This document shows, in pieces, positions 1 to 64,000 of a stretch of DNA of 64,000 nucleotides (its first letter is position 1; each line of letters opens with the position of its first letter). This DNA comes from Terriglobia bacterium. Its GTDB lineage: Bacteria; Acidobacteriota; Terriglobia; JAJPHL01; JAPKYU01. Made by a program: the position numbers and the translations under genes. The stretch is from positions 352,001-416,000 of the forward strand of contig CBDBKE010000003.1 of the NCBI GenBank assembly GCA_965206645.1. The letters run 5' to 3'. The notes beneath the pieces are model-generated. The model ran no database searches and was not told where the DNA came from. It worked only from the letters and a program-made list of their open reading frames with translations.

Positions 1-240
1 ACCCATGACCGCACTTTCCACTGGTGCGCCGATGGCGTGCTCGGCTTGTTCAACGGCTCTGCGGATGGAAGAGACAACCGCGTCCAGATTGATGATCAGG
101 CCCTTGCGCCAGCCCCTGGATTCGACCCGACCCAGGGCCAGGCACCTGAGCTTGCCGGTGGCCGTGACCTCGGCCACCAGCGCGCACGTCTTGACGCTGC
201 CCGCGTCCAGCGCCACCAAGTGCTTCTGCTTGCTGGCCAA
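1..240 (-). CDS. ftsA: Cell division protein FtsA, N-terminal part (runs off window start)
   Basis: Not in ORF track. Manual translation from TTG at 240: MASKQKHLVALDAGSVKTCALVAE...ESRGWRKGLIINLDAVVSSIRRAVEQAE, matching the FtsA N-terminus (LDxGsxK phosphate-1 motif; S-x-G-x-x-K-G-x-I-x-N). Confidence 0.88.
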   Translation of the reverse strand, partial: MASKQKHLVALDAGSVKTCALVAEVTATGKLRCLALGRVESRGWRKGLIINLDAVVSSIRRAVEQAEHAIGAPVESAVMG

Positions 241-429
241 TGCGCCCGTTGAGTGCTCCTTCCGACTACTTGTTGCAATTTAGCAGAAGTGGCGACAAGC
301 GTCCAAGCCTGTGCCAATCTTCAGCTTCGGGGCAGCTTCGGGAAAGCTTTGAGAAAGACGCGCGGCTTGGGGAAAGATGGACAGCTGCGGGAAACGGGAA
401 CCGGTGCCGGGGACCCTGGGCCTTGGGGG

Positions 430-3318
<2,889 letters not shown>

Positions 3319-3675
3319 CTCTTCTTTCTATTTTATCACGGCAGGCCGCGCGGCGCTTTTCGCCGCCGGCGTGGATGGAGCAACGGAAGCTGCTTTGCTA
3401 CAGTCAGCTTTCGTAGGTGGTCATGGGCAAAGGGGTGGCGGTTGAACATATGGATTCGGCCGGAGGGGCCAGCGCACGGGTCGGAAACGTATTGCGCTGA
3501 GGCTCGGGGGCGAGGCCGAGCGGCGCGGGCAATCGTGGGCACGGGGCGGGGAGCGCCGCCTGCACTCGACAGCCGACTACCTAGCGAGGTTCCGGCCAAG
3601 AAGGCGGGAAGATCCCTCCCCTCGCGCGGCATCGGGAGATTGATGCCTGCCCTGCGCGGTGGCAGTAACGGGCCG

Positions 3676-3999
3676 TCAGGGATTGCCCGGTCCGGCCTCG
3701 TCGAACACTTGCTTGGCCACCTGAACCGCATTGGCCGCTGTGGGCCACCCTCCGTAGAAAGCCATGTGGGTGATGACCTCGCCGATCTCCTCTTTCGTGA
3801 CCCCGTTTGCCAGGGCCCTCCGGACATGGCTGCGCAGTTGATCGGTGCGGTAAAGGGCTGTCAGCGCCGCCACGGTAATCAGGCTGCGCTCGCGCTTGGA
3901 CAGGCCTGGGCGTTCCCAAATGTCGCCGAACAGTACCTGAGTGCTTAGCTCCGCCAGGCGTGGAGCAATCTCCTGCATCGCGGTTTGTCGTTGACTCAT
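3676..3999 (-). CDS. Carboxymuconolactone decarboxylase (CMD/AhpD-like) family protein
   Basis: LFGDIWERPGLSKRERSLITVAAL...HVRRALANGVTKEEIGEVITHMAFYGGWP family signature; start set at ATG 3999 after GGAGG. Confidence 0.92.
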   Translation of the reverse strand: MSQRQTAMQEIAPRLAELSTQVLFGDIWERPGLSKRERSLITVAALTALYRTDQLRSHVRRALANGVTKEEIGEVITHMAFYGGWPTAANAVQVAKQVFDEAGPGNP

Positions 4000-4234
4000 C
4001 TTTGCCTCCGGCGCCCAAGTGTAGCTCGCATTTCGCCACGGGTGTCGTGGTTGGCCTGCCTTGTTCGCAGAAAGCTTTTCGCGTTGAACGCGGGAGGGAC
4101 CAGCAACGTCCATGTCAGTCCTCGCACACGCCTGCTCGCACGCTCTGCCTGACCTAGCTGAGCGACAGCCCGCAGGCTGCTTTGGATTGACCCACGAGCC
4201 AGGCTCCGGTAGCCTCCTGGTCGGGGGCTTTCAG

Positions 4235-4792
4235 ATGCGCAAGTTCTTTCTTGTCTTCGTGCTGTTCGGGCTCCTTATTGGCTGTCAATCCGACGGCTCG
4301 TCGCAGGGCTCGCAATACGCGAGCCCGTCCGCGAGCGCCAGCTCCCAGCCGCCTGCCCAGCGATCATCCACCTACTTCGAGGTTGCAGGCGGCGTGACTG
4401 TAGCTGTGGATGACGCAACGGCTACTCTCTTCAAGAACCGGCGCAATATTTGGGCGTTGAACATGGTTTCCTCGCCAGCGGCGGTCAAGCGGCTGAAGAG
4501 GACGTACGGCGTCAACCTGTTCTTCTCGCGAAAGTTTGACCCCAAGCCGGGCAAGTATCCCGTGCAATTTAGCTATCTGAACAGGCAGAACACGCTGGGG
4601 GGATCGTTTACCGGACCGAGAATGCTTTTCTCCCATGACACGCAAGGAGAGGCGGAGTTTCTCGAGTTCGGCGACCAGGTCAAGGTGCGGTTCGAGTTCA
4701 CGGCGTACGACAAGAGTGAAGGCAACGAAGATCGAGCCCAGGTGACGGTCAAAGGCGAGGCCGTTTGCGATCGTGGCGACGCCTTCAAATAA
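4235..4792 (+). CDS. Hypothetical lipoprotein
   Basis: MRKFFLVFVLFGLLIGC signal peptide II with lipobox, Ser/Gln-rich linker, beta-rich body; start moved to ATG 4235. Confidence 0.75.
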   Translation: MRKFFLVFVLFGLLIGCQSDGSSQGSQYASPSASASSQPPAQRSSTYFEVAGGVTVAVDDATATLFKNRRNIWALNMVSSPAAVKRLKRTYGVNLFFSRKFDPKPGKYPVQFSYLNRQNTLGGSFTGPRMLFSHDTQGEAEFLEFGDQVKVRFEFTAYDKSEGNEDRAQVTVKGEAVCDRGDAFK

Positions 4793-4938
4793 GAATTCCA
4801 GGATCCAGACGCTTATCAGTAATGCCCCGTAACTGGCGGAGAATCTTCCACCAAGGGCACCGCACTTGACGGAAGCGGGGGCGCGAGTGGCTGCCGCAAC
4901 ACCTGATAGTACTCGCGGAGTGACCAAGCGAGCCGGCG

Positions 4939-5814
4939 CTATTTCTTGCTCTGGTGGGTCACAGCGACGGCCGTGCCCTCGTCGGTGACGGCAACCACGA
5001 TGGTGGCGGTTCGCTTGCTGGCGTCATCGGCGCCGTGCAGACTGATGAGTTTGACCCCTCCACCCTGGTTCATGACGTTTTTGGTTGTTTTCATCCCGGC
5101 TTGCTTGAGCTGCTGCTCGTAGAACGCAGCGACCTGCTCGGGGGAGTCGCCGGTCTTGAACCCTGCCGTTCCACCCTCGCCCTCCGGACCTTGCATGGTC
5201 GCACCACCGGTCGCCTCAGCGCCCGGATAGGCGGCCAACCAAGCTGGAAGCTTGCCGGCGCCGGCGCCGAAAACCATGGAGCCCTCAGAGGAGTCTACAC
5301 GAAGCGACCTGGAGGAGCCCTCGCCCTGCCCTTGGATCTCGACTTTCTCGCCGCCTTTTCCTTCGAAGACAATCCTGCCTTTCTCAACGTCCTCGAAGTT
5401 CATCGTCACGGTCTCGCCGCTTTTCTTATCCCGCAAGGTGATGGTGCCGCTGTTCTCGTCGGTGGACACCACGTCCACGTCAGGGTTCATTGCGGCGATC
5501 ATCTTGGCCGCCGCCAGCCCCGGGTTCTTCTCTATCAGCTCCGGATCGATGCCAGCCTGCTTGACCTTATGAGCAACGAACAAGCCGCCGCCAATGACAG
5601 CGATGCTGGTAAGCACGAAAAATGCCGCCACCACCACCAGGATCCAGAACAGCGGTCCCTTTTTCTTTTGCGGCGCCCCCGTGCCGGGCGGTGTAGCGAT
5701 GGGAGTCGCCGCCGGGGGCGGGCTGCCCGCCGTGGCGGTCGACCCCGTACGCGTCCCGCACTTGGCGCAGAAGTTTCCTTCCATCGGCGAACCACAGGAT
5801 GAGCAGAATGGCAT
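4939..5814 (-). CDS. Zinc-ribbon membrane protein of unknown function
   Basis: N-terminal CSSCG..FCAKCG zinc ribbon, Pro/Ala linker, one TM helix, extracytoplasmic C-terminus; AAGGAG RBS. Confidence 0.85.
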   Translation of the reverse strand: MPFCSSCGSPMEGNFCAKCGTRTGSTATAGSPPPAATPIATPPGTGAPQKKKGPLFWILVVVAAFFVLTSIAVIGGGLFVAHKVKQAGIDPELIEKNPGLAAAKMIAAMNPDVDVVSTDENSGTITLRDKKSGETVTMNFEDVEKGRIVFEGKGGEKVEIQGQGEGSSRSLRVDSSEGSMVFGAGAGKLPAWLAAYPGAEATGGATMQGPEGEGGTAGFKTGDSPEQVAAFYEQQLKQAGMKTTKNVMNQGGGVKLISLHGADDASKRTATIVVAVTDEGTAVAVTHQSKK

Positions 5815-5961
5815 GTCTCGCTCCTTTGAAGGCTTAGGTCAGGATTTCCGATTTCAGCTTCTGGTGGCTGCAAGTATACATCCGACCAGTTATGTTTTGG
5901 ACGAACTCGGCCATAGGGCGAAATGGACATAGGCCAACTCGCCCGGCAGCGGGATGATCTT

Positions 5962-6774
5962 CTAGCGTTCGATTTCTTCCAGGACAGCGGTGATGGTGCC
6001 CACCCATAAGCGGGCCCGTATCTGAACTGGGAGGCGTTGGGGATCGTCGCTGAACCAGATGTGCAAGCGGCCTCTTCCTTGGAACAAGTATCCACCCACA
6101 ATTGTGGGTTCGACCCGGATGGCGGGAAAGTCCCCCGCGCCGGTCCTCACTTCTTCCTCGGCCTGTACTTCCACCTGGATGGGCAGGGTCCTAGACCCAT
6201 CGTTGACGGGTACCTGGAAGGTCCGGCCGACCTCCAGCGGCAGCGAACGTACGTAGAACAGTGCGGAGACTAGGTCGTAAGCGCATTTGGGGATGGAGTT
6301 CTCGGCCTGACGAACCAGGCGGCCATGGTTCGGGTCGGTTTCCTCCAGCACTGCCATCTGGCGCTCCTTTTGGAAGTCAATGCGGATGGAGCGGTGCCGG
6401 CGGCCTTCGTGTAGGGTTTTGAGTACGAATTGCGAACACATCGCCCCGTTATCAAAGCGGGAAATCAGCGTATCGTTGACCGGGAACAACTTGGAGACAA
6501 AGCCATTGGAGGCGGCTTTGACCGTGGCCTCCCAGTAAGGCAGCCCGTCGGCTGGGCTATGGCGCTCAACCTGGACGCGACCTTCCCCAGCGGGGGACAA
6601 CCGCCACGAAATGCGGTATCGCAGAGCCTCGCCCGAAGGGAACGGAGGAACAGCGTCGGAGGTAAGGCCGGAGGCCTGAGGCCAGGCCGCAAGCGCTCCC
6701 AGCAGCGCTCCTGCTAGTGCTATTCCAACGAGTTTTGCCCAGTTGCCGTGTGTCATCGAGTGAGCCTTTGCCAC
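5962..6774 (-). CDS. DUF3108-family exported protein
   Basis: Signal peptide, GEALRYRISW, DLVSALFYVRSLPL, VRTGAGDFPAIRVEP, IWFSDDPQRLPVQI resemble DUF3108; start uncertain. Confidence 0.8.
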   Translation of the reverse strand: MAKAHSMTHGNWAKLVGIALAGALLGALAAWPQASGLTSDAVPPFPSGEALRYRISWRLSPAGEGRVQVERHSPADGLPYWEATVKAASNGFVSKLFPVNDTLISRFDNGAMCSQFVLKTLHEGRRHRSIRIDFQKERQMAVLEETDPNHGRLVRQAENSIPKCAYDLVSALFYVRSLPLEVGRTFQVPVNDGSRTLPIQVEVQAEEEVRTGAGDFPAIRVEPTIVGGYLFQGRGRLHIWFSDDPQRLPVQIRARLWVGTITAVLEEIER

Positions 6775-6825
6775 AAGTGCCGCGGCTGCATCCTGGCAGC
6801 ACAGCGGAATGAGCCAGTCAGGCGA

Positions 6826-7371
6826 CTAGAGCAGCTTCCAAAGCAGCAACGCAATGCCAAGCAGATAGCCCAGCAACGCATTGTACTCCTGGTTCTTCGA
6901 ATACAAGGCCCAGCGGAAGCTGCTTGAGGCGGACCCTTCGAGCCGGACAGGCCGCCTGGGCCAGAATCGCGGCACGGCCGCTGCGTACTTACGGAACTCA
7001 GGAAACAGCTTGGCCAAATGCGCTTCTTCTTCGCTCACCACTGGCAGGTACAGCGTCACCAGGAACAACGTCAACAACAGTCCCAACCACCAGACTCCTC
7101 CGGCCAGGGCGAACCCCAGCGCCACGAGAGCGGAGCCCAGATAGAGGGGGTTGCGCGTGTAGGCAAAGGGTCCCGAAGTTGCTAGCCGAAGATTTTTCTC
7201 CAAGTGCCCGGCAGCGTACGCCCGCAGAGCGATCCCCGCCAGCGCCACTGCTGAGCCTAGAGCCAGCAGTCTTGGACTGGGCTGCGCGAAGAACGCATAG
7301 ACGGCCACCAGCAGGAATCCGCAGGGGACACGGATGCGGGCAGCCAATTCGGCGTAACGCTTCCAACTCAT
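6826..7371 (-). CDS. ICMT/PEMT-family integral membrane methyltransferase
   Basis: LATSGPFAYTRNPLYLG and EEEAHLAKLF..FRKYAAAVPRFWP motifs; 4-nt overlap with waaC. Confidence 0.88.
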   Translation of the reverse strand: MSWKRYAELAARIRVPCGFLLVAVYAFFAQPSPRLLALGSAVALAGIALRAYAAGHLEKNLRLATSGPFAYTRNPLYLGSALVALGFALAGGVWWLGLLLTLFLVTLYLPVVSEEEAHLAKLFPEFRKYAAAVPRFWPRRPVRLEGSASSSFRWALYSKNQEYNALLGYLLGIALLLWKLL

Positions 7372-8420
7372 CGGGCCTGTAGCAGCTCGTGGGCGGCACG
7401 AAACACCTGCTCGACCGTGACACTGCGAATGGCTTGCCGGTCGGCGGCCCGCGAGTAGGTGGTCGACGCGTCCTCGGCCCGGACCACGCGGCTGGCTGTA
7501 GAAAAGGGGCCGTTGCGCGCCGGATCAGTGGGGCCGAAGATCGCCACCACTGGCGTGCCGCAGGCAGCGGCCAGATGCAACGGACCGGTGTCGCCCGCCA
7601 CCAGCAGCGCCGCCTCGCGCACCAAAGCCATCAATTCGCCCAGCGAAGGGCGCAGCAGCAGGGGTCGGGCGTCGGCGGCAAGTTCCGCCACTCGTTCGGC
7701 GATCAGCTCGTCGCCGGGGCCACAATGAATCACTACCCGCAAGCCCAGCTCCCGGCTGAGGCGTAACAGCAGGGCCCCATAAGCTTCTTCTGGCCAGCGC
7801 TTGGCGGCCCAACCGGCCGAGGGGCTCACGATCGCGTAGCGTGCCACGTGGGCTAGGCTGGGCAGGCCGGCGGAGCCGGCCGTCGCCGCCCGCATGCTTG
7901 CCACGGCTTCCGGGGCGGGCGTACAGCAAAACTCCATCACCGGTTCTTTGGCCCCCACCGCGGCAGCCAGCGCCAGGTTCCGCTCCACCACGTGGGCAGC
8001 ACGCCCATCTGCGGGGGAACTCGCCTGCGCTGTGTAGAACAGGGCGGCGGCTCGTTCTCGCAATTCAGCACGGCCGAACCCCACCACCGACACCGCGCCG
8101 CTCAGGCGCCCCACTACGGCCGACTTGACAAGGCCCTGAAAGTCCAGCGCGCAATCGTAGCCCCGGTGCCGGAGCCGGCTGACGCTCCCCAGCAAGGCGC
8201 GCCAAGTGCCGGCTGCGGCCAGCCGCCGCCTCCAGGAGCGCGTTTCCAGCCGGTGCAGTTGGGCCAGATACGGATTGCGCTCCAGTAGCGGCGCCCAGTG
8301 CCCTTCCACTACCCAATCAATCTCCGCCTCGGGGAAGCCGCGCTTCAGCGTGGCCACTGCCGGCAGCGTGTGAATGATGTCGCCCATCGAGCCCAGGCGC
8401 AGAATCAAGATCCTTTGCAT
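7368..8420 (-). CDS. waaC: LPS heptosyltransferase I (GT9)
   Basis: ILILRLGSMGDIIHTLP, DFQGLVKS, AKRWP, GDTGPLHLAAA, FGPTDP. Confidence 0.9.
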   Translation of the reverse strand: MQRILILRLGSMGDIIHTLPAVATLKRGFPEAEIDWVVEGHWAPLLERNPYLAQLHRLETRSWRRRLAAAGTWRALLGSVSRLRHRGYDCALDFQGLVKSAVVGRLSGAVSVVGFGRAELRERAAALFYTAQASSPADGRAAHVVERNLALAAAVGAKEPVMEFCCTPAPEAVASMRAATAGSAGLPSLAHVARYAIVSPSAGWAAKRWPEEAYGALLLRLSRELGLRVVIHCGPGDELIAERVAELAADARPLLLRPSLGELMALVREAALLVAGDTGPLHLAAACGTPVVAIFGPTDPARNGPFSTASRVVRAEDASTTYSRAADRQAIRSVTVEQVFRAAHELLQAR

Positions 8421-8485
8421 CGAACCAAGCCAGGTGGCAGGTTTCAGGTGCCAGTTGCGCAGTTAGACTCCCACCTGCCTACCGC

Positions 8486-8980
8486 CTACTGCGTACTGTC
8501 TTGAGCCTTCACGATGCGGCTGATCAGGTCACGGGTCGAGTGGTGCTTGGCGTCGCCGACGATGGCGACCTCGCCGCCCAGAGCGCGCATCGTCTCCCGC
8601 TCGGGCACGGTCTCGGAGGTGTAGTCGGTGCCCTTGGCGTGGACCTGCGGGCGCAGTTCCCTCAGCAGCGCGGTCACGTCTGGCTCGTCGAAGACGATGA
8701 CCCAGTCCACCGCCGACAGAGCGGCCACCATGCGGGCGCGCGCTTGCTGGTCCATCAGCGGGCGCCCGTCGCCCTTCAGAGCGCGCACGCTTCGGTCCGA
8801 GTTAATGCCCACTACCAGCAGGTCGCCGCAGGCTCGCGCGCCCTGCAGGTAGCGCACATGGCCCGCGTGCAGCAGGTCGAAGCAGCCGTTGGCCAGCACC
8901 AAGCGGCGCTCGTCGCACCGTGCCTGGTCCGCAAGCTCGCGCGCTCGCACGCGGTCAACGACTTTGTCAGCTGTGTTCAT
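8486..8980 (-). CDS. hldC: D-glycero-beta-D-manno-heptose 1-phosphate adenylyltransferase (RfaE domain II)
   Basis: ANGCFDLLHAGHVRYL, GINSDRSVRALKG, KGTDY, HSTRDLI. Confidence 0.92.
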   Translation of the reverse strand: MNTADKVVDRVRARELADQARCDERRLVLANGCFDLLHAGHVRYLQGARACGDLLVVGINSDRSVRALKGDGRPLMDQQARARMVAALSAVDWVIVFDEPDVTALLRELRPQVHAKGTDYTSETVPERETMRALGGEVAIVGDAKHHSTRDLISRIVKAQDSTQ

Positions 8981-10088
8981 CTTGCCCTGCCCGGCCCTTG
9001 CCCGACCCCTGCCCGGCCCCTGTCCGGTCCCTGTCCGGGATTGCCGGGCCGCGCACGTCGCTGCTCGTGACTGCCTCTCGCAGTTCCTCGAGGGTTACGG
9101 TGGCCGTGCCGCGCTTCATGACCACAATGCCGCCCGCAAAGTTCGCCAGCCGCGCCGCTTGCTCAAAGCTGGCGCCGGCGGCCAGGGCCAGAGTGAAGGT
9201 GGCAATCACCGTGTCGCCGGCCCCGGTCACGTCCGCAATCTCATCGGAGCCCCAGACGGGGATGTACACCGGGCGGCGGCGCGGCTCAAACAGCACCATT
9301 CCGTGCCGCCCGCGAGTAACCAGCAGGGCCTCGAGCCGCATCCGGCGCAGCACGCTTCGCGCCGTCTGCTCCAGCTTGCGCGTGTCGGCGCCGATGCGCG
9401 CGTGAAACGCCTCCTCTAGTTCCGGCTCATTCGGCGTGGCCGCGGTGGCTCCGGCGTACTTCAGGAGGTCGAAGCGCGAATCAATCGTCACCGGACGACC
9501 GTTGAGGACCGCACCCAGCGCACCGGCCAGTTCCGGAGAGGCGGCGCCGTAGCCGTAGTCGGAGACCAGAGCGGCGTCGGCCCGGCGCGCCAGGCGCAGG
9601 GCACGCCGCTGGACCTCCGCCTGCCGGGCCGGGGAGGCCGGCTGCGCTGGCTCGCGGTCAATCCTCACTACCTGTTGGCAACTGCCGTGGACCGTGTCCG
9701 CTAGAATGCGGCTCTTGGTGGTGGTGGTAAATTCGCGCGCCACTACGATGCCGCTTGTTTCCACCCCGCGCCGGCGAAAGCATTCCAGCAGCGCCCCCCC
9801 GGCCGCATCGCCGCCAACCACCCCCACGGGTATGACCTGGGCACCGAGGTCGGCCAGGTTATACGCCGCGTTGGCGCCGCCACCGGGCAGAACCTGGGTC
9901 TGCCGGTGCTTCAGAATGAGCACTGCGGCTTCCCGCGAAACCCGGGAAATCTCGCCCAGCACGAATTCGTCGGCCACCAGATCGCCAACCACCAGCACCG
10001 TCTGTGCGGGGAAGCGCTTGAGAATCTCCAGATACTTGCTTGGCTTTTCCTTGCTCAACGGTTCTTTGCTCCTTTTGAACCCGGACAA
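8967..10088 (-). CDS. hldA: D-glycero-beta-D-manno-heptose-7-phosphate kinase (RfaE domain I, PfkB family)
   Basis: VVGDLVADEF, GGGANAAYN, SDYGYG, ATPNEPE, DVTGAGDTV, AGGIVVMKRGTA; start approximate. Confidence 0.92.
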   Translation of the reverse strand: MSGFKRSKEPLSKEKPSKYLEILKRFPAQTVLVVGDLVADEFVLGEISRVSREAAVLILKHRQTQVLPGGGANAAYNLADLGAQVIPVGVVGGDAAGGALLECFRRRGVETSGIVVAREFTTTTKSRILADTVHGSCQQVVRIDREPAQPASPARQAEVQRRALRLARRADAALVSDYGYGAASPELAGALGAVLNGRPVTIDSRFDLLKYAGATAATPNEPELEEAFHARIGADTRKLEQTARSVLRRMRLEALLVTRGRHGMVLFEPRRRPVYIPVWGSDEIADVTGAGDTVIATFTLALAAGASFEQAARLANFAGGIVVMKRGTATVTLEELREAVTSSDVRGPAIPDRDRTGAGQGSGKGRAGQDEHS

Positions 10089-10100
10089 GGCAAGGGTGCA

Positions 10101-11162
10101 TTAGGCATGGCCTCGACGAAGACTGGGTTCTCCCAGCATCTGCTGCGCGGCGGCTAGCACTTCCTCGGTCTCTACGGCGCTCATGCAGCGATGGTCAATG
10201 GGACAATCGCGCAGCTTGCAGGGGCTGCACGGCACCGGCTTCTTGATGATCCGGACACAAGGGCCGAGCGGGGCGGTGGCCACTTCGTCCGTGGCTCCAA
10301 AGATCGCCAGCACCGGAACGCCGGCCGCTGCGGCCAGATGCATGGTGCCGGTGTCGTTGGTCAGAAACAGGTCGCAGCCTGCCACCAGCTCTAGAAATTC
10401 GCTCAAGCTGGTGCGGCCAGCAGTGGAAACTGCCGCCGGGCCAACGCTGGCGGCCACCTCCTCAGCCAGCCTGCGTTCCGAGGCAGCGCCGAACAGGACC
10501 ACGGCCGCGCCTTGCGCGGCCAGCGCCTGTCCCACCGCTGCGAACCGCGACGGGAACCAGCGCTTCGCCGTACCGAACGCGGCTCCCGGATTGATCCCGA
10601 CTACTGGGCCACGAAAGGCGTCGGGCAGACCAAAGTTCACCAGCTTGTCGCGGCCAATTTCTCGCGCGTGCGGCCGGGCCAGCCGGATCTGAGAGACCTG
10701 CGGCAGTTCAGGCAGCACGCCCAGGCGCCGCAGCAACTCCAGGTAGTAGTAGCACTCGTGCGGAGGAATCTCCCCCTGGCGCGGGACCGGGACCGCGTGG
10801 GTCAGCAACCAGGAGCGGCCGTCGCGGGCGTAGCCGCAGCGGACCGGAACCCGCGCCCAGCGGGCCAGCAGGGCGGCTTCGAAAGCGTTCTGGAACAGCA
10901 CCGCTGTCTCGAAGCGCTCCGTGCGCAGCGCGACGGCGGTCTGGCGCCAGCCCATGCTTCCATTGCTGGGATACAGCAGCAGGCGGTCGGCGACAGCTTC
11001 TCGCTCGAAGACGGTGCTGACCCAGGGCCGGGCCAGCAGGGTGATGTGGGCCGCCGGCAACGCTCGGCGCAACTCGCGCAGTGCCGGCAGAGTCATCACC
11101 GCATCGCCCACCCAGTTGGTGGCGCGCACCAGGATTTTCCGCGCTTCGAGCAGCCGGCTCAT
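10101..11162 (-). CDS. waaF: LPS heptosyltransferase II (GT9)
   Basis: ILVRATNWVGDAVMTLP, NPGAAFGTAKRW, TNDTGTMHLAAA, CSPCKLRDCP..H.C; real start ATG 11162 overlaps the lpxK stop. Confidence 0.93.
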   Translation of the reverse strand: MSRLLEARKILVRATNWVGDAVMTLPALRELRRALPAAHITLLARPWVSTVFEREAVADRLLLYPSNGSMGWRQTAVALRTERFETAVLFQNAFEAALLARWARVPVRCGYARDGRSWLLTHAVPVPRQGEIPPHECYYYLELLRRLGVLPELPQVSQIRLARPHAREIGRDKLVNFGLPDAFRGPVVGINPGAAFGTAKRWFPSRFAAVGQALAAQGAAVVLFGAASERRLAEEVAASVGPAAVSTAGRTSLSEFLELVAGCDLFLTNDTGTMHLAAAAGVPVLAIFGATDEVATAPLGPCVRIIKKPVPCSPCKLRDCPIDHRCMSAVETEEVLAAAQQMLGEPSLRRGHA

Positions 11163-12202
11163 TTGCGTACCAACCCCGCTACGCAATCTACCAGTTTGGC
11201 ACCCTGTTCCACCTCCAGTTCCATTCCCAGCACCCGCAGTGGCAGCTCCAGCCCGTTTCGGCAGGAGTCGGGCAGGTTGGCGGCGTCCTTCTCGGTGGTG
11301 ACGAGCGCTTCGGCGCCCACCCGGCGGGCGCGCTGCTCGAGTCGCCGCAGGTCGCGCGCCGTGTAGCGATGGTGGTCGCGAAACGGCTGCGTGCCCACGA
11401 CCCGAAACCCCGCCAGGCAAAGGTCGGCGAAGAAGGCCCTCGGATTGCCCACACCCGCAAACGCCAGAGCAGGCTGCGAGGACGCAGATGCGAGGCCTGG
11501 AACCGAAGGCTCAGCCGCCCCGACGTCGCCTGTCAGGCGCGTGCGCGCCCGGTAAATCTCGGCTTGCGGCGCCACGCCTCTCAGGCGCGCTTCCAGCTGC
11601 TCCCTGGCCGTCCAATCCTGCACTCGGGTTAACACGATAACTCCAGCGCGCCTCAAGGCCGAAGGTGACTCTCGCAGCCGACCAGCCGGTAGCAGGTCAT
11701 CCTCCCACGGTGGGCGCGTGCTGTCCACCAGCACGATGTCCAGGTCCCGGCCCAGTGCCAGATGTTGAAACCCGTCATCGAGCAGGTGCAGGTCCACTGC
11801 GCCCTTGGCTTCCAGTGCTCGTCCGGCCCGGAGGCGGTTCCCGTCAACGCCAACAGGTGCCAGCCCATGCCGCAGCATCACCTGTACTTCGTCGCCCGCG
11901 CTCACAGCGTCCGGCGTCCATGCTGCACCGTGGGCCGCGCGGGTGAACAGCAGCGTTTCCTCTCCGGCCGGACGCCGATAGCCGCGCGTCAGCACCGCAG
12001 GTCTCAGACCGTGCTCCACCAGCGCGGAGAAAAGCCAGATAACGAACGGCGTCTTCCCTGCTCCGCCTACTGAGAGGTTGCCGACGCTGACTACCGGGCG
12101 CTCCAGCCGTTGCTGGCGCCAAGTGCCCGAAGCGTACAGGCGGACGCGTGTGCGCGTGGCGAGGGACCACAGGCGTGCCGCCGGCCACAGGAGCAAGCTC
12201 AT
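11159..12202 (-). CDS. lpxK: Tetraacyldisaccharide 4'-kinase
   Basis: VSVGNLSVGGAGKTP, LTRGY, GDE, LLDDGFQH, LPAGRLRE, FRDHHRY, TTEKD. Confidence 0.97.
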   Translation of the reverse strand: MSLLLWPAARLWSLATRTRVRLYASGTWRQQRLERPVVSVGNLSVGGAGKTPFVIWLFSALVEHGLRPAVLTRGYRRPAGEETLLFTRAAHGAAWTPDAVSAGDEVQVMLRHGLAPVGVDGNRLRAGRALEAKGAVDLHLLDDGFQHLALGRDLDIVLVDSTRPPWEDDLLPAGRLRESPSALRRAGVIVLTRVQDWTAREQLEARLRGVAPQAEIYRARTRLTGDVGAAEPSVPGLASASSQPALAFAGVGNPRAFFADLCLAGFRVVGTQPFRDHHRYTARDLRRLEQRARRVGAEALVTTEKDAANLPDSCRNGLELPLRVLGMELEVEQGAKLVDCVAGLVRK

Positions 12203-13548
12203 AAGGTCCGCCCCGCGGCCACCTCAGCCGGTGCTGGCAGCAGCGCGGCCACGGCCTCGAGCACCCGTTCGGTGGCGCCGCGATTGGCTTCCAGCAACCG
12301 GCGACCGGCCTGCCCCATCGCCGCCGCGGCAACGGGATCGTCGAAAAGCTGCTCGATCGCGGGGAACAATTCGGCGCCCGATGCAACCTGCCGCAACGCG
12401 CCTGCCGCGCGAAATGCGTGCGTAATATCCCGGAAATTCTGCATGTATGGACCCACCACAACAGGACAGGCAAACTGCGCCGCTTCCAGGATATTCTGCC
12501 CGCCGTGCGGCACCAAACTGCCGCCCACAAACGCCACGGTGGCGTACCGATAGGCGGCGCCCAACTCGCCCACGCTGTCCAAGAGCAGCACGGCGGCCTC
12601 CGGGTCAATCTCTGCGTCTGACTCTGCGTCTGGCTCCGCGGCCGGCGCCGTGGTGAGCCGCGAGCGGCGTGCCAGGCGGAAGCCGCGCGCCGCGATCAGC
12701 TCAGCCACCTCTTCAAACCGCTCCGGGCGTCGCGGGGCCAGCAGGAGGCGCAACGCGGGCCGCTGCTCGCGAAGGCGCTGGAACGCCGCCAGCACGATTT
12801 CCTCTTCGCCGGCGGCGGTGCTACCGGCTACCAGTGCCCCCGGCGCAGTCCAGCGGCTGAGCTGCCGGTCCAGCCAATGCGGCAAGGGTGCAGCAGCTTC
12901 CCGATCAAATTTCAAGTTTCCCGCAACTCGGACACGCAAGGGATCCGCACCCAACCGCCGCAGGCGTTCGGCATCCACCTCCGACTGCGCCAGCAGCAGC
13001 GTCGCCTGGTTCAACACCTTCCGGACAAAGAGGCGGAAGAGGCGGTAGCCAGGAAATGAGTGGTCGGAGATGCGCGCATTCACCACCACCACTCGAGCTC
13101 CGCCCCTTGAGGCCTCGCGGAACAGGTTTGGCCAGAACTCGGTCTCCGCCACCAAGAGCACCGCCGGCCGCACGCGCCGCAGCACCCGCCGCACGAAAAA
13201 GCGGAAATCGAAGGGGCAGTAGAAAATGCCATCGGCCTCAAGCGCCCCAGTTTCCCGTCGCTGCTGCGCCGTGCGAAACCCTGTCTCAGTGGTGGTGGAA
13301 ACCAGCAGGGGCCGCTGCGGGAAGCGCCGCCTGAGCCCGGCCAGCAAGCTCTGGCAGGCCAGCACTTCTCCCACGGAAACCGCATGGAGCCACAGCGCGG
13401 CTCCTGGGGTGCGGGCCGTCTCCGGCACCCAGCCCAGCCGCGCGCGGAGGCTGCCCAGATATTTTCCGTGGCGCAGGCCCTGCACCAGAAAGTAAGGGAA
13501 CATCACCAGGGCAGCCAGGGCCAGCAGGAAACTGTAGAGCAGGTACAT
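12199..13548 (-). CDS. waaA: Kdo transferase
   Basis: WLHAVSVGE, STTTETG, ETEFWPN, NARIS, GNLKFD, GST..GEE, GGSLVPHGGQNILE. Confidence 0.97.
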   Translation of the reverse strand: MYLLYSFLLALAALVMFPYFLVQGLRHGKYLGSLRARLGWVPETARTPGAALWLHAVSVGEVLACQSLLAGLRRRFPQRPLLVSTTTETGFRTAQQRRETGALEADGIFYCPFDFRFFVRRVLRRVRPAVLLVAETEFWPNLFREASRGGARVVVVNARISDHSFPGYRLFRLFVRKVLNQATLLLAQSEVDAERLRRLGADPLRVRVAGNLKFDREAAAPLPHWLDRQLSRWTAPGALVAGSTAAGEEEIVLAAFQRLREQRPALRLLLAPRRPERFEEVAELIAARGFRLARRSRLTTAPAAEPDAESDAEIDPEAAVLLLDSVGELGAAYRYATVAFVGGSLVPHGGQNILEAAQFACPVVVGPYMQNFRDITHAFRAAGALRQVASGAELFPAIEQLFDDPVAAAAMGQAGRRLLEANRGATERVLEAVAALLPAPAEVAAGRTL

Positions 13549-13672
13549 CTGTTCCGGGCGAAAGGTAAAACGGAAACTGGCGAAAATGGTTGTTCTACCG
13601 GTCCGGCCCTCATTATATCTTGCCGAGCAACTCTATCTTGCTGAACTAACGTCCCGTTCCCATAATTGGTTG

Positions 13673-14371
13673 ATGACTCGACACCGGCGGCCCAGGCTGC
13701 GGCTCAGGCTAAGGATTCGCGGTTGGGTTGCTTTGCTGGGAGTGGCGCTGTGGGCCTGTGGCGCTGTGGCCGGCGAGAAGGAGCGCCTGGCGTTCCGTGC
13801 CAAGCCGGCGGAAGCCTATCCGGCACGCGACGCGCACGAGGGGTTAATCGCGGCCGCCGAACCGTTCGAGACCCGCCAGAAAGCTAAACCGGTTTTCGGA
13901 AAGCCCAATCTGGCGAAAGCGGGCATCCTGCCGGTGCTGGTGGTGATTGCCAACACGACGGACAAGACGGTGCGCCTGGATGACCTTTTGGTGCAATTGC
14001 TGACGCGGGACCGGCAGAAGATCGAGCCCACCCCGGCGGAGGTTGTGGTTCAACGGCTGACGGGGAAAGGGAAACAGCCGCGCCGAACGGTGCCCTACCC
14101 ACTGCCGCGCTTGCCCGGCGGGTCACGGGCAAACGTAGTCATGGAAGTGCTGGTTCACGAGTTCAACATGCGCCTGCTGCCGCCGGAGTCCACGGCTAGT
14201 GGCTTCTTCTACTTCGAGACCGGGAGTGGTAGGGACTGGCTGTCCGGTTCCAAGCTCTACCTCACCCAGCTTGTCTGGGCCCACAACTCACAGCCGCTGA
14301 TGTATTTCGAAATCAGCCTGGACGACGCCCTTCGCGGCCGACCGCCCTCCAGCTCCGGCCGCAAGCCGTAA
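13673..14371 (+). CDS. Hypothetical exported protein
   Basis: Long ORF with Arg-rich N-terminus and hydrophobic signal segment; ATG 13673 lies 6 nt after a CATAAT -10-like hexamer. Confidence 0.75.
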   Translation: MTRHRRPRLRLRLRIRGWVALLGVALWACGAVAGEKERLAFRAKPAEAYPARDAHEGLIAAAEPFETRQKAKPVFGKPNLAKAGILPVLVVIANTTDKTVRLDDLLVQLLTRDRQKIEPTPAEVVVQRLTGKGKQPRRTVPYPLPRLPGGSRANVVMEVLVHEFNMRLLPPESTASGFFYFETGSGRDWLSGSKLYLTQLVWAHNSQPLMYFEISLDDALRGRPPSSSGRKP

Positions 14372-14454
14372 CAATGCGCTGATTGCTCTTGAACCCTGTT
14401 GGCTGCAAGCAGGCGCTGGCCTGATGGCAACGATCGCGCCACCGATTTCTTTGG

Positions 14455-14483
14455 TTGACAAGGTGCGGGGTGGGTGCTATAAA
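14455..14483 (+). promoter_or_regulatory. Sigma70-type promoter of the HU gene
   Basis: TTGACA (14455-14460), 17 nt, TATAAA (14478-14483); AGGAGG RBS downstream. Confidence 0.85.
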
Positions 14484-14530
14484 CCCGCCGCAATCTGCTT
14501 TACCGCTGTAACAACCAGGAGGATGTCTTC

Positions 14531-14815
14531 ATGAATAAGGGAGACTTGATTGAGCGGGTTTCGAACGATGCTGGCATCAGCAAGGTGCAGGCCAACCGCG
14601 CCCTGGACGCGCTGGTAGAAGGCGTTACCGGCGCTCTCAAGAAGGGAGGCCGGGTAACCCTGGTCGGGTTTGGCACCTTTTCCACTTCTCACCGCAAGGC
14701 GCGCACCGGACGCAATCCACAGAACGGACGGCCACTGAAGATCGCCGCCCGGCGCGTGGCCAAGTTCGCGCCCGGCGCCGAACTGAAAGCCGCAGTCAAC
14801 AGGAGCAAGAAGTAG
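14531..14815 (+). CDS. hup: HU family DNA-binding protein
   Basis: MNKGDLI, VTLVGFGTF, RKARTGRNPQNG, KFAPGAELK. Confidence 0.98.
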   Translation: MNKGDLIERVSNDAGISKVQANRALDALVEGVTGALKKGGRVTLVGFGTFSTSHRKARTGRNPQNGRPLKIAARRVAKFAPGAELKAAVNRSKK

Positions 14816-14923
14816 CTTCCCACCATTGGGTCGCGGAAGGACGCGCAGAGTCATGCTCTGAGGCGTCGTGCCGCGACCTCTCGCTGGGGAAAATCCCCCT
14901 TCCCCCTCCCTGGCCGCGAGCCA

Positions 14924-15631
14924 TTGGAACAGCGGGTCACCATCGCCGTTCCCGGCGCGGTTCCCGGGGCCGAGCGCGTCTCGGCGGCCTTGGCCGGAGA
15001 GCCCGCCTCACGCACCATCGCCGTGTTTGCCCACGGCGCGGGCAGCGGCATGGATTCCGAGTTCATGCGGGTGTTCCACGACGGCCTGGCTGAGCGCGGC
15101 TGCTTGGCGGTGCGCTTCAATTTCCCTTACAAGGAAGCCAAACGGAAACTGCCAGACCGGCGGCCACTGTTGGAAACCTGCTATCGTGCCGCGGCCGACT
15201 TCGCGCGCGGGCAATCGAAGCTGCCTGCCCCTCGACAGCCGAAAATTGTGCTAGGCGGCAAGTCCATGGGCGGGCGCATCGCCTCCCATCTGGTCGCCGC
15301 CGGCTACCCCGCCCACGCGCTGGTGTTTCTGGGTTATCCGCTCCACCCGCCCGGCAAGCCGCAGCAGATCCGGGACCAGCACCTGTACTCCATTCGCTGC
15401 CCGATGCTATTCCTGTCCGGGACCCGAGATGCCTTTGCCCAAAGGGATTTGTTGGTCCCGGTCGTCGAACGGCTCGCCGGCAGTGGACCCGGACGCCGTG
15501 CCACGTTGGTCTGGATTGAGGACGGAGACCACTCCTTCCGCGTCCGCGGCCGGCCGCAGACACAGGTCTACACCGAAGCGCTGGACACCATCGTTGGCTG
15601 GCTGACGCAGGTACTGAAACCTGAGAGCTGA
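14924..15631 (+). CDS. Alpha/beta hydrolase (KANSL3-like/dienelactone hydrolase-like)
   Basis: HGAG, RFNFPY, GGKSMGGR nucleophile elbow, GYPLHPPGK, GTRD, GDHSF. Confidence 0.92.
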   Translation: MEQRVTIAVPGAVPGAERVSAALAGEPASRTIAVFAHGAGSGMDSEFMRVFHDGLAERGCLAVRFNFPYKEAKRKLPDRRPLLETCYRAAADFARGQSKLPAPRQPKIVLGGKSMGGRIASHLVAAGYPAHALVFLGYPLHPPGKPQQIRDQHLYSIRCPMLFLSGTRDAFAQRDLLVPVVERLAGSGPGRRATLVWIEDGDHSFRVRGRPQTQVYTEALDTIVGWLTQVLKPES

Positions 15632-15651
15632 GACCTGAGAGGTGGGACCGA

Positions 15652-16182
15652 CTACTTGGCGCCTTTGAAAGCCTTCGCCAGTACCCCGGCCACGGAAATC
15701 ATAGTGGTGAGGTCTTTGATGGTGAAATCAGGACCCGATGCCGGGGCAGTCTTGCCCTTGCGAGAGACCTGGACCACCCCTACCGCCTTGCCATCCACCA
15801 CCAAAGGTGCGCTCATGATCTTCTGAATGGGGCTGCCCTTGGTCTCGGAGCTCAGCTCGATGGCCTCAAAAATTGTCGGGTGTTTTTGGGCGGGGAAATT
15901 GTTGATCATCTCCGGCCGCTTCTCGCGTACGGTCCGCACCGCCAGCGAGGCGGTGCTGGTCATCGGGATGCTGCCCACTTTTTGCAGCTTTAACGGATAG
16001 ATAAAGGAAAGCACGGCCCCGCTGTGGGTCAGGTGCAGGACGGCCACTTCGTCCAATTTCACAAGGAAGGCCTTGGAGAGTTCGGCGACAATTTTTCCCA
16101 GAACCTGCCCGGACAGACCCCCTCCGGACTTGGCGGCTTCATCAACCAGTCTGGACAACCCTGCAGTCAGTGCGGCACCCAT
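15652..16182 (-). CDS. Stand-alone GAF-domain protein
   Basis: IMSAPLVVDGKAVGVVQV...DFT..DL GAF C-terminal pattern; GGGAGG RBS. Confidence 0.8.
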   Translation of the reverse strand: MGAALTAGLSRLVDEAAKSGGGLSGQVLGKIVAELSKAFLVKLDEVAVLHLTHSGAVLSFIYPLKLQKVGSIPMTSTASLAVRTVREKRPEMINNFPAQKHPTIFEAIELSSETKGSPIQKIMSAPLVVDGKAVGVVQVSRKGKTAPASGPDFTIKDLTTMISVAGVLAKAFKGAK

Positions 16183-16217
16183 AATGTCCTCCCGGGGAGC
16201 GCCCCATTTTATAGCGG

Positions 16218-16251
16218 AAAGAAGCTACCAAACAAAAGAAGCTACCAAACA
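16218..16251. repeat. Perfect 17-bp tandem duplication
   Basis: AAAGAAGCTACCAAACA x2 (16218-16234, 16235-16251). Confidence 0.9.
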
Positions 16252-16322
16252 AGGGTAACTGATCATCCGCAACCGTGCCCTTCCGGGGTGGTAGGCCCCG
16301 GGGGGCTCATCGGGTGTTGACC

Positions 16323-17177
16323 TCAGTCGAAAACAACGGTCTTGTTCCCGTAAGTCAACACTCGATGAGCCAGATGCAGGCGCACTGCGCGGGCCAGAAC
16401 CACTCGTTCCAGATCCTTCCCCTTGCGAATCAGATCCTGGACTGAGTCACGGTGGCTCACGCGCGCGACTTTCTGTTCAATGATCGGACCTTCATCCAGA
16501 TCCATTGTCACGTAGTGAGAGGTGGCTCCGATCAGCTTCACGCCACGTTGGAAAGCCTGGTGGTAGGCTTGGCCCCTCGCAAAGGCCGGAAGAAAGGAAT
16601 GGTGGATATTGATGATCCGATTGGGAAAGGCGGCGACGAAATCCTCGCTCAGAATCTGCATATAGCGGGCCAGCACGATCAGGTCAATTCCTCTGGCCCG
16701 CAGCTCGCCGATCTCCCTGGCCTCCTGTTCCTTCTTGCTGGCCGCGGTAATGGGGAAGTGAAGGAACGGGATTCCGAACTCCTGCGCCACCGCATTGGCC
16801 TCCAGATGATTGCTGACGACCATTGCGATCTCGGCCTGGAACTCGCCGGCCCGGTGCCGGAGCAGTAGATCCTGGAGGCAATGCAGCATCCTGGAGGCGA
16901 AGATCGCGAGTTTCGGCGCGTCATCGCTGAAGTGGACCTCGAACTGTATCTGGTGCTCTTGGGCCAGCGGCTGAAAACGCGCGGCGATTTGCGCGCGTGG
17001 GATCTCGAACCCCTCCAGATCCCATTCCATCCGCGCCAGAAACACCCCGGTCTCGAGATCCGTGTGCTGGTCGGCGTCCAGAATGTTACCGCCGTGGCGA
17101 AAGATGAACCCGGAGATCTTGGCCACGAGCCCCTTCTGGTCGGGGCAGAAGACTAACAACGTCGCGGTCTCGCGCAT
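16323..17177 (-). CDS. purU: Formyltetrahydrofolate deformylase
   Basis: N-terminal ACT (CPDQKGLVA), HCLQDLL, VSNH, VLARYMQILS, INIHHSFLP, GATSHYVT.LDEGPII, GNKTVVF. Confidence 0.98.
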   Translation of the reverse strand: MRETATLLVFCPDQKGLVAKISGFIFRHGGNILDADQHTDLETGVFLARMEWDLEGFEIPRAQIAARFQPLAQEHQIQFEVHFSDDAPKLAIFASRMLHCLQDLLLRHRAGEFQAEIAMVVSNHLEANAVAQEFGIPFLHFPITAASKKEQEAREIGELRARGIDLIVLARYMQILSEDFVAAFPNRIINIHHSFLPAFARGQAYHQAFQRGVKLIGATSHYVTMDLDEGPIIEQKVARVSHRDSVQDLIRKGKDLERVVLARAVRLHLAHRVLTYGNKTVVFD

Positions 17178-17904
17178 GGGGACGGTTCGACAGATGCTTC
17201 CTCAGATCGTCTCGCGAGGAAACGATGTGCTCGGTCATGGCCCGCCGCGCTTCCTCGGGGTCACCTTTCTTGAGGGCCCGCAAGATTTTCTTGTGCTCGG
17301 CGAGGGAAACAGCGGCTCGCCGGGTCGAGTCGCTGGCCGGGGAAGACGCCAGGGTCTCCCGGATAAAGGCCTGCAGATAGCCCCGGATGGTGGTCAGCAG
17401 GTTGTGTAGGATCGAGTTCTGCGTCGCCCGGGCGATGCCCAGGTGGAACCGCAGGTCACTTTCCAGGTATTTCTCTGGATCGGCCAGCGATTTCTCCATG
17501 CCCTGAAGGGCCACTTCGATGTCGCGCAGGTCTTTCTTCGTTGCCTTCTGGGCAGCCAGATCGGCCGTTTGCGACTCCAGCATCAACCGGGTTTCCACCA
17601 GGTCCTCGACTACCTTGCGGTCCAGCAGCAGGCCCCACTGAAAGACCCGCTCCAGATAGCGGCCCGGGTCGAGGCAAACGAAGGTTCCTTCGCCCGGGTG
17701 CGATTCCAGGATCCCCATCACCGAGAGCGACCGCAGTGCCTCCCGAACCGACGTCCGGCCCACGCGGAACTGCCGGCACAGCTCCTTCTCTGAAGGGATG
17801 TGGTCGCCCGGCTTGAAAACGCTGCTCGCAATCAGAGCAGTGATCTGCTCGACGATGCCCTCGCTGAGCAACCTGCGGGCGACTGGCTGGAGAGACTCAA
17901 CCAT
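17086..17904 (-). CDS. FadR/GntR family transcriptional regulator
   Basis: PGDHIPSEKELCRQFRVGRTSVREAL winged HTH; FCD domain (ETRLMLE, DLRFH..IA.ATQN, EH..IL.AL, M.EH). Confidence 0.95.
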   Translation of the reverse strand: MVESLQPVARRLLSEGIVEQITALIASSVFKPGDHIPSEKELCRQFRVGRTSVREALRSLSVMGILESHPGEGTFVCLDPGRYLERVFQWGLLLDRKVVEDLVETRLMLESQTADLAAQKATKKDLRDIEVALQGMEKSLADPEKYLESDLRFHLGIARATQNSILHNLLTTIRGYLQAFIRETLASSPASDSTRRAAVSLAEHKKILRALKKGDPEEARRAMTEHIVSSRDDLRKHLSNRPHARDRDVVSLLPRPEGARGQDLRVHLSPRR

Positions 17905-17926
17905 CGGCTTTACACCTTCCTGGGGC

Positions 17927-17977
17927 TTTACAGCTTGCTGCCAACTGGGGTATACTAAGGTGTCAGCTTAGCAGACA
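17927..17977 (+). promoter_or_regulatory. Putative promoter and GntR-type operator of the methyltransfer operon
   Basis: TTTACA (17927-32), 18 nt, TATACT (17951-56), followed by imperfect palindrome TGTCAG-CTTAG-CAGACA (17961-17977). Confidence 0.6.
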
Positions 17978-18041
17978 AGCAGGCAGGATGTCAAACGTGA
18001 CTCCCTGCCGGCCGGCACTCTCTGCCAGGAGGATCCTGACT

Positions 18042-18674
18042 ATGGGCCGAACGCTGGATCTGGGTAACCGCGTCGAACTGGTCTCGATGGATCCCCATTG
18101 CCAGGACATCACCGTTGCTCTCTATCGCCAGGATGGCGGTCACCAGCCGGAATACTTGGTGCACAGCTACAGCCGGCTGGAAGGCGTTCGCGAACGAGTC
18201 GAATTTCTGGCCCGGGCGCTCGAGAAGCTGGCGGGGGCGGAGCGGACGGACGCTCGGCTCCGCTTCTCCTGTGGCTCGGCGCACCAGGCTGGGGCCAAGC
18301 GTGGTTTTCTGGAGGCATGCAAGCTGCCCTCCACCGCGGCGCTCGAACCGAGGCCGCTCTCCGCCCTGGACAAACGGTCGGGCCGAAACATCGCCGTGGC
18401 GAGTCTGGGGGCGGGCGTCTACCAGCTGACGGCAGACGGGCCCAAGGAAGACAAGTCTAAGCGGGTGGAAGCCATCGCAGCCGGATTCCGGAAGCTAGCC
18501 GAGATGTCACCGGTGGAAGGCAGCGCCGACCGGGTGGCATTCCCCTGCGGGCAGATCCACGATGCGCTGGTCGGGTTGTTGCTTGTTCGCGCCTTGAACC
18601 TGCGCGCGGTGTTGCGCGAAGATGAGGCAGCTACCTCCCGTGGCCAGCTGGTAGCACCGAGCCAGCAAAAGTAA
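18042..18674 (+). CDS. Uncharacterised protein with two F-x-C-G-x-x-H motifs
   Basis: AGGAGG RBS at 18027-32 before ATG 18042; first gene of the operon; motifs FSCGSAH and FPCGQIH. Confidence 0.85.
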   Translation: MGRTLDLGNRVELVSMDPHCQDITVALYRQDGGHQPEYLVHSYSRLEGVRERVEFLARALEKLAGAERTDARLRFSCGSAHQAGAKRGFLEACKLPSTAALEPRPLSALDKRSGRNIAVASLGAGVYQLTADGPKEDKSKRVEAIAAGFRKLAEMSPVEGSADRVAFPCGQIHDALVGLLLVRALNLRAVLREDEAATSRGQLVAPSQQK

Positions 18675-18690
18675 TTCTAAGGAGAATGAG

Positions 18691-19728
18691 ATGGTCGGAC
18701 CAATGACGAGTCGCCAGCGCGTGCTGGCCGCCCTGCGTCGTGAGCCGGTGGACCGCACGCCGGTCTGCAACCCCACCTCGGTAGCCACCGTGGAGCTCAT
18801 GGACCTGGTGAACGCGCCCTTCCCGGACGCCAACCGCAAGCCGGAACTGATGGCGCGGCTGGCCGCCACCGGACACACCGAGCTCGGCTTCGACACCATC
18901 ATGCCGGTCTTCAGTATCATTCAGGAGTCCTCGGCGCTGGGTTGCAAGATCCAGTGGGAGCAGAAGGACAACTGGCCGACGGTGAGAATGCGCGAGCCGA
19001 TCTTCCAGAAGCCGGAAGACATCCGGATTCCCCCGGACCTGCTGAAGCATCCCGACATGCAGTGCGTGATCCAGGCCATCAAGATTCTGCGCCGGGAGTT
19101 CGGCGACGAGGTGGCGATCGTTGGTAAGACGATGGGGCCCTGGTCGCTGGGCTACCACTGCTTCGGCGTGGAGCCGTTCCTGCTGCTGTCGCTGGATGAC
19201 CCGGGTGCCACCAAACAGTGCCTGGAGAAACTCAAGCAGGTCACCATTGACTTTGGCCTGGCCCAGATCGAAGCCGGCGCCGACGCCCTCACCCTGCCCG
19301 ACCACGCCACCGGCGACCTGGTCAGCGGCGAGTACTACCGGCGCTACCTGCGCGACATGCACATCGAGTTTGTCGAGCGGATCCCGATCCCGCTGATTAT
19401 GCACATCTGTGGCCACACGGTGGACCGGATGGAGTACATCGCCCAAACCGGATTCGCGGCGTTTCACTACGACTCCAAGAACCAGCCGGCCGAGTCGATG
19501 GCGATCATGAAGAACCGCATCTCGCTGGTGGGAAATATCAACAATCCGGAGACCCTGTATTCGAGGGGCCCTGAGCAAGTCCGGCAAGAGGTTTGGAAGA
19601 ACCTGGACGCGGGCGTGCAGTTGGTGGGCCCGGAGTGCGCCATCCCGCTGCAGACTACGGTCGAGAACCTCAAGGAGATTCCCGGGGCCGTGCGCGAGTG
19701 GCACCGGCAGCACGCCTCGGCCAACTAG
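18691..19728 (+). CDS. MtaA/CmuA-family methylcobamide methyltransferase (UroD fold, Zn)
   Basis: MTSRQRVLAAL..EPVDRTPV start, GPWSL, AQIEAGAD, Zn ligands MHICG and GPECAIP, GNINN. Confidence 0.93.
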   Translation: MVGPMTSRQRVLAALRREPVDRTPVCNPTSVATVELMDLVNAPFPDANRKPELMARLAATGHTELGFDTIMPVFSIIQESSALGCKIQWEQKDNWPTVRMREPIFQKPEDIRIPPDLLKHPDMQCVIQAIKILRREFGDEVAIVGKTMGPWSLGYHCFGVEPFLLLSLDDPGATKQCLEKLKQVTIDFGLAQIEAGADALTLPDHATGDLVSGEYYRRYLRDMHIEFVERIPIPLIMHICGHTVDRMEYIAQTGFAAFHYDSKNQPAESMAIMKNRISLVGNINNPETLYSRGPEQVRQEVWKNLDAGVQLVGPECAIPLQTTVENLKEIPGAVREWHRQHASAN

Positions 19729-19749
19729 GAACAGGCTTAGGAACACACT

Positions 19750-20499
19750 ATGGCGGAACTCAGCGACATTTCCAACGACTTCATCCGGCAGGAGATCGAA
19801 GAGTACATCGAGCGGCCGGAGGAGCGGAAGCGCATGATTGACACCTTCGCGAAGGTCAAGCCGAAAATGCAGACCATTGCGGCGGCGCTGATTGACGGCG
19901 ACAACGGCACGGTAGATCAACTGACCAAAGAGGCGCTGGAGGAGGGGACCGTGGCGCTGGAGGTGATGGACGACGGCTTGATTGCCGGCATGGGAATTGT
20001 CGGCATCAAGTTCCGGGAGAACTTCATCTTCGTGCCGGAAGTTCTGGCCTGCGCGCGGGCAATGAAGGCGGGCATGGCCTACATTGAGCCCATCCTGTCG
20101 GCCTCCGGCGTTAAGCCCATTGCCAAGGTCGTCATGGGCACCGTCAAAGGGGACCTGCACGACATCGGCAAGAACCTGTGCATCATGATGTTGCGAGGCA
20201 CCGGCTTTGTGGTGATTGACCTGGGAGTGGACACCTCGGCGGACCGGTTCATTGAGGCCGTCGAGGAGCACGAGGCCCCCCTGATGGGGATGTCCGCCCT
20301 GCTGACCACCACCATGCCCAACATGGGCAAGACGATCGAAGCCTTCATTGACGCCGACCTGCGAGACAACGTGAAAATCATGGTCGGGGGCGCGCCTGTC
20401 ACGCAGGACTTTGCCGACGACATGGGAGCCGACGGTTACGGCAAGGACGCAATGGCGTGTGTCGCGCTGGCCAAGCGGCTGATGGGGGTGGCGGTCTAG
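19750..20499 (+). CDS. Corrinoid (B12-binding) methyl-carrier protein
   Basis: Cap domain GLIAGMGIVG.KF...IFVPEVL; GTVKGDLHDIGKNL (DxHxxG); MSALLTTTM; VGGAPVTQ; GADGY..DA. Confidence 0.97.
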   Translation: MAELSDISNDFIRQEIEEYIERPEERKRMIDTFAKVKPKMQTIAAALIDGDNGTVDQLTKEALEEGTVALEVMDDGLIAGMGIVGIKFRENFIFVPEVLACARAMKAGMAYIEPILSASGVKPIAKVVMGTVKGDLHDIGKNLCIMMLRGTGFVVIDLGVDTSADRFIEAVEEHEAPLMGMSALLTTTMPNMGKTIEAFIDADLRDNVKIMVGGAPVTQDFADDMGADGYGKDAMACVALAKRLMGVAV

Positions 20500-20515
20500 G
20501 CCTTGACGGGACGCC

Positions 20516-20758
20516 ATGCAAAAAATCGACCAACACGAGTACCGAAAACGCCTGGACCGGCTCACCGAAATCCTGACGGGGATCTCGGCGCGCGCCGACG
20601 AGCTGTCTCTCCGGCGTTGCCCTTACAAGAATCGCCTGGACCAATGCACGGCGCAGTTTGGCTGCCGCAATAAGCGCAAGCCCAAGCAGGCTGGGGAGCT
20701 GCCCGTGTGCGCCAGCGACGACAAGCTGGATTACCGAAAGGCGTGGGAAACTGCCTGA
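20516..20758 (+). CDS. Small four-cysteine protein of unknown function
   Basis: 80 aa filling the gap between the corrinoid and RACo genes; C-x8-C-x5-C-x14-C. Confidence 0.8.
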   Translation: MQKIDQHEYRKRLDRLTEILTGISARADELSLRRCPYKNRLDQCTAQFGCRNKRKPKQAGELPVCASDDKLDYRKAWETA

Positions 20759-20781
20759 CCCCGGGAACCTCCTGAACAAAG

Positions 20782-22413
20782 ATGGCCCACATCTGCTACG
20801 ACAGCAGCCGCTGCAGCCTGGAGCGCGGTCGAACCGTCTTCGACTATGCCGACGAGCTCGCCATCCAGGTGCCCACCTCGTGCGGCCGTAGCGGTGTCTG
20901 TCACGAATGCATCGTGGAAATCAAGCGCGGCCTGGAAGCCCTGAGTCCGCGCAGCGAGGCGGAAGACTTCCTGCGGGAGAACTTCCGGCTGGCCTGCCAG
21001 GCGACAATCCAAAATCTCGACATTGACGTCGAGTTCGCACTGCTCCGCCGGCGTCCGAAAATCCTGACCCGTTCCGCGCCCACCGCGGTTGAACTGGATC
21101 CGCTGGTCACTCGCGCCGGAGATAAAGTCCTCTACGACGGCGCGGTGATCGACGACTACCGTGGCCACCTCTACGGCTTGGCCATCGACCTGGGCACCAC
21201 CACCATCGTCATCGAGCTGGCGGATCTGGAGACCGGCGAGGTGGTTTGCCTGGTTTCGCTCGAGAACCCGCAGCGCTTCGGCGGCAGCGACATCATGCAC
21301 CGCATCTCCTACGATTCGGGCCAGTACCAGGGCGAGTTACACAAAAGCGTGATCCGGGAGGTCAATTACGAGCTGAAGGAGATGTACCGGGCGCTGGGGA
21401 TTAGCCGCCACCAGATTTATGAGACGGTGCTGGTGGGCAACTCCACCATGCGCGACCTGTTTTTCAACCTGGACGTGCAGTCGATCGGCCAGCGGCCCTA
21501 CAAGTCCCTGGTCGAGCAGGAATACCTGGCCGGGAAGCGGCAGACGACCGCGCTGATCGAGCTGGCCCATCGCCTGGGCCTGCTGACACATCCGAAGGCC
21601 CGCATCTTCGGGGCTCCCTTGGTGGCCAGCCACGTAGGCGCCGACGTGGTTGCCGACCTGGTAGCGATCGATATCGCCTCGCAGCGCGACCCGGTGATGT
21701 TGGTGGACGTGGGCACCAATACGGAGGTGGTGGTGGGCCATGCCGGCCGACTGTTGGCCGCCTCCTGCCCCGCCGGTCCGGCCTTTGAGGGCGGCCTTAT
21801 CAAGTACGGGATGACCGCCGGCGACGGAGCTATCGAGGCACTCGAGCTGAATGGGAGCGCCTGGAAGTACCGCACCATCGGCGAGGTTCCACCCACGGGA
21901 ATCTGCGGCTCGGGCCTGATTGATTTGCTTGCCGAGCTGCGCCGCCACGAGCGGATGACACCCAAAGGTGTCTTTGCCGACAAGCAACGCGAGCTCCCTA
22001 TCGTGCCGGAACACGGCATCACTTTTTCCCGCCTGGACGCCAGCAATCTGGCCCAGGCCAAAGGCGCCAATTACTGCGGCCAGTTTATTGTGCTGCGCCA
22101 GTTCGGCGTGTGCCCGGCCGACATCAGCCGGCTCTACCTGGCCGGCGGCTTCGCCAACTACATCAACGTGCGGAATGCGATCGAGATCGGGTTCCTGGCG
22201 CCGGTACCTGAGGACCGCGTGGTCAAGGTAGGCAACTCCGCGGTCGCCGGAGCGCGCCAGATGCTGCTCTCACGCAGGAAACGCCGCGCCATCGAAGAAC
22301 TGGTTCAGCGCATCGAGCACATTGAGCTCGAAATGACCCCCGACTTTTTTGACGTCTTCGTCGAAGCCTGCCAATTTAAGCCCATGCCGGCGGCGTTCGG
22401 AGGCAAGACGTGA
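20782..22413 (+). CDS. ASKHA-domain reductive activator of corrinoid proteins (RACo/RamA-like, DUF4445) with N-terminal 2Fe-2S domain
   Basis: SCGRSGVCHEC...RLACQ ferredoxin; AIDLGTTT, NPQRFGGSDIMHRI, VGADV, DVGTNTE, CPAGPAFEG, GICGSG, LAGGF, GNSA..GA. Confidence 0.95.
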   Translation: MAHICYDSSRCSLERGRTVFDYADELAIQVPTSCGRSGVCHECIVEIKRGLEALSPRSEAEDFLRENFRLACQATIQNLDIDVEFALLRRRPKILTRSAPTAVELDPLVTRAGDKVLYDGAVIDDYRGHLYGLAIDLGTTTIVIELADLETGEVVCLVSLENPQRFGGSDIMHRISYDSGQYQGELHKSVIREVNYELKEMYRALGISRHQIYETVLVGNSTMRDLFFNLDVQSIGQRPYKSLVEQEYLAGKRQTTALIELAHRLGLLTHPKARIFGAPLVASHVGADVVADLVAIDIASQRDPVMLVDVGTNTEVVVGHAGRLLAASCPAGPAFEGGLIKYGMTAGDGAIEALELNGSAWKYRTIGEVPPTGICGSGLIDLLAELRRHERMTPKGVFADKQRELPIVPEHGITFSRLDASNLAQAKGANYCGQFIVLRQFGVCPADISRLYLAGGFANYINVRNAIEIGFLAPVPEDRVVKVGNSAVAGARQMLLSRRKRRAIEELVQRIEHIELEMTPDFFDVFVEACQFKPMPAAFGGKT

Positions 22414-23957
22414 ACGAATCGCCCGCACCCACGCGGCCATCTTCCGGAGCTTGGAGCAAGCGCACATTCCGGCACCTGCTGGAGGAAACCTCCAGTTTCG
22501 TCACCGTGGTCGAGCTGGTGACTTCCCGGGGGCTGATCACGGAGCGCAGCGGTCGCCGCATTCTGGAAATGGCGCGATTGCTGGCCGAGCATCCTCGCTT
22601 CCACGCCCTGAGCATCACGGACAACCCCGGCGGCCACGCTATGCTCAGCGCCGACACCCTGGGTACGGACCTGATCTCCCGCGGCCAGGAGGTCATCATC
22701 CACCTCTCCTGCAAGGACTGGAACCGCAACGCCCTGGAGAGCCGCGGCTGGAAGCTGTCCAGCGAAGGTTTTCACAACGTGCTGGCACTCTCGGGCGACT
22801 ACCCGGTGACCGGACACCAGGGTCAGGCCGCCCCGGTCTTTGACCTTGATTCGGTCAGCCTGCTGGAAATGTTCTCCCAGATGGAGGGGACCAAATTTTT
22901 CCTCGGCTCGGTGGTGAACAATTACAAGCGGTATGAGGGCGAGGTGATGCCGCAGTACTTCAAGCTGGCCAAGAAGATCGAGTCTGGCGCCCGCTTCATC
23001 ATCAACCAGATCGGCTACGACGCGCGCAAGCAGGATGAGCTACTGCGCTACATGGCGCTGAAGGGACTCCAAGTGCCCGTGCTGTGCAATGTATACGTCC
23101 TCAGCGCCTCCGCCTCACGCTTCTTCCACGCTGGCCGGATTCCCGGCGCCGTGGTCACCGACGACCTGCTGGCACTGGCCGAGGAGCGGGGAGCCTCGCC
23201 CGACAAGGGCAAGGCATTCTTCCTGGAGTTCGCCGCCAAGCAGTGCGCCATTGCCCGGGGACTCGGCTATCGGGGGGTCTACCTGGGGGGGCATATGCGG
23301 TTCGAAGACTACGAGCGGATCCTCCAGATCTGGGACAGCTTCGGCGACAATGACTGGAAGGAGTTTGCCCGCCAGATTCGTTTCGCTCAGCCTGAGGAGT
23401 TCTACTACTTTGAGCCCGATCCAGAGACGGGCCTCAGTTCCTCGGAGGTCAACCGCGAGTACTTACGCTCGAAAGCCTCGCCGGCCGGCGCGCCGCTCTC
23501 CTACCGGCTCAACCGCCTGGTGCACGGGAAGGTATTCGAGAAGGACAGTTCGGGGTTCCGGGCAGGAAAGGCGCTCTACCAGTCGGTGGAGGGGTCGCCG
23601 CGGATCCGGAAGACGCTACACGCGGCTGAGCACGCGTTCAAAATCCTCGCCTTCGACTGTCAGGACTGCGGCGACTGCTCGCTCCCGGACATTGCCTACC
23701 TCTGTCCCGAGTCGCAATGCGTGAAGAACCAGCGCAACGGTCCCTGCGGAGGAACACGGCAGGGCCTGTGCGAAGTTGGAGAGAAGGAGTGCATCTGGAG
23801 CCGCGCCTACCAGCGCCTGAAGGCCTATGGCGAGGAGGAGCAGATGCTCGACCGGCCGGTGGTCTTCCGCAATGGGGCGCTGCGAGGCACCAGCGCCTGG
23901 GCCAATGCCTTCCTCGAGCGGGATCATAACGCCAGCAAGAAGCCGAAGGAGCAATGA
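22410..23957 (+). CDS. metF: Methylene-THF reductase MetF fused to a C-terminal MetV-like Cys-rich domain
   Basis: ITDNPGG, HLSCKDWNR, NVLALSGDYP, KKIESGARFIINQ; C-terminal CQDCGDC..CPESQCVKNQRNGPCGG..CEV..CIW. Confidence 0.9.
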   Translation: MNESPAPTRPSSGAWSKRTFRHLLEETSSFVTVVELVTSRGLITERSGRRILEMARLLAEHPRFHALSITDNPGGHAMLSADTLGTDLISRGQEVIIHLSCKDWNRNALESRGWKLSSEGFHNVLALSGDYPVTGHQGQAAPVFDLDSVSLLEMFSQMEGTKFFLGSVVNNYKRYEGEVMPQYFKLAKKIESGARFIINQIGYDARKQDELLRYMALKGLQVPVLCNVYVLSASASRFFHAGRIPGAVVTDDLLALAEERGASPDKGKAFFLEFAAKQCAIARGLGYRGVYLGGHMRFEDYERILQIWDSFGDNDWKEFARQIRFAQPEEFYYFEPDPETGLSSSEVNREYLRSKASPAGAPLSYRLNRLVHGKVFEKDSSGFRAGKALYQSVEGSPRIRKTLHAAEHAFKILAFDCQDCGDCSLPDIAYLCPESQCVKNQRNGPCGGTRQGLCEVGEKECIWSRAYQRLKAYGEEEQMLDRPVVFRNGALRGTSAWANAFLERDHNASKKPKEQ

Positions 23958-25006
23958 AACCTCAAGGCTTGAACAAAGAGTTCGTTGTCATCGGGGAAAA
24001 CATCCACACGACCCGCGTCTTGCGCCGCGCTGGCAAGCTGGTCACCACCACTCCCAGCGGCGAGGAGGCGGTCCGCTACATCAGCGCGAGCGGAGAAACC
24101 CGCTACCTGATCATCCCGAAAGAGGTCAAGCGCCAGCAGGACTATGAAGAGGGACGCGTCAAGCACGTGGCCATCGCGGTGCGGGCGGCCATGTCGGGCG
24201 CCGAGCCCGCCGCCAGCGAAGGAATGCAGTACCTGCGCGCGCTGATGGCGCGGCAGCTCAAAGGCGGCGCCGACTTCCTGGACTTGAACGTGGACGAGGT
24301 CTCCCTCTACCCGGACAAACAGCTCGAAGCGATGCGCTGGCTGGTGCGCGCCATCGAACCGCTGGCGCCGGTGCCGCTCTCGATTGATTCCTCCAATCTG
24401 GACACCATTCGCGCCGGCATTCAGGCCTGCTCGGGGAGCACAGGCCGGCCCATGCTGAACTCCGCCTCGCTGGAACGGCTGGAGGCGTTGGACCTGGCCC
24501 GGGAGCGAAACCTGTCGGTGATCGTCACGGCCTCTGGCTCCAGCGGCATGCCCCAAAACACCGAGGAGCGAGTGGCCAACGCCTCCCAGGTGATCGATAC
24601 CGCCCTGGCTAAGAGCCTCCCCATCGAGGACCTTTATGTGGACGGCCTGGTCTTCCCCATCTCGGTGGACGGTCAGTTCGGAAACCATTACCTGGAGGCG
24701 ATCCGCCAGCTGCGTGAGAAGTACGGCGAGAAGATTCACCTGACGGGCGGCTTGAGCAACGTGTCGTTTGGGCTGCCCTGCCGCCGGCTGATCAACGAGG
24801 CGTTCATCAATCTCTCCGTGGAAGCCGGCGCCGACTGCGGCATCGTGGACCCGGTGGGTAACGACCTGAACCGGGTGTTCGCAGCCGACAAAAATTCCCA
24901 GCCCTATCAGCTGGCCCAGGACATGCTGCTGGGACACGATCGCAACTGCAAAAACTTCCTCCGCGCCTACCGCAAGGGGGAACTGGAGCCGGTCACGGCT
25001 AGGTAG
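23954..25006 (+). CDS. Pterin-binding methyl-THF:corrinoid methyltransferase (AcsE/MetH folate-domain-like)
   Basis: VIGENIH, Q..GGADFLDLNV, LSIDS, MLNS, LYVD.LVFPI, GGLSNVSFGLP.R, GIVDP. Confidence 0.92.
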   Translation: MKPQGLNKEFVVIGENIHTTRVLRRAGKLVTTTPSGEEAVRYISASGETRYLIIPKEVKRQQDYEEGRVKHVAIAVRAAMSGAEPAASEGMQYLRALMARQLKGGADFLDLNVDEVSLYPDKQLEAMRWLVRAIEPLAPVPLSIDSSNLDTIRAGIQACSGSTGRPMLNSASLERLEALDLARERNLSVIVTASGSSGMPQNTEERVANASQVIDTALAKSLPIEDLYVDGLVFPISVDGQFGNHYLEAIRQLREKYGEKIHLTGGLSNVSFGLPCRRLINEAFINLSVEAGADCGIVDPVGNDLNRVFAADKNSQPYQLAQDMLLGHDRNCKNFLRAYRKGELEPVTAR

Positions 25007-25014
25007 GGAAACAC

Positions 25015-25281
25015 ATGGCCAAATACCAGATCCTCTACTGGAAGCATATCCCGGCGCAGGTGAAGGTGTCCGCCGAGGGCCAGAGAACTCTGTCGCGGCC
25101 GATGCCCGACCGGTTCCAGGAAGAGATTGACAAGATCGCCATGAGGGAAGGCTTGGCCGGCACCGACGACTATCTGAATCAGTGGAACTGGACGCCGAAA
25201 CAGGAACGGCCGGGCACTCCAGAACAGGTGGCTGAGGCCCTGATTCAGGAACTGGAGCAGCAGGTGGAGTTCACTGAATGA
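25015..25281 (+). CDS. Small 'virulence factor' domain (PF13769-like) protein
   Basis: ILYWKHIPAQVKV...PDRFQEEIDKIAM..G..GTDDYL.QW resembles this family as recalled; last gene of the operon. Confidence 0.75.
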   Translation: MAKYQILYWKHIPAQVKVSAEGQRTLSRPMPDRFQEEIDKIAMREGLAGTDDYLNQWNWTPKQERPGTPEQVAEALIQELEQQVEFTE

Positions 25282-25291
25282 TTAGGTCCGT

Positions 25292-25373
25292 TGTCATTCC
25301 AAGCGGAGCGAGGGATCTGCTTTACGACTGGTTTCGGTCGCGACGTGACAAAGGAAGCCTCCTTGGGCTTCCT
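25292..25373. repeat. Half REP-like element plus hairpin at operon end
   Basis: TGTCATTCCAAGCGGAGCGAGGGATCTGCTTT resembles a common intergenic palindromic repeat; AGGAAGCC-TCCTTG-GGCTTCCT stem-loop at 25352-25373. Confidence 0.5.
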
Positions 25374-25419
25374 CCGGAGTTGAAGAGCCATTTCGAATCT
25401 CGGATTTCGGATTGAAAAG

Positions 25420-26688
25420 TTGAGAAGGAGTTTCTTTCATTCGACGGTCCCCGCCGCGTCCCTTTTATTCTTCCTGGCCCTCAGTGTTCTGGCCTGCGGT
25501 CCAGCAAAGCCGAAATCCGAAACGCAAAATCCGAAATCTGAAGTGCGCAATCCACAATCGAAAGACTGGCTGAGTCAGGCGCGCCAAATTCACCGCCGCG
25601 CTATTGTCATTGACAGCCACGCCGACACGACGCAGAGGTTGCTAGAGGAGAACCTGGACCTGAGCCTCCGTGACCCGGAAGGCCACCTGGACCTGCCCCG
25701 GATGCGCGAGGGAGGCCTGGACGCCGTCTTCTTCTCCATCTATGTGCAGCCGAAGCACAAACCCCATTACCTGCGCCGCGCCCTGGAGCAGATTGACGCC
25801 GTGTTGGATCAGGTGGAGCGCCACTCGCGCGAGCTGGAACTGGCGCGCACGGCGGCCGACATCCGCCGCATCCATCGCGCCGGCAAGCTGGCCGCGCTGA
25901 TGGGAGTTGAAGGCGGACACGCCATCGAAGACAGGGCGGGCGTGCTCGACGTCTTCTATCGCCTGGGTGTGCGCTACATGACCCTGACCTGGTCCTTCTC
26001 CACCTCCTGGGCCGGCTCCTCCGGAGATGCCGGCCGCAAGCGCGGCTTGAACGAGAAGGGCCGCGCCATCGTTGCCCGCATGAACCAGCTGGGCATGATG
26101 GTGGATGTCTCCCACGTCTCCGACCAGACCTTCTATGACGCGCTCAAGGTGGCGCGCGCCCCGGTGATCGCGAGCCACAGCTCCTGCCGCGCCCTCGCCA
26201 ATGTGCCGCGCAACATGAACGACGCAATGATCCAGGTGCTGGCTGAGAACGACGGGGTGATCCAGATCAATTTTTACTCCGCGTTCTTAGACTCCGACTA
26301 CGCAGCAGCCTGGAGCAAGGTGAGCGCTGAGTTCCGGCGGGAGCGGCGCGAACTGGAGCAGCAGTGGCAGGGCGACCCGGCCCGGCTGGTCCGCGAGGAG
26401 CGCCGCCTGGAGCTGGCCTACGACGCCCGCCTCCCCCGGCCGGGCGTGGAACGAATCGCCGACCACATTGACCACGTGGTGAAGCTGGTGGGCGTGGACT
26501 CCGTGGGGCTTGGCTCGGACTTCGACGGTGCAACTATGCCGCGCGGCATGGCGGACGTCTCCCAGTTGCCGCGCCTCACCGCCGAACTGCTGCGGCGCGG
26601 CTACTCGGAGCCGGACCTGGTAAAAATTCTCGGGGGCAACCTACTGCGCGTCATGGAGCGCGTCGAACAGGTTGCATTGAAGCCGTGA
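25420..26688 (+). CDS. Membrane dipeptidase (peptidase M19), probable lipoprotein
   Basis: [54 protein letters not shown]; VLAC lipobox; start uncertain. Confidence 0.93.
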
Positions 26689-26755
26689 TGAGTGGATGAT
26701 TGCAGATCGGTTGCACTGCCAATCGTCAATGATCAATTTCGGATTCGGAGGAACT

Positions 26756-27322
26756 ATGAAAAGAGGGCTGATCCTTGCAATCGCGTTGGGCTTGGCAACC
26801 AGCGCGCTGGCGCAGAAGAAGCGCTCCCCGGGTGTTTACGCCACCTTTCACACCTCGATGGGCCAGATCGTCTGCGAGCTTTATGAGAAGCAGACCCCGA
26901 AGACGGTGGCCAACTTCATCGGCCTGGCGACCGGCACCAAGGGGTGGACTCACCCGGTAACCAAGGCCAAGAAGAAGACGCCGCTCTACAGCGGAACCAT
27001 CTTTCATCGGGTCATCCCCAAATTCATGATCCAGGGCGGCGACCCCGCAGGCAACGGCACCGGTGGACCCGGCTACAAGTTTGCAGATGAGATTGTGCCG
27101 GTCTTGAAGTTCGAGCGCGCGGGCCGGCTGGCGATGGCCAACAGCGGGCCGGACACCAACGGAAGCCAGTTCTTCATCACCGAAATTCCCACCCCGCACC
27201 TGAACGGCAAGCACACCATCTTTGGCCAGGTGGTCAGTGGACAGAGCTTGGTGAAGAAAATTGCGCGGACGAAGAGCAGGGTAAAGCTGGCAAAGGTCAC
27301 CATCGAGCGCATCGACAAATAG
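26756..27322 (+). CDS. Cyclophilin-type peptidyl-prolyl isomerase, exported
   Basis: [51 protein letters not shown]; GGAGG RBS before ATG 26756. Confidence 0.96.
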
Positions 27323-27350
27323 CCAGGGGGCCCGGCCCAGCGGCGGAGGC

Positions 27351-27422
27351 TCCGAGCCGCGCGCGTCAGCAAGCGGTTCTGCAGGGCCGGGAATCACCGC
27401 TCCCTCATGGTCGCGGCTCGGA
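27351..27422. repeat. REP/REPIN-like inverted pair between convergent genes
   Basis: TCCGAGCCGCG.GCGTCAGCAAGCGGT (27351-27377) inverted against ACCGCTCCCTCATGGTCGCGGCTCGGA (27396-27422). Confidence 0.7.
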
Positions 27423-27464
27423 TCGTGGTTGAAGCGATCGAGCCGCGAGTCTTCCGGCAGCCTG

Positions 27465-29627
27465 TTAAGCCTGTTCCAGCGGTTTGCGGGCGAACAGATA
27501 GAGGACGAGAGCTAGCAGCAGGAACATGGCCAGCGCCAGCAGGTCGCTGGTGGCAAAGTCGCCCAAAATCCCAGGCCCGATCGCAAATTTTTCCTCCAAC
27601 TTATTGGCGCGGATGGGAGCAATGACCAGCAGACCCACCAGCGCACCTGCGGCAATCAGGCCCGAGCCGAACAGCTCCCCGCTGCCCACCTCGCTTTCGC
27701 CGTGTGCCCCGGCCGCGGCAGCCGGTTTGCGGTTGCGCTCCACAAGCCAGCGCACCGCGCCGCCGCCAAAAATGGCGGCACTGGTGGAGATCGGCAGGTA
27801 GGTGCCCACTGCAAAGGCCAGCGAGGGCACCCCGAGCAACTCGACCACGATTACCAGGAACACCCCCAGCAGCACCAGGCGCCAGGGCAGGTTTTGACTG
27901 AGGATGCCGTTGATCACCGTGGACATCAACAGTGCCTGCGGCGCCGGCAGCCGCTCGGAGCCGATTCCGTGCGCCAGTTGATACTGGATCTGGCCGGTGG
28001 CCGGATCGGCGTAGTAGGTGCCGTCGGGAACCTGGCGGGAGCCGATCACCGTCAGCCGTTGGTACTGCCGGCCCTGGTATTCCACCGTGCCCTCGGATTT
28101 GGCTTCCGCCAGCGCGTGCGCATCCACGGCAAGAGTAATTTCGTGCACTCGGGTTTCCGATTGGTTCAGGTAGGTGATCGTGTAGCCGATCACCATCACC
28201 GAAACCAGCGTCCCTACGATCAAGGCGAGCTGCATGCGCCACGGTGTGCCGCCCACCAGGAAGCCGGTCTTCAGATCCTGCGAAGTAGCTCCGCCGTTGG
28301 CAGCGGCAATGCACACGACTGCCCCAATAGATAGCGCCACGGCGGGGAAGACGCCCCCGGTCCAGCCCACCAGTAGAAACAGCAGCGAGGTGGCCATCAG
28401 CGTCGCAATGGTCATGCCGGAAATCGGGTTGGCCGAGCTGCCGATGATTCCCACAACCCGTGAGGACACGGTGACGAAGAGAAACCCGAAGATCACCATC
28501 AGGACGGCGGCGATCAGGTTGCCGAGCGGAGCGCCAGGATTGATGTTGAACTGCAGCAGCCCCCAGATCACGACCAGCAGCACCAGTGAGCCGCCCAACA
28601 CCAGTGTCAGGGGCAGGTCCTGGTCGGTGCGCAGGCGGGCTTCGCGTTCCTCCCGTCCTTCACGACCCGCCAGCAGATCGCGCACGCCGGCGCGGAACGA
28701 CTCCACAATGGTGGGGATGGTGCGCCACACTGTGAACAGTCCCGCCATGGCCACCGCGCCCGCGCCGATCGGGCGGATGTAGTTGTGCCAGATCTGGCCG
28801 GCACTCATCTCGGCGATGGGAATGGTGCCGGGGAAGATGGGCGTCGTGAGGTTTCCGCCGAAAAACTTGATGGCCGGAATCAGCACCAGCCAGGACAGCA
28901 CGCCTCCGGCAATGATCGTGCCCGCGATTCGCGGCCCAATGATGTAGCCCACCCCCAGGTATTCCGGAGTGATGTTGCCAGCCACCGTGCCACCCGGATA
29001 CCAGCGCGGCTGATAGATGGGCGTGTCTTTCCAGAACTGCAAGCCCTCCATCAGGAACTTGTAGACCGCTCCGATGCCCAGCCCCCAGAAGACCCTGCCG
29101 GCGAAGGAGCCACCGCGCTCGCCGGCCACCAGAACGTCGGCGCAGGCGGTTCCTTCCGGATAGGTGAGGTTGCCGTGCTCCTTCACGATCAGGTAGCGCC
29201 GCAGCGGGATCATGAACAGCACGCCCAGGCAGCCGCCTACCAGCGCAACCAGGAAGATGCGCGAGGGCGTGAAGTATTCGGCGAACCCCAGGAAAATCAG
29301 TGCCGGCAGGGTAAAGACGACGCCGGCGGCGATGGACTCGCCGGCGGAGCCTGCCGTTTGCACAATGTTGTTTTCCAGGATGGTGGCCCGCCCCAGGCGC
29401 TTGAACAGAGCGATGGCCAGCACGGCGATGGGGACCGAGGCGCTCACCGTCAGCCCCGCCCGCAAGGCCAGGTAGACGGTGACCGCCCCGAAAACCAGCC
29501 CAAAGAAGGCGCCTAAGAGAACCGCCTTGACCGTGAACTCCGCTGGCGACTCCTGGGGCGACACATAGGGCTTGAAGGCGGCCGCCGCCTCAGTCTGCGA
29601 GTGTGTCACCTGGGGCTTCTCAGCCAT
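27465..29627 (-). CDS. OPT family oligopeptide transporter
   Basis: YLALRAGLTVSASVP, ENNIVQTAGSAGE, LTYPEGTACA, SSANPISGMTI, SQDLKTGFLVG.TP, PAPQA.LM. Confidence 0.96.
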   Translation of the reverse strand: MAEKPQVTHSQTEAAAAFKPYVSPQESPAEFTVKAVLLGAFFGLVFGAVTVYLALRAGLTVSASVPIAVLAIALFKRLGRATILENNIVQTAGSAGESIAAGVVFTLPALIFLGFAEYFTPSRIFLVALVGGCLGVLFMIPLRRYLIVKEHGNLTYPEGTACADVLVAGERGGSFAGRVFWGLGIGAVYKFLMEGLQFWKDTPIYQPRWYPGGTVAGNITPEYLGVGYIIGPRIAGTIIAGGVLSWLVLIPAIKFFGGNLTTPIFPGTIPIAEMSAGQIWHNYIRPIGAGAVAMAGLFTVWRTIPTIVESFRAGVRDLLAGREGREEREARLRTDQDLPLTLVLGGSLVLLVVIWGLLQFNINPGAPLGNLIAAVLMVIFGFLFVTVSSRVVGIIGSSANPISGMTIATLMATSLLFLLVGWTGGVFPAVALSIGAVVCIAAANGGATSQDLKTGFLVGGTPWRMQLALIVGTLVSVMVIGYTITYLNQSETRVHEITLAVDAHALAEAKSEGTVEYQGRQYQRLTVIGSRQVPDGTYYADPATGQIQYQLAHGIGSERLPAPQALLMSTVINGILSQNLPWRLVLLGVFLVIVVELLGVPSLAFAVGTYLPISTSAAIFGGGAVRWLVERNRKPAAAAGAHGESEVGSGELFGSGLIAAGALVGLLVIAPIRANKLEEKFAIGPGILGDFATSDLLALAMFLLLALVLYLFARKPLEQA

Positions 29628-29816
29628 AGCACGCTCCTTTGGGGCTGCCGCGCGGGCTGTGGCCACGGGCGCAAGCATCGCACGTTACCATCGGCATGAG
29701 GGAGGGTCAAGCTGGCAAACGTCCCATCAGCGATCCCCTTTTTGGCTTTCAGTAGGCAGTAAGGAGCAGAAATAGGCGCTCGGTTTGCCGACTGCCTACT
29801 GCGTACTGCCTATTGC

Positions 29817-30269
29817 CTACTGGCTGCTCAGCCGGGCGCGCACCTTCTCATTGACCTGCTTGCCGTCCGCCCGACGGCCCGCCAGCCGGGCCATCGCGGC
29901 TTTCATGACCGCACCCATCTGTTTCGCGGAGGTCGCGCCGGTTTCCGCAATCGCAGCCTCGATGGCCGCTTCCAACTCCGACTCGCTGACCGGGGCGGGC
30001 AGATACTCTTCCAGGATGCGGATTTCAGCTTCTTCCTTTCCGGCAAGCTCCTCGCGCCCGCCTTTTCGGTACTGCTCGATGGAATCCCGGCGCTGCTTGA
30101 TCAATGTGGAGAACACCTGCTGGCACTCTGCCTCGTCCAGCGTTTTGCGCTTCTCCACCTCCCGGTTGCGAACTGCGGTTTTCATCATGCGCAGGACACT
30201 CAGACGCAGTTCGTCCTTTCGACGCATGGCGTCGGCCAGTTCTGCTTGAACGCGCTCCTGAACCGTCAT
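29817..30269 (-). CDS. GatB/YqeY domain protein
   Basis: KQRRDSIEQY..GGREELA.KE.AEI.IL..YLP, MGAVMK..ADGK.V. Confidence 0.95.
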   Translation of the reverse strand: MTVQERVQAELADAMRRKDELRLSVLRMMKTAVRNREVEKRKTLDEAECQQVFSTLIKQRRDSIEQYRKGGREELAGKEEAEIRILEEYLPAPVSESELEAAIEAAIAETGATSAKQMGAVMKAAMARLAGRRADGKQVNEKVRARLSSQ

Positions 30270-30335
30270 GGTGTCGACCGGTGTGTTATTCTAGCTTGTC
30301 TACGGCTCTTCTTGGCGTTCCTCAGGTGAATCTTC

Positions 30336-31496
30336 ATGATTCGTAAGCCACGGCTTTTCACTCCCGGGCCGACACCCCTGTTGCCGGAGGCCCGGCAGGC
30401 GCTGGCGGCAGCCGATCTGCACCACCGCAGCGCCGAATTCCGCCGCATTTTCCGCAACGTTCTGGAGGACTTGAAGTATTTCTACGGGACCGAGAACCAG
30501 GTGATCCTGTTCACCAGTTCCGGGACCGGCGCCATGGAGGCAGCCATTTCCAACCTGTTCTCCGCCGGCGAGCGCGTCCTGGTCGCTACCTCGGGCAAGT
30601 TCGGTGAGCGCTGGGTGGAGTTGGCGAATGCCTTCGGGCTGGAGGTGGAATGCGTGGCCGCGCCCTACGGCCAGGCGGTGCCGGCAGCCGCGGTGGCTGA
30701 GAAGATGCGCGGCGGTGAATTCCGCGGCGTCTTCATCCAGGCCACGGAAAGCTCCACTGGGGTCCGCCAGGATGTGCGCGGCATCGCCGAAGCTGCACGC
30801 GCCGCCCGGGGTGAGCCCTTGATGGTGGTGGACGCCGTCACCGGCCTGGGCACCACCGCGCTCGAAGTCGACGAATGGGGCCTGGACGTGGTGATCAGCG
30901 GTTCGCAGAAGGCACTGATGATTCCACCCGGGCTGGCCTTTGCCAGCGTCAGCGAGCGCGCCTGGCGACGCATGGAGACTGCCCGGCTGCCGCGTTACTA
31001 CTTTGACTTCCGCAAGGAACGCAGCGCTGCGCAGAACGGCGAAGCCGCCTTCACCCCGGCTACCGCTCTGGTGCTGGGTCTGGCGGAAGTCTTGCGCTAC
31101 GTGCGCGAGCTGGGCCGCGAGCGCCTGATCGCCAACGCCCACCTGCTGGCCGAAGCCACCCGGGCGGCAGTGAGAGCGCTCGGCCTGAAGTTGTTTGCTC
31201 CCGACTCTCCTTCGGACGCCATCACGGCCGTCTGCGCACCCGAGGGCCTGGACTCGGGTGCCATCCTCCAGCAGGTGCGGTCGCAATTCGGCCTGGCGCT
31301 AGCCAACGGACAAAGCAGCCTCAAAGGCCGCATCTTTCGCATCGCTCACCTGGGCTACGTCGATCTCTCCGAAACGCTGGGCCTGCTGGCCTCCCTGGAG
31401 ATCGCGCTCCAGACGCTGCACGTGCCGGTGTCGCTGGGTGCGGGGGTGCGTGCCGCCCAAGAAATCTACTTGCGCGAGACCGAGAAAACCGAATGA
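30336..31496 (+). CDS. Class V PLP aminotransferase (alanine-glyoxylate/serine-pyruvate type), likely serC substitute
   Basis: LFTPGPTP, SSGTGAME, ESSTGV, VDAVT, GSQKALMIPPG (PLP Lys), FRIAHLG; ATGA overlap with serA. Confidence 0.93.
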   Translation: MIRKPRLFTPGPTPLLPEARQALAAADLHHRSAEFRRIFRNVLEDLKYFYGTENQVILFTSSGTGAMEAAISNLFSAGERVLVATSGKFGERWVELANAFGLEVECVAAPYGQAVPAAAVAEKMRGGEFRGVFIQATESSTGVRQDVRGIAEAARAARGEPLMVVDAVTGLGTTALEVDEWGLDVVISGSQKALMIPPGLAFASVSERAWRRMETARLPRYYFDFRKERSAAQNGEAAFTPATALVLGLAEVLRYVRELGRERLIANAHLLAEATRAAVRALGLKLFAPDSPSDAITAVCAPEGLDSGAILQQVRSQFGLALANGQSSLKGRIFRIAHLGYVDLSETLGLLASLEIALQTLHVPVSLGAGVRAAQEIYLRETEKTE

Positions 31497-33094
31497 AGGT
31501 CGTCGTCGCCGAGAAGATTTCCCGTCGTGGCATCGAGTTGCTGAAGTCGGAGCGCTGGAAGGTCGTAGAAACCCCCAGCACCGAGGAGCTGCCGTGGGCG
31601 CTGAAGGATGCCGACGCGCTCATCTTGCGCGGGGGCGTCCAGGTTACAACCGAAGTATTGGAACGGGCGCCAACCCTGCGGGTGGTGGGACGAGCCGGCG
31701 TGGGCGTGGACAATGTGGACCTGGAGGCGGCCACCAAGCGAGGTGTGCTGGTGCTGAACACGCCAGGCGGCAACGCCGTCAGCGTCGCCGAACACACCTT
31801 GGCCCTGATGTTCGCGCTGGCGCGCGCGATTCCTCAGGCCAACCAGTCGGTCAAACAAGGCCGTTGGGAAAAGAAGCACTTCATGGGCCGCGAGCTGCGC
31901 GAGAAGACGCTGGGCGTCGTGGGCCTGGGCCGCACTGGGGTGGAGGTCGCCAAGCGGGCGCGCGCCCTGGAGATGAAGGTGCTAGCTCACGACCCCTATG
32001 TCACCCCGGTGGTGGCCTCGGAAGCCAACGCGGAGCTGGTCAGCCTGAAGCGGCTGCTGGCCGAGAGCGATTACATCAGCCTCCACGTGACGCTCACCCC
32101 GGAAACGGCCGGCCTGATTAACGCTGCCACTCTGGCCCGCATGAAGCCAGGCGTGCGGATCATCAACTGCGCCCGGGGCGAGGTGATCAACGAGCGCGAC
32201 CTGGCCGAGGCGATCCGAGCCGGTAAGGTGGCCGGTGCGGCCCTCGACGTCCTCCACCAGGAGCCGCCGTTGCCCAATCACCCCCTGGCGTCGTTGCCGC
32301 AAGTGATTGCCACGCCGCACATCGCCGGTTCCACTGAGGAGGCCCAGGAGGTGGTCGGCTATCGCATCGCCGAGCAGGTGCGCGAGTATCTCAAGCACGG
32401 GGTCATCATCAACGCGGTGAACGTGCCGGCGCCTTCGCCCGACGAATACCGTAAGCTACAGCCGCACCTGCAACTGGCCGAACGCCTGGGAGCGCTTCTG
32501 GCCCAAATCGCCGAGGGAAACCAGCTCGCAGTCCGCATCGCCTACTTTGGCAAACTGGCGGAGATGAATACCAGCCTGCTCCGCAACGCGGCGCTGAAAG
32601 GCGTGCTGAACCGGGTGCTGGCGGAGAAGGTCAACCTGGTGAATGCCGCCTCCATCGCGGCCGATCGGGGTATGCGGTTGGAAGAGAGCCGCAGCAGCAG
32701 TCGAGCTGAATTCACCGACTCCGTGCGGATCAGTCTGCAAACAGATCGCGCCGAAGCGGTAGCCGAGGGGACGGTGCTGCTGCACAATCCCTTCCCGCGC
32801 CTGCTGGCGGTGGACGGAATCCACATCGAGGCGCCGCTCACTGGCAATCTGCTGTTCTTCAAGAACACTGACGTCCCCGGAGTCATCGGGCGCATCGGGA
32901 CGCTGCTGGGCCGGCGCCGGGTCAACATCGCCAACTTCTCTCTGGGACGCCGTGAGAATAGCAGCCGCCGCAAGGGCCGGGTCGAGGCCGTGGCCGTGAT
33001 CCATTACGACGGCCCGCGCGTGTCCAACTCGGTGTTGGCGGAGCTGCGCAGAATCCCTGCGGTCCGTTTCGTGCGCGCCGTCGAAATCGGCTAG
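31493..33094 (+). CDS. serA: D-3-phosphoglycerate dehydrogenase (long form with ASB and ACT)
   Basis: GRAGVGVDNVD, NTPGGNAVSVAEH, GLGR.G, INCARG, TPHIAGSTEEAQ, DVPGVIG..NIA. Confidence 0.96.
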   Translation: MKVVVAEKISRRGIELLKSERWKVVETPSTEELPWALKDADALILRGGVQVTTEVLERAPTLRVVGRAGVGVDNVDLEAATKRGVLVLNTPGGNAVSVAEHTLALMFALARAIPQANQSVKQGRWEKKHFMGRELREKTLGVVGLGRTGVEVAKRARALEMKVLAHDPYVTPVVASEANAELVSLKRLLAESDYISLHVTLTPETAGLINAATLARMKPGVRIINCARGEVINERDLAEAIRAGKVAGAALDVLHQEPPLPNHPLASLPQVIATPHIAGSTEEAQEVVGYRIAEQVREYLKHGVIINAVNVPAPSPDEYRKLQPHLQLAERLGALLAQIAEGNQLAVRIAYFGKLAEMNTSLLRNAALKGVLNRVLAEKVNLVNAASIAADRGMRLEESRSSSRAEFTDSVRISLQTDRAEAVAEGTVLLHNPFPRLLAVDGIHIEAPLTGNLLFFKNTDVPGVIGRIGTLLGRRRVNIANFSLGRRENSSRRKGRVEAVAVIHYDGPRVSNSVLAELRRIPAVRFVRAVEIG

Positions 33095-33109
33095 AAGTCA
33101 GTCGTTACA

Positions 33110-33146
33110 GGGATGACGGGGCTCTCGGGGCTTTTTGGTCATCCCG
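33110..33146. terminator. Possible bidirectional terminator hairpin
   Basis: GGGATGAC...GTCATCCC inverted repeat between convergent serA and the YcxB-like gene. Confidence 0.4.
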
Positions 33147-33657
33147 CGGCGAATGGCGTGCTCTGACCTCGATTTTCGACAAATTGCTTGCACTCCGACC
33201 GCAACAGCTCTCGGAATTGGTCTGCAGCTTCCGGTTTCGTAAAAGCCCTCTTGGGAATGTAGACGGGCCGTTTCCCGGTGATCAGGAACCCATCCCGACC
33301 CTCATGAATCTCTCCGCACTGGTCCCATCGCAACGACCACTCCGACGCACCTTTGGAAAACTGGAATCCTTCCCGATTGGCTCGTAGGCGGACCGGTGTA
33401 TCGGCGGCTCGCTTGGGAGTCAGCAGTGGCCGCCGTCGGGAAAACACCAAGTCCGACGTCCACGCGATCACGATGACCGTCAACAGGGCGGTTACCCAAG
33501 TCCAACCTGAGAAAACGAGTTGATAAATGAGTACGGGCAGGGCTACTAGAATGGCTTTTCTTCTGAGCGGCCCGCTGTCGCGTCGTGGCACGATCGTCCA
33601 GATGTGCTTGAGGTCCTCATCGGTGTAGGAGAACTCCAGCTCGATGGGCTCTGTCAT
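33139..33657 (-). CDS. YcxB-like membrane protein
   Basis: Two TM segments then W..C.EI.E..DGFLI...YIPKRAF, typical of the YcxB C-terminal domain. Confidence 0.75.
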   Translation of the reverse strand: MTEPIELEFSYTDEDLKHIWTIVPRRDSGPLRRKAILVALPVLIYQLVFSGWTWVTALLTVIVIAWTSDLVFSRRRPLLTPKRAADTPVRLRANREGFQFSKGASEWSLRWDQCGEIHEGRDGFLITGKRPVYIPKRAFTKPEAADQFRELLRSECKQFVENRGQSTPFAAG

Positions 33658-33849
33658 GAGGGTCGGTCGCGATTCAGCTTACTGGGGGGGGGGGAGTCGT
33701 CCGCTGAGCCGTCGGGGCCTCGATTAGACCTCGGTTCGCCGCCCGAGTCAACTGCCCCGACAGGATCCGCCTGCGTCGCTCCCCGTTTGATTCCATTCGC
33801 TGCAAGAAGCTTGGGGGGCCCGCCCCGAATCGGCTAAACTTCGGGCTGC

Positions 33850-34911
33850 ATGCAGAATGGGAAAAACCAGCGCCAGGGGATCAAGCTGCTGCGCGGCCTG
33901 GTGCGCCATGCTCCGTTTGCGCTGAAGAATTTCCGGCACTACTTCCAGAACCTGTACCGCCGTAAGATCCTGCGTACGAACGTCGTTGCCCCCTATGCCG
34001 CGGTGCTCTACGTGACCCACAAGTGCAATCTGGCCTGCACCTACTGCACGCAGAAGGAACCGGACGTGTTCAGCGACGAGCTATCAACCGCAGACACGAT
34101 CCGGCTGCTCGGCATCATGCGCCGCGAAACCGACTCGATTCTGTTCACCGGCGGCGAGCCCCTGCTGCGCAACGACATGGAAGAACTGGCGCACGCCGCC
34201 CGGCACGATATCCGGTTTCGCTCGGTCCTGCTGGTCACCAACGGCACGTTGCTGCACCGCCGGCAAAAGCTGTTCGACTCGCTCACCGGCCTGGTGGTCA
34301 GCCTGGACGCTCTCGCCATGGACACCCGCTGGCCCATGTCGAAGTCGGCAGTGGTCCCCAAAGTGCTGGAAAACCTGCAACTGGCCCGCTCGCGTATGCC
34401 CTCGCCGGGCACCATCAGCGTCAGCACCGTGATCGAAGAGTGGAACATCGCCGAGATCGAGCGCATCCTGGACTTCTGCGGCGAGCACGGGTTCGTCTTC
34501 GCCACCCAGACTGCGCTGAAAGACAAGATGCCGAACCTGCGCTTGCTTACTAACCCGCGCTACCGGCAACTAGTGGACAGGATCGTCGAGCGCCGCCGCC
34601 AGAAGCTCCAGCCCATCAACGGCACCCCCAGGCTGATCCGCACCCTGCTGGAGTTCGGCGACTTTCAGTGCTTCCCCACCATGTTTCCCCGCGTGTATCC
34701 CAACGGCGATGTGTTTTATCCCTGCGAACCACTGAAGAAAATCGGCGGCAACCTGCTCCGGGAGGGTTCGTTCACGAAAGTCTTTGCACGTGGGAAGAAG
34801 CTATACGGGGACATTCCCGCCTGCCACGCGATCTGCCACCTGTTCGGCAACGTCCTCTCTTCCTATTACGCCAAAGACTTCTGGGGCCTGTCCGGCGACT
34901 ACGTCCGCTGA
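33850..34911 (+). CDS. Radical SAM enzyme with C-terminal Cys (twitch/SPASM-like) region
   Basis: CNLACTYC, FTGGEPLLR, VTNGTLL, VSLD; C-terminal C..PNGDV.YPC..CHAIC. Confidence 0.92.
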   Translation: MQNGKNQRQGIKLLRGLVRHAPFALKNFRHYFQNLYRRKILRTNVVAPYAAVLYVTHKCNLACTYCTQKEPDVFSDELSTADTIRLLGIMRRETDSILFTGGEPLLRNDMEELAHAARHDIRFRSVLLVTNGTLLHRRQKLFDSLTGLVVSLDALAMDTRWPMSKSAVVPKVLENLQLARSRMPSPGTISVSTVIEEWNIAEIERILDFCGEHGFVFATQTALKDKMPNLRLLTNPRYRQLVDRIVERRRQKLQPINGTPRLIRTLLEFGDFQCFPTMFPRVYPNGDVFYPCEPLKKIGGNLLREGSFTKVFARGKKLYGDIPACHAICHLFGNVLSSYYAKDFWGLSGDYVR

Positions 34912-34979
34912 AAGCTGCAGGTCGTATCCCAGCGCCAGATTTGTGTTTCCAGCACCCAGATGTCCGTTGGTGAACCTCG

Positions 34980-35558
34980 TCACTCGCCCTGTTGGGGCTG
35001 GCGTGCCGCGCTCCACGGCGGCACGATCCCATTCATCCGCGCGTAGGCGATCGCCTGGCCCAGATGCTCGTGCTGGTGCAAGGCCATCATCAGGAACAGG
35101 TCCCGCACAGTGGTCTGACGGCCAAACATCTCCACCGGCTTGTCCATCTCAGCGTCGGGGGTCTTCAGCGCCGCCTGACGGACATGCTCAAATGACTGTT
35201 TCAGCAACTCCAGGACCTTGGCCTTGTCGGTGATTTTCTCCAGGTCGCGACCCACGTCGGCCGGTGGGGCAACGCCGATCATCCCCGTCAGGAAAAAGTT
35301 CGCCCCAGCCACGTGCATGTAGGCCTCGCTCACCGACCGGACTCCCTCCCCCGGCCGCCAGGTGTATTTCTCCTCGGGCATGGCCTCAGCAAGGTCCAGG
35401 AGCTTCTTCTCCACCCCGTCGAGCTGGTTGAGGAACTCGGCGCGGAACCCGGTGGCCTCCGGCGGCGAAGGAGACTCGCCAGCGCAGGCGAATTCCCCGA
35501 TCGCACCGGAGCCCAACAGGCAAACCAGGACTAGAGCACTCAAGGCTGCTCGTTTCAT
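34980..35558 (-). CDS. DinB family protein with signal peptide
   Basis: LAEAMPEEKYTWRP.EGVRS..E..MHVA, HQHEHLGQ.IAY.R.NGIVPP; GAAGGAG RBS before ATG 35558. Confidence 0.9.
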   Translation of the reverse strand: MKRAALSALVLVCLLGSGAIGEFACAGESPSPPEATGFRAEFLNQLDGVEKKLLDLAEAMPEEKYTWRPGEGVRSVSEAYMHVAGANFFLTGMIGVAPPADVGRDLEKITDKAKVLELLKQSFEHVRQAALKTPDAEMDKPVEMFGRQTTVRDLFLMMALHQHEHLGQAIAYARMNGIVPPWSAARQPQQGE

Positions 35559-35653
35559 GTTTCGTTCTCCTCCTTCACAAAGGGGTCGAATATCGCTTTG
35601 CCCCTGCGCGCTCTGCCGCTTGGCGCGCAGGTGGGCTACATCGGCTCGAAGTT

Positions 35654-36115
35654 TCAATTGGCCCCGGCAGCTTTGCGCGATTGTTGCATGTATTGCCGGA
35701 CCGTCTCCAGCGAACCGGGGGCCCGTCGCTCGGACCATTTCTTGTAGCGTTGTGCCGCCTTCTCCAGGTTCGAGAACATGTGAGGGTTGCGGAATCCTTG
35801 CCGCATAGCACCCACCACTGGCTCCATGCACTCCCACACCCGAAAGAACTCGCCGCCGGTCAGGAAGAACAGCTCTTCATGCAGCAGGCCGTTGTTCAGC
35901 AACAGGCAAGCCTGGTCCCAATAGCTGACCACCATGCGCATAGAGACGTTTTCCTGGGAGCCTGGCGGGGCCAGCCGCTGTAGGTCTTCCATGGTCTCGG
36001 GAAAGAAGTTTTGCAGGTACCACTCCCGGGCTTGGCGAATCCTGGCCTCCCGCCGCAAATCGTACAGTTGCAGTTGCAGTTGCCCCTGGGCATGAGTCGG
36101 TTTTCCTTTAGCCAT
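35654..36115 (-). CDS. Hypothetical protein (DUF4760-like)
   Basis: LYDLRRE..R.AR.W...RMVVSYWD...G.L.E.LF pattern; GGAGGAGGAG RBS. Confidence 0.75.
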   Translation of the reverse strand: MAKGKPTHAQGQLQLQLYDLRREARIRQAREWYLQNFFPETMEDLQRLAPPGSQENVSMRMVVSYWDQACLLLNNGLLHEELFFLTGGEFFRVWECMEPVVGAMRQGFRNPHMFSNLEKAAQRYKKWSERRAPGSLETVRQYMQQSRKAAGAN

Positions 36116-36125
36116 TGTCTCCTCC

Positions 36126-36264
36126 TCCAGACCTATTCCAGACCTACTCCAAAATTGATGGGCCCCTATCCTACCTCAAAACGGCCTCACAACTGACCCC
36201 CCAACCGACCCCCCAACCGACCTCACAACCGGCTCACAACCGGCTCACAACCTATCTCACAATT
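36126..36264. repeat. Intergenic minisatellites (11-12 nt units)
   Basis: TCCAGACCTA(T/C) x2.5, then about 8 units of (C)CTCACAACCGG / CCCCCCAACCGA. Confidence 0.85.
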
Positions 36265-36860
36265 GGCAGCTCGCGGTGGAGCTGGCTGCGCAGGGTCGTC
36301 TCTGCAATCCGGGCCAGATGCTCGGCGAAGAAACCATCGTAATAAAACTCTTGAGGACTTTCTTCACTGGAGACGCGCAAGCGCCAGCCCCCTACGGTGG
36401 GTTCGGCTCGAACCGAGGAAATCGAGCCAACAGGAATTTCGAGAAGGGGCTGGTGCTCCAGGTCGAGCACATGCAAGGCCTCCGGGGCCAGGAACAGCCG
36501 CACCGGGCGCGGCGGCTTGCCAGCCCGGCTGAATCTCCCACCATTGAGCACCACCAAGGCTCCCAGCTCGCGCGCCTGCTCGTCCACGGATCTTTTTCCC
36601 CGCGCCGGGCGCACGAATAGGGCCAGCAACAGCAGTGATAGCCCAAGCAGGAGCTGGCTCGTGGATGCTCCCTGGTCCGCGAGCAGGAAGATTCCGATCA
36701 GGGCCACAGCAAAACGGAGAAGGTTCCACCAGCGGGGGCGCCGGCGCAGGGCCAGGCCCTTGGGGATCAGCAGCACCAGGGAAAACAGGACAAACAGGGC
36801 TGCCCGCCGCAGCCGCTGGGCCAAGCTCGCCTTTGCCGGTCCGGATGGCTCCTGCGCCAT
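36252..36860 (-). CDS. Hypothetical membrane protein
   Basis: Three hydrophobic segments then a soluble domain; directly downstream of the acyl-CoA ligase. Confidence 0.75.
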   Translation of the reverse strand: MAQEPSGPAKASLAQRLRRAALFVLFSLVLLIPKGLALRRRPRWWNLLRFAVALIGIFLLADQGASTSQLLLGLSLLLLALFVRPARGKRSVDEQARELGALVVLNGGRFSRAGKPPRPVRLFLAPEALHVLDLEHQPLLEIPVGSISSVRAEPTVGGWRLRVSSEESPQEFYYDGFFAEHLARIAETTLRSQLHRELPIVR

Positions 36861-36869
36861 GTCTTGGTG

Positions 36870-38483
36870 CTAGCCGCGGGTTCGAGCAGCGGCGCTGAAC
36901 ATCTTCCGCAGACGGAATTTCTGGACCTTGCCGCTGGCAGTCTGAGGGAAGCCCTCCACGAAATGGATGTAGCGGGGGACCTTGAAAGCAGCAATGCGGG
37001 CGCGGACAAACTCGCGAATTTCCTCGGCATCCGCCGCACCAACCTTCAGGCGCACGGCCGCCGCCACCTCCTCGCCGAGCCGGTCGTTCGGCACGCCGAA
37101 TACGGCCACGTCGCTGACCTTCGGATGTGTGCGCAATAGCTCCTCGATTTCTTTCGGGTAAATGTTCTCGCCGCCGCGGATAATCACCTCCTTCAGGCGC
37201 CCGGTAATGGTGAAATAACCCTCCGCGTCCCGGGTGGCCAGGTCGCCACTGTGCAACCAGCCATCGTGCGTAATCACCTCCTCGGTGGCCTTCGGATTGT
37301 TGTAGTAGCCCTTCATTACCAGGTAGCCCCGGGCAACCAACTCCCCTTGCCGGCCGGAAGGAAGCTCCTCCAGCGTGGCCGGATTGACAATTTTGGCCTC
37401 GACATGCGGCAGCGCGCGGCCGACCGTAACGAGCCGCTTTTCCAGCGGATCCTGAGGCCGGGTCTGCGTGATGACGGGCGAGGCTTCGGTGAGACCGTAG
37501 GCGATTGTTAGCTCGGGGATATGCATCTGTTCCATCACCCGGCGCACCACGGTCGCCGGACAGACCGAGCCGGCCATCACCCCGGTGCGGAGGCAGGTCA
37601 AATCGAACTGGGAAAAATCCGGGTGGTCCATCTCCGCCAGAAACATGCTCGGCACGCCCAGCACGGCCGTGCAGCGCTCGCGGTGGATCGTCTGCAGCAC
37701 TTGAACGGGATCAAACTTTTCCACCAGGGCTAGGCCGGCCGCATGCGTGTATCCGCCCAGAACGCCGATCACGCAACCGAAGCAGTGGAACAGGGGCACG
37801 GGGACGCAGACGCGGTCGTCCAGGGTGAGCCCGAGCGCGACGCCGACCCAGTGGCCGTTGTTCACTGTGTTGCGATGCGTAAGCATCACGCCCTTCGGAA
37901 AGCCGGTCGTTCCGGAGGTGTACTGCATGTTGATCAAATCGTCGAGCTCGAGCGACTGCTCGCGCCGGCGAAGTTCAGCAGCGGACACGCGCCCGGCGAG
38001 CTGCTCCAGATGGCGAAACGGCTGAGCTCCGTTGGGCGCCGCCGGCCCGAAAAAATATTTCTGGCGAAGCTGGGGCAACGGCGGCAGGGACGCCAGAACC
38101 TCCGGGTAGCTCACGTCGCGGAAACCCGGGCCGAAGAACAACGCGTTCGATTCCGATTGCCGCAGCAAGTACTCGACCTCGGCCTCCTTGAACGCGGTGT
38201 TCACCGTGACCAGCACTACGCCGGCGCGGGCCAGGGCAAATTCCAGCAGCACCCACTCGGCGATGTTGGTGACCCAGACTGCGGCACGGTCGCCCTTCTG
38301 CAGTCCGGCGGCCATCGCCCCGCGGGCGTAGACGTCGGCCCATTGGTCGAGTTCGCGAAATGTCCAGCGGAGATTCGTTTTCGAGGCGCCAAAAGGCGAG
38401 TGGGCCACCAGCGCCAGCCGGTCGGGATGATCACGTGCCGCCCGCCGCAAAACCTCGCCCACAGGCAGGTCGGGATGTTGCAT
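36870..38483 (-). CDS. AMP-dependent acyl-CoA synthetase
   Basis: YTSGTTGFPKG, PLFHCFG, AYGLTEASP, GWLHSGDL, IIRGGENIYP.EIE, TASGKVQK. Confidence 0.96.
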   Translation of the reverse strand: MQHPDLPVGEVLRRAARDHPDRLALVAHSPFGASKTNLRWTFRELDQWADVYARGAMAAGLQKGDRAAVWVTNIAEWVLLEFALARAGVVLVTVNTAFKEAEVEYLLRQSESNALFFGPGFRDVSYPEVLASLPPLPQLRQKYFFGPAAPNGAQPFRHLEQLAGRVSAAELRRREQSLELDDLINMQYTSGTTGFPKGVMLTHRNTVNNGHWVGVALGLTLDDRVCVPVPLFHCFGCVIGVLGGYTHAAGLALVEKFDPVQVLQTIHRERCTAVLGVPSMFLAEMDHPDFSQFDLTCLRTGVMAGSVCPATVVRRVMEQMHIPELTIAYGLTEASPVITQTRPQDPLEKRLVTVGRALPHVEAKIVNPATLEELPSGRQGELVARGYLVMKGYYNNPKATEEVITHDGWLHSGDLATRDAEGYFTITGRLKEVIIRGGENIYPKEIEELLRTHPKVSDVAVFGVPNDRLGEEVAAAVRLKVGAADAEEIREFVRARIAAFKVPRYIHFVEGFPQTASGKVQKFRLRKMFSAAARTRG

Positions 38484-38543
38484 GGATAGCTTTCAGCCGG
38501 TACTGGATTAGCCCGACAAATGAGCCTGAGGACCCAAAGTATA

Positions 38544-39488
38544 CTACGGCGTAAAAGCCGCCCGGAATGAGTTCTCCGCCAGGCGACGTAGTTCGTCGCG
38601 GCTGAAGCCGAGCGCGTCATGGGCGAGCGCATACTCGCGCACCAGTTCGGTCCCAAACATGCTCGGATCGTCGGTGGAAAGCGAGACCAGCATTCCTACG
38701 TCAAAGAAGCGCCGTAGCGGGTGTCGTGGGAGGCTCTCCAGGACGCCGGTGCGCAGGTTGCTGGACAGGCACACGTCTACGGGGACTTGCTTCTCGGCCA
38801 GGTGGCCTACCAATTGGGGGTCGCGGATGGCGCTCAGGCCGTGGCCGATGCGCTCGGCTCCCAGAGCGCGCAAAGCTCCCCAGACAGATTCCGGGCCCGC
38901 GGTTTCGCCGGCATGTGCAGTCAGCCGCAGTCCTTCGCTCCGGGCGTAAGCGTAGACTTCGCGGAACAGCTCGGGTGGAGCCTGGGTCTCGTCTCCGCCG
39001 ATGCCGATGGCGACCACGCCGCGCTCGCGCAGCCGTGCCGCCCGGCGGGCCATCTGCATGGCCGCCTCCGGGCCGAACTGGCGAGTCGCGTCGAAAATCC
39101 ACCGCACTTCGATTTCGCCTCCCTGCTGGCCGCGGCGACAGCCGGTTCGCGCCCCTTCGAATAGCTCTTCGAGCGGCCTGTTCTGCCACAGCAGCACACC
39201 AGCGGCCAGATAGATTTCCGCGTAGCTTACTCCCGCAGCCTGTAGGCGCCGCACCAGCCGGCGGGTGATCAGCTCGTAGTCTTCGGGGCTGCGCAAGTAC
39301 TGGCAGACCGTCTTGAATGCCACCAGGAAACCTGGGAAGTCCCGGAAGCGATAGAGCTCAGCCGGCGGAGGCGGGAGGCTGTGCCGCGCGGCCAACTCCC
39401 GCAGCGTTTCCAGGTCCACCGAGCCCTCCAGGTGCAAGTGGACTTCGGCCTTGGGCAGTGAGACGATGAACTTTTCGAGATCCGTCAA
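38544..39488 (-). CDS. add: Adenosine/adenine deaminase
   Basis: LPKAEVHLHLEGS, TAHAGE, ERIGHG, VCLSSN, STDDPSMF. Confidence 0.93.
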   Translation of the reverse strand: MTDLEKFIVSLPKAEVHLHLEGSVDLETLRELAARHSLPPPPAELYRFRDFPGFLVAFKTVCQYLRSPEDYELITRRLVRRLQAAGVSYAEIYLAAGVLLWQNRPLEELFEGARTGCRRGQQGGEIEVRWIFDATRQFGPEAAMQMARRAARLRERGVVAIGIGGDETQAPPELFREVYAYARSEGLRLTAHAGETAGPESVWGALRALGAERIGHGLSAIRDPQLVGHLAEKQVPVDVCLSSNLRTGVLESLPRHPLRRFFDVGMLVSLSTDDPSMFGTELVREYALAHDALGFSRDELRRLAENSFRAAFTP

Positions 39489-39543
39489 GGGGATGCCATC
39501 ATATCGGAACCAGCCGACGCCTCGCCTCGTCTTTCACTTGGGT

Positions 39544-40377
39544 ATGCCCGTGCTCCGAAGCCTTGTGCTGGCCCTGGTGGTGAGCCTCCTCGCTCTGGCC
39601 GCCGGTCAGAAGCTGGTGCTGAAAGATGGCAGCTACCAACTGGTGCGCAGCTACCAGCTGCTGGATGATCGCGTCCGCTACTTCAGCTTGGAGCGTAATC
39701 AATGGGAAGAGATGCCGGCTTCGCTGGTGGATTGGAAAGCTACCGAAGAACGAAATCAGAAGGAACAGGCGGAGGTTCTCCAAAAGGCTAGAGAAGCCGC
39801 CACGCCGGACCGCTCGCCGCTGGCTGACGAACCGGGTTTCGAGATCGCGCCCGGTCTGCATCTTCCTGACAAAGACGGCCTGTTCGTGGTGGAGAACGGG
39901 AAGGTGCGGGAGCTGCCACAGCACCAGGCGTCGGTGCGCACGGACAAAGGACGGATGTTGACCAACATCCTGCTGCCTGTTCCGCTACTGAAACATCGCA
40001 CCCTTGTCGAGATCCCTGGTGCCCGTGCGACACTGCAGCTAGAGAAGTCGCCTCAGGCGCTGTTTGCCAGCGGACGGACGCGCGGTGACTCGCGCTACGC
40101 GCTGCTGCGCCTGAAGCCCAAGGGCGACAAGCGCCGGGTGGAAGCGATCCTGTTGCGGGTCTTCAGCGGTAAACCGACCCACGCGGGCGACTCTATTCCC
40201 CTGACGGTGGAGACCGTAACCCTCAATGTCTTCCGGCTCGTTCCGCAAGAACCCCTCCGCCCCGGCGAATACGCCGTAGTGGAATTCCTCGGCAACGACC
40301 TGAACCTCTTCCTCTGGGACTTCGGCGTGCGCAAGCAGCATGAATCACGTGGAACACAGCAAGAAGCAGGCAGTTAG
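39544..40377 (+). CDS. Hypothetical exported protein
   Basis: Signal peptide; KLVLKDGSYQLVRSY..DRVRYFS.ER..WEE.P..LVDW; L.PGEYA..WDFG; start at ATG 39544 is an estimate. Confidence 0.8.
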   Translation: MPVLRSLVLALVVSLLALAAGQKLVLKDGSYQLVRSYQLLDDRVRYFSLERNQWEEMPASLVDWKATEERNQKEQAEVLQKAREAATPDRSPLADEPGFEIAPGLHLPDKDGLFVVENGKVRELPQHQASVRTDKGRMLTNILLPVPLLKHRTLVEIPGARATLQLEKSPQALFASGRTRGDSRYALLRLKPKGDKRRVEAILLRVFSGKPTHAGDSIPLTVETVTLNVFRLVPQEPLRPGEYAVVEFLGNDLNLFLWDFGVRKQHESRGTQQEAGS

Positions 40378-40460
40378 ATGCCGTCCTTCCCGTGCGCCCC
40401 GTGGTTCACGCAGCGGCGCTCGACGGATTTAGTGGGAAGCAGTTGCGAGGCCAATCCTCG

Positions 40461-40622
40461 CTAACGCCTCCGCGCCCGACCCGGGCCTCTCTTCCTCAGC
40501 TTCCGCTTCCGGGAGCCGCGCTCGGCAGAAGATTTCGGTTTGGGAGACTTGACCTTGCGCGCCTTGCGCCCTGCGCGCTTGGCTTTCTTGCGCTCTTCGC
40601 GTGAGAGTTGTTTTGTGTCCAT
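40461..40622 (-). CDS. 53-aa highly basic microprotein (below ORF-track cutoff)
   Basis: MDTKQLSREERKKAKRAGRKARKVKSPKPKSSAERGSRKRKLRKRGPGRARRR*; TACAAT 10 nt upstream; follows uvrD on the same strand. Confidence 0.65.
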   Translation of the reverse strand: MDTKQLSREERKKAKRAGRKARKVKSPKPKSSAERGSRKRKLRKRGPGRARRR

Positions 40623-40679
40623 AAGCTTGTCGATTGTAGCTTGTAGTCTCTACTAACCGCGAGCTACCAGTTACTCCCG

Positions 40680-42905
40680 TTAGGCCTTTTCCAGGCCGGC
40701 GTACTTCTGTACCAGTTTCCTCAATCCGTAGTCCGGGAAAGAGACGGTCACCTTCGCCTCTGCGCCATCGCCCTCGCGCTGCACCACGGTGCCTACGCCG
40801 AACTTGGAATGGCGGACCCGCTGGCCCAGTCCAATTGCCGAGTCGCCCCGTGTTGTCTCCGCCGGCAGTCCTTTTGAGCTTGATCGGCCGCCAATCCCGC
40901 GGGCCTCAAGGAACTTTGCGACGTCCTGTACCGAATTGTAAGCTGGACCGCTGTAGGTTGCTGTCATCTTTCGCCGCCGCGGCCCGCCCAGGTTCTCCAG
41001 CAGTTCGGGCGGGATCTCTTCCAGAAAACGGGAAGGCTCGGTTTGACCCTGAAGCGCGGCGCCGTATTGGCGACGGAACTCGGCGCGGGTCAGGATCAGC
41101 CGCTGCTGAGCCCGCGTCATTCCCACATAGCAGAGCCGCCGCTCTTCTTCCACGCCAGCCGGGCCCTGCACGGAGCGGCTGTGGGGAAACAGTCCCTCTT
41201 CCAGACCCACCAGGAAGACCACCGGGAACTCCAGGCCCTTGGCGGCATGCAGTGTCATCAGCGTGACGGCCGTGCGCTCATCGTAGCCGTCGGCCTCCGA
41301 GACCAGGGCAGCGCGATCCAGGAATTCGGCCAGTGTTTCGCCGCGCTCCACGCTCTCCTGGGCCGCATTCAGCAATTCCTGGATGTTCTCCACGCGGCTG
41401 CTGGCCTCTGGCGTGTCCTCCTCTTCCAGCCGGGTCACATAGCCGGTGCGGTCGAGCACGGCGAGCAGCAATTCAGTGGACGGGGCCTCTGCCTGTACCA
41501 GCGCTATCAAGTCTTCGGCCAGCCGGCGGAACTCGGCCAAGGTCTCATGCTTAGGCCCCCGCAACAGCTTTGCCTCTAGCACTCCTTCCAGCGCTCGCCA
41601 CAGCGCCAAGCTGTGCTCCAGCGCGTAGCCCTCCAATTGCTCCACTGTTTTCTTGCCGATGCCCCGAGGAGGAATATTGATAATACGCAGCAGGCTGAGG
41701 GAATCGTCGGGATTTCGCGCGAACTTCAGGTAAGACAGCAGATCCTTGATCTCGGCCCGCTCGTAAAAGCTGGTACCAGCGACCACGCGGTACTTCAGGC
41801 CGTAGCGCCGCATGGCTTCTTCCAGGGGGCGTAGCCGCGCGCTGGAGCGGAAGAGCACAGCGGCCCGTCCCTCGGGATTGGTCCCAAGGTAGCGCGCCAC
41901 CCAGTCCGCCACGAACAGCGCTTCGTTTTCGGCGTCGGGAGCCTCGTACAGGCCCACTCCTTCGCCCTGCTGGTTTTCTGTCCACAATGTCTTGCCAATG
42001 CGGGATTCGTTGTGGGCCACCAGGGCGCTGGCCGCCGCCAGGATGGTTTTTGACGAGCGGTAGTTCTGCTCCAGGCGAATCATGCGCGCCTCGGGGAAAT
42101 CCTGCTCGAACTCCAGGATGTTGCGCAGGTCCGCCCCGCGCCAGCCGTAAATGGACTGGTCCTCGTCGCCCACCACGCACAGGTTGCGGTGCACCTGAGT
42201 GAGCAGCCGGATCAACTCGTACTGAGGGCGGTTGATATCCTGATACTCGTCCACCAGCAGGTGCTGGAAACGCTGGTTGTACTTGGCCGCGCTCTCCTGG
42301 TTGGTGGCCAGCAGGCGCACGGCTTCCAGCAGCAGGTCGTCGAAATCGAGGGCGTTCGAGCACCCGAGCGCCGCCTGGTACTGCTCGTAGATCGTCGCCA
42401 ACTGCTCGCTGCGCGGGTCGGAGGCGTTGGCGCGGAAAACCTGTGGGCTGATCCCGTGGTTCTTGGCATGGCTGATGCGAGTCAGCACCGCGCGCGTCCG
42501 CATAAACTGCTCGTCCAGGGACAGCTCCTTCATCGCCTTGCGGACGACCGCCAATTGCTCGTCCTCATCGTAGATGGTGAAGTCGCGCGAAATGCCGGCG
42601 GCGGGCCCGTCCCGGCGCAGCACCCGCACGCAGAAGGAATGGAAGGTGGAAATCCAGGGCATGCGCGCCACCTGGCATCCCACGAGCGACTGCACGCGCA
42701 GCCGCATCTCGTCGGCCGCCTTGTTGGTGAAGGTGACGGCTAGGATGCTCTCCGGCTGCACAGCCAGATCATCCATCAAGTAAGCGATGCGGTAGGCGAT
42801 GACGCGCGTTTTTCCGCTGCCTGCTCCTGCCAGCACGAGCAACGGTCCTTCGGTGGTCGTCACCGCTTCGCGCTGTTGCTGGTTGAGCTGCTCCAACAAG
42901 GACAT
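40680..42905 (-). CDS. pcrA: UvrD/PcrA SF1A DNA helicase
   Basis: AGAGSGKT, TFTNKAA, DEYQD, VGDEDQSIYGWRGA, LEQNYRS, MTLHAAKGLEFP, EERRLCYVGMTRA, C-terminal Tudor-like VRHSKFGVG. Confidence 0.96.
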   Translation of the reverse strand: MSLLEQLNQQQREAVTTTEGPLLVLAGAGSGKTRVIAYRIAYLMDDLAVQPESILAVTFTNKAADEMRLRVQSLVGCQVARMPWISTFHSFCVRVLRRDGPAAGISRDFTIYDEDEQLAVVRKAMKELSLDEQFMRTRAVLTRISHAKNHGISPQVFRANASDPRSEQLATIYEQYQAALGCSNALDFDDLLLEAVRLLATNQESAAKYNQRFQHLLVDEYQDINRPQYELIRLLTQVHRNLCVVGDEDQSIYGWRGADLRNILEFEQDFPEARMIRLEQNYRSSKTILAAASALVAHNESRIGKTLWTENQQGEGVGLYEAPDAENEALFVADWVARYLGTNPEGRAAVLFRSSARLRPLEEAMRRYGLKYRVVAGTSFYERAEIKDLLSYLKFARNPDDSLSLLRIINIPPRGIGKKTVEQLEGYALEHSLALWRALEGVLEAKLLRGPKHETLAEFRRLAEDLIALVQAEAPSTELLLAVLDRTGYVTRLEEEDTPEASSRVENIQELLNAAQESVERGETLAEFLDRAALVSEADGYDERTAVTLMTLHAAKGLEFPVVFLVGLEEGLFPHSRSVQGPAGVEEERRLCYVGMTRAQQRLILTRAEFRRQYGAALQGQTEPSRFLEEIPPELLENLGGPRRRKMTATYSGPAYNSVQDVAKFLEARGIGGRSSSKGLPAETTRGDSAIGLGQRVRHSKFGVGTVVQREGDGAEAKVTVSFPDYGLRKLVQKYAGLEKA

Positions 42906-43000
42906 CGAATTCTGATTGTACTCCACCGCGCCGCCCGCCATGGCGCGCTTTCCCCGGGCACAGCGCGCGGAAGTTTCTACTGTCGGGATACAATGTGCCG

Positions 43001-44458
43001 GTGCCTTCCGAGCTAATCTTCGAATCCGCCACGCGCATGGCCGAGCTGGTGCGAAGCGGTCAGGTTTCCCCGGTGGAACTGGTGGATGCCCACCTGGCGC
43101 GGATTCGGGATGTGAACCGGGAGCTGCGGGCCTTTGCCACCGTGCTGGACGAAGAAGCCCGGCAGGAGGCGCGACAGGCTGAATCGGCCGTCCAGCGCCG
43201 CAAGCTAGGACCGTTGCACGGTGTGCCAGTCACCGTCAAAGACTGCATCGAGACCGCCGGCATCCCGACCCAGAGCGGCTGCCGGCTGCGATCTGGGTTC
43301 CTGCCCGAGCGCGATGCTGCAGTGGTGTCCCGCCTGCGGGCGGCGGGCGCCATTCTGCTGGGCAAGACCAACGTTCCGGACCTGCTGGTGGCCTACGAAA
43401 CCGACAACCTGATTACGGGGCGCGCCGCCAACCCCTGGGCCCTGGCCCGTACGCCGGGCGGTTCCAGCGGAGGCGAAGCCGCCGCAATCGCGTCGGGCTG
43501 CTCGGCCGGGGGCTTGGGCACCGATGGCGGCGGTTCGGTTCGGGTCCCTGCCCACTTTTGCGGCATCGTGGGCTTAAAGCCCACGCCGGGGCGCATTCCC
43601 GGCTCCGGACTTTTTCCGGCGCTGGTCGGGCCGTTTGCCCTGCTGGGGGTGGTGGGACCCATGGCGCGCTCGGTGGCGGACGTCCGGCTCCTGTTCGAGG
43701 TTCTGGCCGGTCCTGATCCTGACGATGCTATGTCGGTCCCGCTGCCGGTTCCTCCACCGGAGGAAACAACTCGCCGGGTTACCCGCGACCTGCGCGTCGG
43801 CTTTTACGAGGACGACGGTGTGGCGCCGGTGACGCCGGAAACTCGGGCCGCCGTGCGAACGGCCAGCGAGGCTTTGCGCCGAAAGGGGTTCAGCCTCCAG
43901 CCTTTCCGGGCAGCCCCGCTGGAGCGCGCTCCCCGGATCTGGTGGACGTTTTTTGGCAGAGCCAGCCTGCCGCTATTTCGTTCCTTTGTGGCCGGACGAG
44001 AAAGCCAGTTGCACGCCATCACGCGAGAATTTCTGGCTGTGGCCGAAGGCGAGGGCCCGATCACTTACGACGAATTCCTCAACGCCTGGTCCGAACGCGA
44101 CAAGATGCGCGCTTGGCTGTTGCGGCAGATGGAGGACGTGCCGGTGCTGCTGACGCCGGTCGGTTCCATACCCGCGTTCCGCCACGGAGAGCGATCCTGG
44201 ACCATCGAAGGCGAGACACTGAGCGGGATGTGGAGCACCATGGGGCCGGCCCAGACCTTCAACCTGCTGGGCAATCCTGCAGTCGTGCTGCCCGTAGGCC
44301 GTTCGCCCGAAGGCCTGCCCATCGGGGTCCAACTGGTGGGTCGCCCCTACGAGGAAGAATTGCTGCTGGCTGTGGCCGCCCGTCTGGAGGAGAGCCTGGG
44401 CGCCTGGCAAGCGCCACCCTTGCGCGCCACCACTGCTTCCGGCACTTCCGGAGCGTGA
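43001..44458 (+). CDS. Amidase signature family protein
   Basis: GPLHGVPVTVKD, GKTNVP, PGGSSGGEAAA, GTDGGGSVRVPA..CG; start set at GTG 43001 (42995 is the alternative). Confidence 0.95.
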   Translation: MPSELIFESATRMAELVRSGQVSPVELVDAHLARIRDVNRELRAFATVLDEEARQEARQAESAVQRRKLGPLHGVPVTVKDCIETAGIPTQSGCRLRSGFLPERDAAVVSRLRAAGAILLGKTNVPDLLVAYETDNLITGRAANPWALARTPGGSSGGEAAAIASGCSAGGLGTDGGGSVRVPAHFCGIVGLKPTPGRIPGSGLFPALVGPFALLGVVGPMARSVADVRLLFEVLAGPDPDDAMSVPLPVPPPEETTRRVTRDLRVGFYEDDGVAPVTPETRAAVRTASEALRRKGFSLQPFRAAPLERAPRIWWTFFGRASLPLFRSFVAGRESQLHAITREFLAVAEGEGPITYDEFLNAWSERDKMRAWLLRQMEDVPVLLTPVGSIPAFRHGERSWTIEGETLSGMWSTMGPAQTFNLLGNPAVVLPVGRSPEGLPIGVQLVGRPYEEELLLAVAARLEESLGAWQAPPLRATTASGTSGA

Positions 44459-44574
44459 TCTGCCCACGGACCGGCGGCCCGTAGATGCCAGGGTCGGGCT
44501 CCGGTCCCACGCCAAGGCAATTCCTGACACCTGATACCCGGTTGACACCGGAAACCTGATACCTGCCGCCTGCC

Positions 44575-45126
44575 TTAGCTGAGGAGTTCGCGGATTTGCC
44601 CGGTGAGTCGGGGCCGGCCTGAGTCCAGTTCGCGCCGCACCAGGTTCAGGCCGTAGACGCACATCTCGAATTTGTCGGAAAGCTGCCGAAACAGAGGCGC
44701 GACCTTGCGGTACTCGAACTGGTCGAATGCCGCCACAATGTGATAGGACTCCTTGCCGGCCTTGACGTAGTCCACGAAGGAATCCAGGCGCTCGTGCCGC
44801 AGCCGCCAGTTGCGGATGGATTCGGGAAACATGCCGGTGAAGAACAAGGTGAAGTCCCCAATGTGCTTCCGAACCTGCCGTTCCCGGTCAAAGGAAGGAG
44901 CGTTCATCAGGGGATTGGACTCGATCAACATCTCCCCCACGTCCTCCAGCGGCCGGCCTTGCATGTCGCGGACCTTGTAGAGATTTTCGATTCGGACAAA
45001 ATCGGTGAGCAAGCCGATGATATAGGAAGTGACCTCGGGATCGTCCAACGCCAGAGTTCCGTGGAAGCTGTGTTCCACCAGTCCGGTGAACAGCGAACTG
45101 AGTTCCGATCCCGGGTGCACGTACAC
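44575..45126 (-). CDS. Conserved-looking hypothetical protein
   Basis: GGAGGGAG RBS, GTG start; helical protein with RKHIGDFTLFFTGMFPE and YVKAGKESY. Confidence 0.85.
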   Translation of the reverse strand: MYVHPGSELSSLFTGLVEHSFHGTLALDDPEVTSYIIGLLTDFVRIENLYKVRDMQGRPLEDVGEMLIESNPLMNAPSFDRERQVRKHIGDFTLFFTGMFPESIRNWRLRHERLDSFVDYVKAGKESYHIVAAFDQFEYRKVAPLFRQLSDKFEMCVYGLNLVRRELDSGRPRLTGQIRELLS

Positions 45127-45279
45127 TGGACTCCCTCCGAAACGCAGGCCAAGACTCCAGCCAAATGGACGCGCGCAGATCCCCTCTGGTTGCTGCCATT
45201 GCTATCTAGTACTGTTATCCTCGTGGTTGTCAAGTTACGAGGCCGTGCGGCTGCTGTCGGAAATAGAACCTCGGCACGG

Positions 45280-45921
45280 GTGATTCTGGCATCGCACCGC
45301 TTCCGGCGAGGGCGGCGCTGCGGACCTGCGGAACTGTCCCCGCAACTTTCAGCCAAGCAGCGGGCGGCACTGGCGCGCTGGCTGGAAGCGCTGCCCGCAG
45401 GATTCAGCATGCGGCTGCCGCGCATCAAAGTTGCCGCGGCGGCGAGCCTGCAAACGCAGGCCCACAGTCCGGCCCATGCGGCGAGCTTTATCCCACAGCG
45501 CTACCTGCTGCTGGGGCAATCGCTGTTTTCGCGGCCCGGAGAGCTAGGCCGCATCCTGTATCACGAACTCTGCCACTTCCTCTGGCCACGATTGCGATCT
45601 GGCCGCCGCCTCTATGAAGCCGAGATCGCGCGGGAAACGGAAGCCGGCATCCGTGGCGAACTAGGCTACTCCGCCGAGGAGGCCAAAGAGGCCCTGCGCG
45701 GTGCCCAGGGTCAGGCGACGACCGCAGCCTCTCCCGGACCCGCCCGCGCCCGGCAGACACGCTGGCGCTACTACCTGTGCGAGAGCTTCTGTGACACGGG
45801 CGCCTGGCTGCTACTGCGTCAGGCAGGCCATCGCCGCAGCCGTCACTCGGAGTGGACGTTGGAACGGCGCGCCCGGACCAAGCGATGGCAGGCCTGGCGC
45901 GCGGCGGCTGGTTTCCCGTAA
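45280..45921 (+). CDS. Hypothetical protein with HExxH zinc-metallopeptidase motif
   Basis: RILYHELCHF, RGELG.SAE, CESFCDT; the 5' part of the tracked ORF is antisense to the neighbour, so the start is uncertain. Confidence 0.65.
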   Translation: MILASHRFRRGRRCGPAELSPQLSAKQRAALARWLEALPAGFSMRLPRIKVAAAASLQTQAHSPAHAASFIPQRYLLLGQSLFSRPGELGRILYHELCHFLWPRLRSGRRLYEAEIARETEAGIRGELGYSAEEAKEALRGAQGQATTAASPGPARARQTRWRYYLCESFCDTGAWLLLRQAGHRRSRHSEWTLERRARTKRWQAWRAAAGFP

Positions 45922-46026
45922 AATCGCATTTGGGGGCCGGAGTGCGGTAATATGAACACAGGCACCGTGGGTCGCGGGCAACCGTTTTGTGCACCAGAGG
46001 CTGCGCGCATAGCGTCTAAATAACGT

Positions 46027-46755
46027 ATGGACGTTTCGTTAACCGCAGCGTTTCTCGCAGGGATCGTTTCCTTCCTTTCCCCGTGTGTTCTTCCGCTTGT
46101 GCCCGGCTACGTTTCGATCATTTCCGGGGCCAGCGTGGAAGAGCTGAAAGCGGCTGGCCCGGATGACCACCTGTTGCGCCGCGTGTTGTTCCATTCCCTG
46201 TTCTTCATCGCTGGCTTCTCCATCGTGTTCATCTCGCTGGGGGCCTCGGCCACCTGGCTGGGTGGGACCCTGCGCTCCCACCTGCCCTTACTGTTGCAGA
46301 TTGGCGGCGTGGTGGTGATCCTGTTCGGCCTGCACATGACCGGCATTCTGAAAATCGGCCTGTTGTACCGCGATGCCCGCATCCGCACCAACCCAGCCAG
46401 TCGATCTGTGTCGGCGCCGGGTTCCCTCCTGTTGGGCCTGGCATTCGCCTTTGGATGGACGCCCTGTATCGGCCCCATCCTGGCAGCCATCCTGGCTTTG
46501 GCCTCCACCAAGCAAACAATTGCTCAGGGCATCCTGCTGCTGGCAGTCTATTCGCTGGGCCTGGCGGTGCCGTTCCTGCTGACCAGCTTGGGGCTGAGCC
46601 AGTTCTTCAACTTCTACCGTGGTTTCCGCAAGCATCTGCACACGGTGGAGGTGTTTTCCGGCGCGGTGCTGATTTTGGTCGGCGCTCTGCTCGTGACGAA
46701 CCAATTCACCAGGCTTTCCGGCTACCTTTCCTTTTTGAACCGTTTTGCGCTTTAA
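46027..46755 (+). CDS. ccdA: CcdA / DsbD transmembrane domain protein
   Basis: SFLSPCVLPLVP and FGWTPCIGPIL. Confidence 0.96.
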   Translation: MDVSLTAAFLAGIVSFLSPCVLPLVPGYVSIISGASVEELKAAGPDDHLLRRVLFHSLFFIAGFSIVFISLGASATWLGGTLRSHLPLLLQIGGVVVILFGLHMTGILKIGLLYRDARIRTNPASRSVSAPGSLLLGLAFAFGWTPCIGPILAAILALASTKQTIAQGILLLAVYSLGLAVPFLLTSLGLSQFFNFYRGFRKHLHTVEVFSGAVLILVGALLVTNQFTRLSGYLSFLNRFAL

Positions 46756-46763
46756 TTCCATAT

Positions 46764-47375
46764 ATGAGTACCAAGACACCTCCTTTCGATTCCAGTCCGC
46801 CGCCTGAGCCAGGAGGTGGCAGCCTCCCTCCCCCGGAGAAATCGAGGCGCGGCCGCCCGTTGCGGAACTTCGGACTCATTCTGGTCGGTAGCGCTCTGCT
46901 GCTGTTTGGCGCGCTCCGCTACGGCTCATGGGAGCCGCCGCCGACCCCTCTGGGGGACAAGGAGGGCCCCCTTGTCCCCGACTTCGTGCTCAAGGACATT
47001 CACGGCAACAATTTCCGGATGGCCGACCTGAAGGGAAAGGTTGTCATCCTGGATTTCTGGGCCACCTGGTGCCAGCCGTGCACCATCGAAATCCCCTGGT
47101 TCGTTGACCTGTACGACCGCTACGGCCCCGAGGGCTTGGAGATCGTCGGCGTCGCCATGGACGACGAAGGCATGGAAGTGGTCAAGCCCTTCGCCAAAGA
47201 GTACAAGATGAACTACCGGGTCCTGCTCGGCAACGATGCGGTGGCCGAACTGTTCGGGGGTATCTGGGGGCTTCCAACCACGTTTATTATCGACCGAGAG
47301 GGGCGCATTCGCGACAAGCACGAGGGGTTGGTGAGCCGCAGCGTGTTCGAGGAGGCGGTCGAGAAGCTGCTGTGA
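46764..47375 (+). CDS. TlpA/ResA-like membrane-anchored thioredoxin
   Basis: LKGKVVILDFWATWCQPC..E.P, GLPTTFIIDREG; one TM; ATG 46764. Confidence 0.95.
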   Translation: MSTKTPPFDSSPPPEPGGGSLPPPEKSRRGRPLRNFGLILVGSALLLFGALRYGSWEPPPTPLGDKEGPLVPDFVLKDIHGNNFRMADLKGKVVILDFWATWCQPCTIEIPWFVDLYDRYGPEGLEIVGVAMDDEGMEVVKPFAKEYKMNYRVLLGNDAVAELFGGIWGLPTTFIIDREGRIRDKHEGLVSRSVFEEAVEKLL

Positions 47376-47425
47376 GGGGGCCGATTCCCTTCGTAGGGCG
47401 ATTCAGCAGAGGCGGGGAGCGATTC

Positions 47426-47478
47426 TGAGCAAATAACCGAGTTTGAGCAGACAACTGAGTTTGAGTAGACAACTGGGG
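47426..47478. repeat. 18-bp tandem repeat x3
   Basis: TGAGCAAATAACCGAGTT / TGAGCAGACAACTGAGTT / TGAGTAGACAACTGGGG. Confidence 0.85.
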
Positions 47479-47480
47479 CT

Positions 47481-47993
47481 ATGAGCCAATCTCCAAGAAT
47501 CCTCGCAACGCTGCTTTTAACCCTTTGCCTGAGCTGGACGGCGGCGGCTAGGGAGCGATCCAAGCGGACTGAGGTAGTCAAAGTCTTTCCTCCTTCCACT
47601 CCGGTGATGGCAGCGGCGGCGGACATAGTGGAGCTGCCCCTGCGCCTGGAGATTGCCGCCGGGTTCCACATCAATGCCAGAAAGCCCACCCTGGATTATC
47701 TGATTCCCACAAAGTTGAATTGGACGTCGAAAGAATTCAAGCTGCTCGATGTGGAGTATCCGCCAGCGGAGCGCTACACGTTCAGCTTTGCACCTGGCAA
47801 GCCGCTGAAGGTTTACCAGGGAACAGTCAGCATCCGCAGCCGCTTTCGGGTACCGGGCCGGACGCCGACGGGGAAAGTGATCCTGCGCGGGGTACTGCGC
47901 TACCAGGCCTGCGATGACAGCGCCTGCTACCCCCCAGCAAAGATCGCCGTAGAAGCGCCGGTCCATGTGGTGAAGTGGAGCCAGAGCCGCTGA
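47481..47993 (+). CDS. Stand-alone DsbD N-terminal (alpha) domain protein
   Basis: Signal peptide; GFHIN..P...YLIPT, VEYP, VYQG, LRYQACDDSACYPP (C-x4-C). Confidence 0.88.
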   Translation: MSQSPRILATLLLTLCLSWTAAARERSKRTEVVKVFPPSTPVMAAAADIVELPLRLEIAAGFHINARKPTLDYLIPTKLNWTSKEFKLLDVEYPPAERYTFSFAPGKPLKVYQGTVSIRSRFRVPGRTPTGKVILRGVLRYQACDDSACYPPAKIAVEAPVHVVKWSQSR

Positions 47994-48005
47994 GTCTCCC
48001 CCTGC

Positions 48006-49442
48006 TTACTTGACCCCTGAGATCTGACACTTGCTTTCCAGGCGACTGACTGTGCGGTCTCTGCCCAGCAGGGCCATCACTTCGAAGATGCCGGGAGCCA
48101 CGGCCTGACCGGTCAGCGCCACGCGAGCGGCATTGATCAGCAGCCCGGCCTTTACTCCGCGCTGCTCAGCAAAGCCGCGCAGCGCCGCTTCGGTCCGGGG
48201 AGGGTCGAAGGGCTCCACCTGCTCAAGAACGGCGGCCAGCGCCGGCAGCAACTCAGCCAATGCCGGGTCTTTCCAGAATTTCTTGGCTGCCTGCGGGTCC
48301 ACCGGATAGTCGTCGGTGAAGAAGGCTCGGGCGCTGCCCGTGAAATCCTTTAAGGTGCGCATGCGCGCCTTCAGCAGGCCGATGGCGTCTAGCAACCAGG
48401 CACGATCCGCACGGCCGAGTTCATCACGCCAGAGTTCGGCCCGCTCCAGTTGTTCCCGGACAAACGGGAGCAGCTGCTCGGCGCTGGACTGCTGGATGTA
48501 TTGTTGGTTGAACCACTCCAGTTTTTCCGGGTTGAATACCGCGTTGCCCTTGCCGATGCCTTCCAGGGAAAAAGCAGCAACCAACTCCGATGTAGAAAAC
48601 AGCTCGCGATCGTCACCGGGTGACCAGCCGAGCAAGGCCAGGAAATTTCGCATGGCTGCCGGAAGCACGCCCTGGTCCTGGTAGGCGACCACCGAGGTGG
48701 CGCCGTGACGCTTGCTGAGCCGTGTGCGATCGGGACCCAGGATCAGCGGGACATGGGCAAACAGCGGAGGGGGAACCTCAAGTGCCTGATAGAGAAGCAC
48801 CTGTTTGGGCGTGTTCGACAGGTGGTCGGCACCGCGCAGCACGTGGGTGACGCGCATGTCCAGATCATCGGCCACCACGCTCAGGTGGTAGGTGGGCAGG
48901 CCGTCGGAACGCAGCAGCACGAAATCTTCCAGCTCGGCGTTGGGAAACTCGACGAACCCAAAGACCGCATCTTCGAACGCGGTCGCCCCTTCATCGGGAG
49001 TTAGAAAGCGAATGGCAAACGCGCGGCCGGCCGGGTCCTGCTCGAGGCGAGTGCGGCAAGGATCACGCAGCGCTCGAGGTCGGCGTTCGCTGCCTTTGTC
49101 CACGACGGGTGGAACGGTGGGCGCGCAATAGCAGCGGAATGCACGGCCCTTGGCCAGGACCCGTTCCGCCACGGAGCGGTAGAGTTCCCGGCGCTGGGAC
49201 TGAAAAAATGGCCCCTCGTCCCAGTCCAGCCCCAGCCAGCGCATCGCTTCCAGGATGCCCTCGCTCATCTCCGGGCTGGAGCGCTCTACGTCGGTGTCTT
49301 CAATGCGGAGGATGAACTTGCCTCGAGGGCCGTGGCGGCGGGCAAACAGCCAGTTGAACAAGGCCGTCCGCGCCCCGCCGACATGCAGGTAGCCGGTCGG
49401 CGACGGCGCAAATCGGACGCGGATCTCCTCTGGTTGGCTCAT
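48006..49442 (-). CDS. gltX: Glutamate--tRNA ligase
   Basis: RVRFAPSPTGYLHVGG, LRIEDTD, PTYH, RGADH, LSKRHG, anticodon-binding C-terminus; start ATG 49442. Confidence 0.97.
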   Translation of the reverse strand: MSQPEEIRVRFAPSPTGYLHVGGARTALFNWLFARRHGPRGKFILRIEDTDVERSSPEMSEGILEAMRWLGLDWDEGPFFQSQRRELYRSVAERVLAKGRAFRCYCAPTVPPVVDKGSERRPRALRDPCRTRLEQDPAGRAFAIRFLTPDEGATAFEDAVFGFVEFPNAELEDFVLLRSDGLPTYHLSVVADDLDMRVTHVLRGADHLSNTPKQVLLYQALEVPPPLFAHVPLILGPDRTRLSKRHGATSVVAYQDQGVLPAAMRNFLALLGWSPGDDRELFSTSELVAAFSLEGIGKGNAVFNPEKLEWFNQQYIQQSSAEQLLPFVREQLERAELWRDELGRADRAWLLDAIGLLKARMRTLKDFTGSARAFFTDDYPVDPQAAKKFWKDPALAELLPALAAVLEQVEPFDPPRTEAALRGFAEQRGVKAGLLINAARVALTGQAVAPGIFEVMALLGRDRTVSRLESKCQISGVK

Positions 49443-49533
49443 TGACAATTGGCCGATTGAGAATTGTTGATTGGGCCGGTTCAATCGTCAATGACCCAAT
49501 CGGCAATGGCCCAATCCTTAATGGTTCGATCGG

Positions 49534-49734
49534 TTAACAGCCGCGGGAGAAAAGGAAAGCCAGCAACAAGGCTGCCGCCATGAACGCCACCATGATCCCC
49601 ACTGCCCGCAGGGAAGGAAGCCCGCTGGCCCGAGGCGGTTCCATTCCCTCCAGGGGACCCATCAAGCCCAGCGGCGTGGGACGTCGCGGCCGGCGCTCCG
49701 GCTCCGGGCGCTCTTCCGGCGGCTTCTCAGCCAT
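49534..49734 (-). CDS. Small single-TM hypothetical protein
   Basis: GGGAGG RBS; 66 aa with a C-terminal hydrophobic helix. Confidence 0.6.
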   Translation of the reverse strand: MAEKPPEERPEPERRPRRPTPLGLMGPLEGMEPPRASGLPSLRAVGIMVAFMAAALLLAFLFSRGC

Positions 49735-49821
49735 CTGCTCGGTACCTCCCCTATCTCCTCCCCTGTCCCCTATGATACGCGTCGGCGGCCGCCCAAAGCT
49801 CCCGGGGCGTGACTCGGCTTC

Positions 49822-50562
49822 TCATCCAAAGGATCCAGGTTCGCCGGTACGGATTTCCGAAAGCTGCTTCAACCAGAGAAAGCCGAGAAAAAAAGCCAGC
49901 CCGGGAAACAGCCACACCGCAATTTCCGTAACCAGCGTAAGTTGTGGAAAGGGACGCTCCACCACTCGGGTTGAATAATGAAAGAACATCAGCAGGGGAA
50001 AATAGCAAGCATGCACAGCGGCAGCCAAAGCAAAGGCGGCGGCCACACGCTCGACTTCCTCCCACAAGGCCCAGGCAAGGAAAGCGAAGCCGACTCCGGC
50101 AAAGAACACATAGAGCCAGCTGAACAGGTGCTGGAACAGCAAGTTGTGGTGCATGAACACCAGCATCGCCTGCCGGGAAGCCTCGTCAGGGGAGGCGACG
50201 AACTGGATTCCCGCTGAGGGTTCCACGGCTGCCATCCAGATGCCGCGGACGGCCTGCACCAGGAACCCCAAAGCCGCGAAGCCGCCTCCAAACAAGGCTC
50301 TCGTCGGATGCAGGGAGCGCGCCGCCAGGGCCACGACCGCCACCACCCCGGCCACCCCCTGCCCGAATTTCATCACCCCCAGGATCACGCCTAGCGCGAA
50401 CAAGCTCACAACCTCCTCCAACTGGCGCGCCGGCTCGACCAGCGTGAAGGGCGCTGCCCGCTGCTGGGCTACGGGTGTGGCCGCCGCAGCAGCCAGATAG
50501 GCGATCGCTACCAGCAACGCAGCCAGAGAGGCCCAGTGCAGTGCGCGCGCCGTGGTGAACAC
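49822..50562 (-). CDS. Hypothetical multi-pass membrane protein
   Basis: About 6-7 hydrophobic helices; TACAAT 6 nt upstream of GTG. Confidence 0.75.
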   Translation of the reverse strand: MFTTARALHWASLAALLVAIAYLAAAAATPVAQQRAAPFTLVEPARQLEEVVSLFALGVILGVMKFGQGVAGVVAVVALAARSLHPTRALFGGGFAALGFLVQAVRGIWMAAVEPSAGIQFVASPDEASRQAMLVFMHHNLLFQHLFSWLYVFFAGVGFAFLAWALWEEVERVAAAFALAAAVHACYFPLLMFFHYSTRVVERPFPQLTLVTEIAVWLFPGLAFFLGFLWLKQLSEIRTGEPGSFG

Positions 50563-50635
50563 GGGCGCATTGTAGCGCGATTCCTGCCCTGCCGGGCAGG
50601 CTAGTCGGCCTCGCGCGAACGGCTTCGCGGTTGCA

Positions 50636-50665
50636 TTGACGGTGTTTCTTTACTCTGTGTATAGT
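50636..50665 (+). promoter_or_regulatory. Sigma70-type promoter of the GAF-GGDEF-HD-GYP gene
   Basis: TTGACG, 18 nt, TATAGT with a preceding TG. Confidence 0.65.
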
Positions 50666-50685
50666 CGAGGGAAGGGGCGCGCTCG

Positions 50686-53600
50686 ATGAACCAGGCTCAC
50701 CACGGCATTCTGGCGCTTGCGCTGTCGCTGGTGGCCTGTGGGGTGCTTTACTCGCTACGTCGTCGCAGCGGTCAGGGTTTCTTGCTGGCCTGGGCCGCTA
50801 CTTGGGCGCTGCTGGCCGGCTACTACAGCTTGTCACTGCTGCCTCTACATTCGGGCCAACGTCTGGCCCAAGCCGCACAGGAGACCCTGATGGTGCTGGC
50901 TGCGCTGTCGCTACTGGCGATGGCAGTGGGAACGCCAGTGCGGCCTCGATTCGGGGAGTGGTACGCGTTGGGGGCGGGCCTCGGCCTCATCTGGAGCGCA
51001 ACCTATGCGTACGGGTGGCTCCAGCCTCTGGCCGCACTTTCGCCGGCTGCCGGCAGCTCGCTCCTGCTGCTGTACGCTGCCGCTCGCTTCTGGCACCAGA
51101 GTCGGGCCGGCAAGGCGCTGGGGCTGCGCCTTCTGAGTCTGGCGTCCTTGCTGTTGGGTTGCACGCTAGCTGCCGAGGGCGCGGGCACGTTGCTTGGCGC
51201 CGGTCTGGGGGTCGCCAATTCTGGTGCTGCGACCTACGGTCTGCTGGTGCTGGCGGTAGCCATGGCTGTGGTGCTCCATGACGAACAGCAGCACAAAGTA
51301 GAAGATCACCTGCTTGGCCTCTCAGACCTCAATCTGCACACCAGCGGCTATCAGACTGCCAGGAATCTCCAGCAGACCCTGGGGCAGGTGCTGGAGCGCA
51401 TTCTCAATCTGTACGGACTTTCCCAAGGGATGATCACCCTGCAAGGGTCGGAGCGCTACCCGGGGACGCACCTGTTCCGCGGGTTCAGCACCGAGGCGGT
51501 TGCCGAATGGGAGCGCCGCGACCTGGACGCCGCCGCGATAGCTCTGGTGGACCGCATGGGCAGCCCGGTGCTACTGAACGACCTGCAAGATCGCCCGGCG
51601 GCCGGCGGCCCGGAATCCGATACAGCGCTCCGGGAATTCCGCCAGGTGTTGCGGGAGGCGGGAATTCAGGCCTTGGTCGCCATCGGGCTCAAGACTAACG
51701 CAGCACGATACGGGGCGCTCGTGCTGGCCTATCCGGCACAACGGGTCTGGATCCCGGCGGAATTGCGCCTGCTGGCCACGGTCGCCGAGCAGATTGCGAT
51801 GGCAGTGGAGAATTTCCTGCTGTCCCGGGATTCCCACCGTCGCGCTGAGGAACTGCGCCTGTTGAACCACACCGGCCACGCCTTCAGCTCTACGCTCAAT
51901 CGGGATGAACTGCTGCGCCGCATTCACCGGGAAATCGAGAAGCTGATGGACGCCAGGAATTTCTACATTGCCTTGTGGGACGAACCCGACCGGCAAATTC
52001 ACTTTGAGCTGGAGGCGGAAAACAGCGTTTATCTGCCGAAGCGCCGGCGCAAAATGCGAAACTCCATCACCGAGTATGTTCTGTGCACCCGGGAACCGCT
52101 CTTACTCAGGGAGCGCCCTGATGAATTCCGTGCCACCCATGGCATCGAACCGAGCAGCCGTCCGGCGCGCTGCTGGCTGGGCGTGCCCCTGCTACTGCAC
52201 GAGCGCGCGACCGGCGTGATGGCCGTGCAGAATCTTGAACGCGAAAACGCCTACGACGGGGGGCACCTGGAAATCATAAAGACCTTGGCTGGCCAGGCGG
52301 CCATCGCACTGGAGAACGCGCGGCTGTTCAGCGAAGAACAGCGGCGTTTGCGCCAGTTGAGTTTTCTGAACAACATCACCCTGATTGCCGTCTCCACCCT
52401 AAACGCCGACGAGATGCTGGCCGAAATCGCCCGCGAGATCCAGCGCAACTTCGCCTACGACCACATCGGCATCGGCCTGCTCGATTATCAGACCAAGGAG
52501 ATCGAAATCAAGGCTGAAGCCGGGCTTCGGGCCCAGGCACTGGGCCGCCGCATTCCGCTGGACGTGGGAGTAATCGGGGGCGTGGCCCGCACTGGCGAAA
52601 TGGTGCTGATGAACGACCTGCTCGCGGAAAAGCGCGCCCAGGGCATCCTGACCAACGCCCGCTCCGAACTGTGCCTGCCCATCCTCTACGCCGACCAGAT
52701 GCTGGGCGTGCTGAACGTGGAGAGCGTCCAGGAGGGTGCCTTCCAGCAAGAAGACGTGATGATCCTGCGCACTCTGGCCGACCATCTCTCCGCCGCCCTG
52801 CACAACGCCTTCATCTTCCAGCGTACCCGACAGTAGGCTATTACCGACGGCCTGACCGGGGTCAAGACCCATTACTTCTTCATGGAATCCCTGCAAGCCG
52901 AGTGGAAAAGTGCCACGCGCGCCGGGCGTGTCTTTTCGCTCGTGCTGCTTGACCTGGACAGTTTCAAGCAGGTGAATGACACTCTGGGCCACCTGGAAGG
53001 GGATCTGGTGCTGGCCCGGCTGGGAAAGATCTTGGATCAGAGAAGCCGCCAGTCCAATGTGGTGGCCCGCTACGGTGGCGAAGAATTCATAATCTTGATG
53101 CCGGAAGCCGGCGCCGAACAGGCCCAGATTCTGGCCGAGCGCCTGCGCTTGTGGATCGCCTCCGATTCAGTCTTCTCTACCCGGAAGCTGACCGCCAGCT
53201 TCGGCCTGGCCACCTTCCCCAGCCACGGCGATTCGCCCGAGGAGTTAATCCGCGCCGCCGACGCCGGCCTTTACCTGGCCAAACACCGGGGAGGAAACAT
53301 GGTGGAGGTGGCGGAACAGTTCCGGCGCCAGGAGGAGAGGCTGTGGCGTGGGCACGTGCTTTCCACCTACCTGGAGAACCTGAGCCGGCGGCTGGAGAGC
53401 ACGGGGCCAGAGACCTTCCATTACCTGCTGCAACGACTGGAAGAAGCCTGGCCTGCCTTCCCCGGCGACCCGCTGGAGTTGGAGCGCGCGGTGCTGGAAG
53501 GCATGGCGGCCCTGGCGGAAGCCGTCGATCGGCGCGCCTACCTTGGGGGCAGCCACCTGCAGGCGATGACTCGCTACGCCATGTTGCTGGCCGCCGCCAT

Positions 53601-54075
53601 GCGCCTGCCGGAACGAGAGCAAGACGACCTCCGGGCCGCGGCCCGTGTGCACGACATTGGTTACCTGGCTGTGCCCGCTGGCATTTTGGAGAAAACCGGA
53701 AAACTCACTCCCGCCGATTTTGCCGCCTTGCAGACGCACGCCAGCGCCGGAGCGCGCCTGCTCGAAACCGTTCATGTGAACGCCTCCATCGTGGCCTCAG
53801 TTCGCTATCACCACGAGTTCTACAGCGGCAACGGCTATCCGGAAGGGCTGACGGGCGAAGACATTCCCCTTGGAGCGCGCATCTTGGCGGTGGCCGACGC
53901 CTTCGATGCCCTCACCTCGGAGCGCCCGTATCGCCGCCCTCGCAGTCTCAACGAAGCGCTTGAGGAGCTGGAGCGCTTCTCCGGCGTCCAGTTTGACCCT
54001 GTGGTCGTGCAAAGTCTCGTGCGTCTGATCCGGGTGGAAGCTACCGAAGCGGCCGAGGAAATCCCCACCGGCTAA
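50686..54075 (+). pseudogene. Membrane sensor-GAF-GAF-GAF-GGDEF-HD-GYP protein interrupted by one in-frame TAG (52834-52836)
   Basis: ORFs 50686-52836 and 52882-54075 share a frame; read-through gives FQRTRQ*AITDGLTGVKTHYFFMESL, placing the DxLTG GGDEF entry motif just after the stop; GGEEF, VHDIG and HHE..G.GYP intact. Confidence 0.85.
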
Positions 54076-54200
54076 CACAATCGAAAAGGCCTGGCGGTTG
54101 CGGAAGGAGTCGGGCCGTTCCTACTCACTGACAGTTGTCGTAGCCGGCTTTGTTGCGGTTGCCGCAGCCGCGCGCGATCGGGGTCCCTCTCGGCAAACCG

Positions 54201-54653
54201 CTAGGCTGTGCGCTCCCGGCTGACCCCCAGGGCGCGTTCGTACCCCACCGCTGTGTAGTAGATGGCGTCGTTGAAGAACTGGTCCACCTTGTTGACCAGC
54301 TCCTGCTCGCCGTAAATTTCCAATGCTGTTCCGCCTAGGCCGTGAGTGTTCACGTAGATCAGCAGGTTCTTCTTGGTCAGGATCAGCGCGTAGATTACTT
54401 CGTGCAAGGGGATGCCCTCTCCGAAGCGGCGGCGGCCGAGGTCTTCGTAGTTCAGCCTGATCTCGTCGCGGGATTTTCCCACCATCCAGGCGCCGAGGTT
54501 CTTGTAGACGCTATAGGTGCGGTTGTGAATCTCCGTATCGGGGAAGCAACGATAGCCCGGGGTATGGGGATGCGACTTCAACTGCTGGACAAGGCCCTGG
54601 GTGAGCTGCTCGGCGTTGGCTTCAATCATTTGGATGAGCCGGGTGGAAAGCAT
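54201..54653 (-). CDS. Hypothetical helical protein (RsbRD N-terminal-like)
   Basis: AGGAGG RBS, ATG 54653; Y.DLG.RRF.EGIPL.EV..AL and FFN.AIYY.A.GY. Confidence 0.75.
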   Translation of the reverse strand: MLSTRLIQMIEANAEQLTQGLVQQLKSHPHTPGYRCFPDTEIHNRTYSVYKNLGAWMVGKSRDEIRLNYEDLGRRRFGEGIPLHEVIYALILTKKNLLIYVNTHGLGGTALEIYGEQELVNKVDQFFNDAIYYTAVGYERALGVSRERTA

Positions 54654-54721
54654 CGGGCCACCTCCTGCTACTGGGGCTCCCATTGTACACTGTCCGGTTT
54701 GATTGGGAAGCGCCGAGCGCG

Positions 54722-56668
54722 CTACTTGACCGTCAGCCGCCAGAGTTCCTTCTCGCGGAAGATGCGGAACAGCTCCTCGTCCAACATCTTGTCTTTGACC
54801 TCGAATCCGATGATGTTGAGAGCCTTCTCGACCGGCACCGCCTTCTTATAGGGGCGGTCCGAAGCCGACAGCGCGTCGTAGATGTCCGAGATGGTCATCA
54901 TTTTCGACTGGATGGGGATGTCCGGAGCGAAAATCTTGCGCGGATACCCGCTGCCGTTCAGCTTCTCATGGTGGGCGCGCGCGATCAACGGGATGTTGCG
55001 AATCTCTTTGGTCCACGGGATCTTGCTGAGGAAATTGAAGGTGTGCTCAACGTGGGATTGGATATCCTCGCGCTCGGCCTCGTCCAGACTGCCCTTGGGG
55101 ATGGAGAGCAGCCGCATCTCGCCAGGTTGAAGCAGCGCACGCTCCTCGCCGGCCCAATCGTCCAGGAAGCGGCGTGCGGCCAGGTCGGCCAGCCGTTCGA
55201 AGTTGCCTTCGGGAAGCACGGTTGGTTCGTTGCACTGCAACAGAAACTCGAAAAACCCGTCCATCTCCTTCAGGCGTTCGGCCAGCTCGGCATCGAATTC
55301 GGGCAGCCGCCTGAGGTATTCCTCGCGGCCCTTTTCTAACAGGTACTGGAGCCGGTGGCCGGCGTGCTCTTCTCGGATGGACTTGCGAACAAAGTTGAAC
55401 CGTTCCCGCACGATTTCTAGCTGAGCCGGATACAGCTTCTTGGCTTTGATCAGCACCTCCTCGCGGACCCCAACCTTGCCGAAGTCGTGCAGCACCGCGG
55501 CGTAGCGGAGCTCGCGCATCTGGTCGGGAGTGAACCTGACGTCGCGATAGGGACCGTCGTCCACGCCGTCCACCGCCTCGGCCAGTGCGCTGGTGACCTT
55601 CTCCACGCGGAACGAGTGGCCAAAGGTGGTGGGGTCGCGTGCCTCGATCGCTACCACCGAAGCCTTCACTAGGCCTTCGAACAAATTCTGAATGCTCTCA
55701 TAGAGCCGGGCCTTTTCCAGGGCCACCGCTGCCTGGCTGGCCAGCGATTCCACCAACTGCTGCACTCGCCCCGGGTAGGGAATCACTAGCAGGTCGGCGT
55801 TCTCCGGGGTGACCTTGGCCTGGGGGTCCCTCTTGCAATTGATCAGTTGCAGGACTCCTACCACTTCGCCCCTGGGGTTTTTCATCGGCACCGCCAGCAT
55901 GGACTTCGTGCGGTATCCGATCTGGGTGTCAAAGTCGCGGCTAAAGCCGAACGGCATGCCCGGCGGCAGATAGTAAACGTCAATAAGCGCCAGGGTCTCC
56001 CCTTTGAGCGCCACGTAGGGGGCGATCCGGCTGGTATCAATGGGGATGGTGAACTGATTGAAGGCGACCTGCACGCTGTCATTCTGGGTCAGCGTGAAAC
56101 GCAGCACCTTCTCTTCCGTCGCCTCATTCTCTTCCACCAGGTAGAGGGAACCGGCGTCGCTGCCAGTGATTTCGCGGCTCTTGCCCAGGATCAGCTCCAG
56201 CAGGGGCTGCACATCCCGCTCGGCCGAAAGGGCGATGCCGATGCTGTTGAGGTCGTCGATTTCGTCGTGGGCCCGCTTGAGCGACTCCGTTAACTCTCGA
56301 TTCTTCGACGCCAGGCGCAGATTCTCCAACGCGCCGCGCACCGTGCTTTCCAGCACGCCCTGGTGAAACGGCCGGGGCAGGAAGAAATAGATCGGGAAGC
56401 CCGTAGATTCGGCGGGCAGGGTGCCGTCTCCTTCCAGCACGTAAACCAGCCGCGCCTGCTCCTCCAGCACCGCCTCGCGCAGTTCGGTCGAAAACACTGC
56501 CGGCGTGCCGGAGATAATGACGGTCGGCGGCTTCAGGTTAAGGATCGAGACCTCTTTCACCGCGCGCGCGCCGGGCAGCCACTGACGCAATTGCTCCAGC
56601 CCCTCGTCCTGGGTCACCAGAAGTACTTTTTCTCCCAATTCGGGCTGTGGAGCAGCTTGGGTGGACAT
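54722..56668 (-). CDS. GAF + HD-GYP cyclic di-nucleotide phosphodiesterase
   Basis: GAF (SLYLV, SMLAVPM, GVLQLIN); EARDPTT.GHS.RV, LHDFGK, HHEKLNGSGYP, DIYDALSA.DRPYKKA. Confidence 0.93.
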   Translation of the reverse strand: MSTQAAPQPELGEKVLLVTQDEGLEQLRQWLPGARAVKEVSILNLKPPTVIISGTPAVFSTELREAVLEEQARLVYVLEGDGTLPAESTGFPIYFFLPRPFHQGVLESTVRGALENLRLASKNRELTESLKRAHDEIDDLNSIGIALSAERDVQPLLELILGKSREITGSDAGSLYLVEENEATEEKVLRFTLTQNDSVQVAFNQFTIPIDTSRIAPYVALKGETLALIDVYYLPPGMPFGFSRDFDTQIGYRTKSMLAVPMKNPRGEVVGVLQLINCKRDPQAKVTPENADLLVIPYPGRVQQLVESLASQAAVALEKARLYESIQNLFEGLVKASVVAIEARDPTTFGHSFRVEKVTSALAEAVDGVDDGPYRDVRFTPDQMRELRYAAVLHDFGKVGVREEVLIKAKKLYPAQLEIVRERFNFVRKSIREEHAGHRLQYLLEKGREEYLRRLPEFDAELAERLKEMDGFFEFLLQCNEPTVLPEGNFERLADLAARRFLDDWAGEERALLQPGEMRLLSIPKGSLDEAEREDIQSHVEHTFNFLSKIPWTKEIRNIPLIARAHHEKLNGSGYPRKIFAPDIPIQSKMMTISDIYDALSASDRPYKKAVPVEKALNIIGFEVKDKMLDEELFRIFREKELWRLTVK

Positions 56669-56819
56669 GACTTCGAACCCCGCGGAATGCAAAGAGTTGC
56701 GAGCCGATGTTACCTGATTGCCTACTGGGTTTGCAACTGCCAGCCCCCGGCCCATTCTGGCACTTGCGGCGGAAAGCATCTGCCGCGAGGCGTCTCGGAC
56801 CCACGGCCCTCCAGTCTCC

Positions 56820-57563
56820 CTAAGTCTTCAGCACAAAGTAGACTTCTTCCTTGACGGACTCCTTGGGAAACCCGGCACGGCGGAGCATGCCGTGGGCGTT
56901 CGCGATCATCGTCGGGTGCCCGCACAGGTAGGCGGTAGTGGTTTCAGGGGTGAGACCCAGCTGGTCGGTATACTTGCGCAGCACGTCGTCTACGCGCCCG
57001 CGCTCACCCCGCCACTCGGGATCTTCCCAGCTACGGCTGACGGTGGGAACAAATTTCAGCCACGGGTGGTTACGGGCGGTCTCCTCCAGTTCGTGGGCGT
57101 AAGCGAATTCCCAAGAGCGGCTGGCACCCTCCATGACGAACAGTTGGTGGCCCTCTTCCGGCTGGCGGACCATGGTGCGGACCATGCTGACGAAAGGGGC
57201 CACGCCGGTCACAGTGGCCACCATCAGGTGCCGGGTGCGGCCGCTTTTGCGGTCCAGCGTGAACAGGCCCTTGCAGGCCGGGCGCACCAGCAGCTCGGCG
57301 CCGGTTCCGAGCGGGTACAGGAGCGGGGTCAGCGCTCCCTCCGGTACCAGCTCGAAAAAGAACTCCACTTCCGGTTCGGCGGGGCTGGAGACGATCGAAT
57401 AGGGCCGCTCAATGACCTTGCCGTCCTTCGGCACGCCCAGAGTGGCATACTGGCCGGGCTTGAACGAAAGTGGCTGTTCCGGCGCGATGCGGATGCTCCA
57501 CAAATCGGGAGCGTAGTCCTGGCGGGAAACGATCTGGGCACGCAAGTGTTTCGCGGCAGCCAT
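56820..57563 (-). CDS. fpr: Ferredoxin/flavodoxin--NADP+ reductase
   Basis: FKPGQYATLG, RPYSIVSSP, GALTP.L, TVTGVAPF.S, YLCGHP.MI, EVYF. Confidence 0.9.
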   Translation of the reverse strand: MAAAKHLRAQIVSRQDYAPDLWSIRIAPEQPLSFKPGQYATLGVPKDGKVIERPYSIVSSPAEPEVEFFFELVPEGALTPLLYPLGTGAELLVRPACKGLFTLDRKSGRTRHLMVATVTGVAPFVSMVRTMVRQPEEGHQLFVMEGASRSWEFAYAHELEETARNHPWLKFVPTVSRSWEDPEWRGERGRVDDVLRKYTDQLGLTPETTTAYLCGHPTMIANAHGMLRRAGFPKESVKEEVYFVLKT

Positions 57564-57700
57564 GGCACCATTCTACTTCACCATCCTTGGCTTGGCCTAG
57601 AGCCGTACTCGCTGGCACCTGCCGACGATCCGGTGGAAAAATTCGTCGAGGGAACGACGGGCAGCAGCGGCCCAGCCGGTCCTCATACAAAAATGAAGGA

Positions 57701-59026
57701 TTAACCGCGCCTGCGCGACCGGCGGAACAGCAGGTAGAACGGCACTCCGGCGGCCACCGTCAGCAGTCCCCAAAGCGACTCCTTCGGATAAACTCGGAAG
57801 GTAAAGACCGCGATAACGGGTGAGGCGGCAACGAAAAGAGCCGGAAGGAAAGGATAAGCAGGAACGCGAAAGGGGCGAGGCAGGTCCGGGCGGCGTGCGC
57901 GCAGCACGAATACACCCAGAACCGCCAGCCCCGCAAACAGTACCAGGATAAAGCTTACGTAAACCACCAGCGATTCGAAGGCCGAAACGCAAATCAAGAT
58001 GGTGCACCAGGTACTCTGCAAAAAGATGGCTCGCGCCGGGGTGTGAAAGCGAGGATGGACGGTGGCAATCGCCTGAGGAAAGACGCCGTCGCGCGCCATG
58101 GCAAAATAGACGCGCGGCCCAGCCAAGACCATGGCGCTGACGGACCCGGCCAGCGCTAGCAACAGCATCCCGGTGACCAGGTGGCTGGCTACCTGTCCGA
58201 AGGCGGCCACGCTGGCCTTCTCGGCGATGGCCTGCACACCGGCCATCTCCGGGATCGGCAGTGCATACAGATAGAAAGTGTTCAGTGCCAGATAGAGAGC
58301 GGTGACCATCACCGTCCCCCCCAGCAGAGCCAGCGGTAGGTTGCGGGCTGGCTCTCGGATTTCCCCCGCCAGGTAGGCCGCGGCATTCCACCCGCTATAG
58401 GCGAACATCACGAAGACGAGCGAGACCGGAAAATTACTCCACATCGCCGGCTCGGCGCTGCGAAAATGTGCTGTGTCACCGGTGCCCAGCCAGAAGCCAG
58501 CCACCACCAAGACCAAAATTGCCGATACGGTGGCCGCGGTGATCATCCGTTGGAACAAACCGCCTAGTCCGACGCCCAGTGCATGGACCATGGTCAGTCC
58601 CCAGACTAACGCAATGGCCAGCGCGATCCCTGCCACCCGCGGGGGCTCCACGGCAGGGAAAAAGTGCGCCGCATAGTGCGCAAACGCCAAGGACACCGCT
58701 GCGATGGCACCACTGAAACCAATGAAAAACGAGACCCATCCGCTCAGAAACCCGACCAGCGGTCCGTAGGTTTCGCGTAGGTAGACATACTCGCCACCCG
58801 CCTCCGGCATAGCTGCTCCCAATTCGCTATAGGAGAGCGCCCCGGCCAGTGCGAGCATGCCCCCGACCACCCAAACCGCCAGCAGTGCCACCGGATCGCC
58901 AAGATCCCGGGCAAGAAAACCCGAAGTGGTGAAGATGCCCGCTCCAATCACATTGGCCACCACTACGGAGGCAGCGGTGAGCGGTCCAAGACGGCGATCC
59001 AGGGTGGCGTGCGTGCCGGGTTCCAC
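57701..59026 (-). CDS. APC-family amino acid permease
   Basis: IGAGIF, YSELGAAMPEAGGEYVYL, FAYSGWN, EIREPARNLP, RPFRVPAYP. Confidence 0.95.
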   Translation of the reverse strand: MEPGTHATLDRRLGPLTAASVVVANVIGAGIFTTSGFLARDLGDPVALLAVWVVGGMLALAGALSYSELGAAMPEAGGEYVYLRETYGPLVGFLSGWVSFFIGFSGAIAAVSLAFAHYAAHFFPAVEPPRVAGIALAIALVWGLTMVHALGVGLGGLFQRMITAATVSAILVLVVAGFWLGTGDTAHFRSAEPAMWSNFPVSLVFVMFAYSGWNAAAYLAGEIREPARNLPLALLGGTVMVTALYLALNTFYLYALPIPEMAGVQAIAEKASVAAFGQVASHLVTGMLLLALAGSVSAMVLAGPRVYFAMARDGVFPQAIATVHPRFHTPARAIFLQSTWCTILICVSAFESLVVYVSFILVLFAGLAVLGVFVLRARRPDLPRPFRVPAYPFLPALFVAASPVIAVFTFRVYPKESLWGLLTVAAGVPFYLLFRRSRRRG

Positions 59027-59132
59027 GAAGCTAGCTTATCCGAACACGGGCCCATTCGCAGACTGACATATCCCTGGTCCCGAAGGCATTGCCAAACTAG
59101 CAAATAGCTTCAGTGTGGGAACCGGCTTCCAA

Positions 59133-60790
59133 CCCGGATTTCCGTTTTGAAACTCCAAAGCTAACCTTATACTGACCTCCGACGCCAATATTTATGCCGG
59201 TTCCAGCGTCAATACAGCTTCCGGAGGTAGAAACCGAGTGGGTGAGAGGCAAAATCAGCCCTTTCAGTTCTCTTTCAATGCTGCATTGAAGGTCGATTTC
59301 CAGGGGTCGCGGGTTACTTCCGACGGCGGCCTGATCCTCGTGCGCGAATCAGACGAACATTTGGGATTCGGAGAACTCATCAAACAGCACTTGGCCGATC
59401 CTCGGAGAAAGAACACACGGTTGCCCTTTGCTGACCTCCTGCGCCAGTCCGTGTACAGCCGCTTGGCGGGTTACGAAGATATGAATGACGCGGAACGGCT
59501 CTCTCAAGATCCGACGTTCCGGCTGATCGGTTCAGAAAAGATCTGGGAGCGAGGAGCCGCGTTGACTTCCCGGCTGCAATCGTTCGAGACAGAACTACTG
59601 ACGCAAGATGAGAACCTGGCTGGTTTGGCAGCGATCAACCGGGATTTAATCGCCAGGGCGGAAGCTATGGATTCCCCGCAACGGGTGGTGCTGGACATGG
59701 ACTCGACCGAGATTCCGGTCTACGGCCAGCAGGAGCAGAGTGCCTACAACGGGCATTTCGAGTCGAGCTGCTATCACCCGTTGTTGCTGTTCAATCGCGA
59801 GGGTGACTGTCTGGCGGCCAAGCTGCGACCGGGCAACGTGCACAGCGCCGAGGACTGGAAAGAACTTCTCCTGCCGGAGATCGAGCGGCAGCAGCAGCTG
59901 GGCAAGGAAGTGGTGTTTCGTGCCGACGCGGCCTTTGCCAAGCCGGAGATTTACGAGGCTCTGGAGGAGCGGGAGGTAAAGTACGCCATCCGCATCCCGG
60001 CTAACGACAGCCTACAGCGGGACATTGAGGAGTTGCTGACTCGGCCGGTGGGGAGACCCAGCAAGAAGCCGTTGGTGGAGTTCAAGGGCTTTCTATACCA
60101 AGCGGCCAGTTGGAAGACAGCCCGCAGGGTGGTGGCCAAGGTGGAGCATCATCCAGGGGAGCTGTTCCCGCGAGTAGGGTTTATCGTTACGAACTTGACT
60201 CTGCCAAGTCGGGCGGTGATGCGGTTTTACAACAAGCGGGGGACAGCGGAGCAGTGGATCAAAGAAGGAGAGCAAGCAGTGAAGATGACGCGGCTCAGTT
60301 GTCACCGGTTCCGGTCGAACGAGGTCCGGCTGTGGCTCACCATCATTGCCTATAATCTCGGCAACCTGTGGCGGCGACTGGTGCTGCCACAGAGAATCGG
60401 GAACTGGTCCCTGACGAGCTTGCAACAGCGGTTGGTGAAAACGGGAGGACGGCTGGTGAAACATGCGCGATATTACTGGCTTTTGCTGGCCGAAGGGCAC
60501 TTGAGCCGGAGGCTGTTCAGCAGCATGCTGCGAACGATCTCGGCACTGCCGCTGCCAGACGGCTAGCGAACCGGGAGAGAGGGTAATTTTAGGTGCTCAG
60601 AAGTGGTCGGGCCGGATAAGTGTCAGCGGCGCGGCAGGCTGGGCAGGCGAACCCCGCACAGCGACTCCGAAGAACAGCCAAAATGTGCCGCACTACCACC
60701 TCAAAGAGGCCAGAGCTGTTTGCGGTTGACACGACAGGGTACGAGGCATAGCTTTTCGGGTGAAGAGGAAGCTCAAAATGGAAATTCCGG
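59133..60790 (+). mobile_element. IS1380-family insertion sequence (1658 bp)
   Basis: Left IR CCCGGATTTCCGTTTTGA (59133-59150) and right IR TCAAAATGGAAATTCCGG (60773-60790) match at 15/18; one transposase; no clear target duplication. Confidence 0.85.
59238..60566 (+). CDS. IS1380-family DDE transposase
   Basis: VTSDGG, GYED.ND, LDMDST...YG.QE, CYHPL, LRPGN, RADAAF, YNKRGTAEQWIKE, AYNL. Confidence 0.95.
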   Translation: MGERQNQPFQFSFNAALKVDFQGSRVTSDGGLILVRESDEHLGFGELIKQHLADPRRKNTRLPFADLLRQSVYSRLAGYEDMNDAERLSQDPTFRLIGSEKIWERGAALTSRLQSFETELLTQDENLAGLAAINRDLIARAEAMDSPQRVVLDMDSTEIPVYGQQEQSAYNGHFESSCYHPLLLFNREGDCLAAKLRPGNVHSAEDWKELLLPEIERQQQLGKEVVFRADAAFAKPEIYEALEEREVKYAIRIPANDSLQRDIEELLTRPVGRPSKKPLVEFKGFLYQAASWKTARRVVAKVEHHPGELFPRVGFIVTNLTLPSRAVMRFYNKRGTAEQWIKEGEQAVKMTRLSCHRFRSNEVRLWLTIIAYNLGNLWRRLVLPQRIGNWSLTSLQQRLVKTGGRLVKHARYYWLLLAEGHLSRRLFSSMLRTISALPLPDG

Positions 60791-61021
60791 TTAAGATGCA
60801 TGCTACCGCGCCCGCGTTTCATCCCATCCAGAAGAGACCATGGCGATCTGAGTTTGAGTCGGTGGGGCGGCCTGAGGTAAAATGTTAAGTCGAGCGGAAG
60901 CTGAACTTGAGAGTTCCCGAGGAAACCGAAGCCCGGGATTCAGCAAGACTGGGATTTGAGCAAGACCGGATTTCAGTAAGAGAGGACGCAACAAATCTTT
61001 AGACACGGGAGGAATCAACTA

Positions 61022-62026
61022 ATGAGAGGCAAGCACTTGGCTTTGGTTTCACTTGCTCTCGCGGCGAGCATTACGCTGCTGTCCCCGGCTTTCGCGCAGG
61101 GCGCCGGCTCGAAACAGAAGCTCTCCGGCGTGATCATCAAGCAAGATGCGGATAGCTTTGTTCTGCGAACGGGTAATGGGATGGACCAGAAAGTCAAGGT
61201 CACGCTTGTCACAGAAATCAAGGAGAAGAAAAAGAATCCCTTCCGGAGCGCAAGGGAGTACGCAGCCAGTGAGCTGCTGCGCAGCCTGAAGGTGGAGGTG
61301 GAAGGGCGGTTAGACGATTCTGGCGTACTGGTTGCCAAAAAGATCCGTTTCACGAACGACGACCTGGAACTGGCCCACGCGGTCGAGGGAAGAGTGGCGC
61401 CGGTGGAAACGCGGGTGGGCAAGGCAGAAGCCAGGATGACGGCGTCGGAGAAGCGACTTGCCCAAAGTGAGGACAACGCGGAGCGGCTGGCCGGCCAGAT
61501 CGAGGAGCTGAACACTATCTCGAATGCCGCGCACGGGGAAGCGAAAGCGGCCCAGCAAACAGCAGATGACGCTGTAGCCGCGGTTCAGGCCACCAACCAA
61601 AGAATTGCAGCGCTGGACGATTACCAGCTCGAAAAGAGCGTCACCGTTCAGTTCAAGGCTGGAAGTGCTTTCCTGTCGATGGAAGCCAAGGACCTGCTGG
61701 ACGAACTGGCGGCCTATGCGGAGACCCAGAAGGGGTTTGTCATTGAAATCGCCGGCTTTGCCTCAGCCGATGGGAGCGAAGAGCTAAACCGTCGTCTCAG
61801 CCAGCGCCGGGCTGAGGCGGTTTCTCAGTACCTAGCCGAGAATCACGATATTCCTTTGCGGCGAATGATTATTCCCTTCGGGTATGGTGAGTCGCATCCC
61901 GTTGCTGACAACTCTACGCGCCAGGGTCGAGAGGGAAACCGGCGTGTGGAAGTCAGGGTCCTGGTCAACCGGGGCTTGACAATGACTACGGAGCCGCAAG
62001 CCAACCTGGTTAAGCAGGAAGGGTGA
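61022..62026 (+). CDS. OmpA-family peptidoglycan-binding protein with N-terminal OB-like domain and coiled coil
   Basis: Signal peptide; V.F..GS, IAGFASADGS..LN..LSQRRA.AV, GYGE..PVADN.T..GR..NRRVEV; GGGAGG RBS. Confidence 0.92.
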   Translation: MRGKHLALVSLALAASITLLSPAFAQGAGSKQKLSGVIIKQDADSFVLRTGNGMDQKVKVTLVTEIKEKKKNPFRSAREYAASELLRSLKVEVEGRLDDSGVLVAKKIRFTNDDLELAHAVEGRVAPVETRVGKAEARMTASEKRLAQSEDNAERLAGQIEELNTISNAAHGEAKAAQQTADDAVAAVQATNQRIAALDDYQLEKSVTVQFKAGSAFLSMEAKDLLDELAAYAETQKGFVIEIAGFASADGSEELNRRLSQRRAEAVSQYLAENHDIPLRRMIIPFGYGESHPVADNSTRQGREGNRRVEVRVLVNRGLTMTTEPQANLVKQEG

Positions 62027-62361
62027 AGTAGGCAGGCAGTGGCCTAGTCTCGCCAGGGCCTACAGCGATGGGCGGAACATTCCGAGGCGCGGCTGCCGTG
62101 CACCCACGAAATTTGAGGGTCAGGGTCACACGCTTCCTGCTTTTTCTTGGCCTGCTGAGCGGGCTGCTGAGCCTGCTGCCGCAGCGCGAGCCTCACACGC
62201 TGGCGGGCACCCCACACTCCACCACGAGCCTGAACCAGGGAAGCGAGCGCACGGCGTTCACGCTTATTGCGCGAAAGGCACTTGTACCGGGTACGCGGCA
62301 AAATCCAGGATAGATTGAAATTGCCTTCCCCCCGAATGCAGGGAACGAGTGAAAAAGCAAC

Positions 62362-62534
62362 ATGAGCAAACAGAGAGGTTTCTCGCTGATCGAGCAACTT
62401 ACTGTGGTAGCGATCATTGTGGTTGTTGCGCTTTGGCTATGGCTGATCCTGCACTGATCGACCCAACGATTGATATAGTTAGCTTGACAGCAGACCTCCG
62501 GATCTTTGGTCAAGGGGCAAGGGCCCCGATTTGA
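62362..62534 (+). pseudogene. Type IV prepilin remnant (frameshifted)
   Basis: MSKQRG|FSLIEQLTVVAIIVVVA then stop at 62457; pilin-like ALAMADPAL continues in another frame to 62534. Confidence 0.6.
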
Positions 62535-62578
62535 GCCCAAACACGCTTGACGAGAGGGGAGGCAAGGAGAATCTGTTA

Positions 62579-64000
62579 ATGAACAGCTGGCGGCGATTCG
62601 TGTTGACGATTCCGCTGGTGATTCTGTCCTGCGCCGTGTTGGCAGGGGTCTACGGGGGGCGAGTCAAAGCCACTCCGGGCTCTAGCGATGACAATATTCG
62701 GGCCAACCTCAGGTTGCTCACCAAGGTGTACTCGGCGGTGGAGGAAAACTATGCCGACGCGGTAGACCCGGAGAAGGCAATTTACCACGGCGCAATTCAG
62801 GGGATGTTGCGGACCCTGGACCCACACTCGGATTTCTTCGATCCCAAGAGCTTTCAATTACTGCGAGAAAAGCAGCGCGGCAAGTACTACGGGGTCGGCA
62901 TGACGGTGGCTCCACGCGGCGGCGAGACCATCGTGGTGGCGCCGTTCGCTGGCTCGCCTGCTTATCAGGCCGGTCTGCGGCCCGGCGACATTATTGTGCA
63001 GGTGGACGACACACCCACCGATAACCTGTCCACCGGTGAGGTGGTGAAACTGCTGAGGGGACCCAAGGGGATCACTGTACGGGTCCTGGTGTTACGCGAA
63101 GGGACTCCGGCACCGCTGGAGTTTGCCATTACCCGCGCCGAGATTCTTCTCCCCAGCATCGAGCACGCCTTTGAAATTCGGCCCGGCATCGGCTTTATCA
63201 GGATCGCCAGCTTCAGCGAGACCGCCAGCCGGGAACTGGCCAAAGCGCTCAGAAAGCTGAACCACAGGAACCTTCGCGGACTGATCCTGGACCTGCGCGG
63301 CAACCAGGGCGGGTTGCTCTCGGAGGGCGTCAGCGTCGCCGACATGTTCCTGAGCCGGGGCCAGGTGGTTGTCAGCCACCGCGGACGCGCTTCGGGCGAA
63401 AAGGTCTACCGAGCTGCGCGAGGCAATGGGGGAGTGATGTATCCGCTGGTGGTGCTGATCAACCGCCAGAGCGCCAGTGCCGCAGAGATTGTGGCCGGCG
63501 CGGTGCAGGACCACGACCGCGGTCTGGTGGTCGGCGAAACCAGCTTCGGCAAAGGCTTGGTGCAAACCGTGTACCCGCTCAGAGAGAACACGGGATTGGC
63601 CCTAACCACCGCTAGGTATTACACGCCCAGCGGTCGCCTGATCCAGCGAGAGTTCACCGGTATTACTCTTTACGACTACTACTATTATCGGGACGAAGAC
63701 GAATCGGATGACAATGAGCGCCCTGGGCGACAAATCCGGATGACCGACAGCGGGCGCCCCGTCTATGGCGGGGGCGGAATTACGCCCGATGTGAAGATGT
63801 TGACGCCGCCCCTGAAGGGCTTCCTGCGCACCCTGGGGCGGAAATACGCGTTGTTTAACTTCGCCAGGTTTTACCTGGCTACCCACGAGACGATAGGCCG
63901 GGACTTCCAGGTAGACGAGTCGGTGCTGGACGAGTTCCGGCGGTTTCTGGATAGGGAGAAGATCGTCTACACTGAAGAGGATGTTCAGGAACACCTGGAG
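62579..64000 (+). CDS. ctpA: S41 family C-terminal processing protease (runs off window end)
   Basis: Not in ORF track. Manual translation MNSWRRFVL...GMLRTLDPHS..GKYYGVG (PDZ), LDLRGNQGG, SASAAEIVAGAVQD, SFGKG, GGITPD; AAGGAG RBS. Confidence 0.93.
   Translation, partial: MNSWRRFVLTIPLVILSCAVLAGVYGGRVKATPGSSDDNIRANLRLLTKVYSAVEENYADAVDPEKAIYHGAIQGMLRTLDPHSDFFDPKSFQLLREKQRGKYYGVGMTVAPRGGETIVVAPFAGSPAYQAGLRPGDIIVQVDDTPTDNLSTGEVVKLLRGPKGITVRVLVLREGTPAPLEFAITRAEILLPSIEHAFEIRPGIGFIRIASFSETASRELAKALRKLNHRNLRGLILDLRGNQGGLLSEGVSVADMFLSRGQVVVSHRGRASGEKVYRAARGNGGVMYPLVVLINRQSASAAEIVAGAVQDHDRGLVVGETSFGKGLVQTVYPLRENTGLALTTARYYTPSGRLIQREFTGITLYDYYYYRDEDESDDNERPGRQIRMTDSGRPVYGGGGITPDVKMLTPPLKGFLRTLGRKYALFNFARFYLATHETIGRDFQVDESVLDEFRRFLDREKIVYTEEDVQEHLE

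Follow-up and report, generated by a model that had tools for sequence, protein, structure and literature searches.

A corrinoid methyl-transfer operon with an orphan partner protein in Terriglobia, a possible hub between thiol compounds, folate and methionine

Organization of the locus

The window analysed here is a 64,000-nucleotide stretch of a Terriglobia contig (CBDBKE010000003.1). Its open reading frames and searches against Pfam and NCBIfam confirm ten genes: eight closely packed plus-strand genes (unk210, mtaA-like, corr, cys80, raco, metFV, meTr and vf88, in that order), whose coordinates leave intergenic gaps of 8–23 nt and two 4-nt overlaps, and a divergent gntR(FCD)–purU pair.

16323..17177, minus strand: purU, formyltetrahydrofolate deformylase (PF00551 and PF01842, formyl transferase and ACT; TIGR00655, 379 bits against a cut-off of 286)
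17086..17904, minus strand: GntR-family regulator with FCD effector domain (PF00392, PF07729)
17927..17977, plus strand: promoter-like site and interrupted palindrome (promoter scan, sequence)
18042..18674, plus strand: unk210, orphan 210-aa protein (homologue alignment)
18691..19728, plus strand: MtaA/CmuA-family URO-D-fold zinc methyltransferase (TIGR01463, 254 bits against a cut-off of 235)
19750..20499, plus strand: corrinoid (cobalamin-binding) methyl-carrier protein (PF02607, PF02310)
20516..20758, plus strand: cys80, 80-aa Cys4 protein (conserved Cys in alignment)
20782..22413, plus strand: RACo/RamA-type ATP-dependent reductive activase of corrinoid proteins (PF00111, PF17651, PF14574; 2Fe-2S, middle and ASKHA domains)
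22410..23957, plus strand: fused MetF and Cys-rich MTHFR C-terminal (MetV-like, DUF5981) domain (PF02219, PF12225)
23954..25006, plus strand: pterin-binding methyl-THF:corrinoid methyltransferase, AcsE/MtgD-like (PF00809)
25015..25281, plus strand: vf88, 88-aa 'Virulence_fact' protein (PF13769)

The eight-gene block is present as a sequence-only reading had described it, and its characterization as a regulated, self-contained unit for corrinoid/folate methyl transfer, equipped with an ATP-dependent activase, is supported. That reading named the divergent pair fadR–purU; purU is borne out by TIGR00655, whereas the regulator is a GntR/FCD protein that reaches no NCBIfam equivalog at its cut-off, and the name fadR falls away. 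The regulator ORF overlaps the start of purU, which lies downstream of it, by 92 nt. Two studies have RNA libraries whose contigs match the window and span the unk210/mtaA, mtaA/corr, cys80/raco and meTr/vf88 junctions; with DNA carry-over possible, they offer a hint of operon expression.

The sole promoter-like site between positions 16000 and 26000 (TTTACA-18-TATACT, 17927–17956; one found against 1.2 expected, hence no excess) is followed by the interrupted palindrome TGTCAGCTTAGCAGACA at 17961–17977, which is likely the GntR operator. A FadR-type operator motif, [TG]GTC[AT]GAC[CA], occurs in 44 of 46 gntR–unk210 intergenic regions of relatives, against a mean of 0.26 and a maximum of 2 regions in shuffled sequences, and the exact motif is missing from the window itself. 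A gntR homologue accompanies 52 of 80 related loci, and 42 of the 56 with enough flank. The divergent regulator would control the operon through this conserved operator.

Conservation of the module

We fetched 80 loci from about ten differently labelled lineages. The order unk210-mtaA-corr-cys80-raco-(metFV)-meTr-vf88 recurs in all 80, an arrangement that is therefore not due to chance; the closest loci, labelled Terriglobia or Acidobacteriaceae, show 85–87% identity, in keeping with the Acidobacterium suspected in the sequence-only reading. The corrinoid protein falls below every NCBIfam equivalog cut-off and has a median identity of 82% across loci. Four cysteines of cys80 (C35, C44, C50, C65) are retained in at least 95% of 62 sequences, and 16 loci have it joined in frame to the N-terminal end of RACo; cys80 belongs to the activase. 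Of the 45 full loci with meTr, 9 have no MetF-MetV in the cluster. The MeTr protein scores 191 bits against PRK07535, under the cut-off of 259, and is approximately 31% identical to proteins annotated 'methyltetrahydrofolate cobalamin methyltransferase' in Paracoccus and Sinorhizobium. The 88-aa protein, previously taken as a plain extra, has a Pfam family: 43 of 80 loci carry a PF13769 gene, and S. meliloti has a gene annotated 'virulence factor' immediately before those for MTHFR_C, MTHFR and a methyl-THF:cobalamin methyltransferase. PF13769 proteins are thus a recurrent companion of MetV-MetF-MeTr modules.

An orphan gene beside an MtaA-like methyltransferase gene

The first gene of the operon was called as a 228-aa ORF (17988–18674, plus strand); its homologues begin at residue 19, which places the real gene at 18042–18674 and its product at 210 residues. 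Alignment reveals two tandem α/β repeats, each with an invariant C-x3-H (C77, H81, C169, H173), and the internal duplication is recovered by hhalign (95.4%, E 1.7e-8). No sequence relative was found in Pfam, NCBIfam or PDB; all 548 homologue clusters are unnamed or 'hypothetical', and no clear fusion appears among 277 representatives. The structure model (pLDDT 86.9, pTM 0.82) has no Foldseek match at E ≤ 0.001, and its best VIA Z is 6.5. In 79 of the 80 loci unk210 lies upstream of mtaA, the 80th beginning inside the gene pair, and in Poribacteria the pair adjoins cell-division genes. unk210 is thus a constant companion of the MtaA-like gene, and the two proteins may pair physically.

The MtaA-like protein has as its top PDB sequence match, over its full length, M. 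mazei MtaA (4AY7, E 1.7e-54), and the HxC and distal C zinc ligands align. In 25 sequences H238 and C316 never vary, and C240 is retained in at least 90%. The protein scores below the equivalog models for MtaA (235 against a cut-off of 400) and MtbA (198 against 600). Identity is 79–87% across the 80 loci and about 81% across phyla. Within the superfamily, S-methyltransferases retain a His-Cys-Cys site and O-demethylases replace Cys (PMC10418091). A substrate side built from a His-Cys-Cys zinc MtaA-like enzyme and unk210 therefore predicts a sulfur compound (thioether or thiol) as substrate in preference to O-methyl, N-methyl or halide compounds, and the enzyme is a candidate substrate-side or thiol-side methyltransferase.

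That the protein exceeds the cut-off of the MtaA/CmuA subfamily model could also suggest a methyl-halide dehalogenase of split CmuA type, which we consider highly unlikely. CmuA is a methyltransferase–corrinoid domain fusion where the operon has separate genes, and the second methyltransferase of the operon is of the Pterin_bind family; CmuB is MtrH-type. The Cmu pathway and the Cdm system do share corrinoid-dependent methyl transfer to folate with the operon, and the corrinoid protein, folate methyltransferase, metF and purU are as in the cmu pathway, where metF and purU lie nearby (PMC13222342). However, the haloalkane enzyme CdmB, of solved structure, is zinc-free, needs no zinc and groups with O-demethylases, whereas the zinc ligands here are conserved; CmuA, MecC and MecE diverge early in the superfamily tree, whereas the best PDB match here is MtaA (PMC13222342). 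A tblastn search at E ≤ 1e-5 also returned no plasmid record annotated cmuA, from a collection that may hold none.

Relationship to known corrinoid systems

MtaA itself (4AY7/4AY8), a methylcobalamin:coenzyme M methyltransferase, is the closest solved structure by sequence and shares the aligned zinc ligands, but the operon host is bacterial, and coenzyme M would not be expected there. A precedent for another substrate is Methanosarcina acetivorans MtpA/MtpC, a methylmercaptopropionate:cob(I)alamin methyltransferase in which an MtaA-family enzyme and its own corrinoid protein act on a thioether or thiol carboxylate rather than coenzyme M (10.1101/548461). This archaeal pair feeds methanogenesis, and neither a folate branch nor RACo, MetFV or a partner like unk210 is described for it (10.1101/548461).

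The His-Cys-Cys site would equally suit methylation of a thiol, selenol or sulfide acceptor other than homocysteine (CH3-THF to corrinoid to acceptor) in detoxification, volatilisation or biosynthesis, or in reverse the recovery of S or Se from methyl sulfides or selenides. We regard this function as distinctly improbable. Type 1 mlp clusters of anaerobes have been argued to handle methyl-S or methyl-Se substrates, and ClMlp2 methylates selenide in vitro (PMC10418091). Those clusters come from obligate anaerobes, chiefly Firmicutes, encode two or three paralogous Mlp proteins and lack a folate methyltransferase (PMC10418091), whereas the operon, found in other phyla, combines a lone URO-D enzyme with a folate methyltransferase and MetFV. 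No sulfur- or selenium-handling genes are conserved near the cluster.

The nearest relatives of the core occur in Ruegeria pomeroyi (the Mtg system) and Phaeobacter inhibens (a three-part split MetH). Like the operon, these aerobic or facultative bacteria have a separate corrinoid protein, a pterin-binding methyl-THF methyltransferase, an activase of the RamA/RACo type and, adjacent to the folate methyltransferase, a dedicated MetF; they have no classical MetH and encode a PF02574 homocysteine module separately (PMC12478193, PMC5764234). In Ruegeria, the core is required for both glycine-betaine demethylation and methionine synthesis, and MetF2 is proposed to oxidise CH3-THF (PMC12478193). The operon differs in having no DUF1638, a Cys4 protein beside or fused to the activase, a fused MetF and MetV, and all components in a single operon with a GntR/FCD regulator. 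The substrate side of Mtg is of the MttB family (PF06253), replaced here by the MtaA-like zinc enzyme and the 210-aa orphan. By annotation only, MttB-type clusters of S. meliloti and P. methylovorus likewise contain a cobalamin-binding protein, MTHFR_C and MTHFR, a methyl-THF:cobalamin methyltransferase and an ASKHA activase, to which the S. meliloti cluster adds a PF13769 'virulence factor' plus a gene for a formyl transferase; both have an MttB-family methyltransferase and DUF1638 where the operon has the MtaA-like enzyme and unk210, and their regulators differ. Synteny with a characterised system thus extends to the MtgC/MtgD/MetF2/RamA scaffold (PMC12478193) and stops at the substrate-side pair, which, the evidence supports, matches no characterised system. 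Our literature search found no paper describing the module.

A proposed methyl hub

We propose that the operon varies the corrinoid hub (MtgBCDE/MetF2/RamA) of aerobic Alphaproteobacteria in an MtaA-type form, as a modular methyl hub that connects folate with an S-methyl or thiol compound and probably with methionine; we give this about an even chance. In the proposed cycle, the corrinoid protein would alternate between Co(I) and CH3-Co(III), with Co(I) restored by RACo and its Cys4 module cys80 using ATP. The pterin-binding enzyme would exchange the methyl group with tetrahydrofolate, and MetF-MetV would interconvert CH3-THF and CH2-THF. The MttB-family enzyme would be replaced by the His-Cys-Cys zinc methyltransferase and its presumed obligatory 210-aa partner. 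Together with a PF02574 homocysteine-binding protein, supplied by a YitJ-like fusion encoded elsewhere in the host genome and encoded within the cluster in many other phyla, the corrinoid/MeTr/RACo core most likely doubles as a B12-dependent methionine synthase.

Alongside the recurrent gene order, the proposal is favoured by the host genome holding no MttB-family gene and only hemE and the MtaA-like gene as URO-D members. Moreover, meTr orthologues (at least 58% identity) occur in 16 genomes of a class sample, the 15 MtaA-like carriers and a further genome from the same genus that is 62% complete. Other observations count against it. The MtaA-like gene is present in one copy per genome, which together with its identity across phyla is unlike typical substrate-side families with many paralogues. 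Methylation of Co(I) by a thioether is thermodynamically uphill (10.1101/548461), so that the easy direction for this family is from CH3-Co to a thiol. No transporter or gene handling the demethylated product is conserved with the cluster in related loci, and a search for SAM and B12 riboswitches in the window, ahead of metE and around the yitJ-like gene gave no hit. The methanethiol-oxidase family SBP56 is found in 3 of the 15 carriers, in the incomplete genome of the same genus (G077) and in 7 of 105 other genomes, with no co-occurrence beyond that genus in the class sample.

Oxidation or methionine synthesis

The sequence-only reading held that CH3-X is demethylated and that PurU implies oxidation, not methionine synthesis. 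Its module, its activase and the lack of a characterised match for its substrate side stand; the argument from PurU does not. Outside the window, purU accompanies the cluster in just 4 of 80 loci, a PF02574 homocysteine-methyltransferase gene lies in or beside it in 26 of 80, and no MetH was found in the host genome. In the class sample, MetH is present in 1 of 15 carriers and 85 of 106 non-carriers, a complementarity based on few independent lineages (the host's genus, one family and single genomes of four others). All 3 non-carriers in that family have MetH, and MetH is missing in 4 of 5 carriers from other phyla. The rarity of purU linkage, the PF02574 genes and the complementarity to MetH together weaken the exclusion of methionine synthesis.

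A purely catabolic demethylase without a methionine role (CH3-X to CH3-THF, CH2-THF, 10-formyl-THF and, via PurU, formate) consequently appears improbable to us. The orientation of purU with the regulator next to the operon, FolD in the host genome, the formyl transferase gene of the S. meliloti MttB-type cluster and the oxidative role proposed for MetF2 in R. pomeroyi (PMC12478193) speak for it. Besides the sparse purU linkage, the PF02574 genes inside clusters and the complementarity to MetH, it is opposed by the loci that lack MetFV and by the essentiality of the core for methionine synthesis in the characterised relative (PMC12478193).

Conversely, the operon might be a dedicated anabolic methionine synthase of new build, in which MetF-MetV would supply CH3-THF, the pterin enzyme would charge the corrinoid, the MtaA-like enzyme and unk210 would methylate homocysteine, and RACo would replace the AdoMet reactivation domain. 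The cluster alone encodes a full route from CH2-THF to S-CH3, and MtaA-family enzymes naturally pass CH3-Co(III) to a thiolate (10.1101/548461). The near-complementarity to MetH, the single, extremely conserved copy and the Poribacteria pair beside cell-division genes fit this scheme, as do certain carriers without full-length MetE: five have only Meth_synt_2 proteins of ~370–400 aa. We nevertheless judge it unlikely, although worth serious consideration. The PF02574 gene of 26 clusters would be redundant, the conserved effector-binding regulator and operator look more inducible, and the same scaffold serves catabolic MttB-type systems. The cluster also coexists with MetH in two genomes (G071 and G125), which counts against the methyl hub as well, and with MetE in the host.

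PF02574 is the proven homocysteine module of the P. inhibens split MetH (PMC5764234). Relatives that have MetH and no cluster also carry additional PF02574 proteins, so that the presence of such proteins in carriers is not diagnostic. As to whether the genome has another methionine synthase, the host has a full-length MetE, and the cluster is thus not needed there for methionine; some related carriers lack both MetH and full-length MetE. Overall, in many soil and sponge bacteria the cluster seems to take the place of the usual B12-dependent methionine synthase.

Organization of the operon

All ten genes listed by the sequence-only reading were recovered by ORF calling with Pfam and NCBIfam annotation, as a minus-strand pair divergent from eight plus-strand genes.

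Genes of the operon and its divergent neighbors, in window coordinates.
16323-17177, minus: purU, formyltetrahydrofolate deformylase (TIGR00655, 379 bits against a cut-off of 286)
17086-17904, minus: gntR, GntR+FCD regulator (Pfam)
18042-18674, plus: unk210, orphan protein of 210 aa (ORF as read, 228 aa)
18691-19728, plus: mtaA-like, MtaA/CmuA-family URO-D methyltransferase (TIGR01463, 254.3 bits against a cut-off of 235.4)
19750-20499, plus: corrinoid protein (PF02607/PF02310)
plus: cys80, 80-aa protein with four conserved Cys
plus: RACo, activase with 2Fe-2S, middle and ASKHA domains (PF14574/PF17651/PF00111)
plus: metFV, MTHFR fused to a Cys-rich MTHFR_C domain
plus: meTr, Pterin_bind methyltransferase (PF00809)
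plus: vf88, 88-aa protein (PF13769)

The plus-strand genes lie 8-23 nt apart or, at two junctions including metFV/meTr, overlap by 4 nt, and purU overlaps the end of gntR by 92 nt. We place unk210 at 18042-18674, encoding 210 aa, because 35 of 48 homologous ORFs start at residue 19 of the 228-aa ORF.

Elsewhere in the window, 5 kb downstream of the operon (30336-33094, plus strand), are genes for a class-V aminotransferase and an ACT-domain D-3-phosphoglycerate dehydrogenase. They represent serine synthesis, from which C1 units usually derive, and their linkage to the operon was seen at none of the other loci. Signalling genes at 50686-56779 encode a triple-GAF protein, a GGDEF and HD-GYP-type protein and a GAF and HD protein, and are followed by a DDE transposase (PF13701) at 59238-60566.

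The MtaA-like methyltransferase and its small neighbors

In addition to passing the TIGR01463 subfamily cut-off, the MtaA-like protein matches PF01208 (E 2.7e-65), and its best match among solved structures is Methanosarcina mazei MtaA (4AY7, E 1.7e-54). It scores below the cut-offs of the MtaA (NF040654, 234.8 against 400) and MtbA (NF041608, 198.3 against 600) equivalogs. Its His-Cys-Cys zinc ligands, comprising an HxC motif and a distal Cys, align with those of 4AY7; across 25 sequences, H238 and C316 never vary and C240 is retained in at least 90%. The only URO-D members in the window's own genome are hemE and the mtaA-like gene. Within the UroD superfamily, S-methyltransferases are described as retaining the His-Cys-Cys site and O-demethylases as replacing the cysteines (PMC10418091), and the haloalkane enzyme CdmB is reported neither to need nor to bind zinc (PMC13222342). 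MtpA of M. acetivorans is an MtaA-family enzyme reported to act on a thioether/thiol carboxylate rather than coenzyme M (10.1101/548461), and is a precedent for an enzyme of this family with a sulfur substrate other than coenzyme M. The substrate side of the operon is predicted to handle a sulfur compound.

The unk210 family has no match in Pfam or NCBIfam, and scanning each member against Pfam at E<=5 gave just two single-member noise matches. A profile search of 1.84 billion proteins retrieved 277 representatives at 50% identity, of similar length throughout and with no informative fusion among them, and none of the 548 homologue clusters is named. Profile comparison with the PDB found no sequence relative (best E 0.05, antibody light chains). 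The protein is internally duplicated (hhalign 95.4%, E 1.7e-8), and each half carries an invariant C-x3-H (C77/H81 and C169/H173). Its AlphaFold model is confident (pLDDT 86.9, pTM 0.82), yet Foldseek returned nothing from the PDB at E<=0.001, and a wide VIA-align search peaked at Z 6.5 (a urea carboxylase segment, BMC shell and HIT proteins), below the level the tool treats as meaningful. Gene adjacency is the basis on which the MtaA-like protein and unk210 may be regarded as a functional pair. The second small protein, cys80, is assigned to the activase, because it is fused in frame to the RACo N-terminus in 16 loci and its four cysteines are conserved.

Conservation and synteny

When one-genome-per-species contigs were scanned with the MtaA-like protein, at least 543 stretches matched, at least 502 of which encode a relative. 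The best 80 of these, with 79-87% identity to the MtaA-like protein, were kept for synteny. By record title they comprise 24 Poribacteria, 21 Latescibacterota, 20 Acidobacteriota-type, 6 Gemmatimonadota, 3 Lentisphaeria and 2 Acidimicrobiia loci, with single loci labelled Planctomycetota, Alphaproteobacteria, Opitutales and Ca. Versatilivorator. Genes were counted by tblastn with the window's proteins, both in all loci and in the 56 "full" loci offering at least 9.5 kb downstream and at least 3 kb upstream.

Presence of each gene at the related loci (all loci; full loci). Loci were picked by the MtaA-like protein, so its own 80/80 holds by construction.
unk210: 79/80 (the 80th begins inside the unk210-mtaA pair); 56/56
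corrinoid protein: 68/80; 49/56
cys80: 62/80; 48/56
RACo: 60/80; 48/56
gntR: 52/80; 42/56
meTr: 50/80; 45/56
vf88: 43/80; 38/56
metFV: 41/80; 36/56
purU: 4/80; 4/56

Median identities are 81% for the MtaA-like protein, 82% for the corrinoid protein, 66% for RACo, 65% for MetFV, 60% for MeTr and 52% for unk210; the MtaA-like enzyme and its corrinoid carrier are therefore the two most constrained proteins. The unk210-mtaA pair stands alone in seven of the 56 full loci, all from Poribacteria; one of these genomes has a single mtaA-like gene and encodes the corrinoid/MeTr core 4.4 Mb from the pair. As a check on selection bias, MeTr was used as the query against 121 genomes of the window's class, giving orthologues (>=58% identity) in 16, namely the 15 carriers of the MtaA-like gene plus one genome from the same genus that is 62% complete. 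The sequence-only reading had taken an irreversible PurU to imply methyl oxidation rather than methionine synthesis; this argument is weak, because purU is rarely linked to the cluster and a characterised relative is bidirectional.

Several loci show local variations. On one Acidobacteriota contig, two cluster copies of identical layout lie about 63 kb apart (L041 and L045, the former truncated by the contig end). Four Poribacteria loci carry a block between RACo and metFV (L056:14003-18335, L057:14851-18850, L070:15123-19105 and L027:13861-18998) that encodes a PhyH-family dioxygenase, an Eco57I/N6-methylase-like protein of 510-520 aa and unnamed ORFs, with a DDE transposase added in L027; in L057 and L070 an HNH endonuclease also separates mtaA from the corrinoid gene. 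An APH-family kinase gene sits just upstream of gntR in 11 loci (e.g. L021:5913-6917), and the N-terminus of its product weakly matches S-methyl-5-thioribose kinase (61.8 bits against a cut-off of 275). Neighboring genes were considered as a clue to the substrate and set aside: the insertions in Poribacteria and Latescibacterota loci (PhyH, N6-methylase-like, HNH, transposase, enolase-superfamily, aldo-keto reductase, APH-family kinase, HAD and amino-acid permease genes) have no consistent catabolic theme.

Comparison with known corrinoid systems

The operon differs from the Cmu pathway in two respects. CmuA is a fusion of methyltransferase and corrinoid protein, here encoded by two genes (18691-19728 and 19750-20499), and the second methyltransferase within the cluster is a Pterin_bind protein (PF00809), compared with the MtrH type of CmuB. 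Searching plasmids with the MtaA-like protein by tblastn returned no cmuA-annotated record, from a collection that may contain none. Type 1 mlp clusters, as outlined in PMC10418091, combine at least Mlp2 and Mlp3 and have no folate methyltransferase, whereas the window's own genome has one URO-D member besides hemE and the folate methyltransferase is present. The acetogen O-demethylases (Mtv/Odm/Vdm) are described as having replaced Cys ligands or no zinc (PMC10418091, PMC13222342), unlike the MtaA-like protein, which keeps its ligands. MecC and MecE of the dichloromethane mec system are reported to have diverged early in the superfamily (PMC13222342).

A closer likeness is found in loci annotated in Paracoccus methylovorus and Sinorhizobium meliloti, which encode an MttB-family methyltransferase, a cobalamin-binding protein, DUF1638, MTHFR_C, MTHFR, a methyl-THF:cobalamin methyltransferase and an ASKHA activase; the S. 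meliloti locus adds a "virulence factor" (PF13769) and a formyl transferase. Mausz et al. characterised a scaffold of this type in Ruegeria pomeroyi, where glycine-betaine demethylation and methionine synthesis alike are reported to need MtgC and MtgD, MetF2 showed the strongest induction of any protein, and the homocysteine module is MtgE (PF02574) (PMC12478193). In Phaeobacter inhibens, Price et al. described a three-part MetH with RamA-like and DUF1638 reactivation proteins (PMC5764234). The operon shares with the R. pomeroyi hub a stand-alone corrinoid protein, a pterin-binding methyltransferase and a RamA/RACo activase, together with a dedicated MetF adjoining the folate methyltransferase, as also annotated in Paracoccus and Sinorhizobium. 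It differs in that neither the MttB family (PF06253) nor DUF1638 (PF07796) has a match in the window's own genome, which is 97.9% complete. As to a separate homocysteine-binding module like MtgE, that genome has a PF02574 domain fused to MTHFR, and PF02574 genes lie in or beside 26 of the 80 clusters; MetH-positive relatives free of the cluster also have PF02574.

The best-supported reading of the operon is a modular corrinoid methyl hub, in which the hub scaffold is kept and the MtaA-like protein and unk210 occupy the substrate-side place of MttB. Systems of this kind have been described before; the substrate-side pair and its partner protein have not. The earlier proposal that the gene set matches no described system exactly holds for the MtaA-like protein and unk210, but not for the scaffold, which is shared. 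Literature searches found no published description of the cluster; homologues of it may be listed in supplementary material to PMC12478193 or PMC10418091.

Regulation and expression

The sole sigma-70-like site between 16000 and 26000 lies in the divergent intergenic region (17927-17956); one site against 1.2 expected is no excess, and its position alone is apt. The motif [TG]GTC[AT]GAC[CA] occurs in 44 of 46 gntR-unk210 intergenic regions, against a mean of 0.26 and at most 2 in composition-preserving shuffles, and it fits the operator form of the FadR subfamily, TNGTNNNACNA. This conservation points to a TTGTCAGACAA-type element as the putative operator of the GntR/FCD protein. The window itself has no exact copy of the motif and instead carries an interrupted palindrome, TGTCAGCTTAGCAGACA, directly after the -10 hexamer. 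No riboswitch reached the gathering score in the window, none was found near the yitJ-like gene or metE of the genome, and none appeared at E<=0.01 from 3 kb upstream of metE into the gene.

At least part of the stretch is represented in 20 public sequencing runs from nine studies, five of them RNA libraries. Four of the RNA runs, from two studies, yield contigs that match the window at >=95%, in some cases without any difference, and that span the junctions unk210/mtaA, mtaA/corrinoid, corrinoid/cys80, cys80/RACo and meTr/vf88, although DNA carry-over in RNA libraries is possible. Contig depth in these runs serves for presence and cannot rank genes. Besides the mtaA and corrinoid bins, the top summed contig depth, which does not equal expression, falls in bin 14404-15004 in all four RNA-library runs; this bin holds a 125-aa ORF (14477-14854, minus strand) that has no Pfam family.

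Link to methionine synthesis

No single polypeptide in the window's own genome (97.9% complete) represents the classical MetH (TIGR02082). Separate genes match model positions 2-321, 374-620, 641-859 and 731-822, none extending beyond 859; the TIGR02082-like B12 and pterin modules are the cluster's own, and a homocysteine-methyltransferase domain is fused to MTHFR in a YitJ-type equivalog (760 bits). As to the other methionine synthases that the sequence-only reading had left to be looked for, MetH is thus absent from the genome and a full MetE is present; FolD, expected for its folate route, was found.

Across the class sample, MetH (E<=1e-100) occurs in one of 15 genomes with the cluster (G071) against 85 of 106 without it (82 of 103 leaving out the unpublished G096, G075 and G105), a distribution in which relatives are not independent and prototrophy is assumed. 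The three cluster-free genera of the window's own family all have MetH, as do all three non-carriers of a second family (f4). MetH is missing from four of five carriers from other lineages and present in one labelled Planctomycetota. Five f4 carriers (G011, G038, G079, G115 and G047) lack both MetH and a full MetE, and have only Meth_synt_2 proteins with open frames of 369-406 aa (~100-116 bits). Short MetE-like proteins of this kind could be corrinoid-dependent, folate-independent methionine synthases. On the basis of this distribution, the hub core probably doubles as a B12-dependent methionine synthase.

Of the 80 loci, 26 have a PF02574 gene either in the cluster or no more than ~1.5 kb from it (Pfam-confirmed on three), two of the 26 being truncated where the locus ends, and a further three loci show distant matches only (28-34%). 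PF02574 was rejected as a marker of split MetH: it is not diagnostic, with extra copies also found in MetH-positive non-carriers. The main rival to the hub is that the MtaA-like enzyme itself methylates homocysteine. The easy reaction direction of its family, its single ultra-conserved copy and its complementarity with MetH fit this rival and the hub alike, whereas the in-cluster PF02574 genes and the inducible-looking regulation favor the modular hub.

A candidate role in methyl-sulfide metabolism

A cobalamin-dependent methyl-sulfide methyltransferase has been postulated for aerobic DMS degradation, and was described as unidentified as of 2019 (PMC6548844). It is conceivable, though we consider it rather unlikely, that the MtaA-like protein and unk210 form such an enzyme in non-methanogenic bacteria, passing the methyl group of methanethiol, DMS, methylmercaptopropionate or a similar thioether to the corrinoid protein, and from there to folate for oxidation or directly to homocysteine. 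Co-occurrence with SBP56 (methanethiol oxidase) was rejected as support, since SBP56 is found in the window's own genus and not in f4 carriers; it is rare, with 11 of 121 genomes in the class sample. In the window's own genome the SBP56 gene (G000:C3:335148-336530, ~15.5-17 kb before the first base of the window) is broken up across three frames, one fragment containing a stop, and in three genomes of the same genus it is intact (~479 aa), one with a TAG inside the match.

Relatives of the MtaA-like protein occupy at least 502 stretches of one-genome-per-species contigs, and the 80 loci span Acidobacteriota, Latescibacterota, Poribacteria, Gemmatimonadota, Lentisphaeria, Planctomycetota, Verrucomicrobiota and others. 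The two most constant proteins of the cluster have no assigned function. Experimental work could start directly from the conserved operator, the FCD regulator or the orphan protein unk210 with its two Cys/His repeats. If the core is a B12-dependent methionine synthase, automated metabolic reconstructions based on MetH and MetE would mis-score its hosts as methionine auxotrophs or as B12-independent, and their cobalamin demand would be underestimated. Should the MtaA-like pair harvest S-methyl groups, an enzyme long missing from volatile organic sulfur cycling would be accounted for, and methylated sulfur compounds could supply methionine and C1 units, without MetH, to hundreds of species of soil and sediment bacteria and sponge symbionts.
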